Below, in pieces: positions 1 through 64,000 of a stretch of DNA of 64,000 nucleotides. Origin of the DNA: a virus. Lineage: Duplodnaviria; Caudoviricetes. Position 1 is the stretch's first letter, and each line of letters begins with the position of its first letter. The notes below the pieces were generated by a model that ran no database searches, had not been told where the DNA came from, and worked only from the letters and a program-made list of their open reading frames with translations. The position numbers and the translations under genes were made by a program. The stretch lies in IMG/VR virus record IMGVR_UViG_3300006153_000003. The stretch is one strand, 5' to 3'.

Positions 1-385
1 TCTCTTTCCCTTCTGAATCTTTCCCACTGATATAATCATTCACATCTATAAGCGTATTCATCTCGCTTATAATCTTGACACAATCGTCCCAGGCGTTTTT
101 CAAATTCAAAAGAGCATCTTTCATACATTCACTAAGTATTCTCTTTTTACTACAAGAATCTGTATAGAATGTAATATAAAAATATCCCTCTCTTTCAAAT
201 GAGCATTCTGCAACTTCTTCCATACTATCCAATTCATGCAAAATAACATCTATCATATTTATGACATCAATAAACTCTACTTTTAATCTTTCTACCAGAT
301 CGCTTATATAGAATGTATAATTATCATACGTACATTCTAACATCCCGACTTTTACCATGTATTCTGCTATTTCCTTCGCCGTCAT
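1..385 (-). CDS. hypothetical protein (3' end runs off window)
   Basis: Read by hand: ATG at 385 after GAGGTG, open frame MTAKEIAEYMVKVGMLE... to the window edge. Confidence 0.6.
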   Translation of the reverse strand, partial: MTAKEIAEYMVKVGMLECTYDNYTFYISDLVERLKVEFIDVINMIDVILHELDSMEEVAECSFEREGYFYITFYTDSCSKKRILSECMKDALLNLKNAWDDCVKIISEMNTLIDVNDYISGKDSEGKE

Positions 386-572
386 AAACATTTAAGCACC
401 TCACATTTCTATGTATCACCTTTAGCTTATCATTTCTTCTCATAACAATCAAATCCAACGACTGACCTATATACTGCCATCCGTCAGCTCTAAGGCTATT
501 CATAAGATTTGTTTCTTCTTCTAAATTATTTACGCTGCATTCTGTTAAAATCATTCTGTTTCCTCCATTCAT
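324..572 (-). CDS. hypothetical phage protein
   Basis: ORF track; internal GGAGG suggests the true start is slightly downstream (MILTE). Confidence 0.55.
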   Translation of the reverse strand: MNGGNRMILTECSVNNLEEETNLMNSLRADGWQYIGQSLDLIVMRRNDKLKVIHRNVRCLNVYDGEGNSRIHGKSRDVRMYV

Positions 573-733
573 TACCTAACATATACGTTTACATCTTTCT
601 CCAGATCATAAAACCATTTATATCCTGGATACTTTTCATCTTCACCGAAATCGATAAGATTGTACTTTTTATCCAGCTCATGCAGATCAAATTCGTTCCA
701 ATTGCAAATTATTTTTTTGATTTTCCCTTCCAT
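572..733 (-). CDS. small hypothetical protein (53 aa)
   Basis: Read by hand: GAGGAG RBS, MEGKIKKIICNWNEFDLHELD...VNVYVR*. Confidence 0.65.
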   Translation of the reverse strand: MEGKIKKIICNWNEFDLHELDKKYNLIDFGEDEKYPGYKWFYDLEKDVNVYVR

Positions 734-745
734 TTTTTTATCTCC

Positions 746-970
746 TCAATATCCAAATACTATCCAGTGTATCAGAAACAAGATTGGAATAATTACCATA
801 GTGGCAACTGATTTATAACAGTCTCTTTCTTCTTTTTTCTTCTGCCGTTCTTCTTCCTGGATGATTCTTCTTGCCTGATCCAAAGTGTAATAATCATATT
901 CTGCAACAACAAAACTATTTCCTTCCATTTTTTCTTCACCTTCCTGGCATGTAATATTTTTTTCCTTCAA
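746..970 (-). CDS. small membrane protein
   Basis: C-terminal hydrophobic segment; in leftward gene array. Confidence 0.65.
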   Translation of the reverse strand: MKEKNITCQEGEEKMEGNSFVVAEYDYYTLDQARRIIQEEERQKKKEERDCYKSVATMVIIPILFLIHWIVFGY

Positions 971-1124
971 AGTTTATGAAGGGATTAACTCCACAACGAA
1001 TAACTACTGTATAAGTATTCTCCTGAGAATTGTATAAACTAGCCTTATTTTCTCTGCACACATCATCCGTGGAATTCAAATTGCAATAATTTAATAAATC
1101 TCTTCTATCACTCATACTTTTCAC
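936..1124 (-). CDS. hypothetical protein
   Basis: ORF track, collinear with leftward array. Confidence 0.55.
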   Translation of the reverse strand: MKSMSDRRDLLNYCNLNSTDDVCRENKASLYNSQENTYTVVIRCGVNPFINFEGKKYYMPGR

Positions 1125-1210
1125 CCCTTTTATTTTGCTTTTATGAGCACTATAAAACGGCTATAGATATATATTCTCCATAGCCGTTCTAACTACTCAT
1201 AAAATTGTTT

Positions 1211-1612
1211 TTACCGTTCCCAATAATATCTCGTTCCATCATTAAAATGAAATTGAATTCCTTCTTCTGTTGCTTTATAATCAATTACATCTTTCATATT
1301 CACACGCATATCAATACTATCTGCTACTTTATTCTCCAGGCTCTCCATGATATCCGCATAACTTCTATTCTCAGGATCGTCTAACTGATTTCCAACGTCC
1401 TTCAATTCAAAACATGGATAATCATATTCTCCTATGAAGCAACATGCAATATCTTCCAATGGAATACACTGATCAAGTGCAATGTATCCTTCCGGGATGT
1501 ATGGTATTATCTTCGTTTTTATCTGAGTAGTTCCTAAAAAGTAGGAACCAAAAATCATGGCTCCTACTGCACAAGCTTTCAAAATCTTCTTCATAGTTCT
1601 ATCCCCCTTCAA
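1211..1612 (-). CDS. membrane-anchored/secreted hypothetical protein
   Basis: N-terminal MKKILK + hydrophobic stretch; C-terminus resembles the 6569..6793 product. Confidence 0.7.
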   Translation of the reverse strand: MKGDRTMKKILKACAVGAMIFGSYFLGTTQIKTKIIPYIPEGYIALDQCIPLEDIACCFIGEYDYPCFELKDVGNQLDDPENRSYADIMESLENKVADSIDMRVNMKDVIDYKATEEGIQFHFNDGTRYYWER

Positions 1613-2166
1613 AATATAAACAATGCCTTTTTATAATTTTTATCTCGGATTGTTTTCCAATTTGTAATAACTACACTTCCATCAGGTGATACAATACCTC
1701 GAAGCTCATGCCACCCTTCCGGCTTTTCAGTTACAATATCTAACCCATTTTCATATGCGTATTTTTCACATCTTTCCATTTTCTCCTGTGTTGCACTTTT
1801 CCCCGTTGCAGATTCAAAAAGACGAATTGCTTTATCAATTAATTTCTGTTTATTCTCTTCCGTGTTCTCAAACATCCAATCAAAATTGATAACACTTCCT
1901 TTTCCATCTTCTCTTATTTTTGTTTGTGGATTATATCTACCATAACATTGTCCTTCTGAGTCTCTACAATAAGTATGAATACATAAATATGTATCTAAAA
2001 TATTATCGGTATATCCTGCTTTATACCATAAATAAGGAAGAGAATTTTTGCCTCCAGGATTTTCACATTCTGTCAATTCAATCGTGAGTGTTTCTTCTTT
2101 TTGATTTAAATCTGTTACATAAATCCATGTTGTTTTTCCAGTTCTTTTTGTAGTATATTTCATCAA
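1609..2166 (-). CDS. hypothetical phage protein
   Basis: 185-aa ORF, RBS, coupled to neighbour. Confidence 0.8.
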   Translation of the reverse strand: MMKYTTKRTGKTTWIYVTDLNQKEETLTIELTECENPGGKNSLPYLWYKAGYTDNILDTYLCIHTYCRDSEGQCYGRYNPQTKIREDGKGSVINFDWMFENTEENKQKLIDKAIRLFESATGKSATQEKMERCEKYAYENGLDIVTEKPEGWHELRGIVSPDGSVVITNWKTIRDKNYKKALFIF

Positions 2167-2188
2167 AATAAATACCTACCTTCCTATC

Positions 2189-2662
2189 CTAGTAATTTTC
2201 ATCAAACCATTTTTCTGTAGCTTCTCTTTCTTTCTGATAAGTTTCCCTATCATTAAAAAGAGTTAATGTTGTGTCACCTTCACACCATGTATAGATCAGC
2301 ATTTCTTCATCATTAAATCCGAAACCAGAATAATAAAATCCATACGGGGCATAATTCAGCTTAAGATTTTCTTTATCTCTGTACCACTTTTCCAAACTAT
2401 CATAAATAAAGCCACGTAACATATAATTCCCATTTTTGTCCGTATCTTCTCCATCAAATACTGCATTGATATATTTTGCTGTATCTTCTTTAACTTGCGG
2501 ATATGCGGATAAATCTAAAGGAATGATTTCAATATCTTCTTTTTTATAATCCTCAAAAGTATACCTATCATGTGGATCATATGCCCGTGATATACACTTT
2601 TGTAAATGTTCATGATATTCATTTCTTGTCATTCTCAATTTTTCCATTATATAAATCCTCAC
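2189..2662 (-). CDS. hypothetical phage protein
   Basis: 157-aa ORF in leftward array. Confidence 0.8.
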   Translation of the reverse strand: MRIYIMEKLRMTRNEYHEHLQKCISRAYDPHDRYTFEDYKKEDIEIIPLDLSAYPQVKEDTAKYINAVFDGEDTDKNGNYMLRGFIYDSLEKWYRDKENLKLNYAPYGFYYSGFGFNDEEMLIYTWCEGDTTLTLFNDRETYQKEREATEKWFDENY

Positions 2663-2665
2663 TTT

Positions 2666-3349
2666 CTAAGTATATAGCCGCTCAGTTCCATGTTGTACAT
2701 TTTCACCTTTAAAACAATCACCGCAATATTCCCATATTTCAGAATTAACCCGTTTAAATGTGTCGAATGTATATTTTTCTTTCCCGTTCTCATCAATTCT
2801 GCTGCTAAATGGTTCTCCAACCTGTGAGCAATCGTTTCTCATACAGACAGGAGGCAAACAATCCATTAAATCATCTACAATTTCATCTTCTACAAGATCG
2901 CCAATCTCCAATGCACTTGTTCCATAATACCAATCTTTGTTATATACCATTTTTCCGTCATGTATTCGACATTCTTTCAATGCTTTTCCTTCAAAGATTG
3001 TTTCTCGAATATATACGTCATGTGTCATCCACGGTAAAGCCTGATAGCATTTCTTATATTTTTCAGCTATTTCCTTTTCTGGGAATACTATTGGATTACC
3101 AGCATGTAACGTATAATTTCCGTGATTATATACAACTTCATATCCTGTTTTTGTGATCCAGTCTGGAATATTGACTTCAATTTCATATCCTTCATCAACA
3201 CTCCATCCTACTGCCTCCGTATCATATTCACTTACAGGCTCACCAACTGCTTTATAACGATAACTTGCTACTTCTTTCTTTCCTTTCTCCGTAAGTACAA
3301 AATGTTTTCCTTTATCAGCCTGATACCATCCATCTGTTCTTAGCTTCAT
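2666..3349 (-). CDS. hypothetical phage protein
   Basis: 227-aa ORF with AAAGGA RBS. Confidence 0.8.
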   Translation of the reverse strand: MKLRTDGWYQADKGKHFVLTEKGKKEVASYRYKAVGEPVSEYDTEAVGWSVDEGYEIEVNIPDWITKTGYEVVYNHGNYTLHAGNPIVFPEKEIAEKYKKCYQALPWMTHDVYIRETIFEGKALKECRIHDGKMVYNKDWYYGTSALEIGDLVEDEIVDDLMDCLPPVCMRNDCSQVGEPFSSRIDENGKEKYTFDTFKRVNSEIWEYCGDCFKGENVQHGTERLYT

Positions 3350-3527
3350 TATCTCAATCCTTTCTCTTCATTATTATATATATTTCTGTTTTCCGTTTCG
3401 TTCATGCTTATCAGCGTCGGACTTCTACCGACGGACGGAACATACAAGACGATGATATTTTTCTGCGTCGGTCTGACATCAAGACCTTTCATTTTTTATA
3501 GTTGTTGGTGGCAATTTCAACTTTTAT

Positions 3528-3621
3528 AACAACTTTTTAGTTGTTTTTGTTGAGATTATAATAACACAACTTTTTAGTTGTGTCAACTATATATTTGTTA
3601 TTTTCTATTTTTTAGTTGTTA
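3528..3621. promoter_or_regulatory. repeated palindromic operator ACAACT-TTTT-AGTTGT
   Basis: Two full copies (~3529, ~3566) and a partial copy (~3610) next to the XRE-HTH gene. Confidence 0.55.
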
Positions 3622-3663
3622 ATTAAACAATTTAAAAAGCACTATGCAATCAATACATAATGC

Positions 3664-3876
3664 TTATTCTGCCTTGCTTCCATTAGGAAAGATAAAAAAT
3701 GAATGGTACTCACATCCCATTATAGAAGCCATCTTCTCAAGTTCATCCTGCGTAAATTTTCCAACTTTTAACCGTTTTGATATATTTTGTTGAGACATTC
3801 CCATTCTTGCGCCTAACTCAGTGACAGAAATTCCTGCCATTGCACATGCTGATTCAACTTTTTGCTTTATAGTAAT
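3664..3876 (-). CDS. XRE-family helix-turn-helix regulator, probable ATT start
   Basis: Read by hand: GAGGAGG + 8 nt + ATT; (M)TIKQKVESACAMAGISVTELGARMGMSQQNISKRLKVGKFTQDELEKMASIMGC, a classic XRE HTH. Confidence 0.8.
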   Translation of the reverse strand: MTIKQKVESACAMAGISVTELGARMGMSQQNISKRLKVGKFTQDELEKMASIMGCEYHSFFIFPNGSKAE

Positions 3877-3889
3877 CTCTCTCGCCTCC

Positions 3890-4102
3890 TCAGACTAATT
3901 TAAAATCTCTAATAATGCAATAAATACAATCATTATCATTTGTTTTTCGACATACTCTATAGCAATCACGAATATTTTTTTCTTGGTCTGTGAAATTATT
4001 CCATTCGTTTTCCGCAATTCGCACAGCTTCTTCTTCCGAATTAAATTCTTTATATTTTTTAACTTCTCCTTTTTGCTCCTCAACAATATAATATTTATCC
4101 AT
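3890..4102 (-). CDS. hypothetical protein
   Basis: 70-aa ORF with AAGGAG RBS. Confidence 0.7.
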   Translation of the reverse strand: MDKYYIVEEQKGEVKKYKEFNSEEEAVRIAENEWNNFTDQEKNIRDCYRVCRKTNDNDCIYCIIRDFKLV

Positions 4103-4284
4103 AACTCAATACTCCTTTATTTTTCTCAATTCTATTATATCAGAATTCACTACATTTTCAAGCTATTTCTTATTTAATGCTTTCAAACTACTATAAAAGG
4201 CAGATACTTTATACTTCTGTATCTGCCTTTTGTTCATTGTGTTTTCTCCCTTCAAATATCCCTTTCATCGGGTAACTAATACTA

Positions 4285-4521
4285 TTATTCTCCCAGTTCC
4301 ATTAGAAAAGAAAGATATTTTCTTAAGTCTTTTCTGATTTCTATTAATTTTCTCTCGGATTCTTCAGCTCTCTCTTCATACTCCGAAGCAATTCTATACC
4401 AAGCTTCTTCATCTTTATTTTTCGCATGACTGATAAATTCGGCTGCCGAATTTCTGTAAAATTTAAGACCTACCATTTCTGTCTCTTCTTTTCTTAGTAA
4501 CTCTAATAGTGATTTATCCAT
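4285..4521 (-). CDS. hypothetical coiled-coil protein
   Basis: 78-aa ORF with GGGAG RBS. Confidence 0.7.
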   Translation of the reverse strand: MDKSLLELLRKEETEMVGLKFYRNSAAEFISHAKNKDEEAWYRIASEYEERAEESERKLIEIRKDLRKYLSFLMELGE

Positions 4522-4537
4522 AATATATTCTCCCTTC

Positions 4538-4918
4538 CTACCTAACTATTACCATCTTCGCCCCTGATGACCATGCCCTACGTTCTATAAAATCCTCTGC
4601 GCTGTCGTGCTGGCTGTCAGCTGTCGGTATCATTTCACCGTTCCTGATTTCCATAACAGACAACTGCAAAAATCCAATCTTTTGGGTAGAACGATGAAGA
4701 GCATACCGCATAAAGCTTGTATATTCCGGTTTCTCCACCTTACAAGTGTCCCAGTAAGCTATTTTATTCTTACCAGACGATATTGCATTGTATATTTTCT
4801 TCCACGTATCTTTTATGGCGCTTTCCTGTCGGTCAAGTTCTTTTTTAAGCTCTTCATTACCCATAATTTCAAATGGATTCAATGTGATTCTGGGAATCTG
4901 TATTTGCATCTGGAACAT
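4538..4918 (-). CDS. hypothetical phage protein
   Basis: 126-aa ORF with GAGG RBS. Confidence 0.75.
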   Translation of the reverse strand: MFQMQIQIPRITLNPFEIMGNEELKKELDRQESAIKDTWKKIYNAISSGKNKIAYWDTCKVEKPEYTSFMRYALHRSTQKIGFLQLSVMEIRNGEMIPTADSQHDSAEDFIERRAWSSGAKMVIVR

Positions 4919-5021
4919 TCTAAAAACCTCTCTTTCTTCCTACTACAATATATTTATGGTTAATCTCCCTTACAGCCAGTAAGGAATTACCCATCTTGTT
5001 GCTTTAGCTGTTAGAATGTAG

Positions 5022-5200
5022 AGAGCAATCGGTATATCGGATTCCTCCTTGGACTTCGCGTCCGTTAAATAGTCTGATAACCAGCTCCTCATTCGCAGCA
5101 TTCGTTTTATGCAGGTTGAACCGCCCACAAAGGTGCGTCCGCGTCACACCACAGTAGATTGAATCGGCAATGAGTAAAACTGGTCCTTACCATTGCTTAC
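5022..5200 (+). ncRNA. putative IS110 bridge RNA
   Basis: Non-coding end upstream of the recombinase folds into two internal loops whose strands match the donor junction (TGCAGGTT 5110-5117, ACAG 5151-5154) and the target flank (TTAAATAG 5065-5072). Confidence 0.75.
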
Positions 5201-5222
5201 AATAGAAGGAGTGACATAATAT

Positions 5223-6440
5223 ATGAATATGAACGCTATCGGTATTGATGTTTCCAAACGTAAAAGCATGGTTTCCATCCTCCGCCCAGGCGGTGAAGTC
5301 GTGGCCAAACCTTTTGAAGTATCTCATTTATCCAAGGATCTCCGATCATTGATTCATCGGATCAGAGCCCTTGATGGAGAATCTCGTATCGTCATGGAGT
5401 GTACCGGACATTACTATGAGACCATTGCCCATGAGCTTGTCTCTGCCGGTCTGTTTGTCAGCGCTGTAAATCCACAGCTTATACGTCATTATCAGGACGA
5501 AGACAACTCCCTGCGGAAAGTAAAGTCCGACAAAGCAGATTCCCTTAAAATCGCACGCTATACACTTGACAGATGGTCAAAATTGAAACAATATGGTCTT
5601 ATGGATGAATTACGCAATCAATTAAAGACCATGAACCGCCAGTTTGGCTTCTACATGAAGCACAAGACTGCCATGAAAAACAATCTGATCGGCCTTCTTG
5701 ACCAAACTTATCCCGGTGTAAACACCTATTTTGACAGCCCTGCCCGCGAAGACGGAAGCCAGAAATGGGTTGACTTTGCGGACTGCTACTGGCATGCAGA
5801 CTGTGTCCGTAAGATGTCTGCGGACGCTTTTGTTGACCACTATCAAAAGTGGTGTCACCGCAAGAAGTACAACTTCAGCAAAACAAAAGCTGAAGAAATC
5901 TATGAAACAGCCAAGGAACTGGTTTCTGTACTTCCAAAAGATGTCTTTACCAAACGTATCATCAAACAGGCGGTTGAGCAGTTAAATACTGCATCCCGAA
6001 CTGTTGAACAGCTCCGTTCTCTAATGAACGAAACCGCAGCCAAGCTTCCAGAATACTCTGTCGTTATGGCGATGAAAGGCGTAGGCCCCTCCCTGGGTCC
6101 ACAGCTAATAGCAGAAATCGGAGATGTGGCACGCTTTACCCATCGGAACGCCATTACCGCATTTGCTGGTGTTGACCCAGGTGTAAATGAATCCGGGGAT
6201 TACTCTCAAAAAAGTGTCCATGCATCAAAACATGGTTCCCCCGCGCTCCGTAAGACCCTATTTCAGGTCATGGACGTTCTAATTAAGACCAAGCCACAAG
6301 ATGACCCCGTGTATTTGTTCATGGACAAGAAACGTGCGCAAGGCAAGGCTTACTATGTCTACATGACAGCCGGGGCAAATAAGTTTCTCCGGATTTATTA
6401 CGGAAGAGTCAAAGAATATTTGGCTTCCCTTCCACAATAG
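5223..6440 (+). CDS. IS110-family DEDD transposase/recombinase
   Basis: GIDVSK, MECTG, KSDKAD (DEDD RuvC-like) and GVGP...AEIGD...FAGVDP...ESG C-terminal domain. Confidence 0.97.
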   Translation: MNMNAIGIDVSKRKSMVSILRPGGEVVAKPFEVSHLSKDLRSLIHRIRALDGESRIVMECTGHYYETIAHELVSAGLFVSAVNPQLIRHYQDEDNSLRKVKSDKADSLKIARYTLDRWSKLKQYGLMDELRNQLKTMNRQFGFYMKHKTAMKNNLIGLLDQTYPGVNTYFDSPAREDGSQKWVDFADCYWHADCVRKMSADAFVDHYQKWCHRKKYNFSKTKAEEIYETAKELVSVLPKDVFTKRIIKQAVEQLNTASRTVEQLRSLMNETAAKLPEYSVVMAMKGVGPSLGPQLIAEIGDVARFTHRNAITAFAGVDPGVNESGDYSQKSVHASKHGSPALRKTLFQVMDVLIKTKPQDDPVYLFMDKKRAQGKAYYVYMTAGANKFLRIYYGRVKEYLASLPQ

Positions 6441-6568
6441 CAGAAATTACATAACTCAAGCAATTCACAAAACCAGCGTTCTACGGTGGTCTGGTTGTTG
6501 TACGCATTTTTCCTACATAAAACTTTTTCAAAAAATATTCAATTTTCTATTGACTTTTTATTTGCAGG

Positions 6569-6793
6569 CTATTTATAATGACAACTCGTGCCATCTTCAA
6601 AATATAGTGTCAATCCATCTTCCGCTTCCGCATAGATTACTTTCTCCAAGTCTACAGAATCCACCTTCTTCGGATCCGTGTATGCGTGCCTTGCAAATGC
6701 AATCTTTCCAGCATCCAATACAATCAACCCCGCCAACAATGCCAATACTATTCTTTTCTTCATTCTCTTCACTTCCTTCCTTGATTTTTCCAT
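6569..6793 (-). CDS. small secreted/membrane protein
   Basis: MKKRIVLALLAG signal-like N-terminus; its TAG stop overlaps the IS110 CT core. Confidence 0.7.
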   Translation of the reverse strand: MEKSRKEVKRMKKRIVLALLAGLIVLDAGKIAFARHAYTDPKKVDSVDLEKVIYAEAEDGLTLYFEDGTSCHYK

Positions 6794-6835
6794 AAAAAAG
6801 ACTTGCGACTTCTTACGGCCACAAGTCTAAAAATC

Positions 6836-6955
6836 TTACTCATAATCTTCCGGATTATAATTTTCTGGATACATCTGCGCGTATACTTCTCTGCAGGCAG
6901 TGTCTTCATCTAGTCCCATATCCATTAACTCTTCTATCATTTCAAGATAATTCAT
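6836..6955 (-). CDS. small acidic protein (39 aa)
   Basis: Read by hand: AGGAGG RBS, MNYLEMIEELMDMGLDEDTACREVYAQMYPENYNPEDYE*. Confidence 0.65.
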   Translation of the reverse strand: MNYLEMIEELMDMGLDEDTACREVYAQMYPENYNPEDYE

Positions 6956-6967
6956 GCTCTTCCCTCC

Positions 6968-7471
6968 TTATGCTGAAATCATCTCAGGTTCCATTGTCCG
7001 AGTCTGGAAACGTTCAGAACCATACATATTCCGGATATCTTCCATACTTCTTTCTACTTTTCCACGCTTCTTATATGGTTCAAAATGAAAATACCAGGCA
7101 GATTTTTTCCGACTCCACATAAAATGTAATTCTTTTAAGATGGACTTTGCCGAGAAAGTATCACCGGTTACCCATAACCAGGATCCACACAATTCGATTA
7201 CGATTCCAGGTACTTTCATCAGTGTGTTGATGATATCCATGTACTGTTCTGCCGTTTCACTGGTTTCTTTAGTATTAGTATAGGTTTCTCCTTGGGCATT
7301 AGTATGAATATCTTTCAATCTCTTCCATACTTTCTCAAAATCCGCTTGCATCTTCTGGAATTCCGCTGTGGTATCTTCCGTATTGCAATCTGGATGCAAT
7401 TCACGCGCAAGTCTTTTATATTCTTGCTTTGCTTCTTCTGCTGTTTTGCAGTTCGTAAAATATGTAGTCAT
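6968..7471 (-). CDS. J-domain (DnaJ-like) protein
   Basis: AKQEYKRLARELHPD...AEFQKM, J-domain HPD motif. Confidence 0.88.
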   Translation of the reverse strand: MTTYFTNCKTAEEAKQEYKRLARELHPDCNTEDTTAEFQKMQADFEKVWKRLKDIHTNAQGETYTNTKETSETAEQYMDIINTLMKVPGIVIELCGSWLWVTGDTFSAKSILKELHFMWSRKKSAWYFHFEPYKKRGKVERSMEDIRNMYGSERFQTRTMEPEMISA

Positions 7472-7577
7472 AATTGTGATCTCCCTTCTACTTTCTTAAT
7501 TTTTCCATCTTTTCAACAAAAAGACCAATATCTTTTTAGGGATATCAATCTTAAAATCTTTGAAATCTTAAATTTAC

Positions 7578-7712
7578 TTAATATTCCATCTGCTCAGAAT
7601 AAAGATGTGAATACTCCTCACACTCTTTTCTTTTTGGACATCTGTTGCAATCAGCTTCATACTGACTACAGACTTTTTCTAAAATCTTTTCTAATTCTTC
7701 TAATCTTGTCAT
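7578..7712 (-). CDS. small Cys-rich protein (44 aa)
   Basis: Read by hand: AGGAGG RBS, C-x6-C-x2-CP-x3-EC pattern. Confidence 0.6.
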   Translation of the reverse strand: MTRLEELEKILEKVCSQYEADCNRCPKRKECEEYSHLYSEQMEY

Positions 7713-7812
7713 TATATTGTCCTCCTGTATAATTTATATTTATATTTTCTATAAAGAAAAAAGTCCCACACTTTTTTAGGAATATGAGACTTATTTTATT
7801 ATCTCCGTGATG

Positions 7813-8064
7813 CTATCTTACGATAGTAGCGCATGACGCCGTGTCGTGTGATTCTCCAATCTTTTTTATATCACAGGGATTTACGGACTCCCTAACGGTC
7901 TTTATTTTTATCCTGATGGCTTTTACTGTACTTTCCTTGAATTTCCACACCGTCTGACCATTCCAGCATTTAAATTCTAACGCGCTTTTCCATTGCGTGT
8001 ACAATCTGTTTTTAATGGCAGATGTACAAGCTGCCACAATGCCGGCACAATTATTATAGTGCAT
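7813..8064 (-). CDS. hypothetical protein
   Basis: ORF track; start uncertain. Confidence 0.4.
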   Translation of the reverse strand: MHYNNCAGIVAACTSAIKNRLYTQWKSALEFKCWNGQTVWKFKESTVKAIRIKIKTVRESVNPCDIKKIGESHDTASCATIVR

Positions 8065-8200
8065 TGCCGATCTTGAGCACTATATATTACTTCGCGTTGA
8101 CATCACATTCCTTTTTATAAAGCAATTGACCGCTTTTATAAGTGTTTCCGTCCTCTTATTTAAAAAGGGCTTGCCACTTGACAAGTCCTGATTTTTTTCC

Positions 8201-9037
8201 TTATTTTACAAGGTATTCGATTGCAAGTTTAGAGATCACTTCATAAAACCGTGTGAAATCATATGTAGTTTTCCCTTCTTTATCTCTCTTGCGCTGAATC
8301 AACGTCTTCAGTGTACGCCCTTCATACCTGATTTCATTGCTTTTACCAATTCTTGAAAATCTAACATTCAGAGAACGTACATATAAATTGTGTATATACG
8401 CTAAATCTGTCTTATTAAATTTCATATTGATCTTTTTTGTCATATCTGTCTCAATTGGAAGTGAAAACAGAGACTTTATAATTTTTCCAATCTCCGCAGC
8501 TGAGAAAGAATAATCATTCCGTTGATTTTCACCGTCAACTAAACATCCCATCTCATCAATGTCACGGTCTTCCAATTGATGAATGCGTTCCATTGCTTCA
8601 TACAGTTGCACGTTTTCAATCCTATTCATAACCACATATTTATAAAGCTTAGAATTTTCCTGACATGCTGTAAGTCTCAAAACATTTCTAACGGCATATT
8701 CATCATTCTTTACATATTCATTATGAGATTCTGCGATATGATTGACTGTATATTCCCATCTCGGCTTTAATGCTTGCATTGTCTTAAAGTTATCCTTAAT
8801 TTCTTCCTCAAGCTTTTCGATCTTCCTTTTGATTCCATTTATTTCATCCTCAGATAAAGTTTCATCCTGTAAAGATTTAGTCAGAGATGCTACTTTTTCA
8901 TTCAAAAGTGTGTTTGTCATGTCCAGTCCTTCATAGCGTACTGCTGCTGAAACCAGATCAATTGACTTACAACTAACGATTTCTTCACGGACGCACGCCT
9001 TAATATTATCTGCTACTTTAACATATGTAAATAACAT
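8201..9037 (-). CDS. hypothetical phage protein (first large gene of leftward array)
   Basis: 278-aa ORF with AAAGGCGG RBS. Confidence 0.85.
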   Translation of the reverse strand: MLFTYVKVADNIKACVREEIVSCKSIDLVSAAVRYEGLDMTNTLLNEKVASLTKSLQDETLSEDEINGIKRKIEKLEEEIKDNFKTMQALKPRWEYTVNHIAESHNEYVKNDEYAVRNVLRLTACQENSKLYKYVVMNRIENVQLYEAMERIHQLEDRDIDEMGCLVDGENQRNDYSFSAAEIGKIIKSLFSLPIETDMTKKINMKFNKTDLAYIHNLYVRSLNVRFSRIGKSNEIRYEGRTLKTLIQRKRDKEGKTTYDFTRFYEVISKLAIEYLVK

Positions 9038-9444
9038 AATTACACCGCCTTTTCTATGCTAAATCTATGTGAACATGTTTCTATTTTCTATATGTATTTT
9101 TATCCCGCTTTTTCTCAATTACAGTCTGTCAGTCTGTAAAATCAGCGGTGGGGTCGGGCAATTTCAGCCCTTAGACTTAACTCTAGCCTGTTAACTTTTC
9201 CCCTTTTCATATTCTTATGAGGATGGTTAGCAACTACCCAGTAACCTTTTCTGGCAGATTACGCGATTCTTAATTTCTAGCCGCCCCATATGGGCATTTT
9301 AGCATCAATTTCAGAAATCAACCCTTAAATTGTCAATGTACAGGGATTTTGATATCATCTATATTTCCGTCAAATTAAGACAGAACCATACCAAATTAAG
9401 GTAATTATATAAATGACTTTTTTCGGGAATTTCCATTGTCAGAA

Positions 9445-9550
9445 TTGACAATTCTTTAGAAATGCGTTATACTTCACTTGCTTAAGGTAGAAGAGTTAAC
9501 GCTTTTCTAGGAAATTTCCCTATCTTCTTTGGAAGATGGGGATTTTTCTT
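9445..9550 (+). ncRNA. candidate ~70-nt sRNA with own sigma-A promoter and terminator
   Basis: TTGACA(9445)-17-TATACT(9468); two hairpins, the second with a U tract (9517-9550); no ORF. Confidence 0.5.
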
Positions 9551-9558
9551 TCTAATCC

Positions 9559-9747
9559 TCAATCCTCCATACCTTTAGATGTTACCGTGTATCTGGTTTC
9601 AACCTTAACGTCTACTTTCCCATCAACATAGGCTTGCAACAATGCTTCAGCCACGTCGCTATATTTCAACTTTTCAGCTTTGCATTTATCTCTAAAGATA
9701 CGTTGTAAGGATTCGTCAATCTGAATCGACATTGCTTTTCTTGCCAT
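9559..9747 (-). CDS. ribbon-helix-helix DNA-binding protein
   Basis: MSIQIDESLQRIFRDKC...YSDVAEALLQAYV RHH pattern; AGGAGG RBS. Confidence 0.75.
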   Translation of the reverse strand: MARKAMSIQIDESLQRIFRDKCKAEKLKYSDVAEALLQAYVDGKVDVKVETRYTVTSKGMED

Positions 9748-9773
9748 TCCTGTATATCCTCCTTACACAATAC

Positions 9774-9818
9774 ACAGTATCACTGTTTTAGTGATTTGTC
9801 AATCACTATTTTAATGAT
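9774..9818 (-). promoter_or_regulatory. sigma-A promoter overlapped by two ATCACT-N5-A(G/A)TGAT operators
   Basis: TTGACA at 9802-9797; palindromes at 9779-9795 and 9802-9818. Confidence 0.65.
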
Positions 9819-10670
9819 TTTTGTAAAAGTTTTTCCGTCCTCAAATAAACCGACTTCTTCGCCGATGTATAACTTTTCGCTGCCATCACAATCTTTTTTA
9901 GAGTCCAATTGACCGGACTTTCCCTATAATTTATAGCAATTAGTTTCTGAGCACGTATTCATATACTCATACTTACGATACCGGCGCGGGAAGCCTTGCT
10001 ATCTGATATCATGTTTAGGGGTTCCTGGGGTAAAGTCTGACACTTTCGATGCTTTACCCCGTTTCGATTGTATACCGACATATACCGTTTCTGTCCTTCC
10101 ATGGCATTTTTTCAAATTCTCAGCTGGGTTTCGCCCGTAATGCCCTAAGTGCTTATACCTACTCAGATCATAAAGCTTGTAGAGATTTTTATGTCCCGTT
10201 TGAGCGGTGGTTATTATCCCGTCTTTATGTCCTTTTGCTTCCCTAGTGTTTGTTGCCTTTTGGAAGTATCACCTTTTAACTATCACTCTATCTTAGTTGC
10301 CGTGTCAACGGGGAAAGAATGGTCATTGTCAAAATGTGATTGACAGAAACGATATACACCGTATACGGTGGGACTCTGTCGTTATAGTCCGTTTACGTTG
10401 CTTTTTACGGAATGCAATAACCATCGACTTGTTGACTGGTTTACCGCTCATTTTAACGACTTTAGCGAGACGCATGTTTGTCGACTATTGGGTTAACGTT
10501 GTGACCGCTCTAATGCGCTTATGCGGTGGCTTTTTAGCTTATTTACCGCCTCTCAAATATCACTATTGACTTTTCACTACTTGCCAAAAGTGACACGGCA
10601 CTAATGACTTTTTCGCAAGTCTCAATATTATGTTGAGGATTTTTGTACCTTTTTAAAAAGAACGCTGTCA

Positions 10671-10723
10671 ATATATGCACTTATTACATTTTAGGCGATA
10701 TATGCACTTATTACCATATAGGC
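10671..10723. repeat. tandem direct repeat ATATATGCACTTATTAC (x2, 27-bp period)
   Basis: Exact copies at 10671-10687 and 10698-10714, each followed by ..TAGGC. Confidence 0.8.
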
Positions 10724-10760
10724 AGCCCTCACGCCTTCATCTGTAGCCCTCATGACGATA

Positions 10761-10808
10761 TTAAAAAGGTGTAAAGCCCTTAACAACTGAATAAAGACTT
10801 TACACCTT
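10761..10808 (-). terminator. intrinsic terminator of the 50-aa gene
   Basis: AAGGTGTAAAG/CTTTACACCTT stem followed by T run on the minus strand. Confidence 0.7.
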
Positions 10809-10821
10809 AACTTGATGTAGG

Positions 10822-10974
10822 TTATTCTGTTTTGTCAGAATTGCTGCTACTTGTCATTCCCTTGTCAATACGTTTAATACCGTTTTTTATAACCTCTTTT
10901 GCTTTCTCTGTATTGTCAGTTTCAAGTAGAGCTAATATAGAATCTAATAATATACATAGCTCTTGATTATTCAT
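10822..10974 (-). CDS. small hypothetical protein (50 aa)
   Basis: Read by hand: AAAGGTGGTG RBS, MNNQELCILLDSILALLETDNTEKAKEVIKNGIKRID...; own promoter TTTACA(11051)-17-TATAAT(11028). Confidence 0.7.
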   Translation of the reverse strand: MNNQELCILLDSILALLETDNTEKAKEVIKNGIKRIDKGMTSSSNSDKTE

Positions 10975-11314
10975 ATCTTCACCACCTTTTTATAAGTAAG
11001 CGCCGTTTACTTTGGTACTTTTATTATATCAATCGGTGAATGTGGTGTAAAGCCTTTATTCAATTGTCAAGGTGCTTTAGGTTATTCGACTGGTAAGCTC
11101 ATCCTATCTAACTTTTTGCTGATTACTTACCAGTGATAAGGGGCTCTGCCGGAAACGTGCTAGGCGCCGGTCTTCCTACCTTATGTAGCTTTCGGTCAGA
11201 CTTGTTAGGGGCTCAGGCTTTCAAGTGTCTGCCACTGTTTACCTATCGTTTAACCTTTATCCCTCGGTGATGTCGGTTTGTGTTGCTTTACCGTGTTCCC
11301 CTTGGGATGGTTAT

Positions 11315-11413
11315 ACTATATCATGGCTAAACTCATTTTTCAAGTCTTTTTTATGGGTTTAGCCATGTTTGTTTATTATTACTAATATACATATTAAAAT
11401 GAGTTTAGTCATT
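11315..11413 (-). promoter_or_regulatory. leftward sigma-A promoter with three ATGRGTTTAGYCAT operators (divergent switch region)
   Basis: TTGAAA(11343)-17-TATAGT(11320); operator copies at 11322-11336 (inverted), 11353-11367 and 11399-11413; divergent RHH gene at 11532. Confidence 0.65.
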
Positions 11414-11531
11414 TATATATTATGCACAATATCTAATAGTATTATTGACAAACCACATGATACAATGATACTGTTATATACTACCCTTTTGCCCAAAAAG
11501 AAGAATATTACATATAGGAAAGGGGAAAAAC

Positions 11532-11771
11532 ATGATGAACGAAATAGAAAAGAAAAAGAGAATAAAAGAACAAAATAGAAAGGCTGTCAAGAAATATAGA
11601 GAAAAAACAGTCAGCTTTGCCGTAAAATATAGTGCTGTTGATGCTGAGCAAGGAAAACGGTTAAAAGCTTATCTTGCCAATACCGGACAGAGTGCCAATG
11701 CATATATAAAAGAATTGATCAAGCGTGATTTAGATAGTAAAGGGATTGAATATACCACAAATGAGGAATAA
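11532..11771 (+). CDS. RHH/Arc-like DNA-binding protein (probable repressor)
   Basis: RKAVKKY...LKAYLANTGQSANAYIKELIKRDL pattern. Confidence 0.7.
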   Translation: MMNEIEKKKRIKEQNRKAVKKYREKTVSFAVKYSAVDAEQGKRLKAYLANTGQSANAYIKELIKRDLDSKGIEYTTNEE

Positions 11772-11776
11772 AAATC

Positions 11777-12892
11777 ATGATAGACAAGTTTATAGATATA
11801 TTAGTCAAATATAAAAGTGAGAAATGGTGTCCTGATATTGCTTTTAATATTAATAATAATATACAAGATATAATATGCTATTTAAAGAATATAAAAAAGA
11901 ATTTATCTCACAAAATATTTGAAATTAATTTATCTGATAAAATATATGATGATAATATAATTATTGATATACAAAACGACATTAAAAGTATAAAAGAATT
12001 AATTAAACATTTTGAAAAACTGAAACAAAATATTATTGATATAACATCAAGAATAGAGCAAAAAGTAATATTTGATACACAAATATATTTATATGTTATT
12101 GATGATAATTTGTGTCCAGAATGCAATGTAAAATTATATCCTTTATACATCGATTACCAAAAAAATATAGACGGAAATATAGATAATTATGAGAGAATAG
12201 AAGGTTATGAATGTCAATGCTGTAAAAAAATATTTGCTATGCAATATGATATAAATGATATTGATTTTACTGATACAAATATTACATTAGACTATCGCTA
12301 TTTAAAAGATGAAAATCAACTAACTTTTAATGATGTTATAGTATTATCTAATCTCATATCATGTACTACTAAAGAACATAGTTTAAAGGATATAATAGCA
12401 CAGATACCCATAATTAGCGCGAATGGTAGTATTGATTTTATCAGACTTAATATATCGTATTGCAGTAATTGCAATAAGTATATTATGCTGAAAAATGATT
12501 TTAAAGAAATTGATGGAATTGTAGCTTGTAAGGTTATTGATAAAACTACTATACGGAATAGAAATGATAGTGATATCATTGAAATAAAACAATATGAATC
12601 TATATTGTATCAGTATGGATATAATGTAAAAGCTAAAGACAATTTAAGCGATAAACAGAGACATCTAATACTTGCTGCTGTGGTGGAGTCTGGTATATTG
12701 ACACGTGAACAAATATGCTCTCATTTAGATACTTTAATAGAGCGTGGAAGTAAAATAGAAAAGTGGAAAGACGCAACTAAAAAATGGAGACAAGATAGGC
12801 ATTATGTAAAGGGATATAATGTAAATAATTTACCTAAAATATTGATTGAAAAAGTGATATTAAAATATAGTCAAATGTCATTAAATATATAA
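11777..12892 (+). CDS. Cys-rich (multiple CxxC) hypothetical protein, very AT-rich
   Basis: 371-aa ORF; CPEC, CQCC and CSNC motifs. Confidence 0.8.
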   Translation: MIDKFIDILVKYKSEKWCPDIAFNINNNIQDIICYLKNIKKNLSHKIFEINLSDKIYDDNIIIDIQNDIKSIKELIKHFEKLKQNIIDITSRIEQKVIFDTQIYLYVIDDNLCPECNVKLYPLYIDYQKNIDGNIDNYERIEGYECQCCKKIFAMQYDINDIDFTDTNITLDYRYLKDENQLTFNDVIVLSNLISCTTKEHSLKDIIAQIPIISANGSIDFIRLNISYCSNCNKYIMLKNDFKEIDGIVACKVIDKTTIRNRNDSDIIEIKQYESILYQYGYNVKAKDNLSDKQRHLILAAVVESGILTREQICSHLDTLIERGSKIEKWKDATKKWRQDRHYVKGYNVNNLPKILIEKVILKYSQMSLNI

Positions 12893-14075
12893 AGTTATAT
12901 GTATATGTATGATGGTTATATGGGTATATGTCTGTCTGATCAGAGTGAATAAAGATATTGAGCACATAAAGAGATAGACGGTTATAAGGATGTATAAGAC
13001 GGCCATATGATGGCGTGTCATATGATGGTTATATATGTATGATATGATGGATGTATAAGGGCTTTAAAGAGCTTTAAAAGGACGTATAAGGCAGATAATA
13101 GGGATATATAGCAATAAGGGCTTATGATGGGCTTATGATGGTATAGTAATGTGATCTGGTGATCGGATGGCGCAATGAGTCAAGGAAAGCCAGGAGAAAA
13201 AAAAGAAATCAGATAATTATTTTATATATACAATTATTTGCAAATTATTTTATGAATTGTGATGATTTATTTGATTTATTTTGTAAATTATTGTACAATA
13301 TATATTATGCAAAATACTTTTGTAAAACCATTTTATAAAAGTATTTTATAAATTAGATATACAAAATATGTTTATAAAACCGAACCTAAATATCACTATC
13401 CCCCATACCTAAAACCATACCCCGGACACTTGAAACCCCTATAAGCAAGGGGTTTTTTGATGTCCTAAAGTTGCAAAAATGGTCTATTCATAACCAGATA
13501 TACCATAATACTACACTATTATGCTATGGGGGTATGTTTACATTACAAAACACTTCAAATTAGAACGAATGTTCTGGATGAGTTCCACACACAGATTACC
13601 TTCAAAAATCCAAATAATATCAACAAAAAATCCACCTCAGCCGGCATTAATCTTCTCATCCACTCTCCCATCACTACATCACTCCAAATTGTGTCAAAAT
13701 TACAAACAATTCATAAAATCACTCACCAAGCAGTTCGAGAACCAATTCGAGAAAACATCTCAACCTCAACAAAAATTAAATTATCAGACAATTCAATTTC
13801 CCATAAAACCCTATAAAAATACTATCCCACTCAGCAAAAAATCCTACAATTTCAATCAAATTCCCGAGCGTAACACAAAACAGAAATTTCCCAGGCAAAA
13901 TCACTACTCTCTCCCTACAAAATTTCCCTCTCTCAATCTCCAAAAAATCCTACAAAATCAACACTTTCCCTTACTCCCTCCTTCTCTCACTTCGAGCCAT
14001 TCCCGAGCTTCCTTTCAAGAATCCTATATCTCAAAATAAAAATATACTCATGGCTTTCAAATTCCCAGGAAATTT
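12893..14075. repeat. strand-asymmetric low-complexity non-coding region with short repeats and central inverted repeat
   Basis: G-rich TATGATGG/TATAAG units on the left; AT-rich core with 17-bp IR at 13311-13347; C/A-rich TTCCC units on the right. Confidence 0.7.
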
Positions 14076-14141
14076 TTTGCATGATTTTCACCAGAGAAAA
14101 GAAGAAAAAGGTAAAGAAATTACAAAAACAAGAAGGAGAAC

Positions 14142-15119
14142 ATGATTATGAAAAAATATCTTATCAAATTCAGGAGCCAGGGAAAGGACTGTATAGAATC
14201 CTGCATTGTAGAAGAGGTGAATCTTTTAGCTGCAATTATTTTTGCAAGCAACAATCATAAGATATCATGTTATGACATATTCCACGTAGAGGAATTACCA
14301 CCAGATAATGATGCAATAGAAAGAAACAATAATATCACCGGTGATGATTGCATCTCCTCATTTCCATATGATATACTAATACCATCTAATACAAAAGAAA
14401 AAAAGGAGGAGAAATCTATATCTTTCTTTAATGTCAACTGGAAAGATTATACAGAATCATTAGCATCCATTGCTACACCTGAAAACTGGTCAAATGATAC
14501 TTATCCCAATAATGGCATACTTACAAATTATATTGTTCATACAGTTGAGAAACTAAAATCTGAAAAGAATATAATACAAACCAAAGATTACAGATTATTT
14601 AATACGGGATTATTTACCAAATATTATGAACCCATATATGCTTATGCTACAAATCAAAAAACAGTCTCTTTTCTAACTGAATATGATTTAGGGAAAATTG
14701 GAATTGAAAATTATCCTGAAAGAACAAATTATTTCACTGATCCCAGTTTGCTTCTATTCGACTGGCATTATAAGATTAATGTACATTATAAACATATTTT
14801 AGAAGATGAAGACAATCGACAGAGACTTCCAAAGGAAATATTAGAAAGATCTGATATTATCAATACCCTCAACGGCTCCATAGATACCATGAAAAAAAGA
14901 GTATCGGCAAATTACAAATTAGCTATACCACAGTATTTTGATGGAAAAGTGCAACTACTACTCCCATTATGTTTACGTTCTGACGATAAACCGGATTTGG
15001 CTTTAGTAGTAACAAAAGCAGCTAATACGTACCAGGGTCATACATGCATTACCTTAGATATGGCGTATAATAATGCACGGTTGATAGCAAAACCTGAGAA
15101 TAACTGGTTAAGTTCATAA
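14142..15119 (+). CDS. DUF3825-like domain protein
   Basis: C-terminal FNTGL...QLLLPLCL...DLALVV...TLDMAYNNARLI..P...WL signature (recognised from memory). Confidence 0.7.
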   Translation: MIMKKYLIKFRSQGKDCIESCIVEEVNLLAAIIFASNNHKISCYDIFHVEELPPDNDAIERNNNITGDDCISSFPYDILIPSNTKEKKEEKSISFFNVNWKDYTESLASIATPENWSNDTYPNNGILTNYIVHTVEKLKSEKNIIQTKDYRLFNTGLFTKYYEPIYAYATNQKTVSFLTEYDLGKIGIENYPERTNYFTDPSLLLFDWHYKINVHYKHILEDEDNRQRLPKEILERSDIINTLNGSIDTMKKRVSANYKLAIPQYFDGKVQLLLPLCLRSDDKPDLALVVTKAANTYQGHTCITLDMAYNNARLIAKPENNWLSS

Positions 15120-15800
15120 ATTTCACAGACAAAAATACAGTATGATAACAGAAATATCGCACTGTATTTTTTTGTTACTCTATTTTAAGAAATTGATACC
15201 AAAAATCCGTTTCTACCCTTTCAACACACAAATTATAGCTAAACATCATGAGATTGAAATTCTCCCCGTATTTTGCGCATATAATCTCCATTTCCCAGGT
15301 AAACACTCTATGGGTATATTTTGTTCCATCCCCATTAGGAGAATCAAAAACATATATCTTGATTTAGATAATGAGTAAATATCCCTACACCTCCCCGTAA
15401 ATAACCATATAAAAATTCTGTTAGGTTTATTTCGAGAAATCAGCATCTAAATCCATTTCACCCTCTTACCCTAACAAGTTATCACCCACCACCATAGGAT
15501 TGAAATTCACCCTTGATTTCGTCAATTTACTCCTTATATCTCAGGTAGATATATTTCGCCAGGACTCCCACAGGACTCTATATCGTGTTCAAAGCAATAT
15601 CATGACTTCCCACTTTCTATGTTGATTTTTCAAAATAATTTTCCTCAAAATACAGAAGTAATAAATGTCTGTAAAATAAAAGCAAAGGAGAGATTCTATT
15701 ATGACAAGCAACACAACTTTACAAATAATCAATTTTAATTTGAAATCCCAGGAAATATAGAAGTATATAAAGGAAAATATTTTTAATGGAGGAAATTTAC

Positions 15801-16595
15801 ATGAGCAAAGAAATAACAAATGTATCTATCAACGTACTGAAAGTACACCCACGCAATGCAGAATTTTTTGATGATATCTCAGGAAAGGAGTATGAAGAAT
15901 TCAAAAAATCAATCTTGGAAGATGGGATTATATCAGAAATCATCGTTGCTCCTGATATGACCATCATATCTGGACACCAAAGATTCAAAGCTGCAAAAGC
16001 AATAGGAATTCCAATGGTTCCTATCAGAATTAGAGAAGATCTTATTGATGAAGACAAGAAACTTAAAGTTCTTTTAGCCGCAAATTTCCAGAGACCTAAG
16101 AATAGCGAAGCAAAACAACGGAAAGTTGCAGATGAATACGTAAGACTGTGTGGGTATGGTAACGGAGGCAATAGACAAGCACAAGTCCAAAATGGTCTTC
16201 TGCTATCCCTTGATGACATAGCATCTCAACTGGGAACATCAAAAACAAATTTAAAACGTGCATTACGCATAGAACGTAATCTTACAGATTCCATGAAAGA
16301 ATTACTAGACACTGGCATAATCACCAAGTCATTAGCAGCTGATATGATAGCCACTCTTTCGGAAGAAGAACAAGAAAAATATTTTAAAATTTTTATTCAG
16401 AGACTTTACAAAGATACTCGAAAAAATGCAGGACTTGGATCAAAAATATCACGTACACATAAGAGAGACTATCAGAGATGTATTGATCACATAGAAGCCT
16501 GGATTCCCAGCTGTGGCTGTGCAGAATTAAGAGCAAAGGCAGATGCTAATGCTAAAGCAAGGTTGGAAGCTAAAAAATTGGGCTACCGAAAATAA
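15801..16595 (+). CDS. ParB-like N-terminal domain + HTH protein
   Basis: LKVHPRN, IISGHQRFKAA (ParB/Srx) and LDDIASQLGTSKTNL HTH; GGAGG RBS before 15801. Confidence 0.85.
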   Translation: MSKEITNVSINVLKVHPRNAEFFDDISGKEYEEFKKSILEDGIISEIIVAPDMTIISGHQRFKAAKAIGIPMVPIRIREDLIDEDKKLKVLLAANFQRPKNSEAKQRKVADEYVRLCGYGNGGNRQAQVQNGLLLSLDDIASQLGTSKTNLKRALRIERNLTDSMKELLDTGIITKSLAADMIATLSEEEQEKYFKIFIQRLYKDTRKNAGLGSKISRTHKRDYQRCIDHIEAWIPSCGCAELRAKADANAKARLEAKKLGYRK

Positions 16596-16944
16596 TTATA
16601 TGGTTTTTGTTCACAGAGAGAAGTATATAATATTGGAGTTTAAATATACTTCTTTGCTATGTAACCTGTAATGATTATAAAGGAGGTTTGTAATGCGTGG
16701 CAGAAAGCCGCGCATATATATCTGTCTTATTTAATATGTTATTATCTTTATTCTGTTCAGTTGACCACCATTTTTTTACAAAAAAAGTCCAAAAATTTTT
16801 TAACTTTTGTATTTTTTTAAACGTACACTGAACTCTCGTAAGGAAAGAAGAAAGAAAAAATACAGATCATACAAACAACAAAAATATATATTAGCATCAC
16901 AGCAAAAAATCCAATTATTAGATGAAGTAAAAGAGAAAAGACGA

Positions 16945-17850
16945 ATGAAAGAAAATAACAATAGTAAAAGGAAATATTTTAAGTCTAAAGAATTTGATTT
17001 GACAGACTTTAAAATTTTTAACACAAAAAAGAAGAAATATAAAAATTGTGCAAACTATTTTACAAGGATTCCTAATGAGTTTATTCAGTGCGATTTGCCA
17101 AGAAAATTTGGAGTAAATAGAATTTTACTTGTTGTATTTTGCGAAATAGATAGAAATAGATCTTATGAAGATAATTCGTATATTTGCATACGAGATATTT
17201 TTGAAAAATGTAATTATAAAATGGCATCAAGAAAACCAAAGATTTTTTATGAAATATTAAAATGCTTATTATTTCTAAAAGAGAATAATTACATAGAATG
17301 TAATTTTGATCCAAATAATATCAGATATAGTGATTGTATAAAAATTAATATCATTAAAGATGTTTTTGATGCTTCAGATTCTTTTACAAAAGCATACGGT
17401 AAAAAATTGGATTCAATATATACATCAGATACTAAATTATCAAAAGAATCACTTATAACAGTTTTTCTTTATATTAACTCATATATAAGATTCCGGCCAA
17501 GACAGGATGATGGATTTGAATATGATGATGCAGAGAATAATCCAGAAGCTTTTTTCAAAAGTATTGAAAGTATGTCAAAAGAATTATCTATGTCAAAGGA
17601 TACAATTAACCAATGTATAGATTATTTAACAACATCAACAGATGCCGTTCCTGCCCTTCTGATAAAAAAAGAAGTAGGTAGTGTACAACCGGATAAGTCA
17701 AAACCACCACAAAATGTGCCAAATATTTATGTATTGAACAAAAAAGGATATTATCAAGAAATAGAGTGGGCATTGAACAAAATGTTAGTATTGTATAAAG
17801 TAGATAAATTTTATCCTATTAAAAGTGGAAATTATCGATTTGAAAATTAG
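16945..17850 (+). CDS. winged-HTH protein, putative replication initiator
   Basis: FTRIPNEFI N-terminus and SIESMSKELSMSKDTINQCIDYL HTH; preceded by an AT-rich non-coding tract; start uncertain. Confidence 0.55.
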   Translation: MKENNNSKRKYFKSKEFDLTDFKIFNTKKKKYKNCANYFTRIPNEFIQCDLPRKFGVNRILLVVFCEIDRNRSYEDNSYICIRDIFEKCNYKMASRKPKIFYEILKCLLFLKENNYIECNFDPNNIRYSDCIKINIIKDVFDASDSFTKAYGKKLDSIYTSDTKLSKESLITVFLYINSYIRFRPRQDDGFEYDDAENNPEAFFKSIESMSKELSMSKDTINQCIDYLTTSTDAVPALLIKKEVGSVQPDKSKPPQNVPNIYVLNKKGYYQEIEWALNKMLVLYKVDKFYPIKSGNYRFEN

Positions 17851-17993
17851 GCAAAAAGAGAAGTATATATTGTAACTACTAACATAGTCATTTTACCATA
17901 AATCCATTTTCCAAGAAAGGAACCAATCATTTATGAGAATCAAAGCAAAAAAGCAAAAAATAATAAAAAGAAAGGAAGAATTGTTACTAACGA

Positions 17994-18578
17994 ATGCAAC
18001 AGATAACAGAAAATTACACAACACAAAGACATAACAATCATCAAACCACTTTCAGTGGAATTATTAACATCAAAGATTTTGATACTAATTCGCCTAATAA
18101 AAAGAGAATTAGTAATCAGATAGAAGCAGCAAATTTAGAGCAACATTTAAACCAAAAAGTAAAAAGGAGAAAGAAATATGAAAGATACAGTCACATGACA
18201 CTAGAAGAACTTAGAGAAATGAAACTGGTATCAAATACAAATGGCAGACCAAGATCCGGGCTTACAGACGAAAAATGGCAAAAAGAATTTGCTTTAAGGA
18301 AAATGTTTATTACACCCCATAAAAAAATCACTAAACTAGCTGGGAAATATTCAAAAGAATCTGGTAAGTGGGATGAAGAAATAAAGGGGGAATATCAGGG
18401 ATGTACAAATTGGCAAGAATATTGCTCATTTATAAATGATGTATTATCAAATATTCGACAAGGGCAAAGAGATTATTGCTATTACATATTTCAAATTATG
18501 GATTTGGCAAAATTTCATTTTAACACTTTGAGAACAAAATATTATGATGGGTATTGGGAAGTTTGGCTAGAAAGATAA
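17994..18578 (+). CDS. hypothetical phage protein
   Basis: 194-aa ORF. Confidence 0.7.
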   Translation: MQQITENYTTQRHNNHQTTFSGIINIKDFDTNSPNKKRISNQIEAANLEQHLNQKVKRRKKYERYSHMTLEELREMKLVSNTNGRPRSGLTDEKWQKEFALRKMFITPHKKITKLAGKYSKESGKWDEEIKGEYQGCTNWQEYCSFINDVLSNIRQGQRDYCYYIFQIMDLAKFHFNTLRTKYYDGYWEVWLER

Positions 18579-18608
18579 TTTAATTAAAAATAAGAGGAGG
18601 AATTCAAG

Positions 18609-18998
18609 ATGAACAGAATTAAAAGAAAAGGATACACAGTAGAGATTGGGTTAGGTAGATATGGATATAAAGGATATTCCGTTGAATGCACATATCGTTA
18701 TGATAAGGATAAAGAAAAATATTTATTACATATAGGATTGAAAAATAAAAATATGGATGGATTCCGATTTGGAGTTGCTTCGGTTGATTTATATGATATT
18801 GATGCACAGTACATCTCCGGTACAAAAGAAACTATTTTGGACAATATCGATAGAATCGTCGAATATGCTGCCACTCATGAAGATGAGAACCATAAAAAGT
18901 TTTTTGATAAATATATTAAGCAAATTGATTATATGTATGAGTGCTGTGAGCGTGGTAATGAGTGTCTTGAAGAAGAAAGATTTGCAGATGCTTCATAA
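18609..18998 (+). CDS. hypothetical phage protein
   Basis: GAGGAGG RBS, 129 aa. Confidence 0.8.
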   Translation: MNRIKRKGYTVEIGLGRYGYKGYSVECTYRYDKDKEKYLLHIGLKNKNMDGFRFGVASVDLYDIDAQYISGTKETILDNIDRIVEYAATHEDENHKKFFDKYIKQIDYMYECCERGNECLEEERFADAS

Positions 18999-19431
18999 AG
19001 CAGATTACAAATATTTTACAAAAGCCCGTCAGGCAGCTTCTATATCCGATTATACAAACATACATGTTGGCTGTGTAGCTGTCTACCAGGGAAATATTAT
19101 AGGGATTGGGTGTAATTGTAATAAGACACACCCCTCCCAGAAATATTACAATAGATATCGTTCTCGCAATCATTGTAAAAGGGATGAATTACTGCCAAAG
19201 TTACATGCCGAAATTAATTGTATCAATTCCATAAAGAACCTGGATATACATTTTCATAAGGTAAAACTATACATATATCGCATCCGGAGAGATCAGCCAT
19301 TCGGGTTGAGTCGTCCTTGTCCTTCCTGTATGGCTGCTATCAGGGATATGGGAATCCGGGATATCTATTATACAACAAATTATGGTTATGCATATGAACG
19401 TGTCGGGTCCGTGGAAGGAGGTGCTGCATAA
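18988..19431 (+). CDS. zinc-dependent cytidine/dCMP-type deaminase
   Basis: HAE and PCPSC zinc motifs; VGCVAVYQGNIIGIGCN beta-strand. Confidence 0.85.
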   Translation: MLHKADYKYFTKARQAASISDYTNIHVGCVAVYQGNIIGIGCNCNKTHPSQKYYNRYRSRNHCKRDELLPKLHAEINCINSIKNLDIHFHKVKLYIYRIRRDQPFGLSRPCPSCMAAIRDMGIRDIYYTTNYGYAYERVGSVEGGAA

Positions 19432-19680
19432 ATGGCTTGTGAAATATGTGGCAGAGAAGGCAGCCATGCATCTGGATGCCCGTATTATTATCCTGGGAAA
19501 CCCGTATACTACTGCTCTGCCTGTGGTGAAGGAATTTACGAAGGAGAAGAATATATTGATAACCGTGACGGTGAATATCGACATTACGATTGCTTTTGTG
19601 GAATGAGGGATCTGTTAGAATGGTTGGGTTATGAAGTGAAAACTATGGAAAATATTGAGGTGACATATGAGATGGATTAG
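19432..19680 (+). CDS. small zinc-finger protein
   Basis: CEIC...H..GC; CSAC...HYDC. Confidence 0.75.
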   Translation: MACEICGREGSHASGCPYYYPGKPVYYCSACGEGIYEGEEYIDNRDGEYRHYDCFCGMRDLLEWLGYEVKTMENIEVTYEMD

Positions 19681-19948
19681 TAGATTTGTAAAAAGAATAT
19701 TGGGAGTATATGAGCCTGAGTTTGAGTATTGGGTAAAGACAAAGGATATTAAAGTACCTGATAATTATAAAAAAAATAAGATTAGGGAAAAGAAATGGAA
19801 ACGCAAGATAAGATACTATCTTAGGACTGGAAAATTGGAATCTAAGATTTTATTGGATAAGGATTTCAATTTGAGAGATGGATTTAGCAGTGTAAAGATT
19901 GCTTATCTGAATGGGATTGATAAAGTGCCGGTGTATTTTGTGGATTGA
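19667..19948 (+). CDS. small ParB/Srx-like domain protein
   Basis: ILLDKDFNLRDG....AYLNGIDKVPV resembles the ParB-N core. Confidence 0.5.
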   Translation: MRWISRFVKRILGVYEPEFEYWVKTKDIKVPDNYKKNKIREKKWKRKIRYYLRTGKLESKILLDKDFNLRDGFSSVKIAYLNGIDKVPVYFVD

Positions 19949-19966
19949 GAAGGAGGTTGATTATCT

Positions 19967-20806
19967 TTGATATTAGGGAAGCATTATATGAAGAAATACA
20001 AATATGAAAATATTATGTTTTACCTTTATGAAAACAATATAAATAAATTAAAAGAAAATTTATTAGAGCATTTTGATGAGAAAAATTATAAAATCAATAT
20101 CAATTTTAAGAAAAATGAATTTATAGAATTAAACATCACTCACAACGATTTGATTGTCAATATACACTTTACTTATACACAACGTTTTTTTAAAAACTGT
20201 TATGAACTTAATGATGGGTATAATGCGAATAAATTTAAGGGAAGTAAAAAAGTATTATCAACAATTTATGAAGTTATTCGGTTATATTTTCCTATTATAA
20301 CAAAAAGAGAACCTTTATATTGTCATTGTTGCAACAAACTAATTGGATATATATTCAATGATTTTGATTATCCGAATAATGTTACTCCTTTAATTACAAA
20401 TAATGAACAAGATAAGGATCTATTATATGACGGTTATGACGTTAATTTCTGTGAAGATTGTAAAGAATATTTTTGCGATGATTGCATAACTGTGGATGAA
20501 TATATAGATGGTGTATTATGTGATGAATGTTTTAACAAGTTTCTTGACAAATATGATACAAGAACAGAAATAGAAAAAGAATGTGATGAAGACAATTTTA
20601 TAAAAAATTGGGCTCATTGTAGATATGAAAATTCTGATGATGATGAAAACGAAGATGATATACCAATGTGTTCAGAATGTGATCATTATTATGAGTGCCT
20701 TGACGATGCAGAAGACTCTGCTGATGGCTATAAATTATTCTGCGATTCAATCGTCGGCTGTGGATATGACTCAATGGAAGAGTTTTGGGAATGTAATGGG
20801 ATTTAA
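19967..20806 (+). CDS. Cys-rich acidic hypothetical protein
   Basis: Multiple CxxC motifs, acidic tail. Confidence 0.75.
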   Translation: MILGKHYMKKYKYENIMFYLYENNINKLKENLLEHFDEKNYKININFKKNEFIELNITHNDLIVNIHFTYTQRFFKNCYELNDGYNANKFKGSKKVLSTIYEVIRLYFPIITKREPLYCHCCNKLIGYIFNDFDYPNNVTPLITNNEQDKDLLYDGYDVNFCEDCKEYFCDDCITVDEYIDGVLCDECFNKFLDKYDTRTEIEKECDEDNFIKNWAHCRYENSDDDENEDDIPMCSECDHYYECLDDAEDSADGYKLFCDSIVGCGYDSMEEFWECNGI

Positions 20807-20818
20807 CGGAGGTACAAA

Positions 20819-23560
20819 TTGTTAGACAAGCAATATAATATGTATTCTGTAGATACTGGACATTTTTATAGCAATCATGAAAAATACTTACACAATATGA
20901 ATTGTAAATATCGTAAAGAACGTAATTATGTTCTGAACAAATTACCGGAAATCGAAAAAAAATTAATGCAATACGGATATACAGAGGATGATCTTAAGAA
21001 TCTTAAAAATGAAAAGATTGAAAAAATTGATATTATTGAGTCTTCTTATGATATGATTTCTAAATATTTACATTGGGTAAGATTAATTAAGCACAAAAGA
21101 AAAAAAGCGAAAGAATCAAAAGAGGAATTGCTTACTCTTCTATCAAATAAAGTCATTCAAAATGAATTAACAGATGGCAAAGATCATATTCGGATAATAA
21201 AAGAAGATAGTATAAATGATACAAATATTATTTCCGTTTTTGATTCATCACTTAGCAGAATTATTGGCATCAAGCAAGATGAATTAACAGAAGCTTTAAT
21301 AGTAGTCCAAGTATATTATTTTGATGTATTCAAAGATATTTCATTCTATGGTTTTAAATACAAAGGTAAAAAATATAAATATTTTACTTCTTCTGCAGGA
21401 CAAATTCGAAAAAAGAAAGCTGTATTTATTAAGGAATCTGTGTGGAATAAGATTGAAAAAAGTATCATGTGTGGTTTGACAATAGGAAAAATCAATTCAA
21501 AAGGAGGGAATAATGTTAATAAGCATTTAGCTTATATGGCTCTAACAAATTCCGCGACTGATGAGTGGAAAGAATTTAATATTGATAAGTCTATTGTTAT
21601 TGATGATTTTGAGACTAACGTATATGGTACTTTTGACTTCGTAGATGATGTTGACTATTCGATTACAAGAAAAACAGATTATGTTCCAATACCTCATACT
21701 GACGGAGCTGGCATGATACTACCCTCAATTTCTAAAAAAAATTTTATGTTTCGTGCCCCTTGGATTAAAGGATTGTTAGGTGTATTTGATTTTAAGAAGT
21801 TTGTAGAGATAAATAACTACTCTCCTATTATTACAGATATTTACGGAAAAAAATATGATATTATTAAAGAAGATATCCAAATTATCTTTACAAAATCCCA
21901 GTTTAAAATGTGGAAGTATTACGATTCCTGGGATGAGTACAAGGTATATTTTAAAAAGTATCAATGTGAAGCTGGTAAATGTAATATTGAAGAAGATAGA
22001 ATTAAGAATGCAAAGATAAATTATCAGATGCTTCAAACACTAACAAACATTACAGATGAGGAAATTGATTTGCTTACTCAGAAATCGTCTGAACGAATTA
22101 GTAATATCTGTAGTTCAAAAGAAACTATGATGGATATTCTTGGTATCACACCCTATAATACAAATATGTCTTCATTTCAAAAAGCGGTAAAATTGTATCC
22201 TGCCTTATTGAATGATACATATGCAAAAGATGTTATTCGAGAAGTGAAAAACAGTCTTCTTAAAAAGTACCGTAGTGGAAAACTTGAAGTAACTGGGAAA
22301 TATACATTTTTACTCCCTGATTTTTATGCAGCTTGTGAATATTGGTTTGGACACATTGATGAACCAAAAGGATTATTAGATGATAAAGAAGTATTTTGTT
22401 GGCTATTTAAACAGTATGATAAATTGGATTGTTTGAGAAGCCCACACTTATATAAAGAACATGCTATTAGATTCAACGTTGCTAATAAGGGTTATGGTGA
22501 ACGAGCAAAGCAAATAAAGGAATGGTTCATTACTAATGGAATTTATGCTAGTACCCATGATTTAATAAGTAAAATACTTATGTATGATGTTGATGGAGAT
22601 AAAAGTTTAGTAGTTGCTGACAAAACCTTTGTTAGAATTGCAGAGCGTAATATGAATGGCATTGTTCCGTTATACTACAATATGCGCAAGGCAGAACCAA
22701 CAGAATTAAACAATAAAAATATTTACGCTGGACTTAACGCTGCTTTTACCGGAGGAAACATCGGTATTTACAGTAATAATATATCCAAAATTTGGAATGA
22801 CGATGTATTTATAAATGGATCAGAAGAAGATAAACAAAAGGCTATTGATTGTGTAAAAAGATTATGTTGTCAAAATAACTTTGTGATTGATTATGCTAAA
22901 ACCTTATATAAGCCAGAATTTCCTCGTGATATTAATGAACAAATTTCTAAATTCACAAATGGAAAATTGCCTGCGTTCTTTAGATTTGCAAAAGATAAAG
23001 AAAAATCCCAGGTAAAAGATCGAAATCAGAGTTTTGTAAATAAAATTTATGATAGAATACCAAATAAACCAATTAATACTAGGGGTATGCACCTTGGTAA
23101 TATTGATTATAAAATGCTGATGGAGAATCCAGAAATTATTTGTACTAAAGAAGTATCTAATTTATATGATATGTTAAATAAACAATATAGATATATGATT
23201 AATATGAAGGATGAATACATCGATAACTTAAGATATGTAGCATGTAAAATCAGAGAAGAATTTGACGAGTTTGGATATTCTAGTGAAACTATTTCGGATA
23301 TGCTTGTTGAATACTTATATGGTAAAGGGAAACGCTACAAACAATTGTTATGGTTCTGTTATGGACAATATGTTGTGAATAATTTAGAAAAGAATATTAC
23401 AGGTAAAAAAGTCAAAATAATTCAATGTATTGATTGTGGTGAATGGATTGAAGTTGATTCAAAAGACAACAAAACTTGTAGATGTGAATTGTGTAAAACA
23501 ATTTATAAAAAGAACTATCATAAAGAATATATGAGAAATAAAAGAAGTTTGTTAAGTTAG
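20819..23560 (+). CDS. yonO: YonO-like single-subunit (two-barrel) DNA-dependent RNA polymerase
   Basis: 913 aa; HTDGAG, R.PWIKG, RSP, catalytic DVDGD, NFVIDYAKT; C-terminal zinc ribbon; SPbeta-like synteny. Confidence 0.9.
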   Translation: MLDKQYNMYSVDTGHFYSNHEKYLHNMNCKYRKERNYVLNKLPEIEKKLMQYGYTEDDLKNLKNEKIEKIDIIESSYDMISKYLHWVRLIKHKRKKAKESKEELLTLLSNKVIQNELTDGKDHIRIIKEDSINDTNIISVFDSSLSRIIGIKQDELTEALIVVQVYYFDVFKDISFYGFKYKGKKYKYFTSSAGQIRKKKAVFIKESVWNKIEKSIMCGLTIGKINSKGGNNVNKHLAYMALTNSATDEWKEFNIDKSIVIDDFETNVYGTFDFVDDVDYSITRKTDYVPIPHTDGAGMILPSISKKNFMFRAPWIKGLLGVFDFKKFVEINNYSPIITDIYGKKYDIIKEDIQIIFTKSQFKMWKYYDSWDEYKVYFKKYQCEAGKCNIEEDRIKNAKINYQMLQTLTNITDEEIDLLTQKSSERISNICSSKETMMDILGITPYNTNMSSFQKAVKLYPALLNDTYAKDVIREVKNSLLKKYRSGKLEVTGKYTFLLPDFYAACEYWFGHIDEPKGLLDDKEVFCWLFKQYDKLDCLRSPHLYKEHAIRFNVANKGYGERAKQIKEWFITNGIYASTHDLISKILMYDVDGDKSLVVADKTFVRIAERNMNGIVPLYYNMRKAEPTELNNKNIYAGLNAAFTGGNIGIYSNNISKIWNDDVFINGSEEDKQKAIDCVKRLCCQNNFVIDYAKTLYKPEFPRDINEQISKFTNGKLPAFFRFAKDKEKSQVKDRNQSFVNKIYDRIPNKPINTRGMHLGNIDYKMLMENPEIICTKEVSNLYDMLNKQYRYMINMKDEYIDNLRYVACKIREEFDEFGYSSETISDMLVEYLYGKGKRYKQLLWFCYGQYVVNNLEKNITGKKVKIIQCIDCGEWIEVDSKDNKTCRCELCKTIYKKNYHKEYMRNKRSLLS

Positions 23561-23772
23561 CAAATGTTTTTGAAATAGTTCGTAAATAACGAATGAATAA
23601 TGAATATGAAAAATAAAATAATCCGTAAATAACGTATTTTCTTTTGTGTATATATAGGAAAGACATATCGTTAAATAACTAAATGTACAAATATTGTACA
23701 ATGTTATCTTTTACAAAATAAGATATGTTATCATAATCGAATTCGGAAAAAGATTGGAGGTAGGCTGAACAT

Positions 23773-24078
23773 TTGATTATTACACAAGACTCCTTAATAA
23801 AACAAATAGCAGATAAAGAAGATATTAATGTGGCAACGGTTCGAAATATATTTAAATCAGCAGAAGATATTATTTTTGACCACTTATCTTCTACTACTCC
23901 ATCTGAAAATATAATTATAAAAATATTGAATGGAATTAGTTTAGAAAGAAAATACATACCTAAGAGGATATATACTAAAGGTATGTTTAAAAACATTGAT
24001 TGTCCAGAACATGTAAATATAAAAGTCAACTCATCTACATATTATACAAGAAGAATTAATGACAAATTGTTTTCATAA
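23773..24078 (+). CDS. HU/IHF-like DNA-binding protein (divergent)
   Basis: TQDSLIKQIADKEDINVATVRNIF helix pattern plus beta arm. Confidence 0.65.
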   Translation: MIITQDSLIKQIADKEDINVATVRNIFKSAEDIIFDHLSSTTPSENIIIKILNGISLERKYIPKRIYTKGMFKNIDCPEHVNIKVNSSTYYTRRINDKLFS

Positions 24079-24130
24079 TAAAAGTCAAAATCCCCATTGG
24101 ATAAAACCAATGGGTACATAAAAATACAAT

Positions 24131-24758
24131 AATGAATATTTTCTCGTATTTTCAAATAACTCAGTGAAGAATGGTTTAGTCACCATGCTGAGAATATACG
24201 GATGCTGCCAAATTAATTCTTGGGATACTTAGAATGGATTTGGTCCGAAATATTGCGAAATATATTAGGATAAAAGATAAAATCTCAAAAGCAAGTATAT
24301 GTACTGAGAGTAAACGTAGTAAAATGCTGTCGTCTGGTCGCTGATATAATAGAGAGCTGCGCTGCAGTGCACAACCCTGATGCCTATAGCCTGATAACCT
24401 ATAGGAATTGAGTAAGTAAGGGAAATATCACACCAAGTCAGTTTGTCGTGAGGATTCAGAAATGAATCGTATAAGACCAGTTGGACGAACAAGTAGCCTA
24501 AGACAAGCACATTAATGAATCTGTATTTGTTATATTAGCAAGTAAAACAAATATTATAAAAGAAAACATACTTCTGAATGATAGGTGAACGTTATTCGTA
24601 ACCAATCGAATACACACGGAGACAGATGTATTTCTGTTGGGTAAGAAGTTTATGGTCGACGGGTCATAGACTCAGACTTATCTAGGTGTTTGCATAATAT
24701 TATTGCGTTTACGGAGGCAACCTGAAGGGGTATTTGAAAATACGAGAAAGTATTCATT
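24131..24758 (+). ncRNA. large structured ncRNA (ROOL/GOLLD-like)
   Basis: 28-bp closing helix 24131-24158/24731-24758 (single G-U on + strand); many internal hairpins; no credible ORF; directly upstream of tRNAs. Confidence 0.7.
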
Positions 24759-24824
24759 CTATTTTTCATTTTTTCTCATATGGGTGGCGGTGCTACTGTT
24801 CTGGTAGTATCGTCATCTGTTCTT

Positions 24825-24897
24825 GTGTCTATAACTCAATTGGTAGAGTAATCGGCTTTTAACCGATAGGTTTTGGGTTCAAGTCCCAATAGGCACA
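24825..24897 (+). tRNA. tRNA-Lys(TTT)
   Basis: Cloverleaf: GTGTCTA/TAGGCAC acceptor, ATCGG-CTTTTAA-CCGAT, TTCAAGT T-loop. Confidence 0.93.
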
Positions 24898-24899
24898 TT

Positions 24900-24979
24900 G
24901 CTGGCGGGTGGAACGGATATATAAACCATACCAGGCTCATACCCTGCGTGATACTCAGTTCGACTCTGGGGCTTCAGCA
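24900..24979 (+). tRNA. degenerate tRNA(CAT), Met/Ile2-like, possibly pseudo
   Basis: CAGG-CTCATAC-CCTG anticodon arm and good T arm; mismatched acceptor and irregular D arm. Confidence 0.5.
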
Positions 24980-25178
24980 ATTTTGTGAAGAGTTACAATT
25001 CTGTAGCTCTTTTTTTGTTATTTCATATAGGGTGATTACTACCCTGTCGTTTTGTGAAATTTTTATGCTTCATAAAATTTCTCCTTACTTGGGGTGATTG
25101 TTGCAGCAGTCACTCTATATGAAATAACAAAAGCGTTATCTGCAAATAACGATTAATAAAGGAGAGACAAAAAGTTAT

Positions 25179-26045
25179 ATGGTTAAAAAATTTACGAAAC
25201 GACAACTACTAGTTCAATGTGGATTTACCGCAGAAGATACTCAAATTATTCTTGATTACCAAAAGAAACTTCCAATATTATTAGAAGATAATGATACTTG
25301 GATAAACGCAAAAGATTTATGGGAACAATTGAAAGTAAAAGACAAATATACAGATTGGATTAAAACCCAGATAAAAACTTTTGAATTAATAGAAAATATT
25401 AGTTATATGACGAATTCGGTTCAAACCGAAATCGCAAATAATGGTTCAAAAAAAATAACAGAATATCAGATTAAGGTAGAAACCGCTAAAAGTATTACTT
25501 TGGTTATAGGATATAAAGGTGGTAATATATCTAAAGAATTAAAGGAAAATAGCAAACTCGCTCATAAGTATTTTATTCTTATGGAAAAAGCAGTAAAAAG
25601 AAACATCGAATGGGAACTAATCCGTTATCCTCTCCGTGAAGGTTACAAGAAAATGCAGAACGCATTAAATCAATATATGAATCGTATAGTTCAGAGAAAT
25701 GCTGATGATTGGGATTATAGTATGGAGGCAGATGCACTTAATATAATTGCAACTGGTTTTCCTGCAAAAGAAATTAGATTGTTTGTTGGATGTAAAGATA
25801 ATATTACAAGAGATAGTTTGACAGCTACATATAATGAATATTTAATGAAACTCCAAGAATTAAATATTATATATCTTGGTATGAATATGAATCGCTATGA
25901 ACGCTATAAAATGCTTAAACAATCTTTTGATATTTTGTTTCCAAATGCAATACCAATTAAAGATGATATTGATATTAACAAGATTCAAGCATATAAACAG
26001 AAATTATTAGATGAAACAAAAGAGAAAGTTCAAAGGGCAGCTTAA
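25179..26045 (+). CDS. AntA/AntB-type antirepressor domain protein
   Basis: INAKDLWEQLKVKDKYTDWIK...EYQIKVETAK...HKYFILMEK. Confidence 0.75.
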   Translation: MVKKFTKRQLLVQCGFTAEDTQIILDYQKKLPILLEDNDTWINAKDLWEQLKVKDKYTDWIKTQIKTFELIENISYMTNSVQTEIANNGSKKITEYQIKVETAKSITLVIGYKGGNISKELKENSKLAHKYFILMEKAVKRNIEWELIRYPLREGYKKMQNALNQYMNRIVQRNADDWDYSMEADALNIIATGFPAKEIRLFVGCKDNITRDSLTATYNEYLMKLQELNIIYLGMNMNRYERYKMLKQSFDILFPNAIPIKDDIDINKIQAYKQKLLDETKEKVQRAA

Positions 26046-26069
26046 TTACTGCCCTACTTTATATACTAT

Positions 26070-26142
26070 CGCAGATTATGTTGGAGTGGTTCCACACATG
26101 GCTCATAACCATGGTACACGAGTTCGAATCTCGTATCTGCAA
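26070..26142 (+). tRNA. tRNA-Met(CAT), initiator-like
   Basis: C1:A72 mismatch, CATGG-CTCATAA-CCATG, ACGAG-TTCGAAT-CTCGT; atypical D arm. Confidence 0.75.
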
Positions 26143-26211
26143 TTGTTTTGTCTGTTTAGTATAAACAGTCCTCCGTAGCCAGGCTCTTCGTTAACAGTCC
26201 GATATTATCTT

Positions 26212-26284
26212 TGGCATATAGCTCAGTTGGTAGAGCACTTGTCTGTTAAACAAGATGTCACAGGTTCGATCCCTGTTGTGCCAG
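26212..26284 (+). tRNA. tRNA-Asn(GTT)
   Basis: Canonical cloverleaf, CTTGT-CTGTTAA-ACAAG. Confidence 0.93.
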
Positions 26285-26331
26285 CTACTCTCCTACCTGG
26301 GGAGAATTTAGATGAAAGCGAGTGAAATACA

Positions 26332-26502
26332 ATAGTTAAGATTTCAAAGAAAGAAATGCAGTATTTAGTAAGTAAAGGAATACGTTTTGGCGAAAATGGG
26401 ATCAGCCATACTACAGCCAGACATCGGCGAAATTATTGGTGTACTGAGAATAAGAAATGTATGTCATTACTAAATGAGTATCGTAAGAGAGTTACTAAGT
26501 AA
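26332..26502 (+). CDS. small basic protein, probable ATA start
   Basis: Read by hand: (M)VKISKKEMQYLVSKGIRFGENG...; RBS-like GAGTG 7 nt upstream. Confidence 0.55.
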   Translation: MVKISKKEMQYLVSKGIRFGENGISHTTARHRRNYWCTENKKCMSLLNEYRKRVTK

Positions 26503-26511
26503 TATTTTCTC

Positions 26512-26811
26512 ATGAAAAGAATAATGTATAAAGGTTTTTGTATTGACAAAACAAAAACCGGATACCGTATTTCAAGACAATCTGACTCCTCTATTCATAC
26601 ACATCTGCGAAATTTATCTCCTAGTTACAAAATGATTGAGAATATTGTAAGGGAACGTATACCGAAGAGATGTGCTTTGTATTATATTCAATCTCATATA
26701 CGTTTGGCAGATGATGGTGAATACAGAAGAAAATTACAGAATTATTACAACGTAAAAGTAAATAAAGGGGAAAAGCAAGCTTACTACAATCCTAGTAAAA
26801 AACGATTTTAA
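26512..26811 (+). CDS. hypothetical phage protein
   Basis: 99-aa ORF. Confidence 0.7.
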   Translation: MKRIMYKGFCIDKTKTGYRISRQSDSSIHTHLRNLSPSYKMIENIVRERIPKRCALYYIQSHIRLADDGEYRRKLQNYYNVKVNKGEKQAYYNPSKKRF

Positions 26812-26831
26812 AAAAGAAAGGAATATTACAT

Positions 26832-27044
26832 ATGGCTAATTTTTCATATAAGAGAACCGAAACGACTACATTAAAAGCTGCAGGAGTTATTGATAGTGAC
26901 AGAATGGTCATTGAAGTCAATGGGGAAGAGAAAAAATTGTCTACTCTCCTATCTGATTTTAACGGCGGTGAAATTGAAATTAATATTAAGGTAAAAAGTG
27001 AGGAAGAACTTGATCCACCAGAATCCTCAGATGAAGAAGATTAA
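26832..27044 (+). CDS. YonK-like small protein
   Basis: Size, LKAAGVID...LLSDFNGGEIEINIK pattern, position before YonJ-like gene. Confidence 0.6.
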   Translation: MANFSYKRTETTTLKAAGVIDSDRMVIEVNGEEKKLSTLLSDFNGGEIEINIKVKSEEELDPPESSDEED

Positions 27045-27058
27045 TGATAGGAAAGTAG

Positions 27059-28270
27059 GTGACTACTTTGTTTGATACTACGAAGAAAGAAACCGAGAAC
27101 GAATACCAATACTTATGGAGATTGGGGCAGGCTAAAGATTCTGGGTTATTGGATATGGACTGGAACGGTATCTCCGATCTTATGAATAGGTATTTTGGCG
27201 ATCCAGACAAACCATTTTCTGAAGCGGCCTGGCGTAAGCCTTACAGTTCAGCTAAGAAATTTATGGAAGCGAAAGTTTTTAGAAAATTGGATGGAGAAGA
27301 ATATTCCAAAGAAATACAAGTTCAAAAACAAGAACTTGAGAAAGAGCGTATAAAAGTTCGTGATGAAAGAAATGAATTGCGCAGAATTATCCGTGAAGAA
27401 GCCCGGAAGGAAAGTTATAAAGAACAACTTCTTAGGAGTGTTTCTGAATACCAGTGCTCTCCTCTGTCTTATGACGAATCCAAACAATTCACGGGAATTT
27501 TAAAGACAGACAATGATTTACTGATCTCATTTTTTGATATTCATGCCGGTATAGAGATCTGTAATTTTTGGAACGAATTCAATGAAAACATTTTGAAAGA
27601 ACGAATCAATCATTATTTAGATCGAATTTTTGAAATTCAGTTACGTCATGGTTCTGAGAATGCATACGTCGTTCTAAGTGAATTGACATCCGGGTTTATC
27701 CACCCTACGCTGCGAATTGAAAACAATCAGGATATGATTGAACAGTTTTTATGTGTGACGAATTACATATCTGAATTTTTATCTGAACTGAGTTATCATT
27801 TCAATAATGTCTATGTGCATATCGCGCCTGGGAATCACGGGAGGTTATCCCCTAAAAAAGAAGACAATATTACAAATGAGAATATGGATAATTTGGTATT
27901 ACCATTTTTAGAGGCAAAATTGCAGAATTTTAATAATGTAAAATGTTATAAGAATACTGTAGAGCAGTCTATTGCGATATTTAATATTCGTAATTCTAAA
28001 GTGTTTAGTTCTCATGGTGATAAAGAGAACATGCAGAATGCAATTGAGAAAATGACATTATTTGTCGGAATCAAACCGGATATTTATTTAACTGGACATC
28101 GACATTTTAATTCAATGAGTACAGTATATGATTCTAAAGTTATACAAGCCGGTTGTCTGTCGGGACCAGATACGTATTGTATAGATCATAGACTTAGAAA
28201 CCGTCCTGAGCAAGTAGTTGTTGTTATCAACAATAATGGTTTGGATTGTCTATACGATGTGAAATTTTAA
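27059..28270 (+). CDS. calcineurin-like metallophosphoesterase (YonJ-like)
   Basis: DIH, GNHG, HGD and GHRH motifs; N-terminal coiled coil. Confidence 0.85.
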   Translation: MTTLFDTTKKETENEYQYLWRLGQAKDSGLLDMDWNGISDLMNRYFGDPDKPFSEAAWRKPYSSAKKFMEAKVFRKLDGEEYSKEIQVQKQELEKERIKVRDERNELRRIIREEARKESYKEQLLRSVSEYQCSPLSYDESKQFTGILKTDNDLLISFFDIHAGIEICNFWNEFNENILKERINHYLDRIFEIQLRHGSENAYVVLSELTSGFIHPTLRIENNQDMIEQFLCVTNYISEFLSELSYHFNNVYVHIAPGNHGRLSPKKEDNITNENMDNLVLPFLEAKLQNFNNVKCYKNTVEQSIAIFNIRNSKVFSSHGDKENMQNAIEKMTLFVGIKPDIYLTGHRHFNSMSTVYDSKVIQAGCLSGPDTYCIDHRLRNRPEQVVVVINNNGLDCLYDVKF

Positions 28271-28501
28271 TGTATAGACTATATCCCTGAATAACAAAGA
28301 AAACAGAGAGTATCGGTTACACGGCTATCCGATTAATAAAGCGCCGAGAGATGAGAGTGGATTGACTGTCACTGGCTAAAAATAACAGTTATCGCAACTA
28401 CTCAAATGCGGTTTTATAGAATTGACAAGGTAGAGCAGGTATGGATGACCTGTTTTTATATTTAAAAAATAAAAAAAAAGAATTAAAAAAGGAGCAAAAA
28501 T

Positions 28502-28798
28502 ATGAATAAAGCTATGAATAAAGCAGAATTAATTGACCAGGTATCAAAGAGGACAGATATGACCAAGAAGGATGTTGAAAAGGTACTGGGTACTTTTACG
28601 GATGTTGTGACTGAGACATTGGTTGCTGGTGATAAAGTAAGCATCGTAGGTTTTGGAACATTTGAGACGGTTGAACGCGCTGCTAGAACTGCTAGAAATC
28701 CACGCACTGGTGAGACTGTGGAAGTTGGACCTTCTAAGGCACCTAAGTTTAAGGCTGGGAAGAATTTGAAGGAAGCTGTAAAAACTCAGGCGAGATAG
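28502..28798 (+). CDS. hup: HU family DNA-binding protein
   Basis: MNKAELI...GFGTFE..ERAARTARNPRTGE...PKFKAGKNLKEAV. Confidence 0.96.
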   Translation: MNKAMNKAELIDQVSKRTDMTKKDVEKVLGTFTDVVTETLVAGDKVSIVGFGTFETVERAARTARNPRTGETVEVGPSKAPKFKAGKNLKEAVKTQAR

Positions 28799-28811
28799 GA
28801 GTAAAAAATAA

Positions 28812-29390
28812 ATGAAGCGATTAACATATACAGATTATGAAGAGTTTATTTATGATGCTACAGAAGTTTTAGAAACTTTGGATGCAGAAAATCCAAGTAT
28901 TGCATTTATCGCAAAGTATACAGAAGCTAACGAAATTGTCAAAACATTAGTAAGTATGGATTATGATGTTGTTTCTATAGATTTGCATAAAGAAGGATTT
29001 GAAAACTATTTTGACGAATATATTATCAAATTAAATTCCTGTGGCATTTGGTGTTACAAATTTAAAACTAAGAATACTAAAAATAGTTATCTTCAATATG
29101 AACCATCTGTTACATACGTCATGGATAATTGCTGCTCTAAGGTACTTAAATATTGTGGATCTGATTTTGTATATGAAGTCTGTGTCGGTGAAGAAAATGA
29201 TGAAGATAGTGCTGTAGAATCTACTCGTATAGATATTATAAGGAATGATATAGGTACTCCAATCGGTTTTACCAAAAGCTGGATTTTTACTAAAGATGGC
29301 ATGAGTTCTTATTCGTCATATACCCATCATAATGATGATGTGGATAAATTGAGAGAAATTGCTGAGAATTTTGGAGTTGATTTGGATTAG
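28812..29390 (+). CDS. hypothetical phage protein
   Basis: 192-aa ORF with GGAG RBS. Confidence 0.8.
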   Translation: MKRLTYTDYEEFIYDATEVLETLDAENPSIAFIAKYTEANEIVKTLVSMDYDVVSIDLHKEGFENYFDEYIIKLNSCGIWCYKFKTKNTKNSYLQYEPSVTYVMDNCCSKVLKYCGSDFVYEVCVGEENDEDSAVESTRIDIIRNDIGTPIGFTKSWIFTKDGMSSYSSYTHHNDDVDKLREIAENFGVDLD

Positions 29391-29540
29391 TATCTGATAC
29401 TTAATCAGAGTTTATAAATGTAGGACTTGCATTCTGAAAAATTGGATGTAGGCTCTTTTAGAGATATGGTATTGGTGAAAGTGAATACCCTACCAGTGAT
29501 GAGACTGGTTAATCATAGAACGGAAGGAAGTGAACATTTT

Positions 29541-30578
29541 ATGGGAAACGGAAGAAAAACTGTTTACAATAATATTTCCTCACCAGAAAAATTAGCAAAG
29601 GTAAATCCTGAGAATATTCAGTTAGGAAACGATTTCCTTGAATATCTCACTTCTATTGATAGGAGCAAATCTACAGTAGATGCATACCGTAACGATTTAA
29701 ATATCTTTTGGTGTTGGTGCTTGGAATTTAATAATAATAAATTCTTCGTTGATTTATCAAAACGGGAGATTGTAAAATATCAAAATTACTGTTTAAATAC
29801 ACTCGGATGGAGTCCTGCCAGGATGCGAAGGGTTAAATCTACTCTGTCTTCACTATCAAATTATATAGAATCTATGTTAGACGATGAATTTGATTTTAGA
29901 CCAATAATTCGTAAAATTGAAAATCCTGCTGCTTGTACAGTTAGAGAAAAAACGATCCTTGAAGAAGAGCAACTACAAAAATTATTAAATGTTCTTGTTG
30001 AAAAAGAACAATTTGATAAAGCATGTATGCTTTCTTTGGCAATGAATAATGGTCGCCGTAAGGCCGAACTTCCAAGAATGAAAGTTTCATATTTTACAGA
30101 AGATAATGTTATATACGGATCATTGTATAAATCTCCTGAGACTGTAACAACAAAAGGTCGTGGATCAAGAGGAAAACAATTAACAATTTATACTCTTAAA
30201 AATGGGTTTCAAAAATATCTGGATTTATGGCTAAATTACAGAAAAGAAAATAATATTACATCTGAATGGCTCATACCTAAAAAAGAAAATGGAGTTTATA
30301 TAGATGAACAAGTTCCTATCACTACAATGGATAGTTGGGCAGAAACATTTTCTAGGATTTTAGGCGTTCCTTTTTACTGGCATAGTCTCAGGCACTTCTT
30401 TACAACAAAATTATCTGAATCAAATATTCCAGATGGTGTTATTCAAGATATTGTTGGATGGGATTCTGCAGATATGTGTAGATTATATTGTGATACTCCT
30501 ACCGATGCTAAATTAGAAAAGTATTTTGGAGAAGAAGGTATTAAGAGTATAGAACAAAATACATTATCAAATTTGTAG
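29541..30578 (+). CDS. tyrosine recombinase
   Basis: SAM-like N-terminus, GRRKAEL (R), KG, HSLRH, VGW, Y nucleophile (MCRLY); RBS favours ATG 29541. Confidence 0.92.
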   Translation: MGNGRKTVYNNISSPEKLAKVNPENIQLGNDFLEYLTSIDRSKSTVDAYRNDLNIFWCWCLEFNNNKFFVDLSKREIVKYQNYCLNTLGWSPARMRRVKSTLSSLSNYIESMLDDEFDFRPIIRKIENPAACTVREKTILEEEQLQKLLNVLVEKEQFDKACMLSLAMNNGRRKAELPRMKVSYFTEDNVIYGSLYKSPETVTTKGRGSRGKQLTIYTLKNGFQKYLDLWLNYRKENNITSEWLIPKKENGVYIDEQVPITTMDSWAETFSRILGVPFYWHSLRHFFTTKLSESNIPDGVIQDIVGWDSADMCRLYCDTPTDAKLEKYFGEEGIKSIEQNTLSNL

Positions 30579-30586
30579 GAGAAATT

Positions 30587-31618
30587 ATGAGTATCGGAAT
30601 TTATATGATAAAAAATTTGTCTAATAATAAAGTATATATTGGACAAAGTATAGATATAAAAAGACGGTGGAATGATCATAAAATGAAGTTGAAAAATAAT
30701 ACTCATTATAATGAGCATTTACAAAAATCATACAATAAATACGGTGAAAAATATTTTCAATATGTTATTTTAAGCAAAACCACAAAAGAAAAATTAAATG
30801 AATTAGAAGCATATTATATTCAAAAATACCAATCATACAATCCTAAATATGGATATAATCAAACATTTGGTGGAGATTTCAATATTATTTTTACAAAAGA
30901 TATAATTAATAAAATGCGCAAATCTCACGAATATGAATTTGTGCCAATCTTACAGTATTCATTAGATAAAAAACTAATTGCACGATTTAATTCCTTAAGC
31001 GAAGCAAGCCGTTCAGTTAAGGGTACCCCTTCTGGAATAAGAAATTGCGCAAATAAATTTTCATTAAATGTAGGTAAATGTAAGACTTACAAAGGATATA
31101 TTTGGATATATGAATATGAATCAGAAAGATTTGAACATATTGATATTGAAGAATATTTAACTCCAGAAACAAGTTTTCCTATTAATAAGTATGAATATCC
31201 AAGTGGGAAATTTGTGTGTACATATAAAACAATACTAGAAGCAGCAACTAATAACAAAATATCTATTGATGTGATAAGTATGTGTGTCAGAGAAGTTCAA
31301 AAACAAAGTAATGGTTTTACATATCGTAACGCAAACAACTTTACACAAGATACATTATGTATAAAACCAAAAGTACATAAAAAGAAAAGGCCTGTTATTG
31401 CATTTAATAAATCTGATAATACATTTGTTATGTATTTATATAATATGGAACAATTAAAAAAATTAGGTTTAGATAGTGGTCATATTTGTGAGTGCTGTAA
31501 AGGAAAACGAAAATCTTATAAAGGATACATATGGAAATATGCCGATGAACAATTTGCACAATACTTTGGTGAAGACGGAATTAAAAAGGTTGAAAAGAAA
31601 ACTCTTTCTGAGATTTGA
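30587..31618 (+). CDS. GIY-YIG homing endonuclease with NUMOD1-type repeats
   Basis: GIYMIKNLSNNKVYIGQS...RRW..H; repeated SLSEA...I..C...K.YKGYIW units. Confidence 0.92.
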   Translation: MSIGIYMIKNLSNNKVYIGQSIDIKRRWNDHKMKLKNNTHYNEHLQKSYNKYGEKYFQYVILSKTTKEKLNELEAYYIQKYQSYNPKYGYNQTFGGDFNIIFTKDIINKMRKSHEYEFVPILQYSLDKKLIARFNSLSEASRSVKGTPSGIRNCANKFSLNVGKCKTYKGYIWIYEYESERFEHIDIEEYLTPETSFPINKYEYPSGKFVCTYKTILEAATNNKISIDVISMCVREVQKQSNGFTYRNANNFTQDTLCIKPKVHKKKRPVIAFNKSDNTFVMYLYNMEQLKKLGLDSGHICECCKGKRKSYKGYIWKYADEQFAQYFGEDGIKKVEKKTLSEI

Positions 31619-31722
31619 TCAGATAAACCTCTAATTTCATCTGTCCCATATGATCTCAAACAACGCAATTTTTTATACATACTGTAACTTCGGAGAGTTT
31701 TCTACACTCTCCTTTTCTCTAT

Positions 31723-31812
31723 GGATGGAAGGTAACTATCGGATCTGTTACAACGGTCTGTAAAACCGTTCCCACGTGGTAAAGAGTGTTGGTTCGACTC
31801 CAACTCCATCCA
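31723..31812 (+). tRNA. tRNA-Tyr(GTA), atypical D arm
   Basis: GGATGGA/TCCATCC acceptor, ACGGT-CTGTAAA-ACCGT, long variable region, GTTGG-TTCGACT-CCAAC. Confidence 0.8.
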
Positions 31813-31854
31813 TTATTATAAATTCGATTATTCCAAAAGAAAGTAGGTGAATAC

Positions 31855-32151
31855 ATGACAAAAGACTTAGATATTATAGATCGGCAGTTAGAACTAGGTG
31901 ATGTGAAAGTTATAAGTAGAGATGGTGGTCGTATCGTCAAATTTATTGAACTACTCTTCTCCCCTACTACTAAGGCACAGTTCGCACCATCAAATAATAA
32001 TACATCAATAAGATTGAGCGTAAAAGATGTAGATCTTACACTACCACAGTTAGAATGTGATATGAGTAAGTCAACGCTGAGAGATCTTATTATAGGATTA
32101 AAATCTATTTACAATCAAATCGAAGATGAAGATGAAAAGGAAGGAGACTAA
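31855..32151 (+). CDS. hypothetical phage protein
   Basis: ORF with AGGTG RBS. Confidence 0.75.
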   Translation: MTKDLDIIDRQLELGDVKVISRDGGRIVKFIELLFSPTTKAQFAPSNNNTSIRLSVKDVDLTLPQLECDMSKSTLRDLIIGLKSIYNQIEDEDEKEGD

Positions 32152-32153
32152 AA

Positions 32154-32624
32154 ATGAACTTTTATGAAAAAATTGATATGAACGATAATGTTGTAAAATA
32201 TACACTTCGAGCGAAATACAATGAGGAATTAACAGATGAAGAAACTCTTGAGATTGAGTCTCTACACGATTATATTCATAAGATTAAGTTTACTGATATT
32301 GATTTTGTTTCAAATGTAAATCTTGTATCCGGTGCCCCAGCTGTTACGGAAGATAATATCAGCGAAGGTGTTGTCGAGGTTGACCTGGGGAAAATTGCTC
32401 CTAAAGAGTATATTCTGGATGAAAACCTTGAAATCACATTCTCCGTTGATGCAGGACGGGTCCCTGATGCAGAGCTGAACAGCGTTTTGACTACGAAGGC
32501 ACTTGTAGCTCAGGCAAAGGTAGCAGTATTCCAGTCTAAGATTAAAGAAGCAATCTTGGGTATTTTAGAAGAAATCCGTACTACTGATAATGATTTCGAA
32601 AAAGAGTCAGAGATTATTTTATAG
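32154..32624 (+). CDS. hypothetical phage protein
   Basis: ORF with AAGGAG RBS. Confidence 0.8.
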   Translation: MNFYEKIDMNDNVVKYTLRAKYNEELTDEETLEIESLHDYIHKIKFTDIDFVSNVNLVSGAPAVTEDNISEGVVEVDLGKIAPKEYILDENLEITFSVDAGRVPDAELNSVLTTKALVAQAKVAVFQSKIKEAILGILEEIRTTDNDFEKESEIIL

Positions 32625-32635
32625 GAGGTGTATTT

Positions 32636-32938
32636 ATGTATTCTGTAATGATTAGAGATGAGAAAGATCGTTCTATCTATAGATTCTTGCAGGTAAAAGA
32701 AGAGATCATGGATGAAGTTTCCAAAGAAATAGAGGATCCTGATACGCATGAAGTTCGTACTGAAATAGAATTAGTAGGTACTGGAACATTTCACAAGGTA
32801 AATTACAAGGAAGAAAATAAAGATAAATTCGAAGAAAAATGTATTGCACTTTTAGATACATATAATCGTTCAGAAATCCTTCCTATTACTATTGAGGAAT
32901 ATGACGTAGATTTACTGTGGAAATCAGATAATTCATAA
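32636..32938 (+). CDS. hypothetical phage protein
   Basis: AGGAGG RBS. Confidence 0.8.
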   Translation: MYSVMIRDEKDRSIYRFLQVKEEIMDEVSKEIEDPDTHEVRTEIELVGTGTFHKVNYKEENKDKFEEKCIALLDTYNRSEILPITIEEYDVDLLWKSDNS

Positions 32939-32961
32939 TAGTAAATGAGGAGGTGTAGAAT

Positions 32962-33237
32962 TTGGGAGAATCTAAGAAATTCCTGGATTATACTGGGTTA
33001 TCATATGTTATAAACAATCTGAAAAATTTATTTGCTTTCAAAACTGAAATTCCTGAAGAATATACTCACCCAGTATTTCCTCCTCATGCATCTGGTTTAT
33101 ATAAAATAACTGTAGATGAACAAGGTCATGTAACCAATACAAAAGAAGTTACAAAAACAGATATTCTTGAGCTGGGTATATTTTCAGATGAATCATTTGA
33201 ATTGACTGAAGATGGTAAATTATATTTCAACTACTAA
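32962..33237 (+). CDS. putative virion-associated protein
   Basis: KFLDYTGL and YTHP...GLYKITVDEQGHVT motifs typical of phage fibre-like proteins. Confidence 0.55.
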   Translation: MGESKKFLDYTGLSYVINNLKNLFAFKTEIPEEYTHPVFPPHASGLYKITVDEQGHVTNTKEVTKTDILELGIFSDESFELTEDGKLYFNY

Positions 33238-33256
33238 TGCATAGGGAGGAAATTAA

Positions 33257-33472
33257 ATGGCTGTTTCATTACTGGACAAAAACCATGATACAGATTATTG
33301 TACCTTTTCGTATGATAACTGGGATTTAGATAAAGATAACATGCCTAATTTAAATACACCTGGCAAAAATGCGTTGTCTACTGTGAAATCATGTTCTCAA
33401 GGTAGTTTTGCTATTGGAACGGATGGAACTCTAAAAATTTTGACTGGTAATAATGAATGGATTGATTATTAG
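33257..33472 (+). CDS. hypothetical phage protein
   Basis: GGGAGG RBS. Confidence 0.7.
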   Translation: MAVSLLDKNHDTDYCTFSYDNWDLDKDNMPNLNTPGKNALSTVKSCSQGSFAIGTDGTLKILTGNNEWIDY

Positions 33473-33488
33473 GAGGTGATTGTAATAT

Positions 33489-34220
33489 ATGGATGGTGTT
33501 GTTGCTTTAAAAAGAGCATCAAATGTTGAAGAATCACTTCTTAAAAAAGTTGGCGATATTACTAAATTAGAAACCACAGCAAAAGCTGACATTGTAACAG
33601 CTCTCAATGAAGTGAAATCTGCTGTATCAGCAGGTAGTGAGACTGGTGTTGTAACCATTGAAACAGAAGTTACTACAGATGGAGCTTTGAAATCATATAC
33701 TGTTAAACAGGGCGGAGCCTTCGTCGCAGTAATTGATATCCCCAAAGATCTTGTTGTTACAGAAGGTTCTGTTGTTACAGATCCGGAAGGTCAAGATCCT
33801 GGGACCTATATTAAATTAGTAATTGCAAATCAGGAAGAGCCTCTTTATATAAATGTAGGTAAATTGGTAGATATTTATACTGTAAAGAAAAATGCTACAC
33901 AGATTCAATTGACAATCGATTTTACTTCTAGGGAAATCAGTGCAACAATCGTTCCAGGTAGCGTAGGAACAACAGAACTGGCTGATAATGCTGTAACCAC
34001 AGTAAAAATTGTAGATGCAAGTGTAACTCTCGAAAAACTGGCGGTTGATGTTACAAATGCTTTTGATACTGCTGGATCTTCTAGTGCTGCTGAGACGAAT
34101 GCAAAAAAATATGCTGATGGACTTAATACCAATATGGAGGGACGAGTTAGTATACTGGAAAAGAAATCTGACTTTGAGCCAATTACTGAAGAAGAGATCA
34201 ATGCATTATTTAGTATATAA
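33489..34220 (+). CDS. putative virion fibre/decoration protein
   Basis: GDITKLETTAKADIVTALNEV, IDIPKDLVV and AVTTVKI..SVTLEKLA repeats seen in phage structural proteins. Confidence 0.6.
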   Translation: MDGVVALKRASNVEESLLKKVGDITKLETTAKADIVTALNEVKSAVSAGSETGVVTIETEVTTDGALKSYTVKQGGAFVAVIDIPKDLVVTEGSVVTDPEGQDPGTYIKLVIANQEEPLYINVGKLVDIYTVKKNATQIQLTIDFTSREISATIVPGSVGTTELADNAVTTVKIVDASVTLEKLAVDVTNAFDTAGSSSAAETNAKKYADGLNTNMEGRVSILEKKSDFEPITEEEINALFSI

Positions 34221-34264
34221 AATAACAAAGGAGAATAGTATCACTACTACTCTCCTACTATTTT

Positions 34265-34347
34265 GTAAAGTAAACCTACAAGGTGTAGGACTCCGCTGCT
34301 AACGGATGTGTTCTGAAAAGAATGGGTTTCGATTACTCTGCTTTACG
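34265..34347 (+). tRNA. atypical tRNA-Ser(GCT)
   Basis: GTAAAGT/GCTTTAC-G acceptor, long CCTAC/GTAGG D stem, TCCG-CTGCTAA-CGGA, variable arm TTCT-GAAA-AGAA. Confidence 0.65.
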
Positions 34348-34377
34348 TTCGAAACAAATTGTAATAATTAAGATAAT

Positions 34378-35244
34378 TTATATATTATTTTCCATGAATT
34401 TTAAAACAATATTTGCAGATTTTTCCCAGGCAGGATCAAGCATCATATCATGACATAAATCAGGTAGAATTTCTAATTCTATATTTTTATTCTTAGAATT
34501 CTTATAAGTTGTATATGTTTTATTCAGTGATGATTCCGGGAAATATGAGTCTTCATAAGAACCAATGACCAAAATTGGAAGATTAACACTATAGTTGCTT
34601 GTATAAGATTTGTATAACTCTTCCAACGTAATTTTTTTTGACTCAATTTGTAAACGTTTATTATACACTCGTATATCATTCATAGGAACTCTTTTATCAA
34701 AAAAGGCAGATTCAAATAGTTCTTTATCTGTTACCTCTTTACCAGATGCTTTCTTGGCCGCAATTCGTAAATCCTTATGAAGGAAATATGTATCAATAAA
34801 TGTTTTAAATTTCTTCATCCCCCCTGCTGTCGCAGGTGCAAATAATATAGCTCCTTTAACTGCATCTGAATGTTCACCAATATAATTTTGTACAACTGCC
34901 CCACCCATAGAATGACCTAATATAAATGGAGTTGACTTCATTATTTTCTTAATACTCATACAATAATTGATACACTCTTTAATATCTTCAGAATAATCTG
35001 ATATTCCAAATTCATTTAATTTTTCATGTCCTTGACTACCACTATGTCCACGAAAACTTAACGCAAAACAGTCAAATCCATATTTAGGGAAAAATTCGAG
35101 AAAATTCTCAAAGCACCATGCACCATGGCATACACCATGAACGCACAAAATACACCCCTTATATTGACTGGTTGTTAAAGAATAAAGCACTTCTAATTTA
35201 AATTTACTTGGAATATTTAATGATTCATATTGTTTTTCTTCCAT
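34378..35244 (-). CDS. alpha/beta hydrolase (moron)
   Basis: HG, GHSMGG nucleophile elbow, D and H (CHDMML) triad residues; antisense to surrounding genes. Confidence 0.9.
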   Translation of the reverse strand: MEEKQYESLNIPSKFKLEVLYSLTTSQYKGCILCVHGVCHGAWCFENFLEFFPKYGFDCFALSFRGHSGSQGHEKLNEFGISDYSEDIKECINYCMSIKKIMKSTPFILGHSMGGAVVQNYIGEHSDAVKGAILFAPATAGGMKKFKTFIDTYFLHKDLRIAAKKASGKEVTDKELFESAFFDKRVPMNDIRVYNKRLQIESKKITLEELYKSYTSNYSVNLPILVIGSYEDSYFPESSLNKTYTTYKNSKNKNIELEILPDLCHDMMLDPAWEKSANIVLKFMENNI

Positions 35245-35458
35245 TTACCTAGCTCCTTTCTATGAGTATATTTTTTATAATTATATTATTTATCGGACAA
35301 ACATAATTAAAAATTAGTTTTCTTTTCAGATTTATACAATTTTAATAATTATTAGAATATTATTATTAAATTCTTTTTATATACTTTTTGACAATCAACA
35401 AACTGTCTTTTTGTAGTATAACAATACAAGTTTTCAAAAAAGAAAGGATGGTGGCAAC

Positions 35459-36652
35459 ATGCCAAAAACAAAATCTCAATCATCTGACAATAAACCGTTG
35501 CCAGCCAATCAACAAAAAGGTACTAAAAAATGTAATTACTGTCATAAAGAAAAAAAAATGACAGATTTTTATATTAGTAAAAGTCCTCTTTTTTCAGTAG
35601 ATGGGCGCGTTCCAGTCTGTAAAGAGTGTATAATTAAAGAATCTCTTAATGAAGATGGATCTATCAATGAGATTAATTTGAATAAGATTCTTAAGAAAAT
35701 AGACCGACCTTATTATAAAGATCTTATTGAAAGCTCAATACAATCTTTTAAAAAAGAAAATTCATTTGTGAAGGATGAGGATATACCATATCATGGTAAA
35801 GACATTTTAAAAATCTATTTTCGCTTAATTGCTATGCGACAGGATCGAGCTAAAAGCTATGAAGACTCTGAAAAAGACGGCTTTATTCACCAAGAAAGTA
35901 ATACTCCCAAAAAGACTAAAGAAGCAATATCTAAAAAATATGCAGATATAAAAATAGAAAATCAAGATACTTCAAATATATCATCCTCCGTTCCAGAAGC
36001 ATTAGAAAAGATCAAATGGTCAGAGCAGGATAAACAGAATAAACAATACGCCATTGATATTGTAGGTTATGATCCTTTTGAAGAATATCCGGAAGAAGGA
36101 CGAAAATTTCTATTCAATCAATTATCACCTTATCTTGAGGATGACTCTAATGCAGATGATGCATATAAACTTTCCCAAATATTACAAATCATAAAAAACA
36201 ATTATCAAATTGACATATGTGATAAAAGAATGGCTCATTTAGATCCTTTAAAAGATGCAGAGAATATCAAGACCTTAAATGATATAAAAAACAAATTAGT
36301 CCAAAGCAATGATAAAATTGCAAAGGAAAATGAAATCTCTGTAAAAAACCGTTCTAATAAAGAAGCTGGAAAATCAACTCTTACTTATTTGATGAGAGAT
36401 TTACGAGAAAAAGATTTTGATAAGGCTGAAGCTGACTATTATGATCAATTGAGAAGTGTTGGTACACAATGGGCGGTAGATATGTCCATCAAATCAATTA
36501 AAGAAAATGGATTATTTGATGAAAATGATAAAAAGGAAATATATGAAATGCAATTAGACATGATCAATTCGCTAAATAAAGAAGTAGATGATTTAAAAGA
36601 AAAAGTCCGCTTATTAATTATAGAAAATGATAGATTGAAAGAAAATAATTAA
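35459..36652 (+). CDS. zinc-finger protein upstream of terminase (putative small terminase/packaging factor)
   Basis: CNYC...CKEC; position immediately before TerL. Confidence 0.6.
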   Translation: MPKTKSQSSDNKPLPANQQKGTKKCNYCHKEKKMTDFYISKSPLFSVDGRVPVCKECIIKESLNEDGSINEINLNKILKKIDRPYYKDLIESSIQSFKKENSFVKDEDIPYHGKDILKIYFRLIAMRQDRAKSYEDSEKDGFIHQESNTPKKTKEAISKKYADIKIENQDTSNISSSVPEALEKIKWSEQDKQNKQYAIDIVGYDPFEEYPEEGRKFLFNQLSPYLEDDSNADDAYKLSQILQIIKNNYQIDICDKRMAHLDPLKDAENIKTLNDIKNKLVQSNDKIAKENEISVKNRSNKEAGKSTLTYLMRDLREKDFDKAEADYYDQLRSVGTQWAVDMSIKSIKENGLFDENDKKEIYEMQLDMINSLNKEVDDLKEKVRLLIIENDRLKENN

Positions 36653-36654
36653 GT

Positions 36655-38517
36655 ATGGCTTACAAAAAAGTAAAACGTCTACTATCAGATAGAAAAAGAA
36701 AAATATGCGAGTTAGATGCAGAAACCATTGCATTTTACAGACGTAATCCATGTATAGCAAGTGAGGATCTACTGGGCATTCGCTTAATTGACAGCCAAAA
36801 GTATATTTTACAAGAGAGTTGGAATAAGCCCCATGTTTTATGGTGTTGTAGCCGAAACTTCGGGAAATCATTTCTTGGTGCAGTTTTCATGATATTAAAA
36901 GCTATCTTATATGAGAACCAAGCTATATATATTGTTTCATCTGTCGGTAACCAATCTAAAGAAACATTCTCAAAAATTGAAGAAATTGTATTAAGGATTG
37001 GTAAAACTGCCGCCTCTATTGATTCTCTTCAAGATATCGTCGAAAAGGAAACCATTAAATCTACTAATAATAAAACTGGATTCCAACATAATCCTGAGAG
37101 CTTTCATGTTAGTTTTTATAATGGTAGTGAGATATTTACACTTAATGGAAAGCCCGACAATAACAGGTCCCGCAGGGCCAGTTTGGTATTTTTCGATGAA
37201 GCTGCTTTTTCCTCTGATGAATTAATTGCTGTCTGTGAAGCATTTGCTACTCAGAATACAGAGTTTAAAACTTCCACAGACGATAATTTTAATCCAGAAA
37301 CCGAAAAAAGAAAATGTCCTACTCAATTGGTTTACGCTTCCTCCCAGGATGATATGAGCAAAATGTTCTATAAGCACTACAAAAATTTTGCAAAACATAT
37401 GCTGGCAGGTGACAGAGATTATTTTGTCGCTGATATGATTTGCGATTGTGCTATTACTACATACATGAAGGGGAAACCATTTACTCCACTTCTTACACAA
37501 GATAAGGTAGATGCTGCGATGAAAGCAAATCCCGACAAAGCCAGAAGGGAATATTATAATCAACCTACTCGTGATGGTGGTGTTAATCAGATTGTAAAAT
37601 GGGGAACAATCCGTAGGAATGAAACGTTTTATTTGCCACAGCTACATTTCGAGCCAAATACTAGAATTGCATTGGCTTTTGATCCAGCAAGAACTACAGA
37701 TAACTCTATTCTAAGTAGTATGCGAATAGTAAATGATGAAAATTGGGGATATATGGGAGAAATCATTAATTGTATTAATTTTGTGGATGCCGCCAATAAA
37801 AAAGGATACAAATTAGATTCTAATAGACAGTTAAGAAAAATTCGAGAAAATCTGCTTTTGTATAATGGTTTATCAAATGATTATGATAATATTGATATTC
37901 TTCTGGTGGATCAGGGTTCTGGTGGAGGCGGAACATCTACCTATGCCGATGGACTTCTCAATGATTGGACAGATAAAAATGGAAGAATACATAGAGGATT
38001 AATTGATAAAGAACATGATATATATAAGGGATACGATAAGATTTATCCAAATGCTATCAATAAGCTAAGGTTATTGAGTCCCAAAAAGTATAGAACACAA
38101 ATGGTTGAAGAATTCATTGAATTAATGGATTTAGGTGTTATAAAGTTTCCATATGAATATAAACAAGAATTTATATCTATGACTAAACAAATAGATATTG
38201 AAAATCAGAAAATAGAATCTTATCAATTGTCTTTAGATGAAATTGTCGCATTACAAAGTATAGACATCATGAAAAATGAAATCACTGCAATTTATAAATA
38301 CGAAAACGCTGACAAGACATCTCGAACATACGCATTATCAAAGGAAAAAGAAAGTGATCCAAACTTCCATGATGATAGATTTTATACTATTATAATGCTT
38401 GCACACTATTTATATGGATTACGAAGAGGGCAAATTGTTACAACAAAAAAGAAATATAATACTCCTTCTAATATCCTTTCAATGGCACGAAAGCCTTCAT
38501 TAATAAGAAGATCTTGA
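36655..38517 (+). CDS. terL: terminase large subunit
   Basis: SRNFGKS Walker A, FFDEAAF Walker B, AFDPA and HDDRF nuclease motifs. Confidence 0.93.
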   Translation: MAYKKVKRLLSDRKRKICELDAETIAFYRRNPCIASEDLLGIRLIDSQKYILQESWNKPHVLWCCSRNFGKSFLGAVFMILKAILYENQAIYIVSSVGNQSKETFSKIEEIVLRIGKTAASIDSLQDIVEKETIKSTNNKTGFQHNPESFHVSFYNGSEIFTLNGKPDNNRSRRASLVFFDEAAFSSDELIAVCEAFATQNTEFKTSTDDNFNPETEKRKCPTQLVYASSQDDMSKMFYKHYKNFAKHMLAGDRDYFVADMICDCAITTYMKGKPFTPLLTQDKVDAAMKANPDKARREYYNQPTRDGGVNQIVKWGTIRRNETFYLPQLHFEPNTRIALAFDPARTTDNSILSSMRIVNDENWGYMGEIINCINFVDAANKKGYKLDSNRQLRKIRENLLLYNGLSNDYDNIDILLVDQGSGGGGTSTYADGLLNDWTDKNGRIHRGLIDKEHDIYKGYDKIYPNAINKLRLLSPKKYRTQMVEEFIELMDLGVIKFPYEYKQEFISMTKQIDIENQKIESYQLSLDEIVALQSIDIMKNEITAIYKYENADKTSRTYALSKEKESDPNFHDDRFYTIIMLAHYLYGLRRGQIVTTKKKYNTPSNILSMARKPSLIRRS

Positions 38518-38580
38518 AAATCTACAAGAATCCAAAATTTAAATTTAATATCAATATTGTTTTAGGAAGAAGGTGAGAAA

Positions 38581-40149
38581 ATCGAGAATATAAAAAACGG
38601 AAATAACGATTCAAAACCATCTGAAGAATTAGTAACCACTACATATAACAAAGATAAAGAAACATTTAACAATTTTACTTCTGGAAAATCAAAAACTGTA
38701 GATTTTTCATCTATCAAGCGGTTAATCTTATCTGAACTTGCGTTAAATAGATCAGTACGTCCACAACGTATATGTGGTTTTTCGAGAAAACAGATTTTAA
38801 ATATGTGTCAATATCCCGAAAGATATGGTTATCACATATTAAAATTAATGGACTATATGTATCAAAAATCAGGATATATGCGAAGGCTCATAGATTATTT
38901 TTCGAATATGCCAAAATTAAATTTTTATATAGACAAAGAAGTAACTGATTATTCTTTTTTTAAAGTAAATGAAAATGTATATAAAAAAAATTATATTAAA
39001 TTTGCTTCTCAAGCTAATAAATTCAATTTGGCAAATATTATCCACGATATTACTAAAAGAATGTATCTAAACGATATATGTTACGCATTTGTTATTGAAA
39101 CAGACTTAGATATTTCATATTTCTTTCTTGATCCTCGATACTGTGAAATAGGGAAATTAGTAAACGGAAATATTTATGAATTTACAATAAATCGAAGCTT
39201 ATTATCAAATTCATACTATGAAACTCTTCCATTTGAATTACAAAGTCTATTGGAAGAATCAAAAAAAATTTCTCCGAATAATCTTGTTGACATTCCCTAT
39301 AAAAACGGATTCTGTGTGAAATATAATAACAATTTCTTGCATTTATTCCCACCCTTTTTTCCTATGATTGCTGACATTTTGTTAATTGACGAATATAAAG
39401 ATTTGGCAAAAAGTAAGGCTGTCAACGATGCATATAAATTATTAGTGCTTAAAATACCGACAAAAGATGGTGTATTAACAATGGAAGAAGCTCAAATGTA
39501 TCCATATATTGATACTGCTTTAAAAGTTGTTCAAGAAAATATTGGTGTACTTCCTTATCCAGACAATGTTGAATCTGTGGAATTCTCATCAAGTAACTCT
39601 GATGATCGAGATAAGGTGGCTGACGCAACCACACAAATGTATGCAAACCAAGGGGTTAGTGAAGCTTTAATGTCTGGTGCTTCAAGTGGTTCTGAATTAA
39701 AACTATCTATTACTAATGATAGTGCAGATATCTTTAGAATTTACAGGATGTTGGAAAATTGGGTTAATTTGCAAATGAAACTTCGAAAGTACATTTACTT
39801 ATCATATCAATTCACATATAAAATTTTTGATATTACTATTTTTAATGAATCTGATGTCATAAGTAGAGAACTTACATTAGCACAGGCCAGTACCCCGAAT
39901 AAAGAAAGATTATGCGCCGCATGTGGTATGTCTCCCTCTGCTGTGATGGGAAATATATTACATGAAGGAAAAATGTTTAAAGATCTTTTTGATTTACTGA
40001 CTCCTTTACAATCTTCATATACTACATCTGGAAATCAATCTGATGATGGGGGAAGACCTGCGAAAGATGACGGGGATTTAAGTGCGTCTGGCGAAACTAC
40101 ACGCGAAAACGATACAAATAATCCAGATAATAGAATAGAAGGGAGATAA
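38581..40149 (+). CDS. portal protein (probable ATC start at 38581)
   Basis: Follows TerL; C-terminal PLQSSYT...GGRP; frame open 74 codons upstream of first ATG, with AAGGTG RBS before ATC. Confidence 0.85.
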   Translation: MENIKNGNNDSKPSEELVTTTYNKDKETFNNFTSGKSKTVDFSSIKRLILSELALNRSVRPQRICGFSRKQILNMCQYPERYGYHILKLMDYMYQKSGYMRRLIDYFSNMPKLNFYIDKEVTDYSFFKVNENVYKKNYIKFASQANKFNLANIIHDITKRMYLNDICYAFVIETDLDISYFFLDPRYCEIGKLVNGNIYEFTINRSLLSNSYYETLPFELQSLLEESKKISPNNLVDIPYKNGFCVKYNNNFLHLFPPFFPMIADILLIDEYKDLAKSKAVNDAYKLLVLKIPTKDGVLTMEEAQMYPYIDTALKVVQENIGVLPYPDNVESVEFSSSNSDDRDKVADATTQMYANQGVSEALMSGASSGSELKLSITNDSADIFRIYRMLENWVNLQMKLRKYIYLSYQFTYKIFDITIFNESDVISRELTLAQASTPNKERLCAACGMSPSAVMGNILHEGKMFKDLFDLLTPLQSSYTTSGNQSDDGGRPAKDDGDLSASGETTRENDTNNPDNRIEGR

Positions 40150-40152
40150 TAC

Positions 40153-40341
40153 ATGGGAGAAATTTATATATTGGACAAAAAACTTGCAACTACTCTTCTA
40201 TCTCTTGGTTTTAAATATGTCAAAAGAACAATTGATAGTAAAGATGTATTTGTTTTTATACAAACAAATGAACTCATGAGAGAACTTAACTCAAATTTTG
40301 AGCAAAGTTCTTTTTATTTTGGGAAAAATCTTTGTTTTTAA
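40153..40341 (+). CDS. small DUF5659-like protein
   Basis: KKLATTLLSLGFKY pattern shared loosely with 43542 and 49017 products. Confidence 0.55.
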   Translation: MGEIYILDKKLATTLLSLGFKYVKRTIDSKDVFVFIQTNELMRELNSNFEQSSFYFGKNLCF

Positions 40342-40365
40342 ATAAATGAAAGGAGGAAATTACTG

Positions 40366-41877
40366 TTGAAATTTAATAAAAATCAGACTTTAGGATTTAC
40401 TTCAAAATTATCTGATTTTGAAATCATTAATAGTGAATTTACTAGATGTAAATGTTATATGCTTGCTGTTGGCGATAACGTAAATGGATCTGATATCACG
40501 CTTGACTCTGTAAAAAAGGCAATGTCAAGAGGCGAATTTTATAACAAGCCTATTGTAGCTCACCTGTATAAAGATGAAGACACAGGTAAATGGAGAGTTG
40601 GAGGACACGATTCCAAGTGGGTTATCACAAATACATCTATAGAAATTATTAATGAATGTATTCCTTTTGGAACCATACCGGAATCATCTAATTTACAGTT
40701 AGAAGAAGTTTTGGAACCTGATGGAGAAACAACAAATACATATCTCACTTGTCAGATTATTCTTTGGACTGGACGTTTTAACATCATGGATGCAGCATAT
40801 AGTGATTCAATCTATTTTAATCAAAGCTGTGAATTATCTGTAAACGACTATCATTGGAAAGAAAATGATGTTCTTGCAATCGACGATTTTACATTTAGCG
40901 CATTATGTTTGCTTAACAAATCTGATGATAAATCAAAAAATGTACGTCCTTGTTTCCCATCTTGTAGAGTTGAAAAAATGCAAGGCTTCTCTATTGATGC
41001 TGATAAGTTTAAACAAAATTTTGAATTAATGCTAGATAGATTAAAACAATTTGAAATGGAGAGTGGGTGCCTTATTCAAAATAAATCCAACAATATGAAA
41101 GGAGTTTCAAAAATGAAATTAAGTAAATTTGCAGAAGCTCTTTCAACAATTACTTTTAAGAAGGATGATGTTGATGTTTGCAAGTACAAACTCATTAATG
41201 CTACTGAAACAAAAGTTTATGCATTAGATATGGAAGATTATAAACCTTATGGTTTTGATTATACTCTTGTATCTGATGAAGATGATGAAAAGTTAGCAAT
41301 TTCTTATGAGTCTAAAGTTGAAATGTCTTTATCTGCTATTGAAAAGATCACAGAAGATGATTTTGAAGGTTTTAGCATTGGCAATGAAATTAATGCTATT
41401 ACAAACAAATTCACTGAAGAAATGGAAGAAAAAGTAAACAAAAGAGTTACTGAATGTACAGAAAATTTAGAAAAAGAATTTAATCAAAAAATGGAAGAAA
41501 TGAAGATTGCTTTTGATGATTTGGCTAACAGTCATAAAATTGCATTAGAAAAACTTAGTAAATATGAAGAAAAAGAAGCGGCTGAAAAGGCAAAAGCGCA
41601 TGAAGACGAAATCAATGCTTTATTTGAGAAGTATTCAGGGAAACTTTCAAAATGCTCTGAATTCCTAGTTTACAAAGCAAAAGTAAATCCCAAAGACGTT
41701 ACAGTTGATGAGGTAAATGAGAAATTAACTTTGATGGTTGGAAGATTTATGATGGACTCTCAGACAAAGAAAAACTTTGCATACGAACCTACGGCAGTAA
41801 ATGTTAAAAAGGTAGACAATAAAACAGAAATAAACAAAAGATATGGAAACTTACTTGATAAGTATATCAATATTTAA
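40366..41877 (+). CDS. prohead protease/scaffold protein
   Basis: N-terminal protease-like domain (GGHD, QSCEL, FSALCLL, PCF) plus acidic coiled-coil; between portal and capsid. Confidence 0.8.
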   Translation: MKFNKNQTLGFTSKLSDFEIINSEFTRCKCYMLAVGDNVNGSDITLDSVKKAMSRGEFYNKPIVAHLYKDEDTGKWRVGGHDSKWVITNTSIEIINECIPFGTIPESSNLQLEEVLEPDGETTNTYLTCQIILWTGRFNIMDAAYSDSIYFNQSCELSVNDYHWKENDVLAIDDFTFSALCLLNKSDDKSKNVRPCFPSCRVEKMQGFSIDADKFKQNFELMLDRLKQFEMESGCLIQNKSNNMKGVSKMKLSKFAEALSTITFKKDDVDVCKYKLINATETKVYALDMEDYKPYGFDYTLVSDEDDEKLAISYESKVEMSLSAIEKITEDDFEGFSIGNEINAITNKFTEEMEEKVNKRVTECTENLEKEFNQKMEEMKIAFDDLANSHKIALEKLSKYEEKEAAEKAKAHEDEINALFEKYSGKLSKCSEFLVYKAKVNPKDVTVDEVNEKLTLMVGRFMMDSQTKKNFAYEPTAVNVKKVDNKTEINKRYGNLLDKYINI

Positions 41878-41890
41878 GGAGGATTTATAT

Positions 41891-42418
41891 ATGAATGAGT
41901 ATATGGTTGCAGAAAGCACATTATTAACTGGTGCACGGATTTTTAGTTTACAGTCTACAAAAGATATTCAAAATGGCGCAATCGTCGGTAAGGGCGATTT
42001 AGTAACCGGAGAAAAAAGTATTTATACAGCATTGGATGATTATACAAACGGAATGTATCTTGTACTTAACCCGGCATGGTCATATAAAAACGACAGAATT
42101 ACTGACCAAAATGAAGAAAACTTCATTAATAAAGCTGGGGTTGCATTTAGAGTATATCGTCTTGAAAAAGATATGAAATATAAGATTTATAATATCTCTG
42201 AGACATTTAAAAAGGGTGACAAAATTAAGTATGATTCCGCAACAGGTAGATATGTCGCTGATGAAACATCTACTTTAGAAGTAGTAGATGTAGAAGAAGT
42301 TGGTTTCCCATATTGCATTGGTAGTATTGGAGTCCAATTAGCAGATGATACCGATAATGAATATGGATATTCAACTGGTAATAAAACTGTTAAATATACA
42401 ATTGAGAAAATTGCGTAA
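41891..42418 (+). CDS. capsid decoration protein
   Basis: Position before MCP; DIQNGAIVGKG pattern. Confidence 0.65.
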   Translation: MNEYMVAESTLLTGARIFSLQSTKDIQNGAIVGKGDLVTGEKSIYTALDDYTNGMYLVLNPAWSYKNDRITDQNEENFINKAGVAFRVYRLEKDMKYKIYNISETFKKGDKIKYDSATGRYVADETSTLEVVDVEEVGFPYCIGSIGVQLADDTDNEYGYSTGNKTVKYTIEKIA

Positions 42419-42436
42419 TGATAAGGAGGACATATA

Positions 42437-43453
42437 ATGAGTTATTTGAAAGATCTTACAACTTTAATTAATGAAACACTTTCTGGAAAAGTCGCTTTGT
42501 TTGCTGGTGATGATGCTACTAAGTATACCGATCAGGCCGTTAGAGAAGGATTTTTCGAAATTCTAGGAGAAGACAAGCTTACATGGCAGGGCTGGCGAAA
42601 TCACAAAAATGAAATTTTTACGGTAATGGAAAATGTACTAACTACCAATCTCCCACTTGCCTGGGAAAATTCTCCATTCTATAATCAATTTGTAGAAACT
42701 AAAAACGGCGCGTTAGGTGATACTAATGAATTTTATGTTGATGATAATAGTATTCTTGTTGCGTCTCGTTTTTCTGGTAACCATTGGGACACTGATCGTC
42801 AGAAATTACAAGGAAAGAAAGGATTCGGACTAAGTACCGAATGGATTTATATTCGAATTTATGACGAATTAGAAAGATTTCTAAAAAACATCATTACACT
42901 TGCTGAAATGACAAAAAAATTACAGCAGGCTTTCCAAGTAGAAATCGATACACGAATGTATGCTGCTTTTAATGGAATCGGTACATATCTTCCTGCAAAA
43001 TTTCAGGAAGGTGGAGTCTACGACAAATCAACAATGACAGACCTAATTCAAAGGGTACAGACAGCTTCTCAAAAGAATGTTATTCTTGCTGGTACTAAAT
43101 CTGCACTTGCTCATATTGTTGATGGCATCGAAGCTGCTAGAATGTCTGCAAGTCAGAAAGAAGAGTTAGCAACCAAAGGAGCGCTGCTTGATCTTACCGG
43201 TCTTGGCGTATCCGCAGTAGAAATTCCACAGACTTTTATCCGTGGTACATATGATTTTAAAGTAGATAATAACAGTATTTTTGTTCTTCCAGATAATGAA
43301 AAATTTATCAAATTATATTTTGAAGGAGATACTAGAGCTAGAGAACTTGGTTCTCAGGATACAATGGATCAAACAATTGATACACAGGTTCAAACAAAAC
43401 TTGGAACTGGTATTATCGTATCCAATTTAATTGGTAAGTACACCGTAGAGTAA
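42437..43453 (+). CDS. major capsid protein
   Basis: 338 aa, SPbeta YonB-like position, FVETKNGALGDTNEF; terminator follows. Confidence 0.85.
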   Translation: MSYLKDLTTLINETLSGKVALFAGDDATKYTDQAVREGFFEILGEDKLTWQGWRNHKNEIFTVMENVLTTNLPLAWENSPFYNQFVETKNGALGDTNEFYVDDNSILVASRFSGNHWDTDRQKLQGKKGFGLSTEWIYIRIYDELERFLKNIITLAEMTKKLQQAFQVEIDTRMYAAFNGIGTYLPAKFQEGGVYDKSTMTDLIQRVQTASQKNVILAGTKSALAHIVDGIEAARMSASQKEELATKGALLDLTGLGVSAVEIPQTFIRGTYDFKVDNNSIFVLPDNEKFIKLYFEGDTRARELGSQDTMDQTIDTQVQTKLGTGIIVSNLIGKYTVE

Positions 43454-43481
43454 TAAAATATAATCCATAATACTTTTAGCC

Positions 43482-43505
43482 ACACCTATAAATAGGTGTA
43501 TTTTT
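43482..43505 (+). terminator. intrinsic terminator after MCP
   Basis: ACACCTA-TAAA-TAGGTGT followed by ATTTTT. Confidence 0.6.
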
Positions 43506-43541
43506 ATATCTTTTTTGGTGTGGCTAATTTAGGAGTAAATA

Positions 43542-43739
43542 ATGAGTGTAAAAAAAGTATTTGATAAAGAGTACTCTACAAGCTACATGAAGGAAAAGCA
43601 ATGGTTATCTAATCACGGCATTCCATATGAGTTTGTAAAAGTAATTAATGGAATAACCTTTTATAAATACAAAAAGACTTCTGCATTATATAAAGTACTT
43701 TTTGAATTTTACCATCATTTAGAAAATGATTTGATATAG
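43542..43739 (+). CDS. small DUF5659-like protein
   Basis: Clear paralogue of 49017..49205. Confidence 0.7.
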   Translation: MSVKKVFDKEYSTSYMKEKQWLSNHGIPYEFVKVINGITFYKYKKTSALYKVLFEFYHHLENDLI

Positions 43740-43749
43740 GAGGATAACA

Positions 43750-44475
43750 ATGAATTATGAAGAAAAGTCCCTTTCAGAATTAAAAGAATATGCTAAAAGT
43801 ATTGGTTTATCGGTAGGGAATATTGGAAAAGAAAAATTAATTACAAAAATCAAAGAAAAGGAAAATTTATCCAGCGTAATTGATGATTCTGATTTGAATA
43901 AAGATGAAATGAAAATAGATTCAAATAATAATGTGAATGAAAATTCTACATTACTTGAATCTATTACTTCTGCTATCGACGATTTGGAAGATTCAAGTGG
44001 AAGCGAAATAACAGGGACCGTAGATGACCTTCCCATTGATACAGTGATTCCAGTCAAATCAATTAAGTTTGGAGGATTAACATATAGGTCAAGATCTACA
44101 AATGCAACATTTAGATGGAACCAGATTGGTGCCATCGAATATATGACAATTGCAGAATTAAATGAGATGAATAATTTTAAGCCTTCATTTTTAAATAAAC
44201 CTTTAGTTATTTTAATGGATGAACGAGCCATTAAAAAATTTAGATTATTACCTGTGTATGAAAATGTTGCAAAAATTAATAATCTGAAATCTGTATTTAA
44301 TTCTGATATGACAACTATAGAAAAAACTATTGATGTAGCTTTACGAGTTAATATGCGTGATATTCTTATTTCTAAAGTACGACAAATGATAAAAAACAGA
44401 ACTTTAGTAGATATAAATATTATTAGAATGCTCGAGAGAAAGTTAGCTTTTGATTTCCAGGATGAAATTGAATAA
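43750..44475 (+). CDS. head-associated protein with N-terminal Rho-N-like motif
   Basis: YEEKSLSELKEYAKSIGL...GKEKLITKI; position after MCP. Confidence 0.65.
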   Translation: MNYEEKSLSELKEYAKSIGLSVGNIGKEKLITKIKEKENLSSVIDDSDLNKDEMKIDSNNNVNENSTLLESITSAIDDLEDSSGSEITGTVDDLPIDTVIPVKSIKFGGLTYRSRSTNATFRWNQIGAIEYMTIAELNEMNNFKPSFLNKPLVILMDERAIKKFRLLPVYENVAKINNLKSVFNSDMTTIEKTIDVALRVNMRDILISKVRQMIKNRTLVDINIIRMLERKLAFDFQDEIE

Positions 44476-44498
44476 ACATAGATAGGTGGTGTGTGCAT

Positions 44499-44951
44499 AT
44501 GGCTAATACTACTTATAAAGAACTTGCGGATGCTGTATTTAATAAAATTAAAGATATAGATTTTGCAAATATGGACGAAAATATTGCTTATCAAATAGTT
44601 ATTGGCTATATGCGATCTTCCATTGTCGCTTTTGAATCTGCAAAACAAGATTTATTTAACCGAGATGATACGTTGGAACAGTTTAATATAAAATTAACTG
44701 ATGAGACATTTATAATCCTTGTAAACTATATGATTATCGAATGGCTTACATCTAATTTTATTTTAACTACAAATGCTTTAAAATCGAGACTTAGTTCTAG
44801 TGATTTTCATAGTTTGAATCTACATAATCAATTAGCAAAAGCTATAGAACTTCGTGATTATTTAAAGGCAGAAAATGATCAATTAGCGATCAATAAATCA
44901 TATAAAGATTCAAAAATGTTTGACTTAATAGCAAATCGGAAGAAGGTGTAG
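44499..44951 (+). CDS. head-tail adaptor
   Basis: Synteny and size; TTYKELADAVFNKIKD. Confidence 0.65.
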   Translation: MANTTYKELADAVFNKIKDIDFANMDENIAYQIVIGYMRSSIVAFESAKQDLFNRDDTLEQFNIKLTDETFIILVNYMIIEWLTSNFILTTNALKSRLSSSDFHSLNLHNQLAKAIELRDYLKAENDQLAINKSYKDSKMFDLIANRKKV

Positions 44952-44952
44952 C

Positions 44953-45978
44953 ATGAGTCTATATCTTATGAAAGAACGAATTAAAGAAAGCGGAGCAACA
45001 CTTTATGACGAACAAAAAAAAGATGCTCAAAATATTTTAGAATATGGTTTTCGTGATGATATATCATATAATAAAAACATTGTCACATACGAAACTGATA
45101 GGAAAATTCCAATAAAGATGTTTGATCAAAAATACACAGCCTCTTATGGATTTACATCTAAGTTTCTGTCTCCTCACAATATTCAAATTAATTTAGGAGA
45201 ATTAATTTTTGACACTGAAAAGAGAGAATATTGGCTGTGCATAGAATCTTATGATGTTTCTGGAATTCACATTGAAGGAAAATTGGGAAAATGTTCACGC
45301 TTTATCAGATGGCAAGACCGTAATGGAAACATTCAAAAAATCCCCGTGATATCAAGAAATGCTACTCAGTATAATAATGGAGAATATAAAGATGAAAAAA
45401 TAACTTTAGGCTCTGACCAGATAATGATGTATACTCAATTGAATGAGCATACGAGAATATTGGATCACGGAACAAAATTCTTTATAGATGAGAATTTAAA
45501 TAATCCAAGTGTTTATGAACTTACAAAACCAGATACCGTGGATTATTCTTATATGGGAAAAGGCATGATTTCATTAATGTTGACAGAGCTTCCTTACTCT
45601 CCAACAAAAGAAGAATTGGAATTGGGTATATGCAATTATAGAGTAAATACTACTTCTCTCCCATCCCAGGTAATATCCCCTGATGAAATGGACGATATAA
45701 CTGCACATATCTCTGGAAATAAATGTATAAAATTGGGAATTTCCAAAACCTTTTCCGTATCATTTATGGATAATGATAAACAGAAGCTTGACTGGGAAAC
45801 TGTGAATTTCAAATGGAATGTTGTCTCCGATTTTAATATTGTACAAAATATAATTGGCAATAAGATAGAATTGACTGTTGAAGACGAGAACTATATAGAT
45901 AGTTCTTTTTTATTGCAAGTAGTTGTTAATGAAAAGGTCATCTCGGAAAATTCAATACTTGTTGTGTCTTTAGTGTAG
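44953..45978 (+). CDS. head closure/neck protein
   Basis: Synteny; C-terminal Ig-like region. Confidence 0.55.
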   Translation: MSLYLMKERIKESGATLYDEQKKDAQNILEYGFRDDISYNKNIVTYETDRKIPIKMFDQKYTASYGFTSKFLSPHNIQINLGELIFDTEKREYWLCIESYDVSGIHIEGKLGKCSRFIRWQDRNGNIQKIPVISRNATQYNNGEYKDEKITLGSDQIMMYTQLNEHTRILDHGTKFFIDENLNNPSVYELTKPDTVDYSYMGKGMISLMLTELPYSPTKEELELGICNYRVNTTSLPSQVISPDEMDDITAHISGNKCIKLGISKTFSVSFMDNDKQKLDWETVNFKWNVVSDFNIVQNIIGNKIELTVEDENYIDSSFLLQVVVNEKVISENSILVVSLV

Positions 45979-45988
45979 GAGGTGAAGC

Positions 45989-46588
45989 ATGTCAAATTTA
46001 TATAATTTATCCAGTTACAAAAATAAAATCATTGATCTCCTACTTAAGAATAAGGATTTCATAAAATTAATTTCACCCAAGAGTGATAGTGAATGTGATG
46101 ATCTCGACATTATTGATGTTCTCTTAGGTGGAGAATGGATCATTGATGGTATACAGTATGATGAACAAGGTTATATTTTTGATCACAATTTTGTAAATGA
46201 TACCATAACTCAAGATAAAACATTTGTGTTTGTTGAAACAGATGTCGAATATGTAAAAAATGGGTTATTTGCAGATTTTAACTTGTTCATTTGTATTTTT
46301 ACATCGAAAGAATTGGTTCGTCTTACAGATTATACTTCACCATCTGTAAAAGAAGTAAAAGATATGGGATATTTTGCTGGTAGGCACGGAAATAGAATTG
46401 ATATATTGTGTGATATCGTAGATAGAACCATTAATGGTAATGAAAAAATCCCAGGCATTGGAACTGTCTCTCCTGATTACAGGAATTATATTACCCAATA
46501 TTGCCCAGCTAATAAATACTATGGTAAGTGTTTAAAATATAAAATCACAAATTTGATTGAGGATGGTGATGAATGTGAAGATTACTAA
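45989..46588 (+). CDS. tail terminator/neck protein
   Basis: Synteny; GNRIDILCDIVDRTING. Confidence 0.55.
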   Translation: MSNLYNLSSYKNKIIDLLLKNKDFIKLISPKSDSECDDLDIIDVLLGGEWIIDGIQYDEQGYIFDHNFVNDTITQDKTFVFVETDVEYVKNGLFADFNLFICIFTSKELVRLTDYTSPSVKEVKDMGYFAGRHGNRIDILCDIVDRTINGNEKIPGIGTVSPDYRNYITQYCPANKYYGKCLKYKITNLIEDGDECEDY

Positions 46589-47345
46589 AGAATCGTTGCT
46601 TCCTCTTCTGATTTACAACTCTCCCATAAAGTACGATGAGCATATTACTATATATCCAGTAACTATGAGAGATGTAATTACCTTTCAATTCTTAGAACCC
46701 TCTCTAACTCTTAGAAAGAATAGTACCTTTCGTGAAAAGAAAATTATAAAAATGACATATCTTGATTTCCTTTTATACACAATCGGAAATACTGAGTTAG
46801 AAACTCAATATGAAATACCTGGGCTGTCAAAATATTATTACTATGTTATTCAATTGTTACAGCTCTGCTGTAAAAACGATAAGGTTACGATTGATCAATA
46901 TACTGGAAAAATATCTATAAATGACGAAATTATCACATCTCAAATTTTTGATGATTTGAGAAGGATTATTATAATTCAAAATGATATTGACTTTGATATC
47001 GATGAATTTATGAATCGTGACACAGAACAACGTCTTTTAAAAGCACAAAAGGATTCTAGTAAAAATGATGACAAAGCGACTATTGAAGATTATATTGATT
47101 CACTCGTAATAGCAATGCATGTTACAGAAGATTATGTTATGAATATGACTATTCGAAAATTCTGGCGATATATAAAACGTTATAACTTGCATGAAACTTA
47201 TACTATTGCGAAAACAGGAGAATGTAGTGGTTTTGTCAAATTCAAAGAACCTATAAAGCACTGGATGATATCTTTTGATAAGGAAGATAAATATAGTAAC
47301 TTGAAAGCAGACGAAAATGAATTGAGAAGCAAAGTTTCTGGATAA
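46569..47345 (+). CDS. tail assembly protein
   Basis: Synteny; VMNMTIRKF motif; start uncertain. Confidence 0.55.
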   Translation: MNVKITKESLLPLLIYNSPIKYDEHITIYPVTMRDVITFQFLEPSLTLRKNSTFREKKIIKMTYLDFLLYTIGNTELETQYEIPGLSKYYYYVIQLLQLCCKNDKVTIDQYTGKISINDEIITSQIFDDLRRIIIIQNDIDFDIDEFMNRDTEQRLLKAQKDSSKNDDKATIEDYIDSLVIAMHVTEDYVMNMTIRKFWRYIKRYNLHETYTIAKTGECSGFVKFKEPIKHWMISFDKEDKYSNLKADENELRSKVSG

Positions 47346-47398
47346 CAGGCTTTGCTTTTTATTTTGAATAAAAAGATTTAAGAAAGTGAGGATATAAA

Positions 47399-48427
47399 AT
47401 GGCTAATGCAAAAAATGCTAAGAATGCTAAAGACTTTTTAGTTAGTACGGCTGATTTCTCATTGTTTTATAATGATGTATTGGTGTGTACTGGTAACACA
47501 AACCTTAACGCATCAATTGAAGTGACAATGCAAGAACAAAATGTTAACGCAGGTAAAGGTAATAAATTGCTTTATTCTTACAAATATGGTAGGGAACTTG
47601 CGGTTACTCTGGAAGCCGCCGACTGGAAAATAGAGTATATTGCTGCGCAGAGTGGGACAAAGATTACAGAAGGTTTGAGAGATGCCTATGAAATGGCAAA
47701 GTGTATTACTATCGTAGATGGTGTCGGTATACTTCCTTCTGTTCCAATTGGTGATGTTGCAGTCGAATTAGCAGACGGGACTATTGTAACTGTAAAAGCT
47801 GAGGGCACTACTATTGACTTAACAAAATTTGGAGTTGTAAAGGGAACTGTAAAAGTTACATATCAGTACAAGAGAATTGCAAAATCCATTGTTATTGATG
47901 CTGAAAGTTCTCCAGATGTTTATAAACTTGTACTTGTTGCAGATAAGCACAATAACAAGATTGGTAAGGTTGGTAGCGTTCAGATCGTAATTCCTTCCTA
48001 TCAACCGAGTGGTAACTTTACCATTAACTTTACGCCGGATGGAGTAACAAGCGTGAATATTGATGGTAAAGCCTTGGCAGTCGAAGGTGATACTTGTGAG
48101 GATGGATCTGGTGTATATGCTTACATCTATGATTTTGAAGAGGAGACTACTACTTTCCATATCACTGAACTTGCTGCTACCCCAGCTACAATCGAATTAA
48201 CTACTGCAGGCGCTACCCAGGAGATCTCCGTTATTGGTTTGAAGGGGGTTATGTATAATCCAATTGAGCTTGAGAATACGGAATGTACTTTTGTGAGCGA
48301 CAATCCCGAGATTGCAACGGTGGATGAATCTGGAGTTGTTACCGCAGTTGTGGCCGGATCCACAAAGATCACTGTAGCATACAATGGCGTTGAGGATGAG
48401 GTTGATGTCCAAGTAACTACGGAATAA
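47399..48427 (+). CDS. major tail (tube) protein with C-terminal Ig-like (Big_2) domain
   Basis: SDNPEIATVDESGVVTAVVAGSTKITV Big_2 motif; synteny. Confidence 0.85.
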   Translation: MANAKNAKNAKDFLVSTADFSLFYNDVLVCTGNTNLNASIEVTMQEQNVNAGKGNKLLYSYKYGRELAVTLEAADWKIEYIAAQSGTKITEGLRDAYEMAKCITIVDGVGILPSVPIGDVAVELADGTIVTVKAEGTTIDLTKFGVVKGTVKVTYQYKRIAKSIVIDAESSPDVYKLVLVADKHNNKIGKVGSVQIVIPSYQPSGNFTINFTPDGVTSVNIDGKALAVEGDTCEDGSGVYAYIYDFEEETTTFHITELAATPATIELTTAGATQEISVIGLKGVMYNPIELENTECTFVSDNPEIATVDESGVVTAVVAGSTKITVAYNGVEDEVDVQVTTE

Positions 48428-48489
48428 ACGATAAAATAATACGGTAGATGGTTGAAACATATCATCTACCGATAAATACGGAGGTATTC

Positions 48490-48738
48490 ATGGAAGAAAC
48501 AAAAGGAGTTCTGGAAGAAATCACAGAAGAAGTTCTTCCTCGGAAACCCAAAAGAACTAATGGCTTTAAAATAAAAAAATGCAGAGTTCTTTCCTATAAT
48601 AAAGCAACGAAGGACTTAGATATACTATTTGATCAATACGGTATCCGGATTCATGATGCGGTGGATCCCCAGGATGATATGGTTGAAATCAAATACAAAG
48701 GTACTATAGGGAAACCCAACTTTGCTTATAAGATGTAG
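48490..48738 (+). CDS. hypothetical phage protein
   Basis: GGAGG RBS before ATG 48490. Confidence 0.7.
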   Translation: MEETKGVLEEITEEVLPRKPKRTNGFKIKKCRVLSYNKATKDLDILFDQYGIRIHDAVDPQDDMVEIKYKGTIGKPNFAYKM

Positions 48739-48745
48739 GTGCATA

Positions 48746-48928
48746 ATGTGTAAGAATGCATATGAAAAAAAATCTGAACGTACAAAGAAAAAGATGATAT
48801 TCTGCAAATTGAAAGGAAATGATGCAACTCTATCTCAGTTATGCATCAGCCAACGTTTCTGTTCAGAAAAAGATAAATATATTCCAAATAATCAAAAAGG
48901 AAATTGTAAGTATTATGAGTGTAAATAG
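48746..48928 (+). CDS. small Cys-rich protein
   Basis: AGGTG RBS; several Cys. Confidence 0.6.
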   Translation: MCKNAYEKKSERTKKKMIFCKLKGNDATLSQLCISQRFCSEKDKYIPNNQKGNCKYYECK

Positions 48929-49016
48929 ATTAGTGTATATGAATGGGTAAGATATATGGACTAATCTATTTTAGTTGTATGTCTTACCCATTTTTTTACG
49001 AAATGAGGTGATGACA

Positions 49017-49205
49017 ATAAATGAAGTAAAAATAGATCCTGAATACAATTGCGTTTGGGCAGAGGAATATTCATATCTTTCTGACCACGGAATTAAATAT
49101 ACATTTGTAAAAACTGTAAATGGTGTTACTGTATGGAAATACCGTAAAAATGAACGATTGTTTAAAACATTGGCAGATTTTTATAAAAATGTTTATTACA
49201 GATAA
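49017..49205 (+). CDS. small DUF5659-like protein (ATA or ATG 49011 start)
   Basis: Paralogue of 43542..43739 (LS.HGI.Y.FVK..NG.T..KY.K). Confidence 0.7.
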   Translation: MNEVKIDPEYNCVWAEEYSYLSDHGIKYTFVKTVNGVTVWKYRKNERLFKTLADFYKNVYYR

Positions 49206-49230
49206 TTATTTTAGGAAGGAGTAATTATAT

Positions 49231-49620
49231 ATGAATGAAGTATTAAAAGGAATTGATTGGGCACAGGTAATTTCTACTCTTTGGACTGTTGTGCTATTAC
49301 CAATCATTACATATATCGGTACACAGGTCGCCAACTATGCAAAAGCAAAGAAAATTGATAAGTATACAAATATTCTTTATCAGAATGTTGTAGATGCTGT
49401 TAAAGATGTATACCAGGCATATGTTGAAAATCTCAAAGGAACCGCTGGCTGGGATGATGAAACCAAGGAAGGTATGAAGGAACTGGCAAAAACAAAGACC
49501 ATTCATGCTCTAACTACATCCATTTATCAGTCTCTTAAAGCCGCAAACAGTGATTTTGACGAATATCTTGATAGTCTAATTGAAACAGCAATTTATGATC
49601 TTAAGAGAGCTAACGTATAA
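49231..49620 (+). CDS. putative holin
   Basis: Single N-terminal TM, DAVKDVYQAYVENLK and IETAIYDLK as in Firmicutes phage holins. Confidence 0.65.
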   Translation: MNEVLKGIDWAQVISTLWTVVLLPIITYIGTQVANYAKAKKIDKYTNILYQNVVDAVKDVYQAYVENLKGTAGWDDETKEGMKELAKTKTIHALTTSIYQSLKAANSDFDEYLDSLIETAIYDLKRANV

Positions 49621-49638
49621 TGTAAAGTGAGGATTAAA

Positions 49639-50151
49639 ATGGAACCGATAGCAGAATTAACTACCATAGACTACTCTTCTCTTTTCATTGCTTCTTTTTC
49701 TGTCCTTATTGGTATAAAGGCTATCGTCTCTCTTTTCGAATGGATATTTGACAAGTTAGGACTTGAAACAAAATGGATGCGTAAAAAAAGAGAGGAACGT
49801 GAATTATTGATACAGACTTCCCAAGGACTTAATAAATTGCAAGAAAAGCATGAAGAAGATATAGAAAGATCTGATAGGCGAGACGAAAAGATTTCCAATG
49901 ATATTGAAAAACTCACTCAGATGTTCATTGATAAAGAAATTGATGATATGCGCTGGGAAATCAATAATTTTGCAATAAGAGTATCTGAAGGCAAACCTTG
50001 TAATAAGGATAGTTTTCAACATTGTATTCATATTTATGAAAAATATGAAAAAATACTGGAAGAAAATAGCCTCGAAAACGGTGAAGTTGAAATATCAATG
50101 GAATTAATCAATGAAGCATACAAACAAAAATTGAAAAACGGAGACTTTTAA
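49639..50151 (+). CDS. membrane protein with coiled coil (lysis-associated?)
   Basis: N-terminal TM, coiled coil. Confidence 0.6.
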   Translation: MEPIAELTTIDYSSLFIASFSVLIGIKAIVSLFEWIFDKLGLETKWMRKKREERELLIQTSQGLNKLQEKHEEDIERSDRRDEKISNDIEKLTQMFIDKEIDDMRWEINNFAIRVSEGKPCNKDSFQHCIHIYEKYEKILEENSLENGEVEISMELINEAYKQKLKNGDF

Positions 50152-50288
50152 ATGAGCGGTTTCCATGTGGAATCGCTCTTTCATATAAGCTTCTTTGTCT
50201 GAGTGTCAATGGATTCAGACAAGGGAGTTTATCGGGAGGGAAGAGGTCATTGAACTTCTCTCCCACTTCTTATAGAAAGGAAGCAAAA

Positions 50289-50717
50289 ATTATCAAACTC
50301 ATTATAGACAATACTGTTGTGGATAAATATAATAAATATTATTTTTCTCTTCATCCACGAGCAAAGAAGAAAGCTATTGAACATCCCTATCATCCATCCA
50401 TAAATACTTGGATGATTTTACCCAGAATTCAAATGAATGCATTAAAGCAAAAATGGAAAGAGTTTATAGTTTTCTGGATTCATGAAATTGGATTAGAAAA
50501 TAAAAGACTTGAAAGTTTTGAAATGATATTTACCACATATATGCCAACTAAGCGCAGAATCGACTGCGATAATACAGTTCCTAAGTTCATTTTAGATGGA
50601 TTTAGTGAAGCTGGATTTATTGTGGATGACGATGGGAAACATCTAAAGTCACTTACTTTAAGAACTGGATATGATAAATATAATCCAAGAACAGAAATAG
50701 AGGTTATTGAAATGTAA
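50289..50717 (+). CDS. RusA-like Holliday junction resolvase (probable ATT start)
   Basis: RRIDCDN..PKFILDG...GFIVDDD...PRTEIEV; AGAAAGG 8 nt before ATT. Confidence 0.8.
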   Translation: MIKLIIDNTVVDKYNKYYFSLHPRAKKKAIEHPYHPSINTWMILPRIQMNALKQKWKEFIVFWIHEIGLENKRLESFEMIFTTYMPTKRRIDCDNTVPKFILDGFSEAGFIVDDDGKHLKSLTLRTGYDKYNPRTEIEVIEM

Positions 50718-50902
50718 TGTACTCTTATGAAATATCAAAATTATTAGAAAAACATAATCGCTCTCTCCCAGCATCTTTATATATCAATATGATTCAATCT
50801 TCTCCTCAGATAAATCACACAAAATATAATCCATATGGAAATTATTACGAATCTTGGGATACTCAAGGTGCTTATTGGAAGTATTCTATATATAAAGAGT
50901 AA
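50717..50902 (+). CDS. hypothetical protein
   Basis: Coupled TAATG start. Confidence 0.6.
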   Translation: MYSYEISKLLEKHNRSLPASLYINMIQSSPQINHTKYNPYGNYYESWDTQGAYWKYSIYKE

Positions 50903-51016
50903 TTTGATTTAATAGTCATAAAAAATTTACATAATTTTGCAGAAAAACTCTTTACTCTTCTCTTAATGAATGGTATTCTTTATTATATCATTTCAAACTA
51001 TGAGGAGGTCATTGAG

Positions 51017-51268
51017 ATGGCAAGAAGAAAAGTTGAAGAGAAAAATTATGATGAATTAATTGAAATGTCAACTGAAAGAATTGAAGAATTGAAAGAAGAA
51101 TTGAAGCAGGAGAAAGCAAACCTGAAACAGTTGCAAAAGGACAAGATCAGGTACGAAGCTTTTGCTGAGAAACAGAAAAAGGAAGAAGAAATTAAGAAAG
51201 CTGCAGAATTGCTTGTATCATCCGGAAAGAGTCTGGAAGAAATCGAAGCCTTTTTGCAGGCAGAATAA
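51017..51268 (+). CDS. coiled-coil protein with own terminator (moron-like)
   Basis: GAGGAGG RBS; terminator 51290-51319. Confidence 0.75.
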   Translation: MARRKVEEKNYDELIEMSTERIEELKEELKQEKANLKQLQKDKIRYEAFAEKQKKEEEIKKAAELLVSSGKSLEEIEAFLQAE

Positions 51269-51289
51269 TTAAAAATGTCGATGATATAT

Positions 51290-51319
51290 AGGATCTGTCT
51301 TTATGGACAGGTCTTTTTT
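51290..51319 (+). terminator. intrinsic terminator
   Basis: AGGATCTGTC/GACAGGTCTT stem plus T run. Confidence 0.7.
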
Positions 51320-51351
51320 ATTGTAAATACTTGATTTGGAGGAATTTATAA

Positions 51352-52086
51352 ATGGTAAAAAAAGATGTAAAAATAAAAGAATATATAAATATAGAAGAAA
51401 AAGCAATCATCACAAATCATTTGGTTGATTCCTATTTTGTAGAAAGACTTGATGGAACTATCGGTTATACTCCATATATGGTTGACGTTGCATTAGTAAC
51501 TGCATTTTTCTTATACTGCGTTGAAGGTATTAAATTTGACGAAGAAGAAAATATTTATAATACCGTAGTTTCTGATAAAGAACTTATGGACCTGTATACT
51601 ACTACCCTATCAGTACAGCTTGATAATGATGAACACCCAAATATTAAGATAGTTAGAGAAATCAACTCCATTATGAGAGACGTTGCCGATATGGTTGAAT
51701 TCAGAAAACAGCAGATTGTACATAATAATTCTGTTCTGAATGATAAATTGCTTGAAATTCTGGATATGCAGAAGCAAGTAGAATCCTTAAGGTTGGAAAT
51801 TGCTGAGAACGAGAACAAATTGTTACAGCAGCAATATAAGCAAAACGTATACAATGAAAAAGTGATGAGTCATATGACCCCAGAAGAAACGGCTGAGTTG
51901 AATCGAAGAATGCTAGATGAGAATATGGATTTTGGTAAATTAGCTGAGTTAGTAACTGAGAAATTTATTCACAGCGATATTCACACTTCAAATGTTGTTG
52001 AGATGAAACCTGCTCAAAAAAGAAAACCTGGGAGACCTAAGAAGTCTACGAGTACCGGCGCTATAAAGGAAACAATTAAAAAATAA
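51352..52086 (+). CDS. putative tail assembly chaperone
   Basis: Synteny; helical, basic tail. Confidence 0.5.
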   Translation: MVKKDVKIKEYINIEEKAIITNHLVDSYFVERLDGTIGYTPYMVDVALVTAFFLYCVEGIKFDEEENIYNTVVSDKELMDLYTTTLSVQLDNDEHPNIKIVREINSIMRDVADMVEFRKQQIVHNNSVLNDKLLEILDMQKQVESLRLEIAENENKLLQQQYKQNVYNEKVMSHMTPEETAELNRRMLDENMDFGKLAELVTEKFIHSDIHTSNVVEMKPAQKRKPGRPKKSTSTGAIKETIKK

Positions 52087-52484
52087 TGGGTGGAGTATTC
52101 AAAAATATGGCCTCTTTGGTGAACGCATTGCAGGCCGAGATGAGAGAAGCTATGGAAGAGGTGACTGAAAAATCTCTTAAAGATGCAGATAATGAAATGC
52201 AGGTTTTTGATGATGGTGGAACTCCTGATCGTTACGATAGAGTTTATAATTATGAGAATTCTCCCGATACACATGGTGTTTCTGGATCCGGCAATGTTGT
52301 AGATTCTGATATTTATCTTAATGATGGTTACGATTATTATACAGGAACTTTTTCCACCCCAGAAGTATTCAAAGCTGCTGAATCTGGAAGTTATGGAATT
52401 GTGGGTACACCAGGAACATGGGCAAGAATAGAAGAAGATATTCAGCAGAATATAGATAACAGCTTCGGGAAGAGATTTAATTAA
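52086..52484 (+). CDS. HK97 gp10-like tail completion protein
   Basis: Size, P.RYDR pattern, synteny. Confidence 0.5.
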   Translation: MGGVFKNMASLVNALQAEMREAMEEVTEKSLKDADNEMQVFDDGGTPDRYDRVYNYENSPDTHGVSGSGNVVDSDIYLNDGYDYYTGTFSTPEVFKAAESGSYGIVGTPGTWARIEEDIQQNIDNSFGKRFN

Positions 52485-52732
52485 ATAAAAGACGAATTTC
52501 AACCGCATATGATTAGGAAGCGTTCCCCCAAGAATCTGACAGCGATTACGCTTCCTCATCCAAATTTACTGCCAGAGATTACATGGATATAACAATGAAC
52601 ACAAAGTCTAACATTCTTGACCGCATTTTAAATGTTATCCTCTGCATGTACTATTTTATCATAGGATAAATATGTATGCAATTATTATAGAACGACTTAT
52701 TTCGACATATAACCACTACTCTTTTATCTCAT

Positions 52733-53485
52733 CTAAATGGCAATATGGATACATTAAAATGTGTCACAGCAGGAGGAATGGCTGCTGAAGGATGGTATCG
52801 AGTATATGAAGCTACTGTAGCAGTTTCAAGCATTTCTGGTTTTGGGTCAGGTGGCGATAATGGGATAATTTTTATTTCTACGAATTACAACTATTCTTCT
52901 CCGATGTCTTGCATATTATTATATACAGTGGAATATGGCGGCATTATCCATTGGAACTGCATATCTTGTTCCTCAAATAATGATGTTAGAATTATTGACA
53001 AAATTCGCTTTAGTCTTATTCCTGGATCTAAAGTATCTATTGATATACACTATCGCACATCAAATAATAACAACTTTGAAATCAAACTCATCTCCAATAG
53101 ATTTGGGAAAAAATTCCATCGATTGGAAAATGCGCAGCCTATCACAGATAATCCGTTAACAATCTCTGAGTATGATATTCCAGTGACCTCTGATCTGGAT
53201 GTTGAAAGAACCGTGTTTATAGAAGGCGGGATCTGGTATAAAACAAATAAGTTTGTTTTGATTTCTTTGAATAAAACCATTACAAAGGATACCGGAGGAT
53301 GGAATACGTTATCTTCAGCTATACCAACCGCAAAAGAACAATGCTTTGCACCATACTTGTCTGCGGATTTAGGAGTACAAGGAAATTTAATGGTTATTAA
53401 TAACTCATTACAAATAGATATTCCAAGCGCTGCGATTGGTAAGACATTCACCGTTAGAGGGCAGATAATGTATAGGTTAGCATAG
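52733..53485 (+). other. silent tail-fibre C-terminal cassette 1
   Basis: Begins at in-frame TCTCAT-CTAAATGGCAA site; no RBS; internal CTCTGAT at 53188. Confidence 0.8.
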
Positions 53486-53489
53486 GGCT

Positions 53490-53981
53490 TTATACAGGAT
53501 ACTTAAAGAAACGAACTCTAACACGTTGCGAAACAGTAGAATATATGTACCATACTCCAACATCCCGAAATACGTGATCCATAACGGAATTGTCATCAAA
53601 ATGTGACATAACAACCGGAATATAATTATCACTATTCGGAGCGTCTGATATACGAACAAAAGAACCGCCTGTCGTAACCACAATACAGTCAACATAGCTA
53701 AAATCAGAGTTTGTGATATAGATTCTCCATCCTGCCCAGTCACTACCATTATAGAAATTAAACGCCAATGGGGCACTATCAATACCAAATAAAGCTACAA
53801 CTATAGAAGTGGGTGATCGTTTCAAAATAACCGCACTTCCATATTTATAACTATTATTTGGCAAATCGTCGCTTAAGTAGCTGGAACCGGATAAAGAATA
53901 TGCGAAAAAACCAATAGGTAGCTTAGTTGCCTTAAGTAAAACACTTTCACTTATCATAACATTTCCGATATTGCCATTTAG
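53490..53981 (-). other. silent tail-fibre C-terminal cassette 2
   Basis: Begins at CTAAATGGCAA (53981-53971), in frame; ends YIPVV...FFKYPV like the expressed fibre. Confidence 0.88.
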
Positions 53982-54045
53982 ATGAGAAGACAAACATTCT
54001 TTTTGCCATACTATAGCCTAAAAATTACGAAAGGAATTCAAACAA

Positions 54046-54222
54046 ATGAATACAACTAATGAAACTGTTACTATTTCGAATGAGCAGCAGTTAAATTCAA
54101 AAATAATTGATGTGATTATTGATATTTTAGCAAATAATAATTTATCTATTGCTGATGCAAAAAATATTCTATATGTAACATCAAAAAAATTATCTCAGCA
54201 AAAAGTTAAATCTTCTTTATAA
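54046..54222 (+). CDS. small hypothetical protein (58 aa)
   Basis: Read by hand: AAAGGA RBS, MNTTNETVTISNEQQLNSKIIDVIIDIL... Confidence 0.5.
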   Translation: MNTTNETVTISNEQQLNSKIIDVIIDILANNNLSIADAKNILYVTSKKLSQQKVKSSL

Positions 54223-54496
54223 TTTGACTTAACTTCTGTGATATATTTTCTAGTTCACTTCTAATCTCCCATGATTCGGTTTGGTCGCTCCCTGTATTAG
54301 AATTAATATTTTTGAGTTCCTTTTCAATATTCTCCAAATAATCTTTCGGAGAATGTTCATCAAAACCATCTGATTGAATATTTCTTATTGCGTCCATAAT
54401 ATTACAATTTTCCGGATCCCCATCATCAAAACAATTATTATTAAAAATGCATTCACTTACACATTTCCCGTTAACAAAAGGGCAGAATGATTCCAT
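54206..54496 (-). CDS. small Cys-rich moron protein
   Basis: CPF...C...C...C N-terminus, AGAGG RBS, antisense. Confidence 0.65.
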   Translation of the reverse strand: MESFCPFVNGKCVSECIFNNNCFDDGDPENCNIMDAIRNIQSDGFDEHSPKDYLENIEKELKNINSNTGSDQTESWEIRSELENISQKLSQIIKKI

Positions 54497-54677
54497 ATAA
54501 AAATACCTCTTTCAAAATTTTATAATATTATTATATAACAATACACCATATTTTCCATATAATTTTTATTTGCTAAGCGAATAAACAAGATTATTTCATG
54601 TGTAGGAGAAAAAGATTAACAATCACTCCTACTATTTTTATTATAAAATTCAAGAATAAAAGGAGTACATAAAATAT

Positions 54678-54935
54678 ATGAACAACACTAAAACAATTGA
54701 ATTGCTGCGAAAACGGAATACTCAACTACAAGAAGAACTTGACCGATTAAAGGAATTAAACACGAAACATTCCGACAAACCAGAAGATAAGAAAATTTCA
54801 GAATTAATCGCTGACCTAGAGAACATTCGCAAAGAATGGATGAATGTTTTGGAAGAATTAAATCATGATCGAGAAGAATACTGTAAATTATTAGAAGACT
54901 TACATACTATTCGAGAAACATTCAAAATGATATAA
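54678..54935 (+). CDS. coiled-coil hypothetical protein
   Basis: AAGGAG RBS. Confidence 0.75.
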   Translation: MNNTKTIELLRKRNTQLQEELDRLKELNTKHSDKPEDKKISELIADLENIRKEWMNVLEELNHDREEYCKLLEDLHTIRETFKMI

Positions 54936-54968
54936 GAATAAAATTTCACAGGAAAAGAGGTGATAAAT

Positions 54969-55766
54969 ATGATTGCAATGGATTTTGAATATGATGGTGA
55001 ATATTTAAAAAATTACGGATTTACAATCTGTAGTATAAATGAAAATGGTTTCAATACCATCACTACGGATTCACAGGCAACTTTTAATAATGTAAAATTA
55101 ATGAATGGTAAACTATTTGAAATTACTACTTCTCAGTATGAAGATCGTTTGGAAATCAATTTCCAAATATGCAAGTATACTTCCGGCCATAAATTACATC
55201 CTATTTCCCATTACGAGGCAAGAGAATTAAAACGTTGGTTAAATAGACCTACCTTTAAGAGATTTAAGTTTATACAGCCTTACTGGGCAGATATTTATAT
55301 GGAAGGAAGCTTTAATGTAAAGAATATAGTATGTGGTGGAGAAATCTTTTTACTAGAACTAACTTTCATTAGTAATCATCCCTTTGCACTACACGAACCT
55401 ATCACCCATAGGATATTCACCTCTGCTACTAACGAATCTTATACTTTTTTTGACACATCAGATGAGATCGGATATATATACCCAGACATAAAAATCACTT
55501 GTCTGCAAAACGGGAAATTAGAAATAACCAATTCTAACGAAAATAGGATTACCGAAATAAAGAACTGCTCATCTGGTGAAATTATACAATTCACTCCAAA
55601 ATTATTGATGTCTACTTCTCTCCCGTCCCATAAGATTCAAAACGATTTCAATTATAAGTTTTTCAGAATATCTAACTCCTATAACAATCGTAAGAATACT
55701 TTAACTTTCTCACTTCCTGTAGAAGTAGAAATAACATATTGTCCTTATGTGAAGGTGGTGATGTAA
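54969..55766 (+). CDS. distal tail protein (Dit)
   Basis: DFEYDGEYL..YG N-terminus, RWLNR, SDEIGYIYPDIKI; precedes Tal. Confidence 0.8.
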   Translation: MIAMDFEYDGEYLKNYGFTICSINENGFNTITTDSQATFNNVKLMNGKLFEITTSQYEDRLEINFQICKYTSGHKLHPISHYEARELKRWLNRPTFKRFKFIQPYWADIYMEGSFNVKNIVCGGEIFLLELTFISNHPFALHEPITHRIFTSATNESYTFFDTSDEIGYIYPDIKITCLQNGKLEITNSNENRITEIKNCSSGEIIQFTPKLLMSTSLPSHKIQNDFNYKFFRISNSYNNRKNTLTFSLPVEVEITYCPYVKVVM

Positions 55767-55767
55767 T

Positions 55768-58700
55768 ATGGCAATAAAGATAAATTTTGATAGTGCTGGC
55801 AGACCAGAAATCCCCACATTCATACTTTCTGAGAAAAATGGAGATCATGTAGGTGTATTAAGTACAGTATCTCAAATTCACACTATAGGTAATTTAAATT
55901 CTTTTTCTGAATTTTCCTTTTCTATATATAAAGTATTAAACGAAGAAAAATGTGAATTCTGGGATGATATAGATAATTTCCATATCATGTATATTCCAGA
56001 ATGGGATAAATGGTTTGAAATTTATGTAGAAATAGATGAAAAAGATAGTTGTGTAAAAAATGTAACAGCTAAAACTATCCAAGAAGCTGAATTATCTCAA
56101 ATTTTACTGTTTGATATAGAAATAAATACAGAAAAAGATATAGAGAAGGATGATTATGTTCCTACTGTTCTATTTGAGCACAATAATGCAAAAGCTTCCT
56201 TATTACATAGATTGCTGGCTGATAAGGCACAGCACTATAAGATAATTCATGTTGATAGCACTATAGCCAAGAAACAACGGAGTTTTAGCTTTAACAATAT
56301 CTCTATTCATGATGCATTCCGTGAAATCTCTGAAGAACTTCACTGTTTATTTGTTTATGGTGAAGATAGTGGTTCAGAAGGAATCCCAAGAACAATTTCT
56401 GTATATGACCTAGAATCGAATTGTAATAAATGTGGCTACCGTGGAGAATATATGGGTATATGTCCAGAATGTGGTAGTCTGGATATTGATGAAGGGTACG
56501 GCGAAGACACTACTATCTTTGTATCAAATGAAAATTTGGCAGAAGGTGTTACCTTTTCAACAGACACGGATTCTGTAAAAAATTGTTTCCGTCTTGAAGC
56601 TGGTGATGATGATATGACAGCAGCAATTGTAAATATAAATCCTTCTGGTACACGATATATCTGGTATTTCCCAGATTATATGAAAAAACGTATGTCAAAA
56701 GGGCTTGTAGAGAAAATAGATTCTTTCAATACTCAATTAATCTACTATGAAAAGTCTTATCAGGAAAACTTGAATGCAACGATATTAAGCAACTATAATC
56801 AACTTATTGATAAATACCGGACTTATAAAAACACTTTGGAGAATATATCAGTCCCGATTACAGGATATCATAATTTGATGAAGATCTATTATGATATCAT
56901 AGACTTTAAAGGATATCTGCAAAATTCCCTGATGCCTAATATAGAAATATCAGAAACGAGTGTCACACAGCAAGCAGGTTTATTGACGGCAGGCAATCTC
57001 TCTCCTGTTTCTGTTGAGAACACATCCTATATTTCCCTGGCAACCGCTAATAGCGTGATTTTGTCATATGCCAAGGTTTTTATAGACACAGCAAAATACA
57101 AGGTAAAAGTAAAATCATCTAGTTTGACAGGAACTACTTGGACAGGTAATTTTACAGTTGTTAGCTATACAGACGACGAAGATACTGCTGACAGTCGTAC
57201 TATCACCATACAGATCAATGATAATTATGAGAATTTTGTAAAGCAAAAAATAGATAAGATTCTTACGAAGGAAAATGAAGATATCAGTATTATCGGATTG
57301 TTCAAGAAAACTGATGTAAATTTCAAAAATGATTTGAAGAAGTATAGCTTATCTTGTCTTCAGGTCATACATGATGCTTGTCAGGCATGTTTAGACATAT
57401 TGATTGAGCAAGGTATCTCAAACATGAAATCTGATTTATATGAAAAAATATATAAACCGTACAGAGATAAGCTAACCTATATCGAACAGGAAATTAAAGT
57501 GCGTGAATCAGAGATTGCCATCGTTGACGCAATTTATGATAAAGATGGTGATGTCGTAGCAGATGGCATGAAATCACTTATACAGAAAAAACGCAGAGAA
57601 ATTTCTAAAATTCTTGATTTCAAAAAGTATCTTGGAGATTACTGGAATGAATTTTGTTCCTTTAGACGTGAGGATTTGTGGAAGAATACTAACTATATTT
57701 CAGAAGGTTTGGACAATGCACAGCTATTCAAACAGGCAAAAGAATTCCTGGAATCAGCAAAAAAGGATCTCATTAAATCAGCAACACAGCAGCACAGCAT
57801 CTCTACTACCCTTAAGAATCTTTTAGTAATGGAAGATTTCAAACCTCTTGTCGAACATTTTGCAGTAGGAAACTGGTTAAGAATCGGTGTTGATGATAAA
57901 GTTTACAAACTTCGCTTGATTTCTTATGAGATTGATTATGAAAATCTTGATACTATTACTGTTGAATTCTCTGATGTCGTAGACGCATTTGGATTAATGA
58001 AAGATATTGAAGATATACTGAATCAGAGCCAATCCATTTCCAACTCCTATGATTCTGTAAAACACCAGGCTGAAGAGGGAGACAAGGCAAATGGTAGGTT
58101 GAAAGGATGGGTTGGTAAAGGGCTTGAAGCCACTACTATCAAAATCATGAATAACGCCGATGACCAAGATTATGTTTTTGACCGTCATGGAATGGTTTTC
58201 AGAAAAAAGGATCCTGATACGGATACCTACTCTCCTGTCCAAGTGAAAATCATAAATTCCACTATTGCTATGACCACTGATAATTGGATGACTTCTAAGG
58301 TCGCTGTCGGAGAATATATTTACCTGGATCCACGAGACTGGAAATATAAAACCGGATATGGGGTAATTGCTGATACTTTGATTGGTAATCTCATTCTTGG
58401 TGAAGAGGTTGGTATTTATAATGATAAAGGAACCATGACCTTCAAAGAAGATGGTCTGACGGTCACGAATGGCATTAATACTTTCCAGGTAAATCCAAAT
58501 TCCAAGACACTTTTGACTCTCTCCCATAATGATAGGAGGATTCTATACGTGGATGAGACTGGCGAATTGCATATTGAAGGTGACGGTTCTGCTCTTGATA
58601 TCACAGCTAATGGTACAGTGGAAGGCATGAATACTAAGATAACTCAGAATGCAAAAGCTATTACATTAGAGGCCAATCGTGCATCAGAAGCAGAAGGAAA

Positions 58701-59286
58701 ATTGTCAGCTTCTATTGAAGTAAATGCAAACGCTATTACTCAAAGGGTACAAAAAGATGAATTTGGTTCATACATGGAGCAGAATTATGAGAGCTTTTTG
58801 ATTGGATTTAATAAAAGTAGCAAGGTAATTCAGATAACCGATGGAGAAATCGCTATCTATGATAATTCCAAAACCAATAGTAAAAAGCGTGCAAGTTTCG
58901 ATGAACGTGGCAATAGTTTTTGGCGAGATGGTTATCGTATTGGTACAATAGGTACGAATAAATTAAAAGACTATCCATCAAAAAAAGGACTAGATTTTGA
59001 CCTGGAAACAGATGGTGCTTATATGACGTGGGCCTATAGAAATAAAACCGATGATGATGTTTATACCATGAAATGGACATATGCTGCTGAAAACTATGGT
59101 GATTATGCTGCTGATATGTTACATGCGGGGTGTGATATAGATATGCATAATTTCAATATATATAACGCAAAAATCTCAGAAGGATCTGTTAAATTCAATC
59201 TTCCAGGTATTACAGATATATTTGAAGCTGGCGGTATACGATGGAATTTCCAGAAAGGAAGATTAGTTGATGCAGCAGTCGTATAG
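55768..59286 (+). CDS. baseplate hub/Tal-like minor structural protein
   Basis: 1172 aa after Dit; VGNWLRI..DDKVYKLRLISYEIDY..TVEFSD hub motif; coiled-coil extension. Confidence 0.8.
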   Translation: MAIKINFDSAGRPEIPTFILSEKNGDHVGVLSTVSQIHTIGNLNSFSEFSFSIYKVLNEEKCEFWDDIDNFHIMYIPEWDKWFEIYVEIDEKDSCVKNVTAKTIQEAELSQILLFDIEINTEKDIEKDDYVPTVLFEHNNAKASLLHRLLADKAQHYKIIHVDSTIAKKQRSFSFNNISIHDAFREISEELHCLFVYGEDSGSEGIPRTISVYDLESNCNKCGYRGEYMGICPECGSLDIDEGYGEDTTIFVSNENLAEGVTFSTDTDSVKNCFRLEAGDDDMTAAIVNINPSGTRYIWYFPDYMKKRMSKGLVEKIDSFNTQLIYYEKSYQENLNATILSNYNQLIDKYRTYKNTLENISVPITGYHNLMKIYYDIIDFKGYLQNSLMPNIEISETSVTQQAGLLTAGNLSPVSVENTSYISLATANSVILSYAKVFIDTAKYKVKVKSSSLTGTTWTGNFTVVSYTDDEDTADSRTITIQINDNYENFVKQKIDKILTKENEDISIIGLFKKTDVNFKNDLKKYSLSCLQVIHDACQACLDILIEQGISNMKSDLYEKIYKPYRDKLTYIEQEIKVRESEIAIVDAIYDKDGDVVADGMKSLIQKKRREISKILDFKKYLGDYWNEFCSFRREDLWKNTNYISEGLDNAQLFKQAKEFLESAKKDLIKSATQQHSISTTLKNLLVMEDFKPLVEHFAVGNWLRIGVDDKVYKLRLISYEIDYENLDTITVEFSDVVDAFGLMKDIEDILNQSQSISNSYDSVKHQAEEGDKANGRLKGWVGKGLEATTIKIMNNADDQDYVFDRHGMVFRKKDPDTDTYSPVQVKIINSTIAMTTDNWMTSKVAVGEYIYLDPRDWKYKTGYGVIADTLIGNLILGEEVGIYNDKGTMTFKEDGLTVTNGINTFQVNPNSKTLLTLSHNDRRILYVDETGELHIEGDGSALDITANGTVEGMNTKITQNAKAITLEANRASEAEGKLSASIEVNANAITQRVQKDEFGSYMEQNYESFLIGFNKSSKVIQITDGEIAIYDNSKTNSKKRASFDERGNSFWRDGYRIGTIGTNKLKDYPSKKGLDFDLETDGAYMTWAYRNKTDDDVYTMKWTYAAENYGDYAADMLHAGCDIDMHNFNIYNAKISEGSVKFNLPGITDIFEAGGIRWNFQKGRLVDAAVV

Positions 59287-59309
59287 ATAAACTGGAAAGG
59301 GGAAATATC

Positions 59310-59498
59310 ATGGCCAATATAAATAAAAACGAAGGCAGAGCTTATATTATGCCAAAAGGTACTCCTGTAAATATAGAAGAATCACCTTCTTTAAATGGAC
59401 AAGTACCCACCTATTCATTAGAGATGAATTTATTAAAAGAAGTCAATCAAAAATTAGATTTATTACTCACATCACTAAAAATATCAATAAAGGAGTAA
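59310..59498 (+). CDS. small hypothetical protein
   Basis: AAAGGGG RBS. Confidence 0.65.
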   Translation: MANINKNEGRAYIMPKGTPVNIEESPSLNGQVPTYSLEMNLLKEVNQKLDLLLTSLKISIKE

Positions 59499-59506
59499 TC
59501 TTTAAT

Positions 59507-59731
59507 ATGGAAAAACCATTACTTTTAGTACGCGAAGAGTTTATGAGCGATCTGGCAGATTTGATTAATCAATCACGTCTGCCTTTTGTTATTATAGAGC
59601 CTATATTAGAGAAATTTTTAGAAAATGCCAGAGGTGCTATCAAACAGCAATTATCGGATGAAAAATTTCGATACGAAAAATATTTAAAGGAAAAGGAAAA
59701 AGAAGAATCAGGAAAAAATTCTGATGAGTAA
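59507..59731 (+). CDS. small hypothetical protein
   Basis: AAGGAG RBS; terminator 59740-59771 follows. Confidence 0.7.
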   Translation: MEKPLLLVREEFMSDLADLINQSRLPFVIIEPILEKFLENARGAIKQQLSDEKFRYEKYLKEKEKEESGKNSDE

Positions 59732-59824
59732 AATATATAAAGCTCTTAGTTTCGTCTAAGGGCTTATTTTTATGGATTCTCAAGCAATTATGCATTTGCT
59801 TGTGTGTCCAGGAAAGGAGTCAGG

Positions 59825-60844
59825 ATGATACAGCAAAATGGATATCTAGCAGTACAACATATACGGGTTCGTATCAATCATAATATCATCAGCACTGTTA
59901 ATCTGGTTCAAGGTGACACAGCCCGTGAATTTCATTTTTTCTTTGACGACTACATCATCCCAGAAGGTGCAGAATTTCGTATTTATATTCGTAAACCGTC
60001 TGGTTGTGAAATATATAGTCATTGCTACTTACGAAATGATGAAATCGTTGTGCAACCCACTTTACAAATGGTTGCCGAAAAAGGACAGAACTTAGGTCAG
60101 ATACAAATTATAAAGGATGACAAATTGCTTAACACTTTCGTCTTCTATCTTGCTATCGAAGAAAATCTTATCTTCTCCTCCTCTATTACTTCTTCAAACG
60201 AATTCGATCTAATCAATGATTTCATAGATACTGCAAGGCGGTTAATCCCAGAAATAGAAAAAACACTTGCAGATGCCCAGGAGCAAGAAGCTAAACGAGA
60301 GGATTCAGAGAATGATAGAAAAAATAATGAACTGGTCAGAATTCTTAATGAAGATGAACGAGTAAATAATGAAAATACACGTATAGCTAATGAAATTATA
60401 CGAAATGAAAACGAAGAAGTCCGGAAAGCAAATGAGATTGAACGTCAAAAAAATACAGGCATTGCCATAAAAGAAGCCAATACTGCCAGAGATAAGGCAA
60501 ACGAAGCTACTAAGAATGCAAATGACACTGCTCAAGACATAAAAGATAAATTAGCTAATGGTGAATTTAGTGCAAGTATCCACGTAGGTGATGTAACAAC
60601 TGGAGATGCTAGCAGCGAAGTCGAAATCACAAATACTGGCACGGCTAAAGATGCTGTATTTAATTTTAAAATCCCCAAAGGAGATACAGGTGAAAGTGGT
60701 ATCACTACTCCCATCAGCGGTTTTCTCTCTTTATCGGTAGATGATTTAGGCAATCTATATGTACATTACAATGATGAACCCGAAAATCAAGAATTTGAAT
60801 ATGATCCGGATACCGGAAGTTTATATTATATCACACCAGATTAA
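59825..60844 (+). CDS. BppU-like upper baseplate protein
   Basis: VQGDTARE...IRKPSG N-terminal BppU motif; E..R..NE coil; NTGT...AVFNFKIPKG. Confidence 0.8.
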   Translation: MIQQNGYLAVQHIRVRINHNIISTVNLVQGDTAREFHFFFDDYIIPEGAEFRIYIRKPSGCEIYSHCYLRNDEIVVQPTLQMVAEKGQNLGQIQIIKDDKLLNTFVFYLAIEENLIFSSSITSSNEFDLINDFIDTARRLIPEIEKTLADAQEQEAKREDSENDRKNNELVRILNEDERVNNENTRIANEIIRNENEEVRKANEIERQKNTGIAIKEANTARDKANEATKNANDTAQDIKDKLANGEFSASIHVGDVTTGDASSEVEITNTGTAKDAVFNFKIPKGDTGESGITTPISGFLSLSVDDLGNLYVHYNDEPENQEFEYDPDTGSLYYITPD

Positions 60845-60867
60845 TAAGAAAGGAAGGATGATAATAT

Positions 60868-61920
60868 ATGGGAAAAGTATTAATTGGAAATATTAAGGGA
60901 CCTCAAGGACCAACCGGCGTAAGAGGCGGTATGTGGTTACAGGGAACTGCAGTTACAGGTACAAGTACAGAAGAAACTTCATTTCCTGATTCAAATATCA
61001 CTTACGCAATTATCGGAGACGCTTATTTTAACGTAGAAACGTGTAATGTATATGCATGTACTAAAGCCGGAAATCCAACTGATGCAAAGTGGGTTTATAC
61101 TGGGAATATTAAAGGTGTAAAAGGTGACACTGGTAGCACACAATCAATTCAGAATGCGGTTCTTGAGTTTAATGAAGCTCTTACTCGCGAAAATATTGAA
61201 TCAACTGATACTGTTGAGACAATCTTTGGAAAGGTTAAGAAATATTTTACAGATTTAGGCTCTGCTGCTTTTATGAATGTTGTAAATAATGTCACTCAAT
61301 CAGAAGCAGGACAAGCGGTACTTGATGCTGCTGTCGGAAAATACCTTGAAGAGAAAAAGTTTGATATAAGTAAAATTATAGCAAATCGAAACATCACAGA
61401 ACCCGGATTTGTTATGGATGGCAAAACCGTTGCCGACGCTCTTACTGAGCTAAATGGCAAATTCGCAGTAACAATTATAGAGGGGGACTTGTTTGAATAT
61501 GCGGAATTGTTACCTGTCGGATTCTATACGTTTGGAGCAAATGCAAATACGACTAATGTTCCGGACTCCCCATCTGCTGGATGTATTATAAAACGCACAT
61601 CCTCACATATTTCCATTATTCTTGTGGCATATGGAACTGGAAAATATTATTGCGTTGAATATGGTGGTAATTGGCGAAAGTGGAACAAATTAGTACTAGA
61701 CTCTGATTTAGAAGTAATTTCATTTTCCCAAGAGATTATAGCCGATACAGCTACAGCATTAAGTTCAGCTCCACAAAGTAAACAATATATACCTGTCGTA
61801 ACTACAGTATCAGGAACACCGAGATATGCGGGAAGTTTTTGCTTTACATCCGGCTCATGGTATTTTACAGCTAATAATACACAAAGGTATGGATTTGCTT
61901 TTTATAAGTATCCTGTATAA
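60868..61920 (+). CDS. tail fibre/receptor-binding protein with exchangeable C-terminus
   Basis: GNIKGPQG collagen-like start; in-frame CTAAATGGCAA at 61450-61460 (ELNGK) and CTCTGAT at 61701. Confidence 0.88.
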   Translation: MGKVLIGNIKGPQGPTGVRGGMWLQGTAVTGTSTEETSFPDSNITYAIIGDAYFNVETCNVYACTKAGNPTDAKWVYTGNIKGVKGDTGSTQSIQNAVLEFNEALTRENIESTDTVETIFGKVKKYFTDLGSAAFMNVVNNVTQSEAGQAVLDAAVGKYLEEKKFDISKIIANRNITEPGFVMDGKTVADALTELNGKFAVTIIEGDLFEYAELLPVGFYTFGANANTTNVPDSPSAGCIIKRTSSHISIILVAYGTGKYYCVEYGGNWRKWNKLVLDSDLEVISFSQEIIADTATALSSAPQSKQYIPVVTTVSGTPRYAGSFCFTSGSWYFTANNTQRYGFAFYKYPV

Positions 61921-62015
61921 GAGGAGATCCCATGATTTCAGCGAAAGGAAATAGAAAACCGAATTCACAGCATCTTTATAATATTGTTACAAGATAATGA
62001 GTTGATTTTCGTAAT

Positions 62016-62501
62016 TTACGCCGGATACTTGTAAAAACGAATAGTCATATTTTGTTCAGTAGGTGATATCACAAGCCACGAATTTGCGCCCCGATTTCCA
62101 TAAACTGAAACGCCTGTATAATCACTACTTACTCTTAATACAACAGGGATATAATTCATGCCTGTTATGTTGGGGACATAGTTATTGCTACCACGGACAG
62201 TATCCATTGTGACATCCGTATAGCCTAAATCAGAGGTTAGAACATATGGAATCCATGTAACTTCTTGTTCTCGATTAATCATTGAACCTGAGTACAACCG
62301 AGAAGGAATATCTAATAGTCCAGTATACACAATTGCCAAGAAATATGAATCTCCAGCAAAATATCCAGGTCTAGAATATCCGAGGGTTCTAATAATAACA
62401 CCGTAATTCCCTGGAAAATTTCCGCCAGAATTTTTCCATTCGCCTATACTCCATATTTTGAACGAATTTCCCCTAGATATAGTATTTATATTGCCATTTA
62501 G
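62016..62501 (-). other. silent tail-fibre C-terminal cassette 4
   Basis: Frame open from CTAAATGGCAA (62501-62491): LNGNINTISRGNSFKIWSIGEW...; ends YIPVV...FYKYPA. Confidence 0.88.
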
Positions 62502-62607
62502 ATGAGAAGTTAAACTTTTCGAAAGACACTTGTAATTTAGATTTTTATGTCATATAATATCGGTAAAAATCATTTTGATAAATAAAGCGTATAGAGGAGG
62601 AATATTA

Positions 62608-63267
62608 ATGATTTCTACAAAAGATATGGCATTTTATTATCCTAATGGTGAAGAAATCAAAAAAGAAATATTTTTAGATTTCTATAGTAAATGCTATTAT
62701 ATGAATAATAATGTTTTTGTCGAAGATGAGATTGAGAAATTATTAGATAAAGGTAAAAATAATTTGACAGAAGAGGATTTGTTTAATATTTTAGCTTGGA
62801 AGATTGGGAAGATTAATCACAAAAAATCCAATCCAGATGATGGTATAATATATTATAAGGATTGGAACAAAGAACTTTTAGAAGCTAAAATATATAAAGA
62901 TTCATTGGACAAAGAGTTTTTTTCTTGCATTAAAAAAAGTTTATTAGAAATTAATGGTGAAGAATTGATCGATTATATAAACAAATTGAAAGATATAAAT
63001 CATCTAGGACCAGTGTATATTGTCACATTGAGATATTTTTCAACAAAAGGGAAATATCCAATTTATGATAGATTTGCATATAAAGCAATACAAGCCATTT
63101 TAAATAATCATATTCCTTTTGATTTAATTCCTGAAAAAAATACATTAAATAAAAACATTAATGATATATATAATGAATATTTAAAAAAATTACAAAATAT
63201 TTTTCCAGAGAATTTTAGCGAACGAAAAGTTGACCAAGCATTGTGGGTTTATGGACATTTATTTTAA
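62608..63267 (+). CDS. hypothetical protein, possible HhH-type DNA glycosylase-like fold
   Basis: LAWK, HLGPV, YPIYDRFA, RKVDQALWVYG; own promoter TTGTAA(62530)-17-TATAAT(62553). Confidence 0.6.
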   Translation: MISTKDMAFYYPNGEEIKKEIFLDFYSKCYYMNNNVFVEDEIEKLLDKGKNNLTEEDLFNILAWKIGKINHKKSNPDDGIIYYKDWNKELLEAKIYKDSLDKEFFSCIKKSLLEINGEELIDYINKLKDINHLGPVYIVTLRYFSTKGKYPIYDRFAYKAIQAILNNHIPFDLIPEKNTLNKNINDIYNEYLKKLQNIFPENFSERKVDQALWVYGHLF

Positions 63268-63345
63268 ACACTTTGATTAATAATATTGTCACTCAACTAA
63301 GTATCTAATATCTATATTATAATTTGATTTTTAATTCTTAAAGTA

Positions 63346-63380
63346 ATAAAAGACATCAGTACCTATCTGGTGTCTTTTAT
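63346..63380. terminator. bidirectional terminator
   Basis: ATAAAAGACATCAG/CTGGTGTCTTTTAT between convergent genes. Confidence 0.75.
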
Positions 63381-63419
63381 CAATTATATGTAATTATTGT
63401 AGTTGATTATTTTGTGCAT

Positions 63420-64000
63420 TTATGCACTCAAATATTTTTTATGATGATACTGTACACTTGCTTGGTCAACAGTACAGTAAATCATAGTAGTTTCGAGTTT
63501 TGCGTGTCCTAAGAAGCGAGAAACTTCTTGTAAGGGCATTCCTCTATTCAATGCGTTAGTTGCTGCTGTCCGACGAAAACGATGTGGATGAGCGTCTTCA
63601 ACACCAGCGCGTTTGCCAATGCGTCGAATAATATCTTCTGCACCAGCTTTTGTTAATCGTTTGTTTGGTTTCCTTAATCCTACAAATAAAGCAGGGTTAT
63701 CATCATCCCGGCTATCTAAATATTCTTTCATGTACATACATGATCTGTCGTTCAAGTAAACAATTCTTTCTTTTCCTCCTTTCCCATACACGAGTAAGTC
63801 TCTTGTCATGAAATTCAAATCTTTTCTATCAAGACTTAAAAATTCACTTACTCGAACTGCTGTACTATACAAGAATTCTAACATTGCCTTATCTCTGAGA
63901 TTAGTGCAGTTTCGAGATAGTAATTCCCTTTCTTCGTCTGTGTAAGGTTTCTTTAGAATCTGTTCCACCTTGATATCTGATACGAGAACCATAGGATTTT
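63420..64000 (-). CDS. XerC/D-like tyrosine recombinase, probable shufflon invertase (5' end outside window)
   Basis: TAVRVSE, GKGGKER, HPHRFRR, LGH, TTMIY; adjacent to fibre cassettes. Confidence 0.92.
   Translation of the reverse strand, partial: NPMVLVSDIKVEQILKKPYTDEERELLSRNCTNLRDKAMLEFLYSTAVRVSEFLSLDRKDLNFMTRDLLVYGKGGKERIVYLNDRSCMYMKEYLDSRDDDNPALFVGLRKPNKRLTKAGAEDIIRRIGKRAGVEDAHPHRFRRTAATNALNRGMPLQEVSRFLGHAKLETTMIYCTVDQASVQYHHKKYLSA

Follow-up and report, generated by a model that had tools for sequence, protein, structure and literature searches.

The DNA analysed here, a stretch of 64,000 nucleotides that we call the window, is phage DNA and carries terminase, portal, integrase and exonuclease genes. 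A YonO-type single-chain two-barrel RNA polymerase is encoded at 20819-23560 (+). The protein is 913 aa long, matches Pfam RdRP and has the motif DVDGD at residue 590. It shares 46-47% identity with YonO of SPbeta over 84-86% of the protein and 50% identity with a protein of Clostridium phage D-1873. Its closest relatives, at up to 83% identity, are found in prophages of Lachnospiraceae genomes. The polymerase gene is followed by a gene for an HU-like small protein at 23773-24078 (+), which has the position of yonN in SPbeta. The HU assignment comes from a weak Pfam match to Bac_DNA_binding, with an E of 0.007 that is below the cutoff. An HU-like gene is kept behind the polymerase gene in 41 of 80 related loci. 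Beyond it lie a large structured RNA and a tRNA cluster, so that the setting given in a preliminary description of the locus, between the polymerase and HU genes and the tRNAs, is borne out.

The structured RNA occupies 24131-24758 (+), and its ends are joined by a long helix, P1. A tRNA-Lys (UUU) gene at 24824-24898 (+) begins 65 nt past P1, and three more tRNAs are present within the 7 kb downstream of it. One nucleotide past tRNA-Lys is a tRNA-like gene of non-canonical form whose anticodon loop contains CAU (24900-24979, +). It was reported by ARAGORN at a relaxed threshold only and was called neither by default ARAGORN nor by Rfam. This gene has an aberrant D arm and one mismatch in the acceptor stem. 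It is kept in two related loci, L012 and L001, with compensatory changes in the T arm (CTCAG/CTGGG vs CACGG/CCGTG). Terminator prediction placed an intrinsic-terminator-like hairpin with a T run at 24987-25012 (+), and this hairpin probably ends a transcription unit that comprises the large RNA and the tRNAs. Further downstream are an anti-repressor-like gene, tRNA-Met, tRNA-Asn, a basic ORF of 99 aa without a family assignment (26512-26811, +), an SbcD-like exonuclease gene, and the integrase, terminase and portal genes. The exonuclease gene (27059-28270, +; phrog_284) has the position of yonJ in SPbeta and closes a conserved module. At 31722-31813 (+) there is a tRNA-Tyr (GUA) with a long variable arm, which Rfam reports only as a sub-threshold tRNA-Sec (35.2 bits against a gathering score of 47).

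The large RNA belongs to the ROOL family. ROOL was defined in 2017 as an ornate RNA of ~581 nt that is found in phages and prophages, often beside tRNAs (Weinberg et al. 2017, PMC5737381). A cmscan search of the whole window with Rfam 15 matched 24136-24750 (+) to ROOL (RF03087) with 286.7 bits (gathering score 99.1) and an E of 1e-64. The match is not truncated and covers positions 1-574 of the 574 in the model. The GOLLD model gave no cmscan match, whether the cutoff was its gathering score or an E of 1, and a permissive Rfam scan of 23500-32500 (E up to 1) found no further large RNA. The preliminary description had read the RNA as ROOL or GOLLD, with the size favouring ROOL, and had proposed a cmscan search as a check; the full-length ROOL match settles that reading in favour of ROOL. 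All conserved ROOL blocks are found in the cmscan alignment, namely CAGUGAAGA, GGGAUAC, AAUAGA, CGUAUAA, AGUAGCC, UUCUGAAUGA..GGUGAA, AAGAAG, CUCAGAC and GAAG. The window contains 6-7 of the 7 probe motifs of ROOL, and most other phage ROOLs contain 3-6 of them. The match to the model is 615 nt long, inclusion of the extended P1 brings the length to 628 nt, and the structured RNA including the P1 extension spans ~24129-24760. Only short ORFs overlap the RNA. The longest, of 81 aa on the minus strand (24265-24510), has no Pfam match and is conserved in none of 10 relatives, in keeping with the earlier statement that the interior holds no credible ORF. We are highly confident that 24131-24758 (+) is an intact ROOL RNA gene and that the phage or prophage carrying it is tailed, SPbeta-like and from a host of the Lachnospiraceae type.

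The secondary structure of the RNA was analysed by folding and by covariation. The 5' arm of P1 (24131-24158, +) is complementary to the 3' arm (24731-24758, +) over 28 nt, with U24139-G24750 as the lone exception. This pair is a wobble on the plus strand and an A-C mismatch on the minus strand. The ROOL RNA lies on the plus strand, and the wobble fits that strand only. In an inverted-repeat search, the P1 arms formed the longest inverted repeat of the region, and they lie within a 49-nt arm pair that is 78% complementary. P1 measures 26-28 bp and extends ~10 bp past the Rfam model in this sublineage. Interior helices are formed by CTCAG/CTGAG (24160-64/24188-92), CCTATAG/CTATAGG (24383-89/24399-405) and GATTCA/TGAATC (24453-58/24463-68), and a long-range helix by CTGGTC/GACCAG (24334-39/24475-80). 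The P1 pairing with its single G-U difference and these four helices had all been named in the preliminary description, and each of them stands; the four are part of the conserved structure described below. The folding energy of the 628-nt plus strand is -171.9 kcal/mol, compared with -135.8 +/- 6.3 for 20 dinucleotide shuffles (z = -5.7), and none of the 20 shuffles folded as well.

A scan of IMG/VR with the invariant block TTCTGAATGA..GGTGAA supplied relatives for the covariation analysis, and the candidates were screened by motif counts, blastn and nhmmer. The resulting set consists of the window and 10 relatives at 45-70% identity, and the 11 sequences were placed in a plain MAFFT alignment. 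The nearest relatives (L102, L123, L138, L139 and, from a metagenome, L285) are ~69-70% identical to the window's ROOL, L129 is 62% identical, and the remaining ones 45-56%. A metagenome scan with the loose pattern AACCCTGATGCCTNTNG returned mostly chance matches, and L285 was the only ROOL among the matches listed. Searches of the phage collection at the DNA level, using either ROOL by itself or ROOL plus 22 kb of context, gave no match.

On the unfitted MAFFT alignment of 11 sequences, RNAalifold predicted 138 pairs, 105 of which persist in one or more sequences despite a change of both partners. Direct projection of the Rfam structure line was tried and rejected, as it gave 24 non-canonical pairs, with register errors at 24594-24611, 24638-24685 and 24308-24327/24693-24714. 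In the refined structure, two small RNAalifold hairpins were exchanged for four Rfam helices set by best register. It contains 152 pairs in 26 helices with 91.5% of the cells paired, of which four helices were fitted to the alignment, so that their counts lean towards the structure, and the other 22 were unfitted. When partners were slid by 1-3 columns as a control, 38-46% of the cells were paired. Pairs changed on both sides number 116 of 152, against 32-41 in the slid controls, and none of 500 shuffles reached any of five measures for the 152-pair structure. In P1, 21 of 26 pairs are changed on both sides across the 11 sequences and 95.5% of the cells are paired. Covariation, which had also been proposed as a check, is thus abundant.

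The RNA contains a variable A/U-rich linker at 24502-24573 (+), inside the stem 24496-24499/24583-24586. The linker is 78% A+T, its columns are unalignable and its length varies among relatives. A ROOL linker has been described and placed, disordered, inside the cage by cryo-EM (PMC12286853). By its sequence and place, the segment at 24502-24573 appears to correspond to this disordered linker of the solved structures. The linker is followed by the most conserved ROOL block, TTCTGAATGA..GGTGAA at 24574-24591 (+), which is invariant in all 11 aligned sequences. Within this block, UGAU (24579-24582) is a candidate for a 4-bp pairing with GUCA (24179-24182) in loop L2. The pairing is standard in 10-11 of the 11 sequences and has one covarying pair, and we infer that it may map to the inter-subunit bridge B1. 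Three pseudoknots of ROOL were predicted in 2017, and P10 and P13 were seen by cryo-EM. The covariance-model output shows none, and a pseudoknot scan of the unpaired columns, underpowered at 11 sequences, returned only short candidates of 3-4 bp with 1-2 covarying pairs. The sequence GUCGAC at 24655-24660 is palindromic in the window and not in its relatives.

These results bear on whether the gene is intact. The locus could be a ROOL-derived relic that has lost the ability to be transcribed or to assemble, and the closest phage relatives of the window are without ROOL. However, the window sequence has canonical bases at 149 of the 152 consensus pairs, the conserved blocks are all intact, and 20 other phage ROOLs score 216-382 bits, a range that takes in the 286.7 bits found here. 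Decay is thus very improbable. There is practically no room for GOLLD or for a new large ncRNA class with a superficial resemblance to ROOL, given a full-length covariance match at nearly three times the gathering score and the absence of other large-RNA families, including GOLLD, even at E up to 1. The fallback of the preliminary description, a new class if neither model matched, is therefore void. Since it matches the ROOL model and shows compensatory changes, the RNA at 24131-24758 is a further member of a known family and not a new RNA class.

ROOL recurs behind YonO-type polymerase genes in other phages. A polymerase profile of eight proteins, in which DxDxD is invariant, was searched against 47 ROOL-bearing IMG/VR records, which come from one exact-pattern scan and do not constitute a census. 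A YonO-like polymerase was found in 12 of the 47. In all 12 records that have both, ROOL lies downstream of the polymerase gene on the same strand, 0.26-2.4 kb away, and these twelve records are not phylogenetically independent. Among the 10 records with a fetched polymerase ORF, the gap between the stop codon and ROOL is 264-889 nt in seven and ~2.3-2.4 kb in three; it is 575 nt in the window. The polymerases, the window's included, fall into 8 groups with at most 53% mutual identity, all with DxDxD. ARAGORN found tRNA genes in 8 of 10 related ROOL loci. In the record G002, which contains one of the closest ROOL relatives, ROOL lies just downstream of a 922-aa protein with a Pfam RdRP match, which is 28% identical to the window polymerase by genome search and 25% by BLASTP. 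In G001, a 969-aa protein upstream of ROOL is 22% identical to the window polymerase and aligns through the catalytic loop.

The window and G002 share the order of polymerase, small gene, ROOL, ~100-aa ORF and SbcD-like exonuclease. The exonuclease of the window is 42% identical to the G002 gene found downstream of ROOL. The 99-aa ORF is 36% identical to a 102-aa ORF beside ROOL in G001, G002, G003 and G005, and its identity with an ORF of L025, a locus that has no ROOL, is 63%. The ~100-aa ORF was considered as a general partner of ROOL and rejected, as it was not found beside other ROOLs and is present in L025.

The similarity of ROOLs is decoupled from that of the polymerases. G001 and G002 have polymerases that are 21% identical and ROOLs that are 93.9% identical, whereas G001 and G034 have polymerases that are 82% identical and ROOLs that are 56% identical. 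In 8 kb of G001 and G002, which are two large phages, the sole similar DNA is a block of 1381 bp with 95.7% identity that includes ROOL, a spacer and the 102-aa ORF (L345 1548-2924 in G002 vs L346 1555-2933 in G001). This block looks like a mobile ROOL cassette. Its isolated position beside polymerases of 21% identity shows that ROOL cassettes have been exchanged into the same slot. The occurrence of eight polymerase lineages, together with cassette swapping, argues against simple inheritance of the linkage.

In the window's own phage lineage, ROOL is an accessory element. The comparison covered 80 loci with the window type of polymerase, including 26 at 70% or more polymerase identity. No ROOL was found within 6 kb of the polymerase in any of the 80 with single-sequence nhmmer and with a profile at E up to 10, and an Rfam search of the ten closest loci found no ROOL. 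The host genomes of relatives gave a weak negative result, with ROOL in none of 27 when the best 23 candidates per genome were scored; the search used on them recovered ROOL in 20 of 20 viral records known to carry it. Relatives without ROOL keep the HU gene, and L012 and L001 also keep a downstream hairpin (described below) with tRNA-Lys and the tRNA-like gene. The slot between the HU gene and this hairpin is empty in L021, L006 and L036, and it contains a 204-aa ORF and a ~500-nt spacer in L001 and L012. From the ROOL side, 35 of the 47 records are without a YonO-like polymerase; among the 13 records with a completeness of 90% or more, 11 are without it. With 0 of 80 polymerase loci carrying ROOL and at least 11 near-complete ROOL phages without the polymerase, any coupling of the two is neither necessary nor universal. 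In another polymerase locus, L002, from a Eubacterium MAG, a RAGATH-18 RNA (RF03064, 74.1 bits) was observed at 5876-5950 (+), ~50 nt upstream of the YonO-like gene.

ROOL is flanked by two hairpins in the window. The first is an 8-bp GC-rich hairpin at 24093-24114 (+), CCCATTGG-ATAAAA-CCAATGGG, which lies 16 nt upstream of P1 and is terminator-like on the minus strand. Five ROOL lineages, including the window, have a GC-rich hairpin of 5-8 bp followed by an A-rich tract, 6-23 nt before P1. Besides the window, these hairpins were seen in L102, L123, L139, L129, L124 and L118; the lineages have hairpins of unrelated sequence, and in L105 and L116 a tRNA-Thr stands in place of the hairpin. The second hairpin, at 24780-24820 (+) between ROOL and tRNA-Lys, has 19 pairs and is terminator-like, with GGYGGTGCT in its 5' arm and a TTCT loop. 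It is a single-copy element of 15-19 bp, with the TTCT loop in most copies, a pyrimidine-rich tract before it and TGT.TCTT after it. Copies are present in L001 (~10549), L004 (~9412), L006 (~9216), L008 (~9498), L010 (~9300), L012 (~10454), L021 (~4954), L024 (~9463) and L036. Its conserved place is behind the HU gene and the polymerase gene, and substitutions in both arms look compensatory by eye. In relatives without ROOL, one copy lies behind the HU gene, directly so in some. The hairpin at 24780-24820 is an element of the phage backbone and not a part of ROOL. It is a candidate for a late promoter, a terminator or a processing element of YonO phages.

The gene order of SPbeta offers a parallel that may indicate how ROOL is expressed. 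In SPbeta, yonO and yonN are followed by an unannotated gap of 1.68 kb and then by yonK and yonJ. The head of the SPbeta late operon has an unannotated non-coding RNA downstream of a start site of YonO (Forrest et al. 2017, PMC5467207). This leader RNA and the window's ROOL have the same slot and strand, past yonO and yonN and before the homologues of yonK and yonJ, the latter an exonuclease gene. The SPbeta gap differs in that it has no ROOL match; its only Rfam match is a 66-nt DUF3800-VIII motif (RF03075), at L344 8174-8239 (+) with 47.5 bits against a gathering score of 40.2. Judged by position, the ROOL of the window occupies the late-start and leader-RNA slot of SPbeta.

We tentatively suggest, as a reading that is plausible and not probable, that ROOL is functionally coupled to YonO-type polymerases. 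It would be the leader of a polymerase-dependent late operon in the SPbeta slot, would be released together with tRNAs, and would exist as variants exchanged as cassettes. By synteny with SPbeta, transcription would start in the short gap that follows the polymerase gene and the HU gene, where the late genes begin, and the phage's YonO polymerase would carry it out; the chance of this step comes close to even. ROOL would then be a late RNA of the lytic cycle. The anatomy of the locus suggests a longer plus-strand transcript that would extend from ROOL across both tRNA-Lys and the tRNA-like gene and stop at the terminator at ~25012. ROOL could be freed from it by tRNA processing and by a cut at the long P1 or close to it, comparable to the cutting of rRNA stalks. 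As in the published structures (PMC12286853; PMC12990946), the RNA would fold flat and form a protein-free, hollow, homo-oligomeric cage, an octamer or a hexamer, with the linker inside.

The main rival is that host RNA polymerase makes ROOL early or constitutively, with ROOL forming the 3' portion of the transcript of the polymerase and HU genes or having a weak promoter to itself, and that the slot is simply permissive for insertion. This is a serious possibility that stays below an even chance. A sigma-70 scan of the plus strand found no promoter in 23737-25252, and the sole sigma-70-like site nearby on this strand (TTTACA-16-CATAAT, 23710-23737) lies ahead of the HU gene, as transcription of ROOL with the polymerase and HU genes would suggest. 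The P1 extension covaries to 24129, so the RNA start must be further upstream. The backbone hairpin at 24780-24820, a possible late promoter or terminator, lies downstream of ROOL. If it were the late promoter, ROOL would lie upstream of that promoter and share its transcription with the polymerase and HU genes. The hypervariable slot, with its 204-aa ORF and 500-nt spacer in L001 and L012 and its emptiness in L021 and L006, also fits permissive insertion. Furthermore, ROOL of L. salivarius reportedly reaches the abundance of 16S rRNA, in an account that does not mention phage induction (PMC12286853). Against transcription by the host enzyme from a neutral slot, the co-directional arrangement recurs behind polymerases of 8 lineages that share at most 53% identity, and exchange of ROOL variants has taken place at precisely this slot, which together exceed the neutral expectation. 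Moreover, the homologous gap in SPbeta holds a YonO start site and a leader RNA.

One more ROOL gene alone would be routine annotation. Atomic structures of ROOL became available in 2025, yet the RNA is without a known partner or a defined regulation, and its function is unknown despite the structures (PMC12286853; PMC12990946). The linkage to the polymerase gene is a testable lead on when ROOL is made and by which enzyme. It points to the one site in SPbeta at which late transcription by YonO is known to begin, and it makes SPbeta-like phages candidates for the genetic study of ROOL. If coupling to YonO is true, it would be the first defined producer, timing and genetic handle for ROOL. In the papers searched, the ROOL literature does not mention a position directly behind a YonO-type polymerase gene, and none pairs 'ROOL' with 'YonO'. 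The association is possibly unreported so far.

Three known systems can be compared with the window's RNA. In rRNA operons, long processing stalks flank 16S and 23S rRNA and are cut by RNase III, and tRNAs are part of the same precursor. Similarly, a near-perfect long helix joins the ends of the large RNA in the window, and tRNA genes and a terminator directly follow; the likeness to rRNA stalks is an analogy only. We know of no ROOL for which a cleavage site, a dependence on RNase III or a precursor has been shown. GOLLD is likewise a large ornate phage RNA that is found beside tRNAs and forms RNA-only cages. Its members are often longer than 800 nt. GOLLD differs in being unrelated in sequence and structure, and the window has no Rfam GOLLD match. 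The expression of GOLLD goes up during phage lysis (PMC12286853). ROOL itself assembles without protein into hollow cages, as an octamer for env-120 and E. faecalis and as a hexamer for L. salivarius, as reported in 2025 (PMC12286853). Cryo-EM structures of the cages are available for env-120 (9MDS), E. faecalis (9J3T) and L. salivarius (9J6Y) (PMC12990946). The window's ROOL differs from the family in its P1 of 26-28 bp, which reaches ~10 bp beyond the Rfam model, and its nearest relatives found are just ~70% identical to it. In other respects it resembles the family closely, with a full-length model match, a multi-junction architecture, the conserved blocks, an internal variable linker, a length of 615-628 nt against a family mean of 581, and a phage location beside tRNAs.

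Follow-up and report, generated by a model that had tools for sequence, protein, structure and literature searches.

Fibre shufflons that use tyrosine recombinases are already known (Rin and the BV01-like system), and all of those described are compact. The R64 shufflon of IncI1 plasmids, which is recombined by Rci, takes up a compact region of about 2 kb at the pilV 3' end, with no other genes in it. The Rin shufflon of Bifidobacterium prophages has a constant RBP N-terminus and alternative C-terminal cassettes, each headed by an 11-bp asymmetric site, and a tyrosine-family invertase adjoins the array (Mavrich et al. 2018, PMC6109161). In Rin the cassettes all lie together in a single block, with the invertase on one side and the constant gene on the other, the crossover site rix is TTCCCTAACCC, and the variants differ between prophage and virion assemblies (PMC6109161). 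The shufflon of BV01-like Phocaeicola gut phages lies beside a recombinase, with directional 10-bp motifs between the cassettes. It has six isoforms, every configuration was seen in reads, and the whole system fits within 1.7 kb at the distal end of one gene (PMC13596623, 2026 preprint). Min of p15B, Gin of Mu, Cin of P1, and the Gin shufflon of FR-phi are compact systems with serine invertases and an enhancer and Fis; Min has six sites and many isomers (PMC13418256). The same source cites Komano 1999 for R64/Rci.

The locus analyzed here comes from an uncultured SPbeta-like siphophage from gut metagenomes. Judged from its sequence it appears to be a shufflon as well, with four sites of alternating orientation in the window, a constant N-terminus with alternative C-termini, and a recombinase at the locus. 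The best explanation of its sites, pairs, and segments is a dispersed multi-slot shufflon, with a probability of about 0.8. The coordinates of the features are given in Table 1 for the window, which is the whole 64,000-nucleotide stretch of DNA that was analyzed.

Four copies of a short asymmetric site are found in the window. The 11-bp word CTAAATGGCAA starts at 52733 and 61450 on the plus strand and lies at 53971-53981 and 62491-62501 on the minus strand, compared to 0.05 copies expected from shuffled sequences; none of 100 shuffles reached four. All four copies are in the L-N-G reading frame, as the sequence-only reading had claimed, and they head one expressed and three silent fibre C-termini. 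Sequence searches also upheld its statements that the three silent sites share 20 bp and that the expressed site has a different left arm, ACTGAG. In a comparison of 40+ contigs, 77 distinct junctions were formed by 29 left flanks and 34 cassette starts. The site consensus is T-W-C-T-N-A-N / Y-TAAATGGCAA. The 10 bases of TAAATGGCAA are invariant across these junctions. The base preceding them tracks the flank and the base following them tracks the cassette, placing the exchange point within TAAATGGCAA. No obvious dyad symmetry was found in the sites, which counts against the shufflon explanation.

Table 1. Sites, cassettes, genes, and segments of the fibre and baseplate region, with positions in the window.
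Feature	Position	Strand	Remarks
Fixed left flank T	51352..52484	+	244-aa and 132-aa proteins, end of tube/chaperone region
Site, flank T / cassette A	52727..52746	+	20-bp shared form; core 52733-52743
Silent cassette A, 250 aa	52733..53485	+	No start codon at site; ends ...YRLA
Silent cassette B, 163 aa	53490..53981	-	Start-less frame; YIPVV ... FFKYPV
Inner-site variant, cassette B	53700..53709	-	Codons S-D-F; 9/10 bases match inner site
Site, flank C (upstream end of baseplate block) / cassette B	53968..53987	-	20-bp form
Segment M	53988..61449	+	Bounded by inverted sites; baseplate genes and fibre constant N-terminus
DUF6558 tail protein, Dit-like position	54960-55766	+	Family match
Tal-like protein, 1172 aa	55768-59286	+	Position and size only
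Fibre-related protein, 346 aa	59804-60844	+	PHROG tail-fibre matches
Expressed tail fibre, 350 aa	60868..61920	+	Constant N-terminus (residues 1-194) and cassette C (residues 195-350)
Fibre constant N-terminus	60868-61449	+	Residues 1-194; 3' end of segment M
Expressed site	61444..61460	+	ACTGAG left arm, then core; codons T-E/L-N-G
Inner site, cassette C	61701..61711	+	Codons S-D-L; boundary between two tip domains
Silent cassette D, 161 aa	62016..62501	-	Start-less frame; YIPVV ... FYKYPA
Inner site, cassette D	62225..62235	-	Exact inverted copy of 61701-61711
Site, flank S (230-aa-gene side of recombinase block) / cassette D	62488..62507	-	20-bp form
Segment R	62508..64000, runs beyond window end		230-aa ORF and Xer-like tyrosine recombinase
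230-aa ORF	62575-63267	+	No known family
Tyrosine recombinase, C-terminal 192 aa	63420-64000	-	Pfam Phage_integrase, E 3.8e-40

Tip C is expressed in the window, while tips A, B, and D are silent. The core of the expressed site begins at codon 195 of the fibre ORF. Three of the four C-termini had been said to share a YIPVV motif and an (F/Y)KYP(V/A) ending; these are cassettes B, C, and D, and the terminus of cassette A differs. In a fold model of the fibre there are two beta domains beyond residue 197, resembling distal fibre domains. The cassette model matches the R2 pyocin fibre (Z 8.6, rmsd 2.4 A, 77 residues aligned) and phage K gp144's C-terminal domains (Z 8.1, rmsd 3.7 A, 144 aligned). 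The pLDDT of the fibre model falls at residues 278-280, which is the position of the inner site. Half-tip chimeras in relatives have their breakpoints exactly at the inner word, and the sequences suggest that half-tips are reassorted at this conserved S-D-L word.

The baseplate genes lie between the two cassette pairs of the window. The claim that two cassettes sit 7.5 kb upstream, beyond the baseplate genes, holds for A and B, which are across the Dit-like, Tal-like, and fibre-related genes. The order Dit-Tal-BppU had been proposed for these genes; Dit has a family match, while Tal and BppU are assigned by position and size only. Segment M also contains small ORFs, including two between the Tal-like and 346-aa genes. 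In relatives the genes of flank T are downstream of a YomU-like tube gene and always adjoin a "+" site.

The locus encodes a recombinase of the tyrosine family. Its presence next to the fibre had been noted, and the Phage_integrase match supports this. The full-length protein of 330 aa, readable in one relative (L011), has Phage_int_SAM_4 and Phage_integrase domains, and every relative has it within the array. The top-scoring NCBIfam models are XerA (216.6 bits), XerC, and XerD, all under their cut-offs. Residues 56-321 are covered by the Xer-type alignment, residues 53-318 are matched by the XerC-like PDB entry 4a8e, and there was no Rci-specific match among the listed families. Segment R is oriented opposite to the fibre in most relatives, and in relatives the next site is about 615 bp past the window end.

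Public assemblies contain the fibre N-terminus fused to many tips; all comparisons of states are between assemblies of different samples. The 194-aa N-terminus is 92-100% identical and is joined to at least 16 different C-termini at T-E/L-N-G, including those of B and D. The fusion to cassette D is found in five runs (P0004; L039-L043). In L038 (SRR23653044) window positions 60832-61460 (100% identity) are joined to the reverse complement of 53990-53275 (99.6% identity), and in L071 (ERZ15043491) the whole A/B pair occupies the fibre slot. Both of these independent assemblies encode the N-terminus fused to B (P0005 and P0106, respectively), followed by A on the opposite strand, which is the product that two nested inversions had been predicted to give. 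The sequence-only reading would have been refuted if the upstream cassettes were never fused to the fibre N-terminus, and the B fusions contradict this. It had also proposed that any of the four tips could be loaded; fusions to B and D agree with this, but a fusion to A was not found among the assemblies compared. In L027, cassette A occupies a different slot, where it follows a leader with a start codon.

The same cassette pairs are found in different contexts. The 1,227-bp interior of the A/B pair is 100.000% identical in 11 contigs, with seven flank combinations and both orientations. Two pair families occur in the expressed slot; one of them (99.7-100% identical) is also present in storage slots, and the other in the slot adjoining flank T. 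L022 is 99.92-100% identical to the window, yet its A/B pair is flipped, a different tip is expressed, and segment R has the opposite orientation. In L016 a baseplate block of 6,874 bp is 100% identical to that of the window, yet the tips are different. Between identical flanks, pairs have opposite orientations in L054 and L050, and likewise in L016 and L022. None of the genomes among the assemblies compared carried the same pair twice. The A/B pair is also 99.7% identical within a backbone that is only 87-89% identical, showing that pairs flow horizontally between genomes. Horizontal flow could account for some of the variety among slots even if no shuffling took place within genomes, and this counts against the shufflon explanation.

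The arrangement in the window is unlikely to be a simple assembly error. An independent k=31 assembly (L023, ERR2497918) reproduces window positions 49946-62500 at 100% identity, and the repeats are only 20 bp, so a simple misassembly at the sites, including one of the 52.7-54 kb block, is unlikely. Contig ends at sites (6 of 60) are only modestly above expectation. The small excess counts against the shufflon explanation, and it is also a weak hint that isomers coexist within a population.

The window is part of a larger array. A four-tip system had been described from the window, but relatives have 8-10 sites, corresponding to four to five cassette pairs, and single contigs carry six sites. 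The split layout is present in related phages, with four to five slots separated by large segments. The sites alternate strictly between plus and minus in every contig examined, and they bound the tape-measure, extra tail (S0), baseplate and fibre N-terminus (M), and recombinase (R) segments. The order TMP-M-R is found in at least 14 contigs and TMP-R-M in L011 and L012, while the window has flank T, A and B, M, C and D, R (reversed), and the next pair. Depending on the assembly, S0 sits after T or after TMP, and M follows flank T, the tape-measure segment, or the recombinase segment. Among about 35 contigs linking two structural segments, none has the baseplate, tape-measure, or S0 segment inverted relative to another; only R and cassette pairs are flipped, which counts against the shufflon explanation. 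This suggests that large inversions are strongly selected against or are not the route. An inverted baseplate intermediate may nevertheless occur, with phase variation of baseplate expression.

In the proposed mechanism, the Xer-like tyrosine recombinase would recombine the short asymmetric sites. Each site falls precisely on the T-E/L-N-G hinge codon between a constant shaft and a two-domain receptor-binding tip. The tips are kept in tail-to-tail (convergent) pairs with an inverted site on either side of each pair, and the pairs are non-contiguous, occupying four to five slots between the TMP, extra tail, M, and R segments. Because the sites alternate in orientation, recombination between any inverted sites would flip a pair, a segment, or several of these. 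An even number of inversions would bring a storage pair to the fibre slot with the structural genes still co-oriented. As a second tier, the S-D-L word between the tip domains would let half-tips reassort. Movement is probably by intramolecular inversions and probably still ongoing within populations. A broader version of this mechanism is a genome-scale shufflon, in which one recombinase and 8-10 sites continually permute and flip the structural segments and the recombinase's own gene. It would cycle 8-10 tips and half-tips through the fibre slot and a second, start-codon-led slot, while selection keeps the late genes co-oriented. This version is tentative, with slightly less than an even chance of being correct.

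Other explanations differ in how the pairs move. An ordinary tyrosine recombinase would delete DNA between directly oriented sites. Site pairs of this kind are present, T and the fibre site among them, and this counts against the shufflon explanation. Pairs could also move by excision and re-entry or by exchange between molecules. If these were the main routes, with the same recombinase and sites, the baseplate block would never be inverted. Exchange would be a double crossover at the two bracketing sites between co-replicating or co-infecting genomes, while in excision a segment and a pair would leave as a circle between direct sites and reinsert elsewhere. The structural segments are always co-oriented while their order and pairs differ, the near-identical A/B pair in a divergent backbone and in many lineages shows that transfer between genomes occurs, and direct sites are on hand. 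However, inversions do occur, as seen in the pairs flipped between identical flanks and in the reversed R of the window, and inversion with selection for co-orientation accounts for all the states seen. Exchange between unlike slots would often duplicate a pair, but no duplicate was seen in the assemblies compared. Overall, exchange or excision as the main route is improbable. It is far less probable that the upstream cassettes are inert remnants left by old duplications and that only the fibre-adjacent pair recombines. The window alone has no means of telling used from unused cassettes, and cassette A has a different C-terminus and is never seen fused to the fibre N-terminus. On the other hand, B is fused to it in two assemblies, the A/B pair is 100% conserved over 1,227 bp in 11 contigs and seven flank contexts, and A follows a start-codon leader in L027.

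The layout of the window itself (T, A/B, and baseplate, with no TMP between tube and Dit) could stem from a deletion, or from a chimeric path that runs through a shared pair, rather than being a viable rearranged genome. Recombination between direct sites, of flank T and the end of the tape-measure segment, would remove that segment. There is no tape-measure-sized ORF between 47399 and 55768, the segment absent here encodes a 2012-aa protein or 1319- and 658-aa pieces in relatives, and flank T in most relatives leads into TMP or the extra tail segment. However, L023 gives the same path with no break at the 20-bp sites, so this path is the dominant form in the ERR2497918 sample. Also, the source contig is 158,582 bp, with ample room past 64000, and L011 and L012 carry the TMP segment past the recombinase block. 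A deletion or chimera is somewhat unlikely.

The dispersed shufflon has implications for phage biology and for assembly. The fibre-switching systems known so far are compact and appended to the end of a single gene, while the sites here enclose essential structural modules, and so host-range switching is tied to large rearrangements of virion gene order. In this natural case, site-specific recombination permutes kilobase-scale segments with no deletion, and this raises a sharp mechanistic question of how direct-repeat deletions are avoided. It would also explain fragmented or non-syntenic assemblies of an abundant gut phage group, including the apparently missing tape-measure gene. For studies of receptor specificity, the system provides a library of two-domain tips, at least 16 in number, that are interchangeable and have defined junctions at two hinge motifs. 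If the genome-scale shufflon is correct, the virus varies the gene order of its tail module in a programmed way, and inverted intermediates give it a built-in off state for tail assembly.

The system shares features with several known ones. Like Rin, it is phage-encoded, with a tyrosine recombinase beside the array, a constant N-terminus, and short asymmetric sites at the cassette heads, and its recombinase has the Rin-type domain make-up of core-binding and catalytic domains with no arm-binding domain. In contrast to the contiguous block of Rin, four to five slots are spread over tens of kb with structural segments between them, the site sequence is unrelated to rix, and there is a second inner site. 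Multiple inversions, a tyrosine recombinase, and asymmetric sites with one conserved side are shared with R64/Rci, as are convergent alternative C-termini for a constant N-terminus (PilV there, the fibre here), but for the recombinase here the highest scores come from Xer-type models, below their cut-offs. As in Min, Gin, and Cin, tail-fibre C-termini are switched by inversion for host-range switching. The Gin/Cin/Min/Hin class of serine invertases was rejected because the sole recombinase at the locus is of the tyrosine family. The BV01-like shufflon encloses no structural modules, while this one does. Fibre swapping here spans far longer distances than in any system described so far.

The window carries four tail-fibre C-termini, each headed by a copy of the same short site. 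The sequence-only reading had reported an 11-bp word in four copies, always read as L-N-G in an open frame, with 20 bp exactly common to the three silent sites, a different left arm (ACTGAG) at the expressed site, and a YIPVV and (F/Y)KYP(V/A) ending in three of the four tips (B, C and D; A is without it). This observation is confirmed in full, and only 0.05 copies of the word are expected in 64 kb from dinucleotide-preserving shuffles. The source contig is 158,582 bp long, and the reading covers its 64-kb window. The order there is flank T, the silent pair A/B, block M (the baseplate genes and the constant N-terminus of the fibre), the expressed tip C paired with silent cassette D, and, reversed, block R, which holds the recombinase and a 230-aa ORF. 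By analogy with contigs L011-L015 of relatives, a further cassette pair would lie just past position 64000.

Features of the window, and flanks and segments adjoining the sites in the window and its relatives (flanks C and D are distinct from cassettes C and D)
Feature	Position in window	Strand	Description
Site of cassette A	52733	+	11-bp word
Site of cassette B	53971-53981	-	11-bp word
Site in expressed fibre	61450	+	11-bp word; codon 195 of the fibre ORF
Site of cassette D	62491-62501	-	11-bp word
Silent cassette A	52733-53485	+	start-less frame headed by site
Silent cassette B	53981-53490	-	start-less frame headed by site
Expressed fibre ORF	60868-61920		350 aa
Silent cassette D	62501-62016	-	start-less frame headed by site
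Inner word CTCTGATTTAG	61701	+	read S-D-L
Inner word, second copy	62225-62235	-	read S-D-L
DUF6558 tail protein	54960-55766		in Dit position
Tal-like protein	55768-59286		1172 aa
346-aa protein	59804-60844		PHROG tail-fibre matches
230-aa ORF	62575-63267	+
Tyrosine recombinase ORF	63420-64000	-	runs off the window
Flank T			follows 244- and 132-aa genes (51352-52484)
Flank C			upstream end of baseplate block
Flank D			fibre N-terminus
Flank K			block R, recombinase side
Flank S			block R, 230-aa-gene side
Flank I			precedes endolysin
Flanks N, F			two ends of tape-measure segment
Tape-measure segment			2012-aa protein (L045), or 1319 and 658 aa around a DUF3800 gene (L053, L065); then 139-aa and 36-aa genes
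Flank Q/W			known end of further tail segment S0, with Tad2-like and PhageMin_Tail genes; one end reached

The variation around the site places the crossover in its core. The consensus drawn from 77 distinct junctions reads T-W-C-T-N-A-N followed by Y, by the invariant ten bases TAAATGGCAA and by N-W-T. The base preceding the invariant ten co-varies with the flank and the base following it co-varies with the cassette, so the crossover must fall within these ten bases. The site is asymmetric, no dyad symmetry around the core being found by eye. It encodes the hinge T-E/S-H followed by L-N-G-(K/N), and the motif E-L-N-G-K is found at the same place in more distant fibre proteins, indicating that the recombination site sits on a conserved structural junction.

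Many different tips are joined to one fibre N-terminus. Exact-protein look-ups yielded about 55 contigs (Logan, ENA and JGI) with 87-100% identity to the window, and every comparison of states made here is between samples. With fibre residues 1-197 as query, proteins of 291-483 aa with 92-100% identical N-termini were found, and all of them diverge right after T-E-L-N-G. Proteins and contigs together give at least 16 tips on this N-terminus. Two proteins (P0005 and P0106) combine it with upstream cassette B of the window and one (P0004) with D. The junction of fibre N-terminus and upstream cassette that the sequence-only reading looked for is present in L038 (SRR23653044), where window 60832-61460 (100%) is joined to the reverse complement of 53990-53275 (99.6%). 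In L071 (ERZ15043491) the entire A/B pair (99.7%) has the fibre N-terminus on one side and the recombinase flank on the other.

A second possible expression slot is seen in relatives (L027:4290-4380 on the minus strand; L030:10764; L033:7754; L037:1736). It has an ATG directly past the stop of a 245-aa gene and an eight-codon leader, M-Y-Y-Q-I-I-T-E, in frame with the site and cassette. The leader runs into cassette A of the window in L027; in other contigs it ends in TAG in place of GAG, and the frame is closed. Several silent flanks (F, I) also have this TAG, or else a stop three codons before it. BLASTP found no homology of the fibre N-terminus to the genes ahead of other sites (245, 256 and 269 aa), which rejects a reading of these genes as paralogous constant regions.

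The cassette pairs, each consisting of two convergent cassettes bracketed by inverted sites, behave as mobile units. The A/B interior (1,227 bp) is 100.000% identical in 11 contigs, where it occurs in either orientation and with seven flank combinations. A second pair family (99.7-100%) occupies two storage slots, the expressed slot and the slot adjoining the tube-side flank, and a third is found in the expressed slot and also at a distance of more than 20 kb upstream. Over a stretch exceeding 9 kb, L022 and the window are 99.92-100% identical, but in L022 the A/B pair is flipped, a different tip is expressed and the recombinase block is the opposite way round. L016 shares 6,874 bp of the baseplate block at 100% identity and has different cassettes at both ends. 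Misassembly, raised with the original claim, is countered by L023 (ERR2497918), an independent k=31 assembly that matches window 49946-62500 at 100%; with repeats of 20 bp, below k, a simple misjoin caused by them is improbable. Several short Logan contigs start or stop within a few bases of sites (L013, L014, L015, L021, L042, L061), and L015 is the recombinase block exactly, site to site. True contig ends coincide with sites in 6 of 60 cases, only somewhat above chance; such ends are expected if neighbours differ within a sample, and the excess is small.

The array extends well beyond the four sites to which it was originally assigned. Single contigs of relatives carry six sites, overlapping contigs eight to ten, and the sites alternate between plus and minus in every contig. 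Recombination between inverted sites keeps this alternation and makes all segment orders and orientations reachable. The order tape-measure segment, M, R, endolysin is found in at least 14 contigs, while L011 and L012 have tape-measure segment, R, M. Flank T is followed by the tape-measure segment and S0 in one 52-kb contig (L050 plus L065) and in L053 and L068, and directly by S0 in L027, L030-L037 and L052. The window has T, M and reversed R, of which L023 confirms the T to M part. Accessory genes occupy segment ends adjoining sites: an AAA_15/AAA_21 ATPase and a 278-aa partner are at the N end of the tape-measure segment (L050:1536-3895), and the W end of S0 has a Tad2-like gene (L027:5355-5867). 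No tape-measure-sized ORF was found between the tube gene and the Dit-like gene (window 47399-55768), because in this isomer the tape-measure segment is absent from the interval between T and C. It may have been relocated past the recombinase block, as in L011 and L012, or recombination between direct sites at T and F may have removed it, giving a defective derivative.

The recombinase that the sequence-only reading placed beside the cassettes is a tyrosine recombinase (catalytic domain E 3.8e-40). The full 330-aa protein is Xer-like and has a SAM-like and a catalytic domain; its score with the XerA model is 216.6 bits, under the cut-off of 220, and it is matched by the XerC-like structure 4a8e in the PDB. 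It is always inside the array and convergent with the 230-aa ORF, and from this position and its conservation we infer that it catalyses the exchanges. The 230-aa ORF, always tail to tail with it in segment R, has no Pfam, PHROG or NCBIfam match and could be an accessory factor, a directionality factor or a passenger gene. In one lineage (L044-L048) the stretch from the 230-aa-type gene to the next site holds an IS110-family transposase (DEDD_Tnp_IS110 / Transposase_20), inserted beside the recombinase block; in L044 the locus has no additional pair past it.

Pairs are flipped between identical flanks (L054 versus L050, L016 versus L022), and with the reversed R of the window these flips show, at the level of assembled sequence, that inversion occurs at these sites. 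Two nested inversions had been proposed as the route by which upstream cassettes reach the fibre. The expected product, the fibre N-terminus joined to B with A on the opposite strand, is seen, but no assembly with M inverted is. Among about 35 linked cases, many of them non-independent, neither M nor the tape-measure segment nor S0 is inverted relative to another structural segment. Either inverted intermediates are rare and counter-selected, or they are not needed, pairs and segments being moved through excision and re-entry or through intermolecular exchange. The absent inverted assemblies weaken the full nested-inversion picture, as do the restriction of all comparisons to different samples and the direct-orientation sites, for which it offers no explanation of why essential genes stay undeleted. 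It is further weakened by the flow of pairs between diverged lineages, which seems to be horizontal: in L071 the A/B pair is 99.7% identical to window 52724-53990, while the adjoining fibre N-terminus and recombinase flank are just 87-89% identical. Scans for sigma-70 promoters and terminators (52-64 kb) gave counts no higher than the shuffle expectation and are uninformative on independent segment promoters.

The tips themselves are modular. In the AlphaFold model of the fibre, residues 207-277 and 283-347 form two beta domains (pLDDT 84-93 in the latter); the N-terminal 200 residues (pLDDT <50 as monomer) were not interpreted. The tip model matches the R2 pyocin fibre (Z 8.6, rmsd 2.4 A, 77 residues aligned), phage K gp144's C-terminal domains (Z 8.1, rmsd 3.7 A, 144 residues) and the Mu fibre (Z 7.2, rmsd 2.7 A, 71 residues). 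Such Z values are marginal; it is the repeated appearance of fibre proteins among the top rows that supports a resemblance to distal fibre domains. The linker of the two domains, where pLDDT dips at residues 278-280, is encoded by the inner word, and N- and C-halves of tips reassort across contigs exactly there. For example, N5 is paired with C4 in tip C of the window and with C3 in L011, which also has N4-C4, and D is N3-C3. In L011 the inner block 61701-62235 keeps 99.3-99.6% identity but is inverted relative to its N-half. The same enzyme may cut the inner word, or the halves may be reassorted by homologous exchange. CTAAAT or its complement is present in both the outer and the inner word, which is a lead only.

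The phage is, by its sequence, an SPbeta-like siphophage. Genes for the terminase large subunit, portal and an Ig-domain tube protein lie upstream in the window, and neighbours of the same genes on relatives' contigs have the Pfam domains YomU_Tube, YomV, YomW, YomX and YonB. Three tail genes (DUF6558, Tal-like and 346-aa) separate the two cassette pairs of the window. A 615-bp stretch (53988-54602) with 58-aa and 96-aa ORFs lies between the site of flank C and an 85-aa gene; the window, L016, L019, L021 and L022 have this stretch, and L011, L017, L018, L020, L024 and L025 have other sequence in its place. The phage is widespread among metagenomes of the gut (mouse gut in several cases), and about 100 assembly-index blocks list it. 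It appears to be without a close cultured relative: window 52000-64000 has no megablast match among GenBank phages, and the best tblastn match of the Tal-like protein is 42% identical, in an unannotated 176-kb faecal phage. The 43 kb around that match show no repeated inverted word of a comparable kind, and IMG/VR relatives of the fibre N-terminus (41-59% identity) have no such array. Exact-pattern scans gave no match in the viral collection and none to the D/S junction in JGI metagenome contigs. The lone match in species genomes, an unrelated one in a Lloydbacteria MAG, was attributed to chance, as was a 12-mer repeated in L002 and L003 that falls inside unrelated genes.

Fibre switching by inversion is classically known from Gin, Cin and Min. 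Tail fibres are among the common targets of inversion in a systematic survey. Shufflons of receptor-binding proteins that use a phage tyrosine recombinase have been known since 2018, when Rin and its 11-bp asymmetric sites were described (PMC6109161). More recent are the shufflon of BV01-like phages, which lies within a 1.7-kb window (PMC13596623), and that of FR-phi, which uses Gin (PMC13418256). All of these systems are compact, whereas here the sites enclose the baseplate, tape-measure and recombinase modules, an arrangement for which a full-text literature search found no described shufflon. Fibre shufflons are already known, and the enclosure of these three modules would be the new element.

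Follow-up and report, generated by a model that had tools for sequence, protein, structure and literature searches.

Does the tail-fibre shufflon of this mouse-gut phage exchange only whole fibre ends, or does an inner joint also allow the two domains of each end to be re-paired? The question arises from a short motif, CTCTGAT, in the C-terminal fibre cassettes of the 64,000-nt stretch of Caudoviricetes DNA analysed here (the window), where a sequence-only reading had proposed either a second class of crossover or an accessory site bound by the recombinase. Since public assemblies contain both products of tip exchange, diversification of the fibre seems to operate at two levels.

The four cassettes occupy two loci, 7.5 kb apart. 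In locus 2, the expressed tail-fibre gene (ORF 60868-61920, plus strand) begins with a constant N-terminal part (60868-61444) consisting of a collagen-like start and a helical stalk, for which a fold search gave matches to the R2 pyocin fibre and the phi812 baseplate fibre. It continues with the primary crossover site, site A (61445-61460; core CTAAATGGCAA at 61450-61460, encoding ELNG-K), the c3 middle module (61461-61700), the inner joint, joint B (61701-61711), and the c3 tip module (61712-61920), which ends in FYKYPV before the stop codon and has a predicted structure with pLDDT 80-95. Cassette c4 is silent and lies on the minus strand, with its tip (62016-62224, ending in FYKYPA), joint B (62225-62235), middle module (62236-62487) and site A (62488-62507, TCTCATCTAAATGGCAATAT). 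Locus 1 carries c1 on the plus strand, with site A (52727-52746), a silent middle module larger than the others (52747-53187), joint B (53188-53194) and a tip (53195-53485), and the silent c2 on the minus strand, with its tip (53490-53702, ending in FFKYPV), joint B (53703-53709), a middle module (53710-53967) and site A (53968-53987). The two A sites of locus 1 form a 20-nt inverted repeat (I3) of 100% complementarity. As had been claimed, the c2, c3 and c4 tips are homologous (YIPVV ... F[YF]KYP[VA] in the alignment), and the c1 tip, unrelated to these KYPV tips, has no match to their profile (E 0.034, below inclusion).

The outer A sites are active. Among contigs from other samples, one of X3 carries locus 1 inverted (52727-53980, the inversion joint 52727|53988 having 20 shared bases), and contigs of X9, X14 and X15 diverge exactly at A sites, the loose ends in X9 and X14 lying directly after 61460. 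The CTAAATGGCAA core occurs four times, twice per strand, and is confined to the starts of cassettes; the silent primary sites share 20 nt, whereas the expressed and silent sites share only the 11 nt of this core. One and the same constant fibre part was found fused to at least ten different C-termini (P0001-P0013): it carries c2 (P0004), c3 (P0123), c4 (P0009) and at least seven further cassettes, and the P0004 fusion means that the remote c2 cassette is used. Four features of a tyrosine-recombinase shufflon are present, namely a recombinase gene at the locus, inverted in-frame repeats, a constant part with several cassettes, and isomers. The recombinase gene (63420-64000, minus strand, cut by the end of the window) encodes an Xer-like tyrosine recombinase (PF00589, E 3.8e-40 over 63420-63998); its full-length homologue in the close relative L010 (L010:11084-12088) has 334 aa and matches the NCBIfam XerA/XerC/XerD-like model (E 1.8e-64, slightly below the equivalog cut-off).

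CTCTGAT was confirmed in all four cassettes at 53188-53194 (+), 53703-53709 (-), 61701-61707 (+) and 62229-62235 (-), each time in the S-D frame and at the boundary between middle and tip. The joint codons are ACC TCT GAT CTG in c1, AAC TCT GAT TTT in c2, gaC TCT GAT TTA Gaa in c3 and ACC TCT GAT TTA in c4. By itself the 7-mer is not enriched in the window, where it occurs 15 times against 10.0 +/- 3.4 in shuffled sequence (11 of 100 shuffles reach 15), and the degenerate form TCTSATYT, with 35 occurrences in the window, cannot therefore specify a site by itself. The non-random feature is that four copies stand in an identical frame at an identical module boundary. Seven to 11 nt around the inner TCTGAT are identical between facing cassettes, with no conserved arms flanking the joint; the c3 and c4 joints lie in a 19-nt inverted repeat (I13) that is 84% complementary and includes 11 identical nucleotides (CTCTGATTTAG, on the plus strand in c3 and inverted in c4). 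The sequence-only reading had taken the invariance of the codons as a sign of constraint on the DNA, and the signal for this is moderate. Ser is always TCT, Asp always GAT and the preceding codon always ends in C in the four cassettes of the window, but the leading C is not universal, because the relative L010 has AAA before TCT (AAA TCT GAT TTA). Counting all cassettes with DNA available, TCT GAT is found in five of five and the preceding C in four. TCT makes up 35% of the Ser codons here and GAT 80% of the Asp codons; the uniform use of TCT in five of five would have p ~0.005 if the cassettes were independent, but the tips are paralogous. At further invariant positions in these tips (I, P and V, with three- to six-fold degeneracy) the codons do differ.

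Chimeras that switch within S-D-L exist in public assemblies, including both reciprocal products of c3 and c4. The c3 middle is joined to the c4 tip in P0118 and P0120 (79/79 and 69/69 identical residues in the latter), and the c4 middle to the c3 tip in P0119 (34/35 and 69/69), P0121 and P0122 (84/85 and 69/69), the last of which is expressed with a different fibre stalk; P0123, P0124, P0144 and P0009 represent the parental forms, and in P0009 the c4 middle and c4 tip are expressed together. The modules of the chimeras are 100% or nearly 100% identical to those of the window. The switch falls within the 11 shared nucleotides, too short a stretch to have misled an assembler at k = 21-31. The chimeras are also found repeatedly in collections independent of one another (Logan, ENA and JGI), both as silent ORFs and as expressed fibres on two different stalks. 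Exchange reaches further among close relatives: a fully identical copy of the c3 middle (100%) precedes each of four tips (P0123, P0120, P0117 and P0001), the c3 tip occurs, likewise 100% identical, after three middles (those of c3, of c4 in P0119 and P0122, and of the P0002 type), and P0022 and P0029 have one middle with two tips. The modules of locus 1 are re-paired as well. The c1 middle (132/148 identical) precedes a different tip after SDF in P0151, and c1-like tips follow other middles in P0153 (the c2 middle, 85/87), P0154 and P0017, and stand directly after an LNGN site in P0152. In the family as a whole, middles fall into 83 clusters and tips into 69, between which 89 combinations occur; at least 15 tip clusters follow two or more unrelated middles, and the transitions lie no further than about one residue from the motif. 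All junctions observed are precise and preserve the frame, those of silent cassettes included. The search for chimeras that the sequence-only reading had proposed as a check thus gave a positive result, and the proposed second crossover class is supported as far as the swapping of middles and tips at S-D-L is concerned; its motif is not invariant, some family chimeras having VDL, SVL, DDV, PDP, TDF or SKF at the junction.

The in-frame inverted repeat lies inside the cassettes at the module boundary, and both of its reciprocal products exist. A possible further trace of exchange is seen in a contig of X9, which has a c1-like tip on the plus strand and a c1-like middle on the minus strand, with a breakpoint (53183-53215) that brackets CTCTGAT at 53188; this opposite-strand arrangement is what one would expect after inversion at the inner joints of locus 1. 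No break at the inner joint was found in the Logan contigs spanning c1 and c2 (in X3) or c4 (in X15, where the contig ends at 61759, away from the joint), contigs being assemblies that drop minor variants. A single ancestral inversion could explain both reciprocal c3/c4 chimeras.

The joint also coincides with a predicted domain boundary, as the sequence-only reading had suggested should be looked for. In the AlphaFold model, S279-D280-L281 forms a short turn between two beta domains, from the last strand of the middle domain to the first strand of a confidently predicted tip domain, and the single-domain cassettes P0016 and P0019 end just before this point. S-D-[LF] is found in 52 of the 89 representatives of the tip family (clusters at 50% identity), so that a protein-level reason for the motif is plausible. 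Where the same tip directly follows an A-like site, the S-D pair is replaced, giving QTL, LKL or LRL, and the tip fold itself therefore has no need of S-D.

We propose that each cassette consists of a middle domain and a tip domain joined by the three-codon linker S-D-L/F, and that the DNA of the linker would provide the shufflon with a second crossover joint, internal to the cassette. Inversion in cis between facing inner joints would flip the tips alone (61708-62228 in locus 2, 53195-53702 in locus 1), so that each middle would be joined, in frame, to the tip of its partner, while outer inversions at the A sites would select the cassette fused to the constant stalk, the two tiers together generating combinations of middles and tips. 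The inner joint would presumably be cut and rejoined, as a weaker secondary site, by the Xer-like recombinase or another dedicated enzyme. On balance we lean towards the adjacent Xer-like recombinase as the enzyme that would invert the tips, using the joint as a weak second site; this inferred role agrees with the position of a tyrosine recombinase gene adjoining the cassettes. The size of the inner joint is within range, since the primary sites share 11 nt and the rix site of the Rin shufflon also has 11. The claimed likeness of the two site classes turned out to be partial: it extends to the variable, non-essential left flank of the primary site (TCTCATCTA) and not to the 11-nt core (CTAAATGGCAA) in which primary crossovers must occur, and the GGCAA of that core is absent from the inner joint. 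That one small Xer-like recombinase of this large gut phage acts on two unrelated and very short in-frame site classes, the outer one and the inner 7-11-nt linker site, is a tentative idea, for which we see slightly less than an even chance.

The main alternative is that S-D-L/F is a conserved protein linker at which rare exchange occurs independently of the recombinase, by microhomology or short-homology recombination or by template switching within the 7-11 shared bases, selection then keeping only the in-frame, domain-preserving products. The joint would be real, yet an evolutionary hot spot rather than a programmed switch. Such an origin would fit the wide distribution of S-D-[LF] in the tip family and its place at a predicted domain boundary, the variant motifs at some junctions, and a motif that is short, common in the genome and unlike the primary core; the contigs show no within-sample heterogeneity at the joint, and precedents could be seen in the T-even adhesin genes and pneumococcal hsdS, both considered below. 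Against this, RecA-type recombination works very poorly over 7-11 nt, and yet at least 15 independent exchanges of near-identical modules are seen among some 120 sampled sequences. Selection on the protein would also have to account for the precision and frame of all junctions seen, including those in silent cassettes, for the uniform Ser codon, which constraint on the protein alone would not lead one to expect, and for the loss of S-D where the same tip directly follows an A-like site. We consider this explanation possible but rather doubtful.

A second alternative takes up the accessory site, at which the recombinase or a cofactor would bind and aid synapsis of the outer sites, with no crossover at the motif. 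The partial likeness to the left flank of the silent primary sites (TCTCATCTA vs TCTGATYTA) and the similar distance from the motif to the A core in three cassettes (251, 266 and 272 nt) would be in keeping with such a role, but the distance in c1 is 455 nt, crossovers map to the motif itself, and single-domain cassettes that are free of the motif are used normally (P0010, P0011 and P0018-P0020), so that this suggestion found no support and is very improbable. That all four motifs arose by coincidence and that the chimeras are artefacts of assembly is scarcely credible: the 7-mer count is within chance, and Ser and Asp are most often encoded by TCT and GAT here, but a shared stretch of up to 11 nt is below any assembler k-mer, and the recurrence of the chimeras across collections, ORF states and stalks, in both reciprocal forms and family-wide, already contradicts it.

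Parallels for both tiers can be found among known systems. The plasmid-borne shufflon of R64/IncI1 rearranges the C-termini of the pilus adhesin PilV through multiple inversion by the tyrosine recombinase Rci at short, asymmetric sfx sites, of which only the core and one arm are conserved. Multiple inversion by a tyrosine recombinase (Xer-like here, Rci in R64), short asymmetric sites of this kind and variable adhesin C-termini are common to both, but R64 has a single tier, in which each segment is a complete C-terminus, and serves a pilus adhesin on a plasmid instead of a phage fibre. In the T-even phages, recombination at conserved motifs reportedly swaps adhesin modules of gp37/gp38, a finding ascribed to Tetart et al. 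in 1998. There too, short conserved motifs at the borders of adhesin modules are exchange points for host-range modules, but exchange takes place between genomes by general recombination, with no dedicated recombinase, inverted silent cassettes or reciprocal inversion products. Gin, Cin and Min (of Mu, P1 and p15B) are serine invertases that act on 26-bp dyad sites with an enhancer. In these systems, as in the FRphi shufflon (bioRxiv 10.1101/2025.07.22.666180), inversion alternates tail-fibre C-termini, six of them in the case of Min; unlike here, Gin, Cin and Min exchange whole C-termini only, and do so by serine invertases. Closest to the outer tier is the phage-encoded Rin shufflon of Bifidobacterium prophages (Mavrich et al. 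2018, PMC6109161), in which a tyrosine-family recombinase gene adjoins the locus and a constant N-terminal part of the receptor-binding-protein gene is alternately fused to C-terminal cassettes at 11-bp asymmetric in-frame repeats. The primary A sites work alike, but Rin has one class of site before whole cassettes, with no inner joint or sub-domain exchange described (PMC6109161), and here the cassettes are split between two distant loci. The two-level logic has its counterpart in phase-variable hsdS loci of type I restriction systems, such as the pneumococcal Spn556II/SpnD39III with PsrA, where the gene has one class of inverted repeat at its beginning and a separate one in its middle (PMC4948785), so that two recognition modules are re-paired independently of each other, and where the locus also contains a tyrosine recombinase gene; the protein family and biology are different and the repeats longer (15-85 bp and more). 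Since two of the three hsdS inversion classes proceed without the locus recombinase, which is needed for one repeat class only (PMC4948785), this system is also a reason for caution in ascribing both tiers to one enzyme in the phage.

Phage shufflons are known to exchange whole fibre ends, and a second in-frame joint would multiply the repertoire obtained from the same silent cassettes. If both classes of site are used, a few silent cassettes in two distant loci, serving two fibre genes in common, would yield a multiplicative set of receptor-binding fibres, in effect a natural and programmable domain-swapping system for phage host range, which would help explain how temperate gut phages keep pace with variable host surfaces. 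If the recombinase acts on the inner joint, an Xer-like enzyme would be using a secondary site that is unusually short and divergent. Joint B is in addition a precise and naturally validated splice point between fibre domains, tolerated in dozens of natural combinations, and it informs how receptor-binding proteins are built.

Between locus 2 and the recombinase gene lies an ORF of 230 aa with no assigned function (62575-63267, plus strand), for which no match was found in Pfam, PHROG or NCBIfam and an Atlas search returned unnamed clusters only. It travels with the recombinase gene, being 97% conserved and co-inverted with it in L010 and L011.

The inner joint CTCTGAT, read as Ser-Asp-Leu/Phe at the border between the middle and tip modules of four alternative fibre C-terminal cassettes (c1 to c4), is shown by the compared sequences to be a real, precise and repeatedly used in-frame recombination point. 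The source, a phage or prophage of bacteria in the mouse gut, is large and AT-rich, with a GC content of about 32%, and 20 public runs (mouse-gut or isolate) contain the stretch. Its tail and baseplate genes at 52.7-64 kb include those for a DUF6558 tail protein (54960-55766), a 1172-aa tail protein and a 346-aa fibre-like protein, and the 350-aa fibre gene (60868-61920), whose constant part is at present fused to c3 (61445-61920, + strand). The other C-termini are c1 (52727-53485, +), c2 (53987-53490, -) and c4 (62507-62016, -). A tyrosine recombinase gene (63420-64000, -) is cut by the window end; its homologue in a related contig is full-length (334 aa) and Xer-like. Two closely related loci, L010 and L011, came from a metagenome scan and added one further two-module cassette. 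Nothing similar was found in the phage collection searched for relatives, and IMG/VR held distant stalk relatives only and no tip relatives. Loci L026-L220 were discarded as noise, the 15-mer CAYCTAAATGGCAAT being too unspecific in the collection scan, where every match was single and by chance.

The sequence-only reading had proposed a second in-frame crossover class at CTCTGAT, or else an accessory recombinase-binding site. The absence of chimeras that would speak against a crossover is not what we found, as chimeras switching at the motif exist in public assemblies; they are known as assembly protein sequences, and the five junctions read as DNA are those of the window's four cassettes and of one L010 cassette. 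The proteins P0118 and P0120 join the c3 middle (79/79 residues in P0120) to the c4 tip (69/69), and P0119 and P0121 join the c4 middle to the c3 tip (69/69), all as silent ORFs; P0122 carries a different fibre stalk ahead of the c4 middle (84/85) and c3 tip (69/69). Parental forms were also found (P0123, P0124, P0144 and P0009). The c3/c4 chimeras are the two reciprocal products that would be expected of an inversion of 61708-62228 between the facing inner joints, and they switch inside Ser-Asp-Leu, i.e. inside the 11 nt CTCTGATTTAG identical in the 19-nt c3/c4 inverted-repeat pair. Other modules have been re-paired as well. In P0117 the c3 middle is followed by a tip like that of P0005, and in P0001 by one like that of P0006; a third middle precedes the c3 tip in P0002 and P0125-P0128, P0022 and P0029 combine one middle with two different tips, P0153 consists of the c2 middle and a c1-like tip, and P0151 has a c1-like middle, S-D-F and then another domain. 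On a 1304-nt contig of sequencing run X9, a c1-like tip and a c1-like middle lie on opposite strands, with a break at 53183-53215 bracketing the motif at 53188. Clustering at 90% identity of the 30 residues before and the 60 after the joint yielded 83 middle and 69 tip clusters, seen in 89 combinations, and at least 15 tip clusters stood behind two or more unrelated middles, with transitions within about one residue of the motif. Among the matches listed on the window, which are contigs and not raw reads, none had a loose end or a joint at 53188, 53709, 61701 or 62235. A contig of run X15 with c4 and part of the c3 tip was not counted as joint evidence, since it ends at 61759, 52 nt within the tip.

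In the protein, Ser-Asp appears to mark a domain border. In an AlphaFold2 model of the 350-aa fibre (input alignment of 37 sequences; mean pLDDT 64, with 80-95 over the final 70 residues), S279-D280-L281 is predicted to be a short turn connecting the final strand (273-275) of the middle beta domain with the strand (283-290) that opens the tip; a fold search with this model returned only low-TM, fibre-like matches. Single-domain cassettes of relatives (P0016, P0019) stop just short of the S-D-L point. Of the 89 tip-domain representatives (clusters at 50% identity), 52 have S-D-[LF] ahead of the tip, and about 66 have x-D-[LF] there. Where the same tip stands directly behind an A-like site, i.e. 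one resembling the primary site, Q-T, L-K or L-R takes the place of the S-D pair; S-D-L thus characterises the border of middle and tip. Such tips without a middle, of KYPV type or c1 type and following ELNS.., SLNGK or TLNGN, were seen in more distant relatives (P0228, P0232, P0239, P0263, P0269 and P0152), and attachment of one and the same tip module is therefore possible at either tier.

CTCTGAT is present at all four positions named by the sequence-only reading and in the codon context that it described, with ACC, AAC, GAC and ACC before TCT GAT and CTG, TTT, TTA and TTA after it in c1, c2, c3 and c4, respectively. Three of the tips (c2, c3 and c4) are homologous to one another, with S-D, Y-I-P, W, Q and F-K-Y-P invariant in their alignment, and the c1 tip falls outside this family, again as stated. 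The claim of a C-ending codon before TCT holds for the four cassettes of the window but not for the expressed cassette of L010 (AAA), making four of five. TCT accounts for 35% of Ser codons and GAT for 80% of Asp codons, and uniform TCT in the five cassettes read as DNA has a p of about 0.005 if these are independent, whereas I, P and V, invariant residues with three or more codons, do vary in codon within the same tips. However, the bare 7-mer is not enriched in the window (15 copies versus 10 expected, 15 being reached by 11 of 100 shuffles); the degenerate form TCTSATYT has 35 copies there. The DNA-level signal at the joint is real but moderate. The resemblance noticed between the joint and the first site extends to the variable left flank of the latter (WMTBAK-YTA over eight A sites, which TCTGATTTA fits), but the primary core is unlike. 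The joint's reverse complement CTAAATCAGAG (61701-61711, 62225-62235) does share its first six bases, CTAAAT, with the core CTAAATGGCAA (61450-61460); this overlap, to which no weight was given, probably results from how common the codons GAT and TTA are.

The outer tier, at primary site A, is a working shufflon, and it belongs to a known kind, the tyrosine-recombinase shufflons; it is here that the phage resembles the R64 shufflon. CTAAATGGCAA opens every cassette, and the window holds four exact copies, two per strand, and none elsewhere. The three silent copies of the site have 20 nt in common (TCTCATCTAAATGGCAATAT), of which only the 11-nt core is found in the expressed copy. In a contig of run X3, 52727-53980 is inverted and the joint has 20 shared bases; contigs of X9, X14 and X15 diverge exactly at A sites. 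Stretches without cover in these four runs indicate no more than the presence of other cassettes in those strains. In public proteins an identical constant part is followed by c2 (P0004), c3 (P0123), c4 (P0009) or at least seven further cassettes, and the switch comes after ELNG[K/N] in all constant-part fusions. The left flank of the silent sites (CTT/TCT-TCTCAT; 52721-52732, 53982-53993 and 62502-62513) is kept though untranslated, which suggests a putative recombinase-binding arm. ITELNGN lies at the C-terminal divergence point in four loci (L012:2746-3816, L013:381-1526, L014:9878-10948 and L018:9974-10819) and is kept in fibres whose stalks are just 35-43% identical; the ELNG switch point appears to be conserved across a wide phage group. 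The A-site flank of relatives reads SYLNG or THLNG, and S-D-L-I-G-N in P0150, P0151 and P0153, in which the left half of the primary site spells the inner-joint motif. For P0152 and for the SDLIGN flank of P0150, an origin by crossing-over between a primary site (A) and an inner joint (B) was rejected, as the registers misfit a simple A x B crossover.

What we infer is the enzyme: the shufflon recombinase may also catalyse the second, inner tier, a reading towards which we lean with modest confidence. It is favoured by how often and how precisely modules that otherwise cannot be aligned (the c3 and c4 tips are 27% identical) are exchanged, by synonymous conservation at the joint, by the fact that expressed and silent primary sites, too, have no more than an 11-nt identity in common, and by an active recombinase system on the spot. 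Conversely, the joint is unlike the primary core and matches only the variable left flank of the primary site, has no conserved arms, and shows variant motifs at some chimeras, TCTSATYT is so common in the genome that it could not by itself define a site, and no within-sample heterogeneity is visible in contigs. The motif may also be kept for protein reasons, and a single ancestral inversion could have produced the two c3/c4 chimeras but would not explain the many further combinations. It is possible, though less likely, that exchange occurs by microhomology at a conserved linker, independently of the recombinase, and is followed by selection, for which there is a precedent in the gp37/gp38 genes of T-even phages, where exchange takes place at motifs without a dedicated recombinase. 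Assembly chimerism is no explanation, the 11 nt shared at the c3/c4 switch being shorter than any assembler k-mer.

The closest precedent for such two-tier logic is the pneumococcal hsdS locus, which is also a warning, since the locus recombinase PsrA is required there by just one of the three classes of inverted repeat (PMC4948785). The Rin shufflon of bifidobacterial prophages, with a tyrosine recombinase and 11-bp rix sites (PMC6109161), resembles the outer site-A tier. In the literature searched on phage shufflons (Rin, Min/Gin/Cin, FRphi) we found no description of an inner, sub-cassette joint re-pairing fibre domains, and we rate this joint as the new element, the outer tier being already known.

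The c1 and c2 cassettes (52727-53987) lie 7.5 kb upstream of the fibre gene (60868-62507), and the window contains no constant part that belongs to them. They are nevertheless used, as P0004 is a fusion of the constant part to c2, which implies inversion of the entire 53988-61444 baseplate block. In L011 a second fibre stalk ends at the corresponding place (L011:2092-2291, WLNELNGN; 73% like 61264-61463). In P0003, P0047 and P0122 (452-457 aa) that second stalk is joined to c3 and c4 as well, and two fibre genes thus appear to draw on one cassette pool. The recombinase gene and a 230-aa ORF (62595-64000) are oppositely oriented in L010 (L010:11508-12913), L011 and X9, and the inverted block of X9 ends at an A site (62479-62507), so that in some isomers the recombinase gene itself seems to lie on invertible DNA. 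The 230-aa ORF (62575-63267) always adjoins the recombinase gene and is 97% identical in L010. It matches no family of Pfam, PHROGs or NCBIfam and may encode an accessory factor. An alternative cassette of about 290 aa in relatives (L010:2028-3005, - strand; P0012) ends in an S74-type intramolecular-chaperone domain (PF13884 listed for P0012), and the pool thus mixes very different fibre-end architectures.
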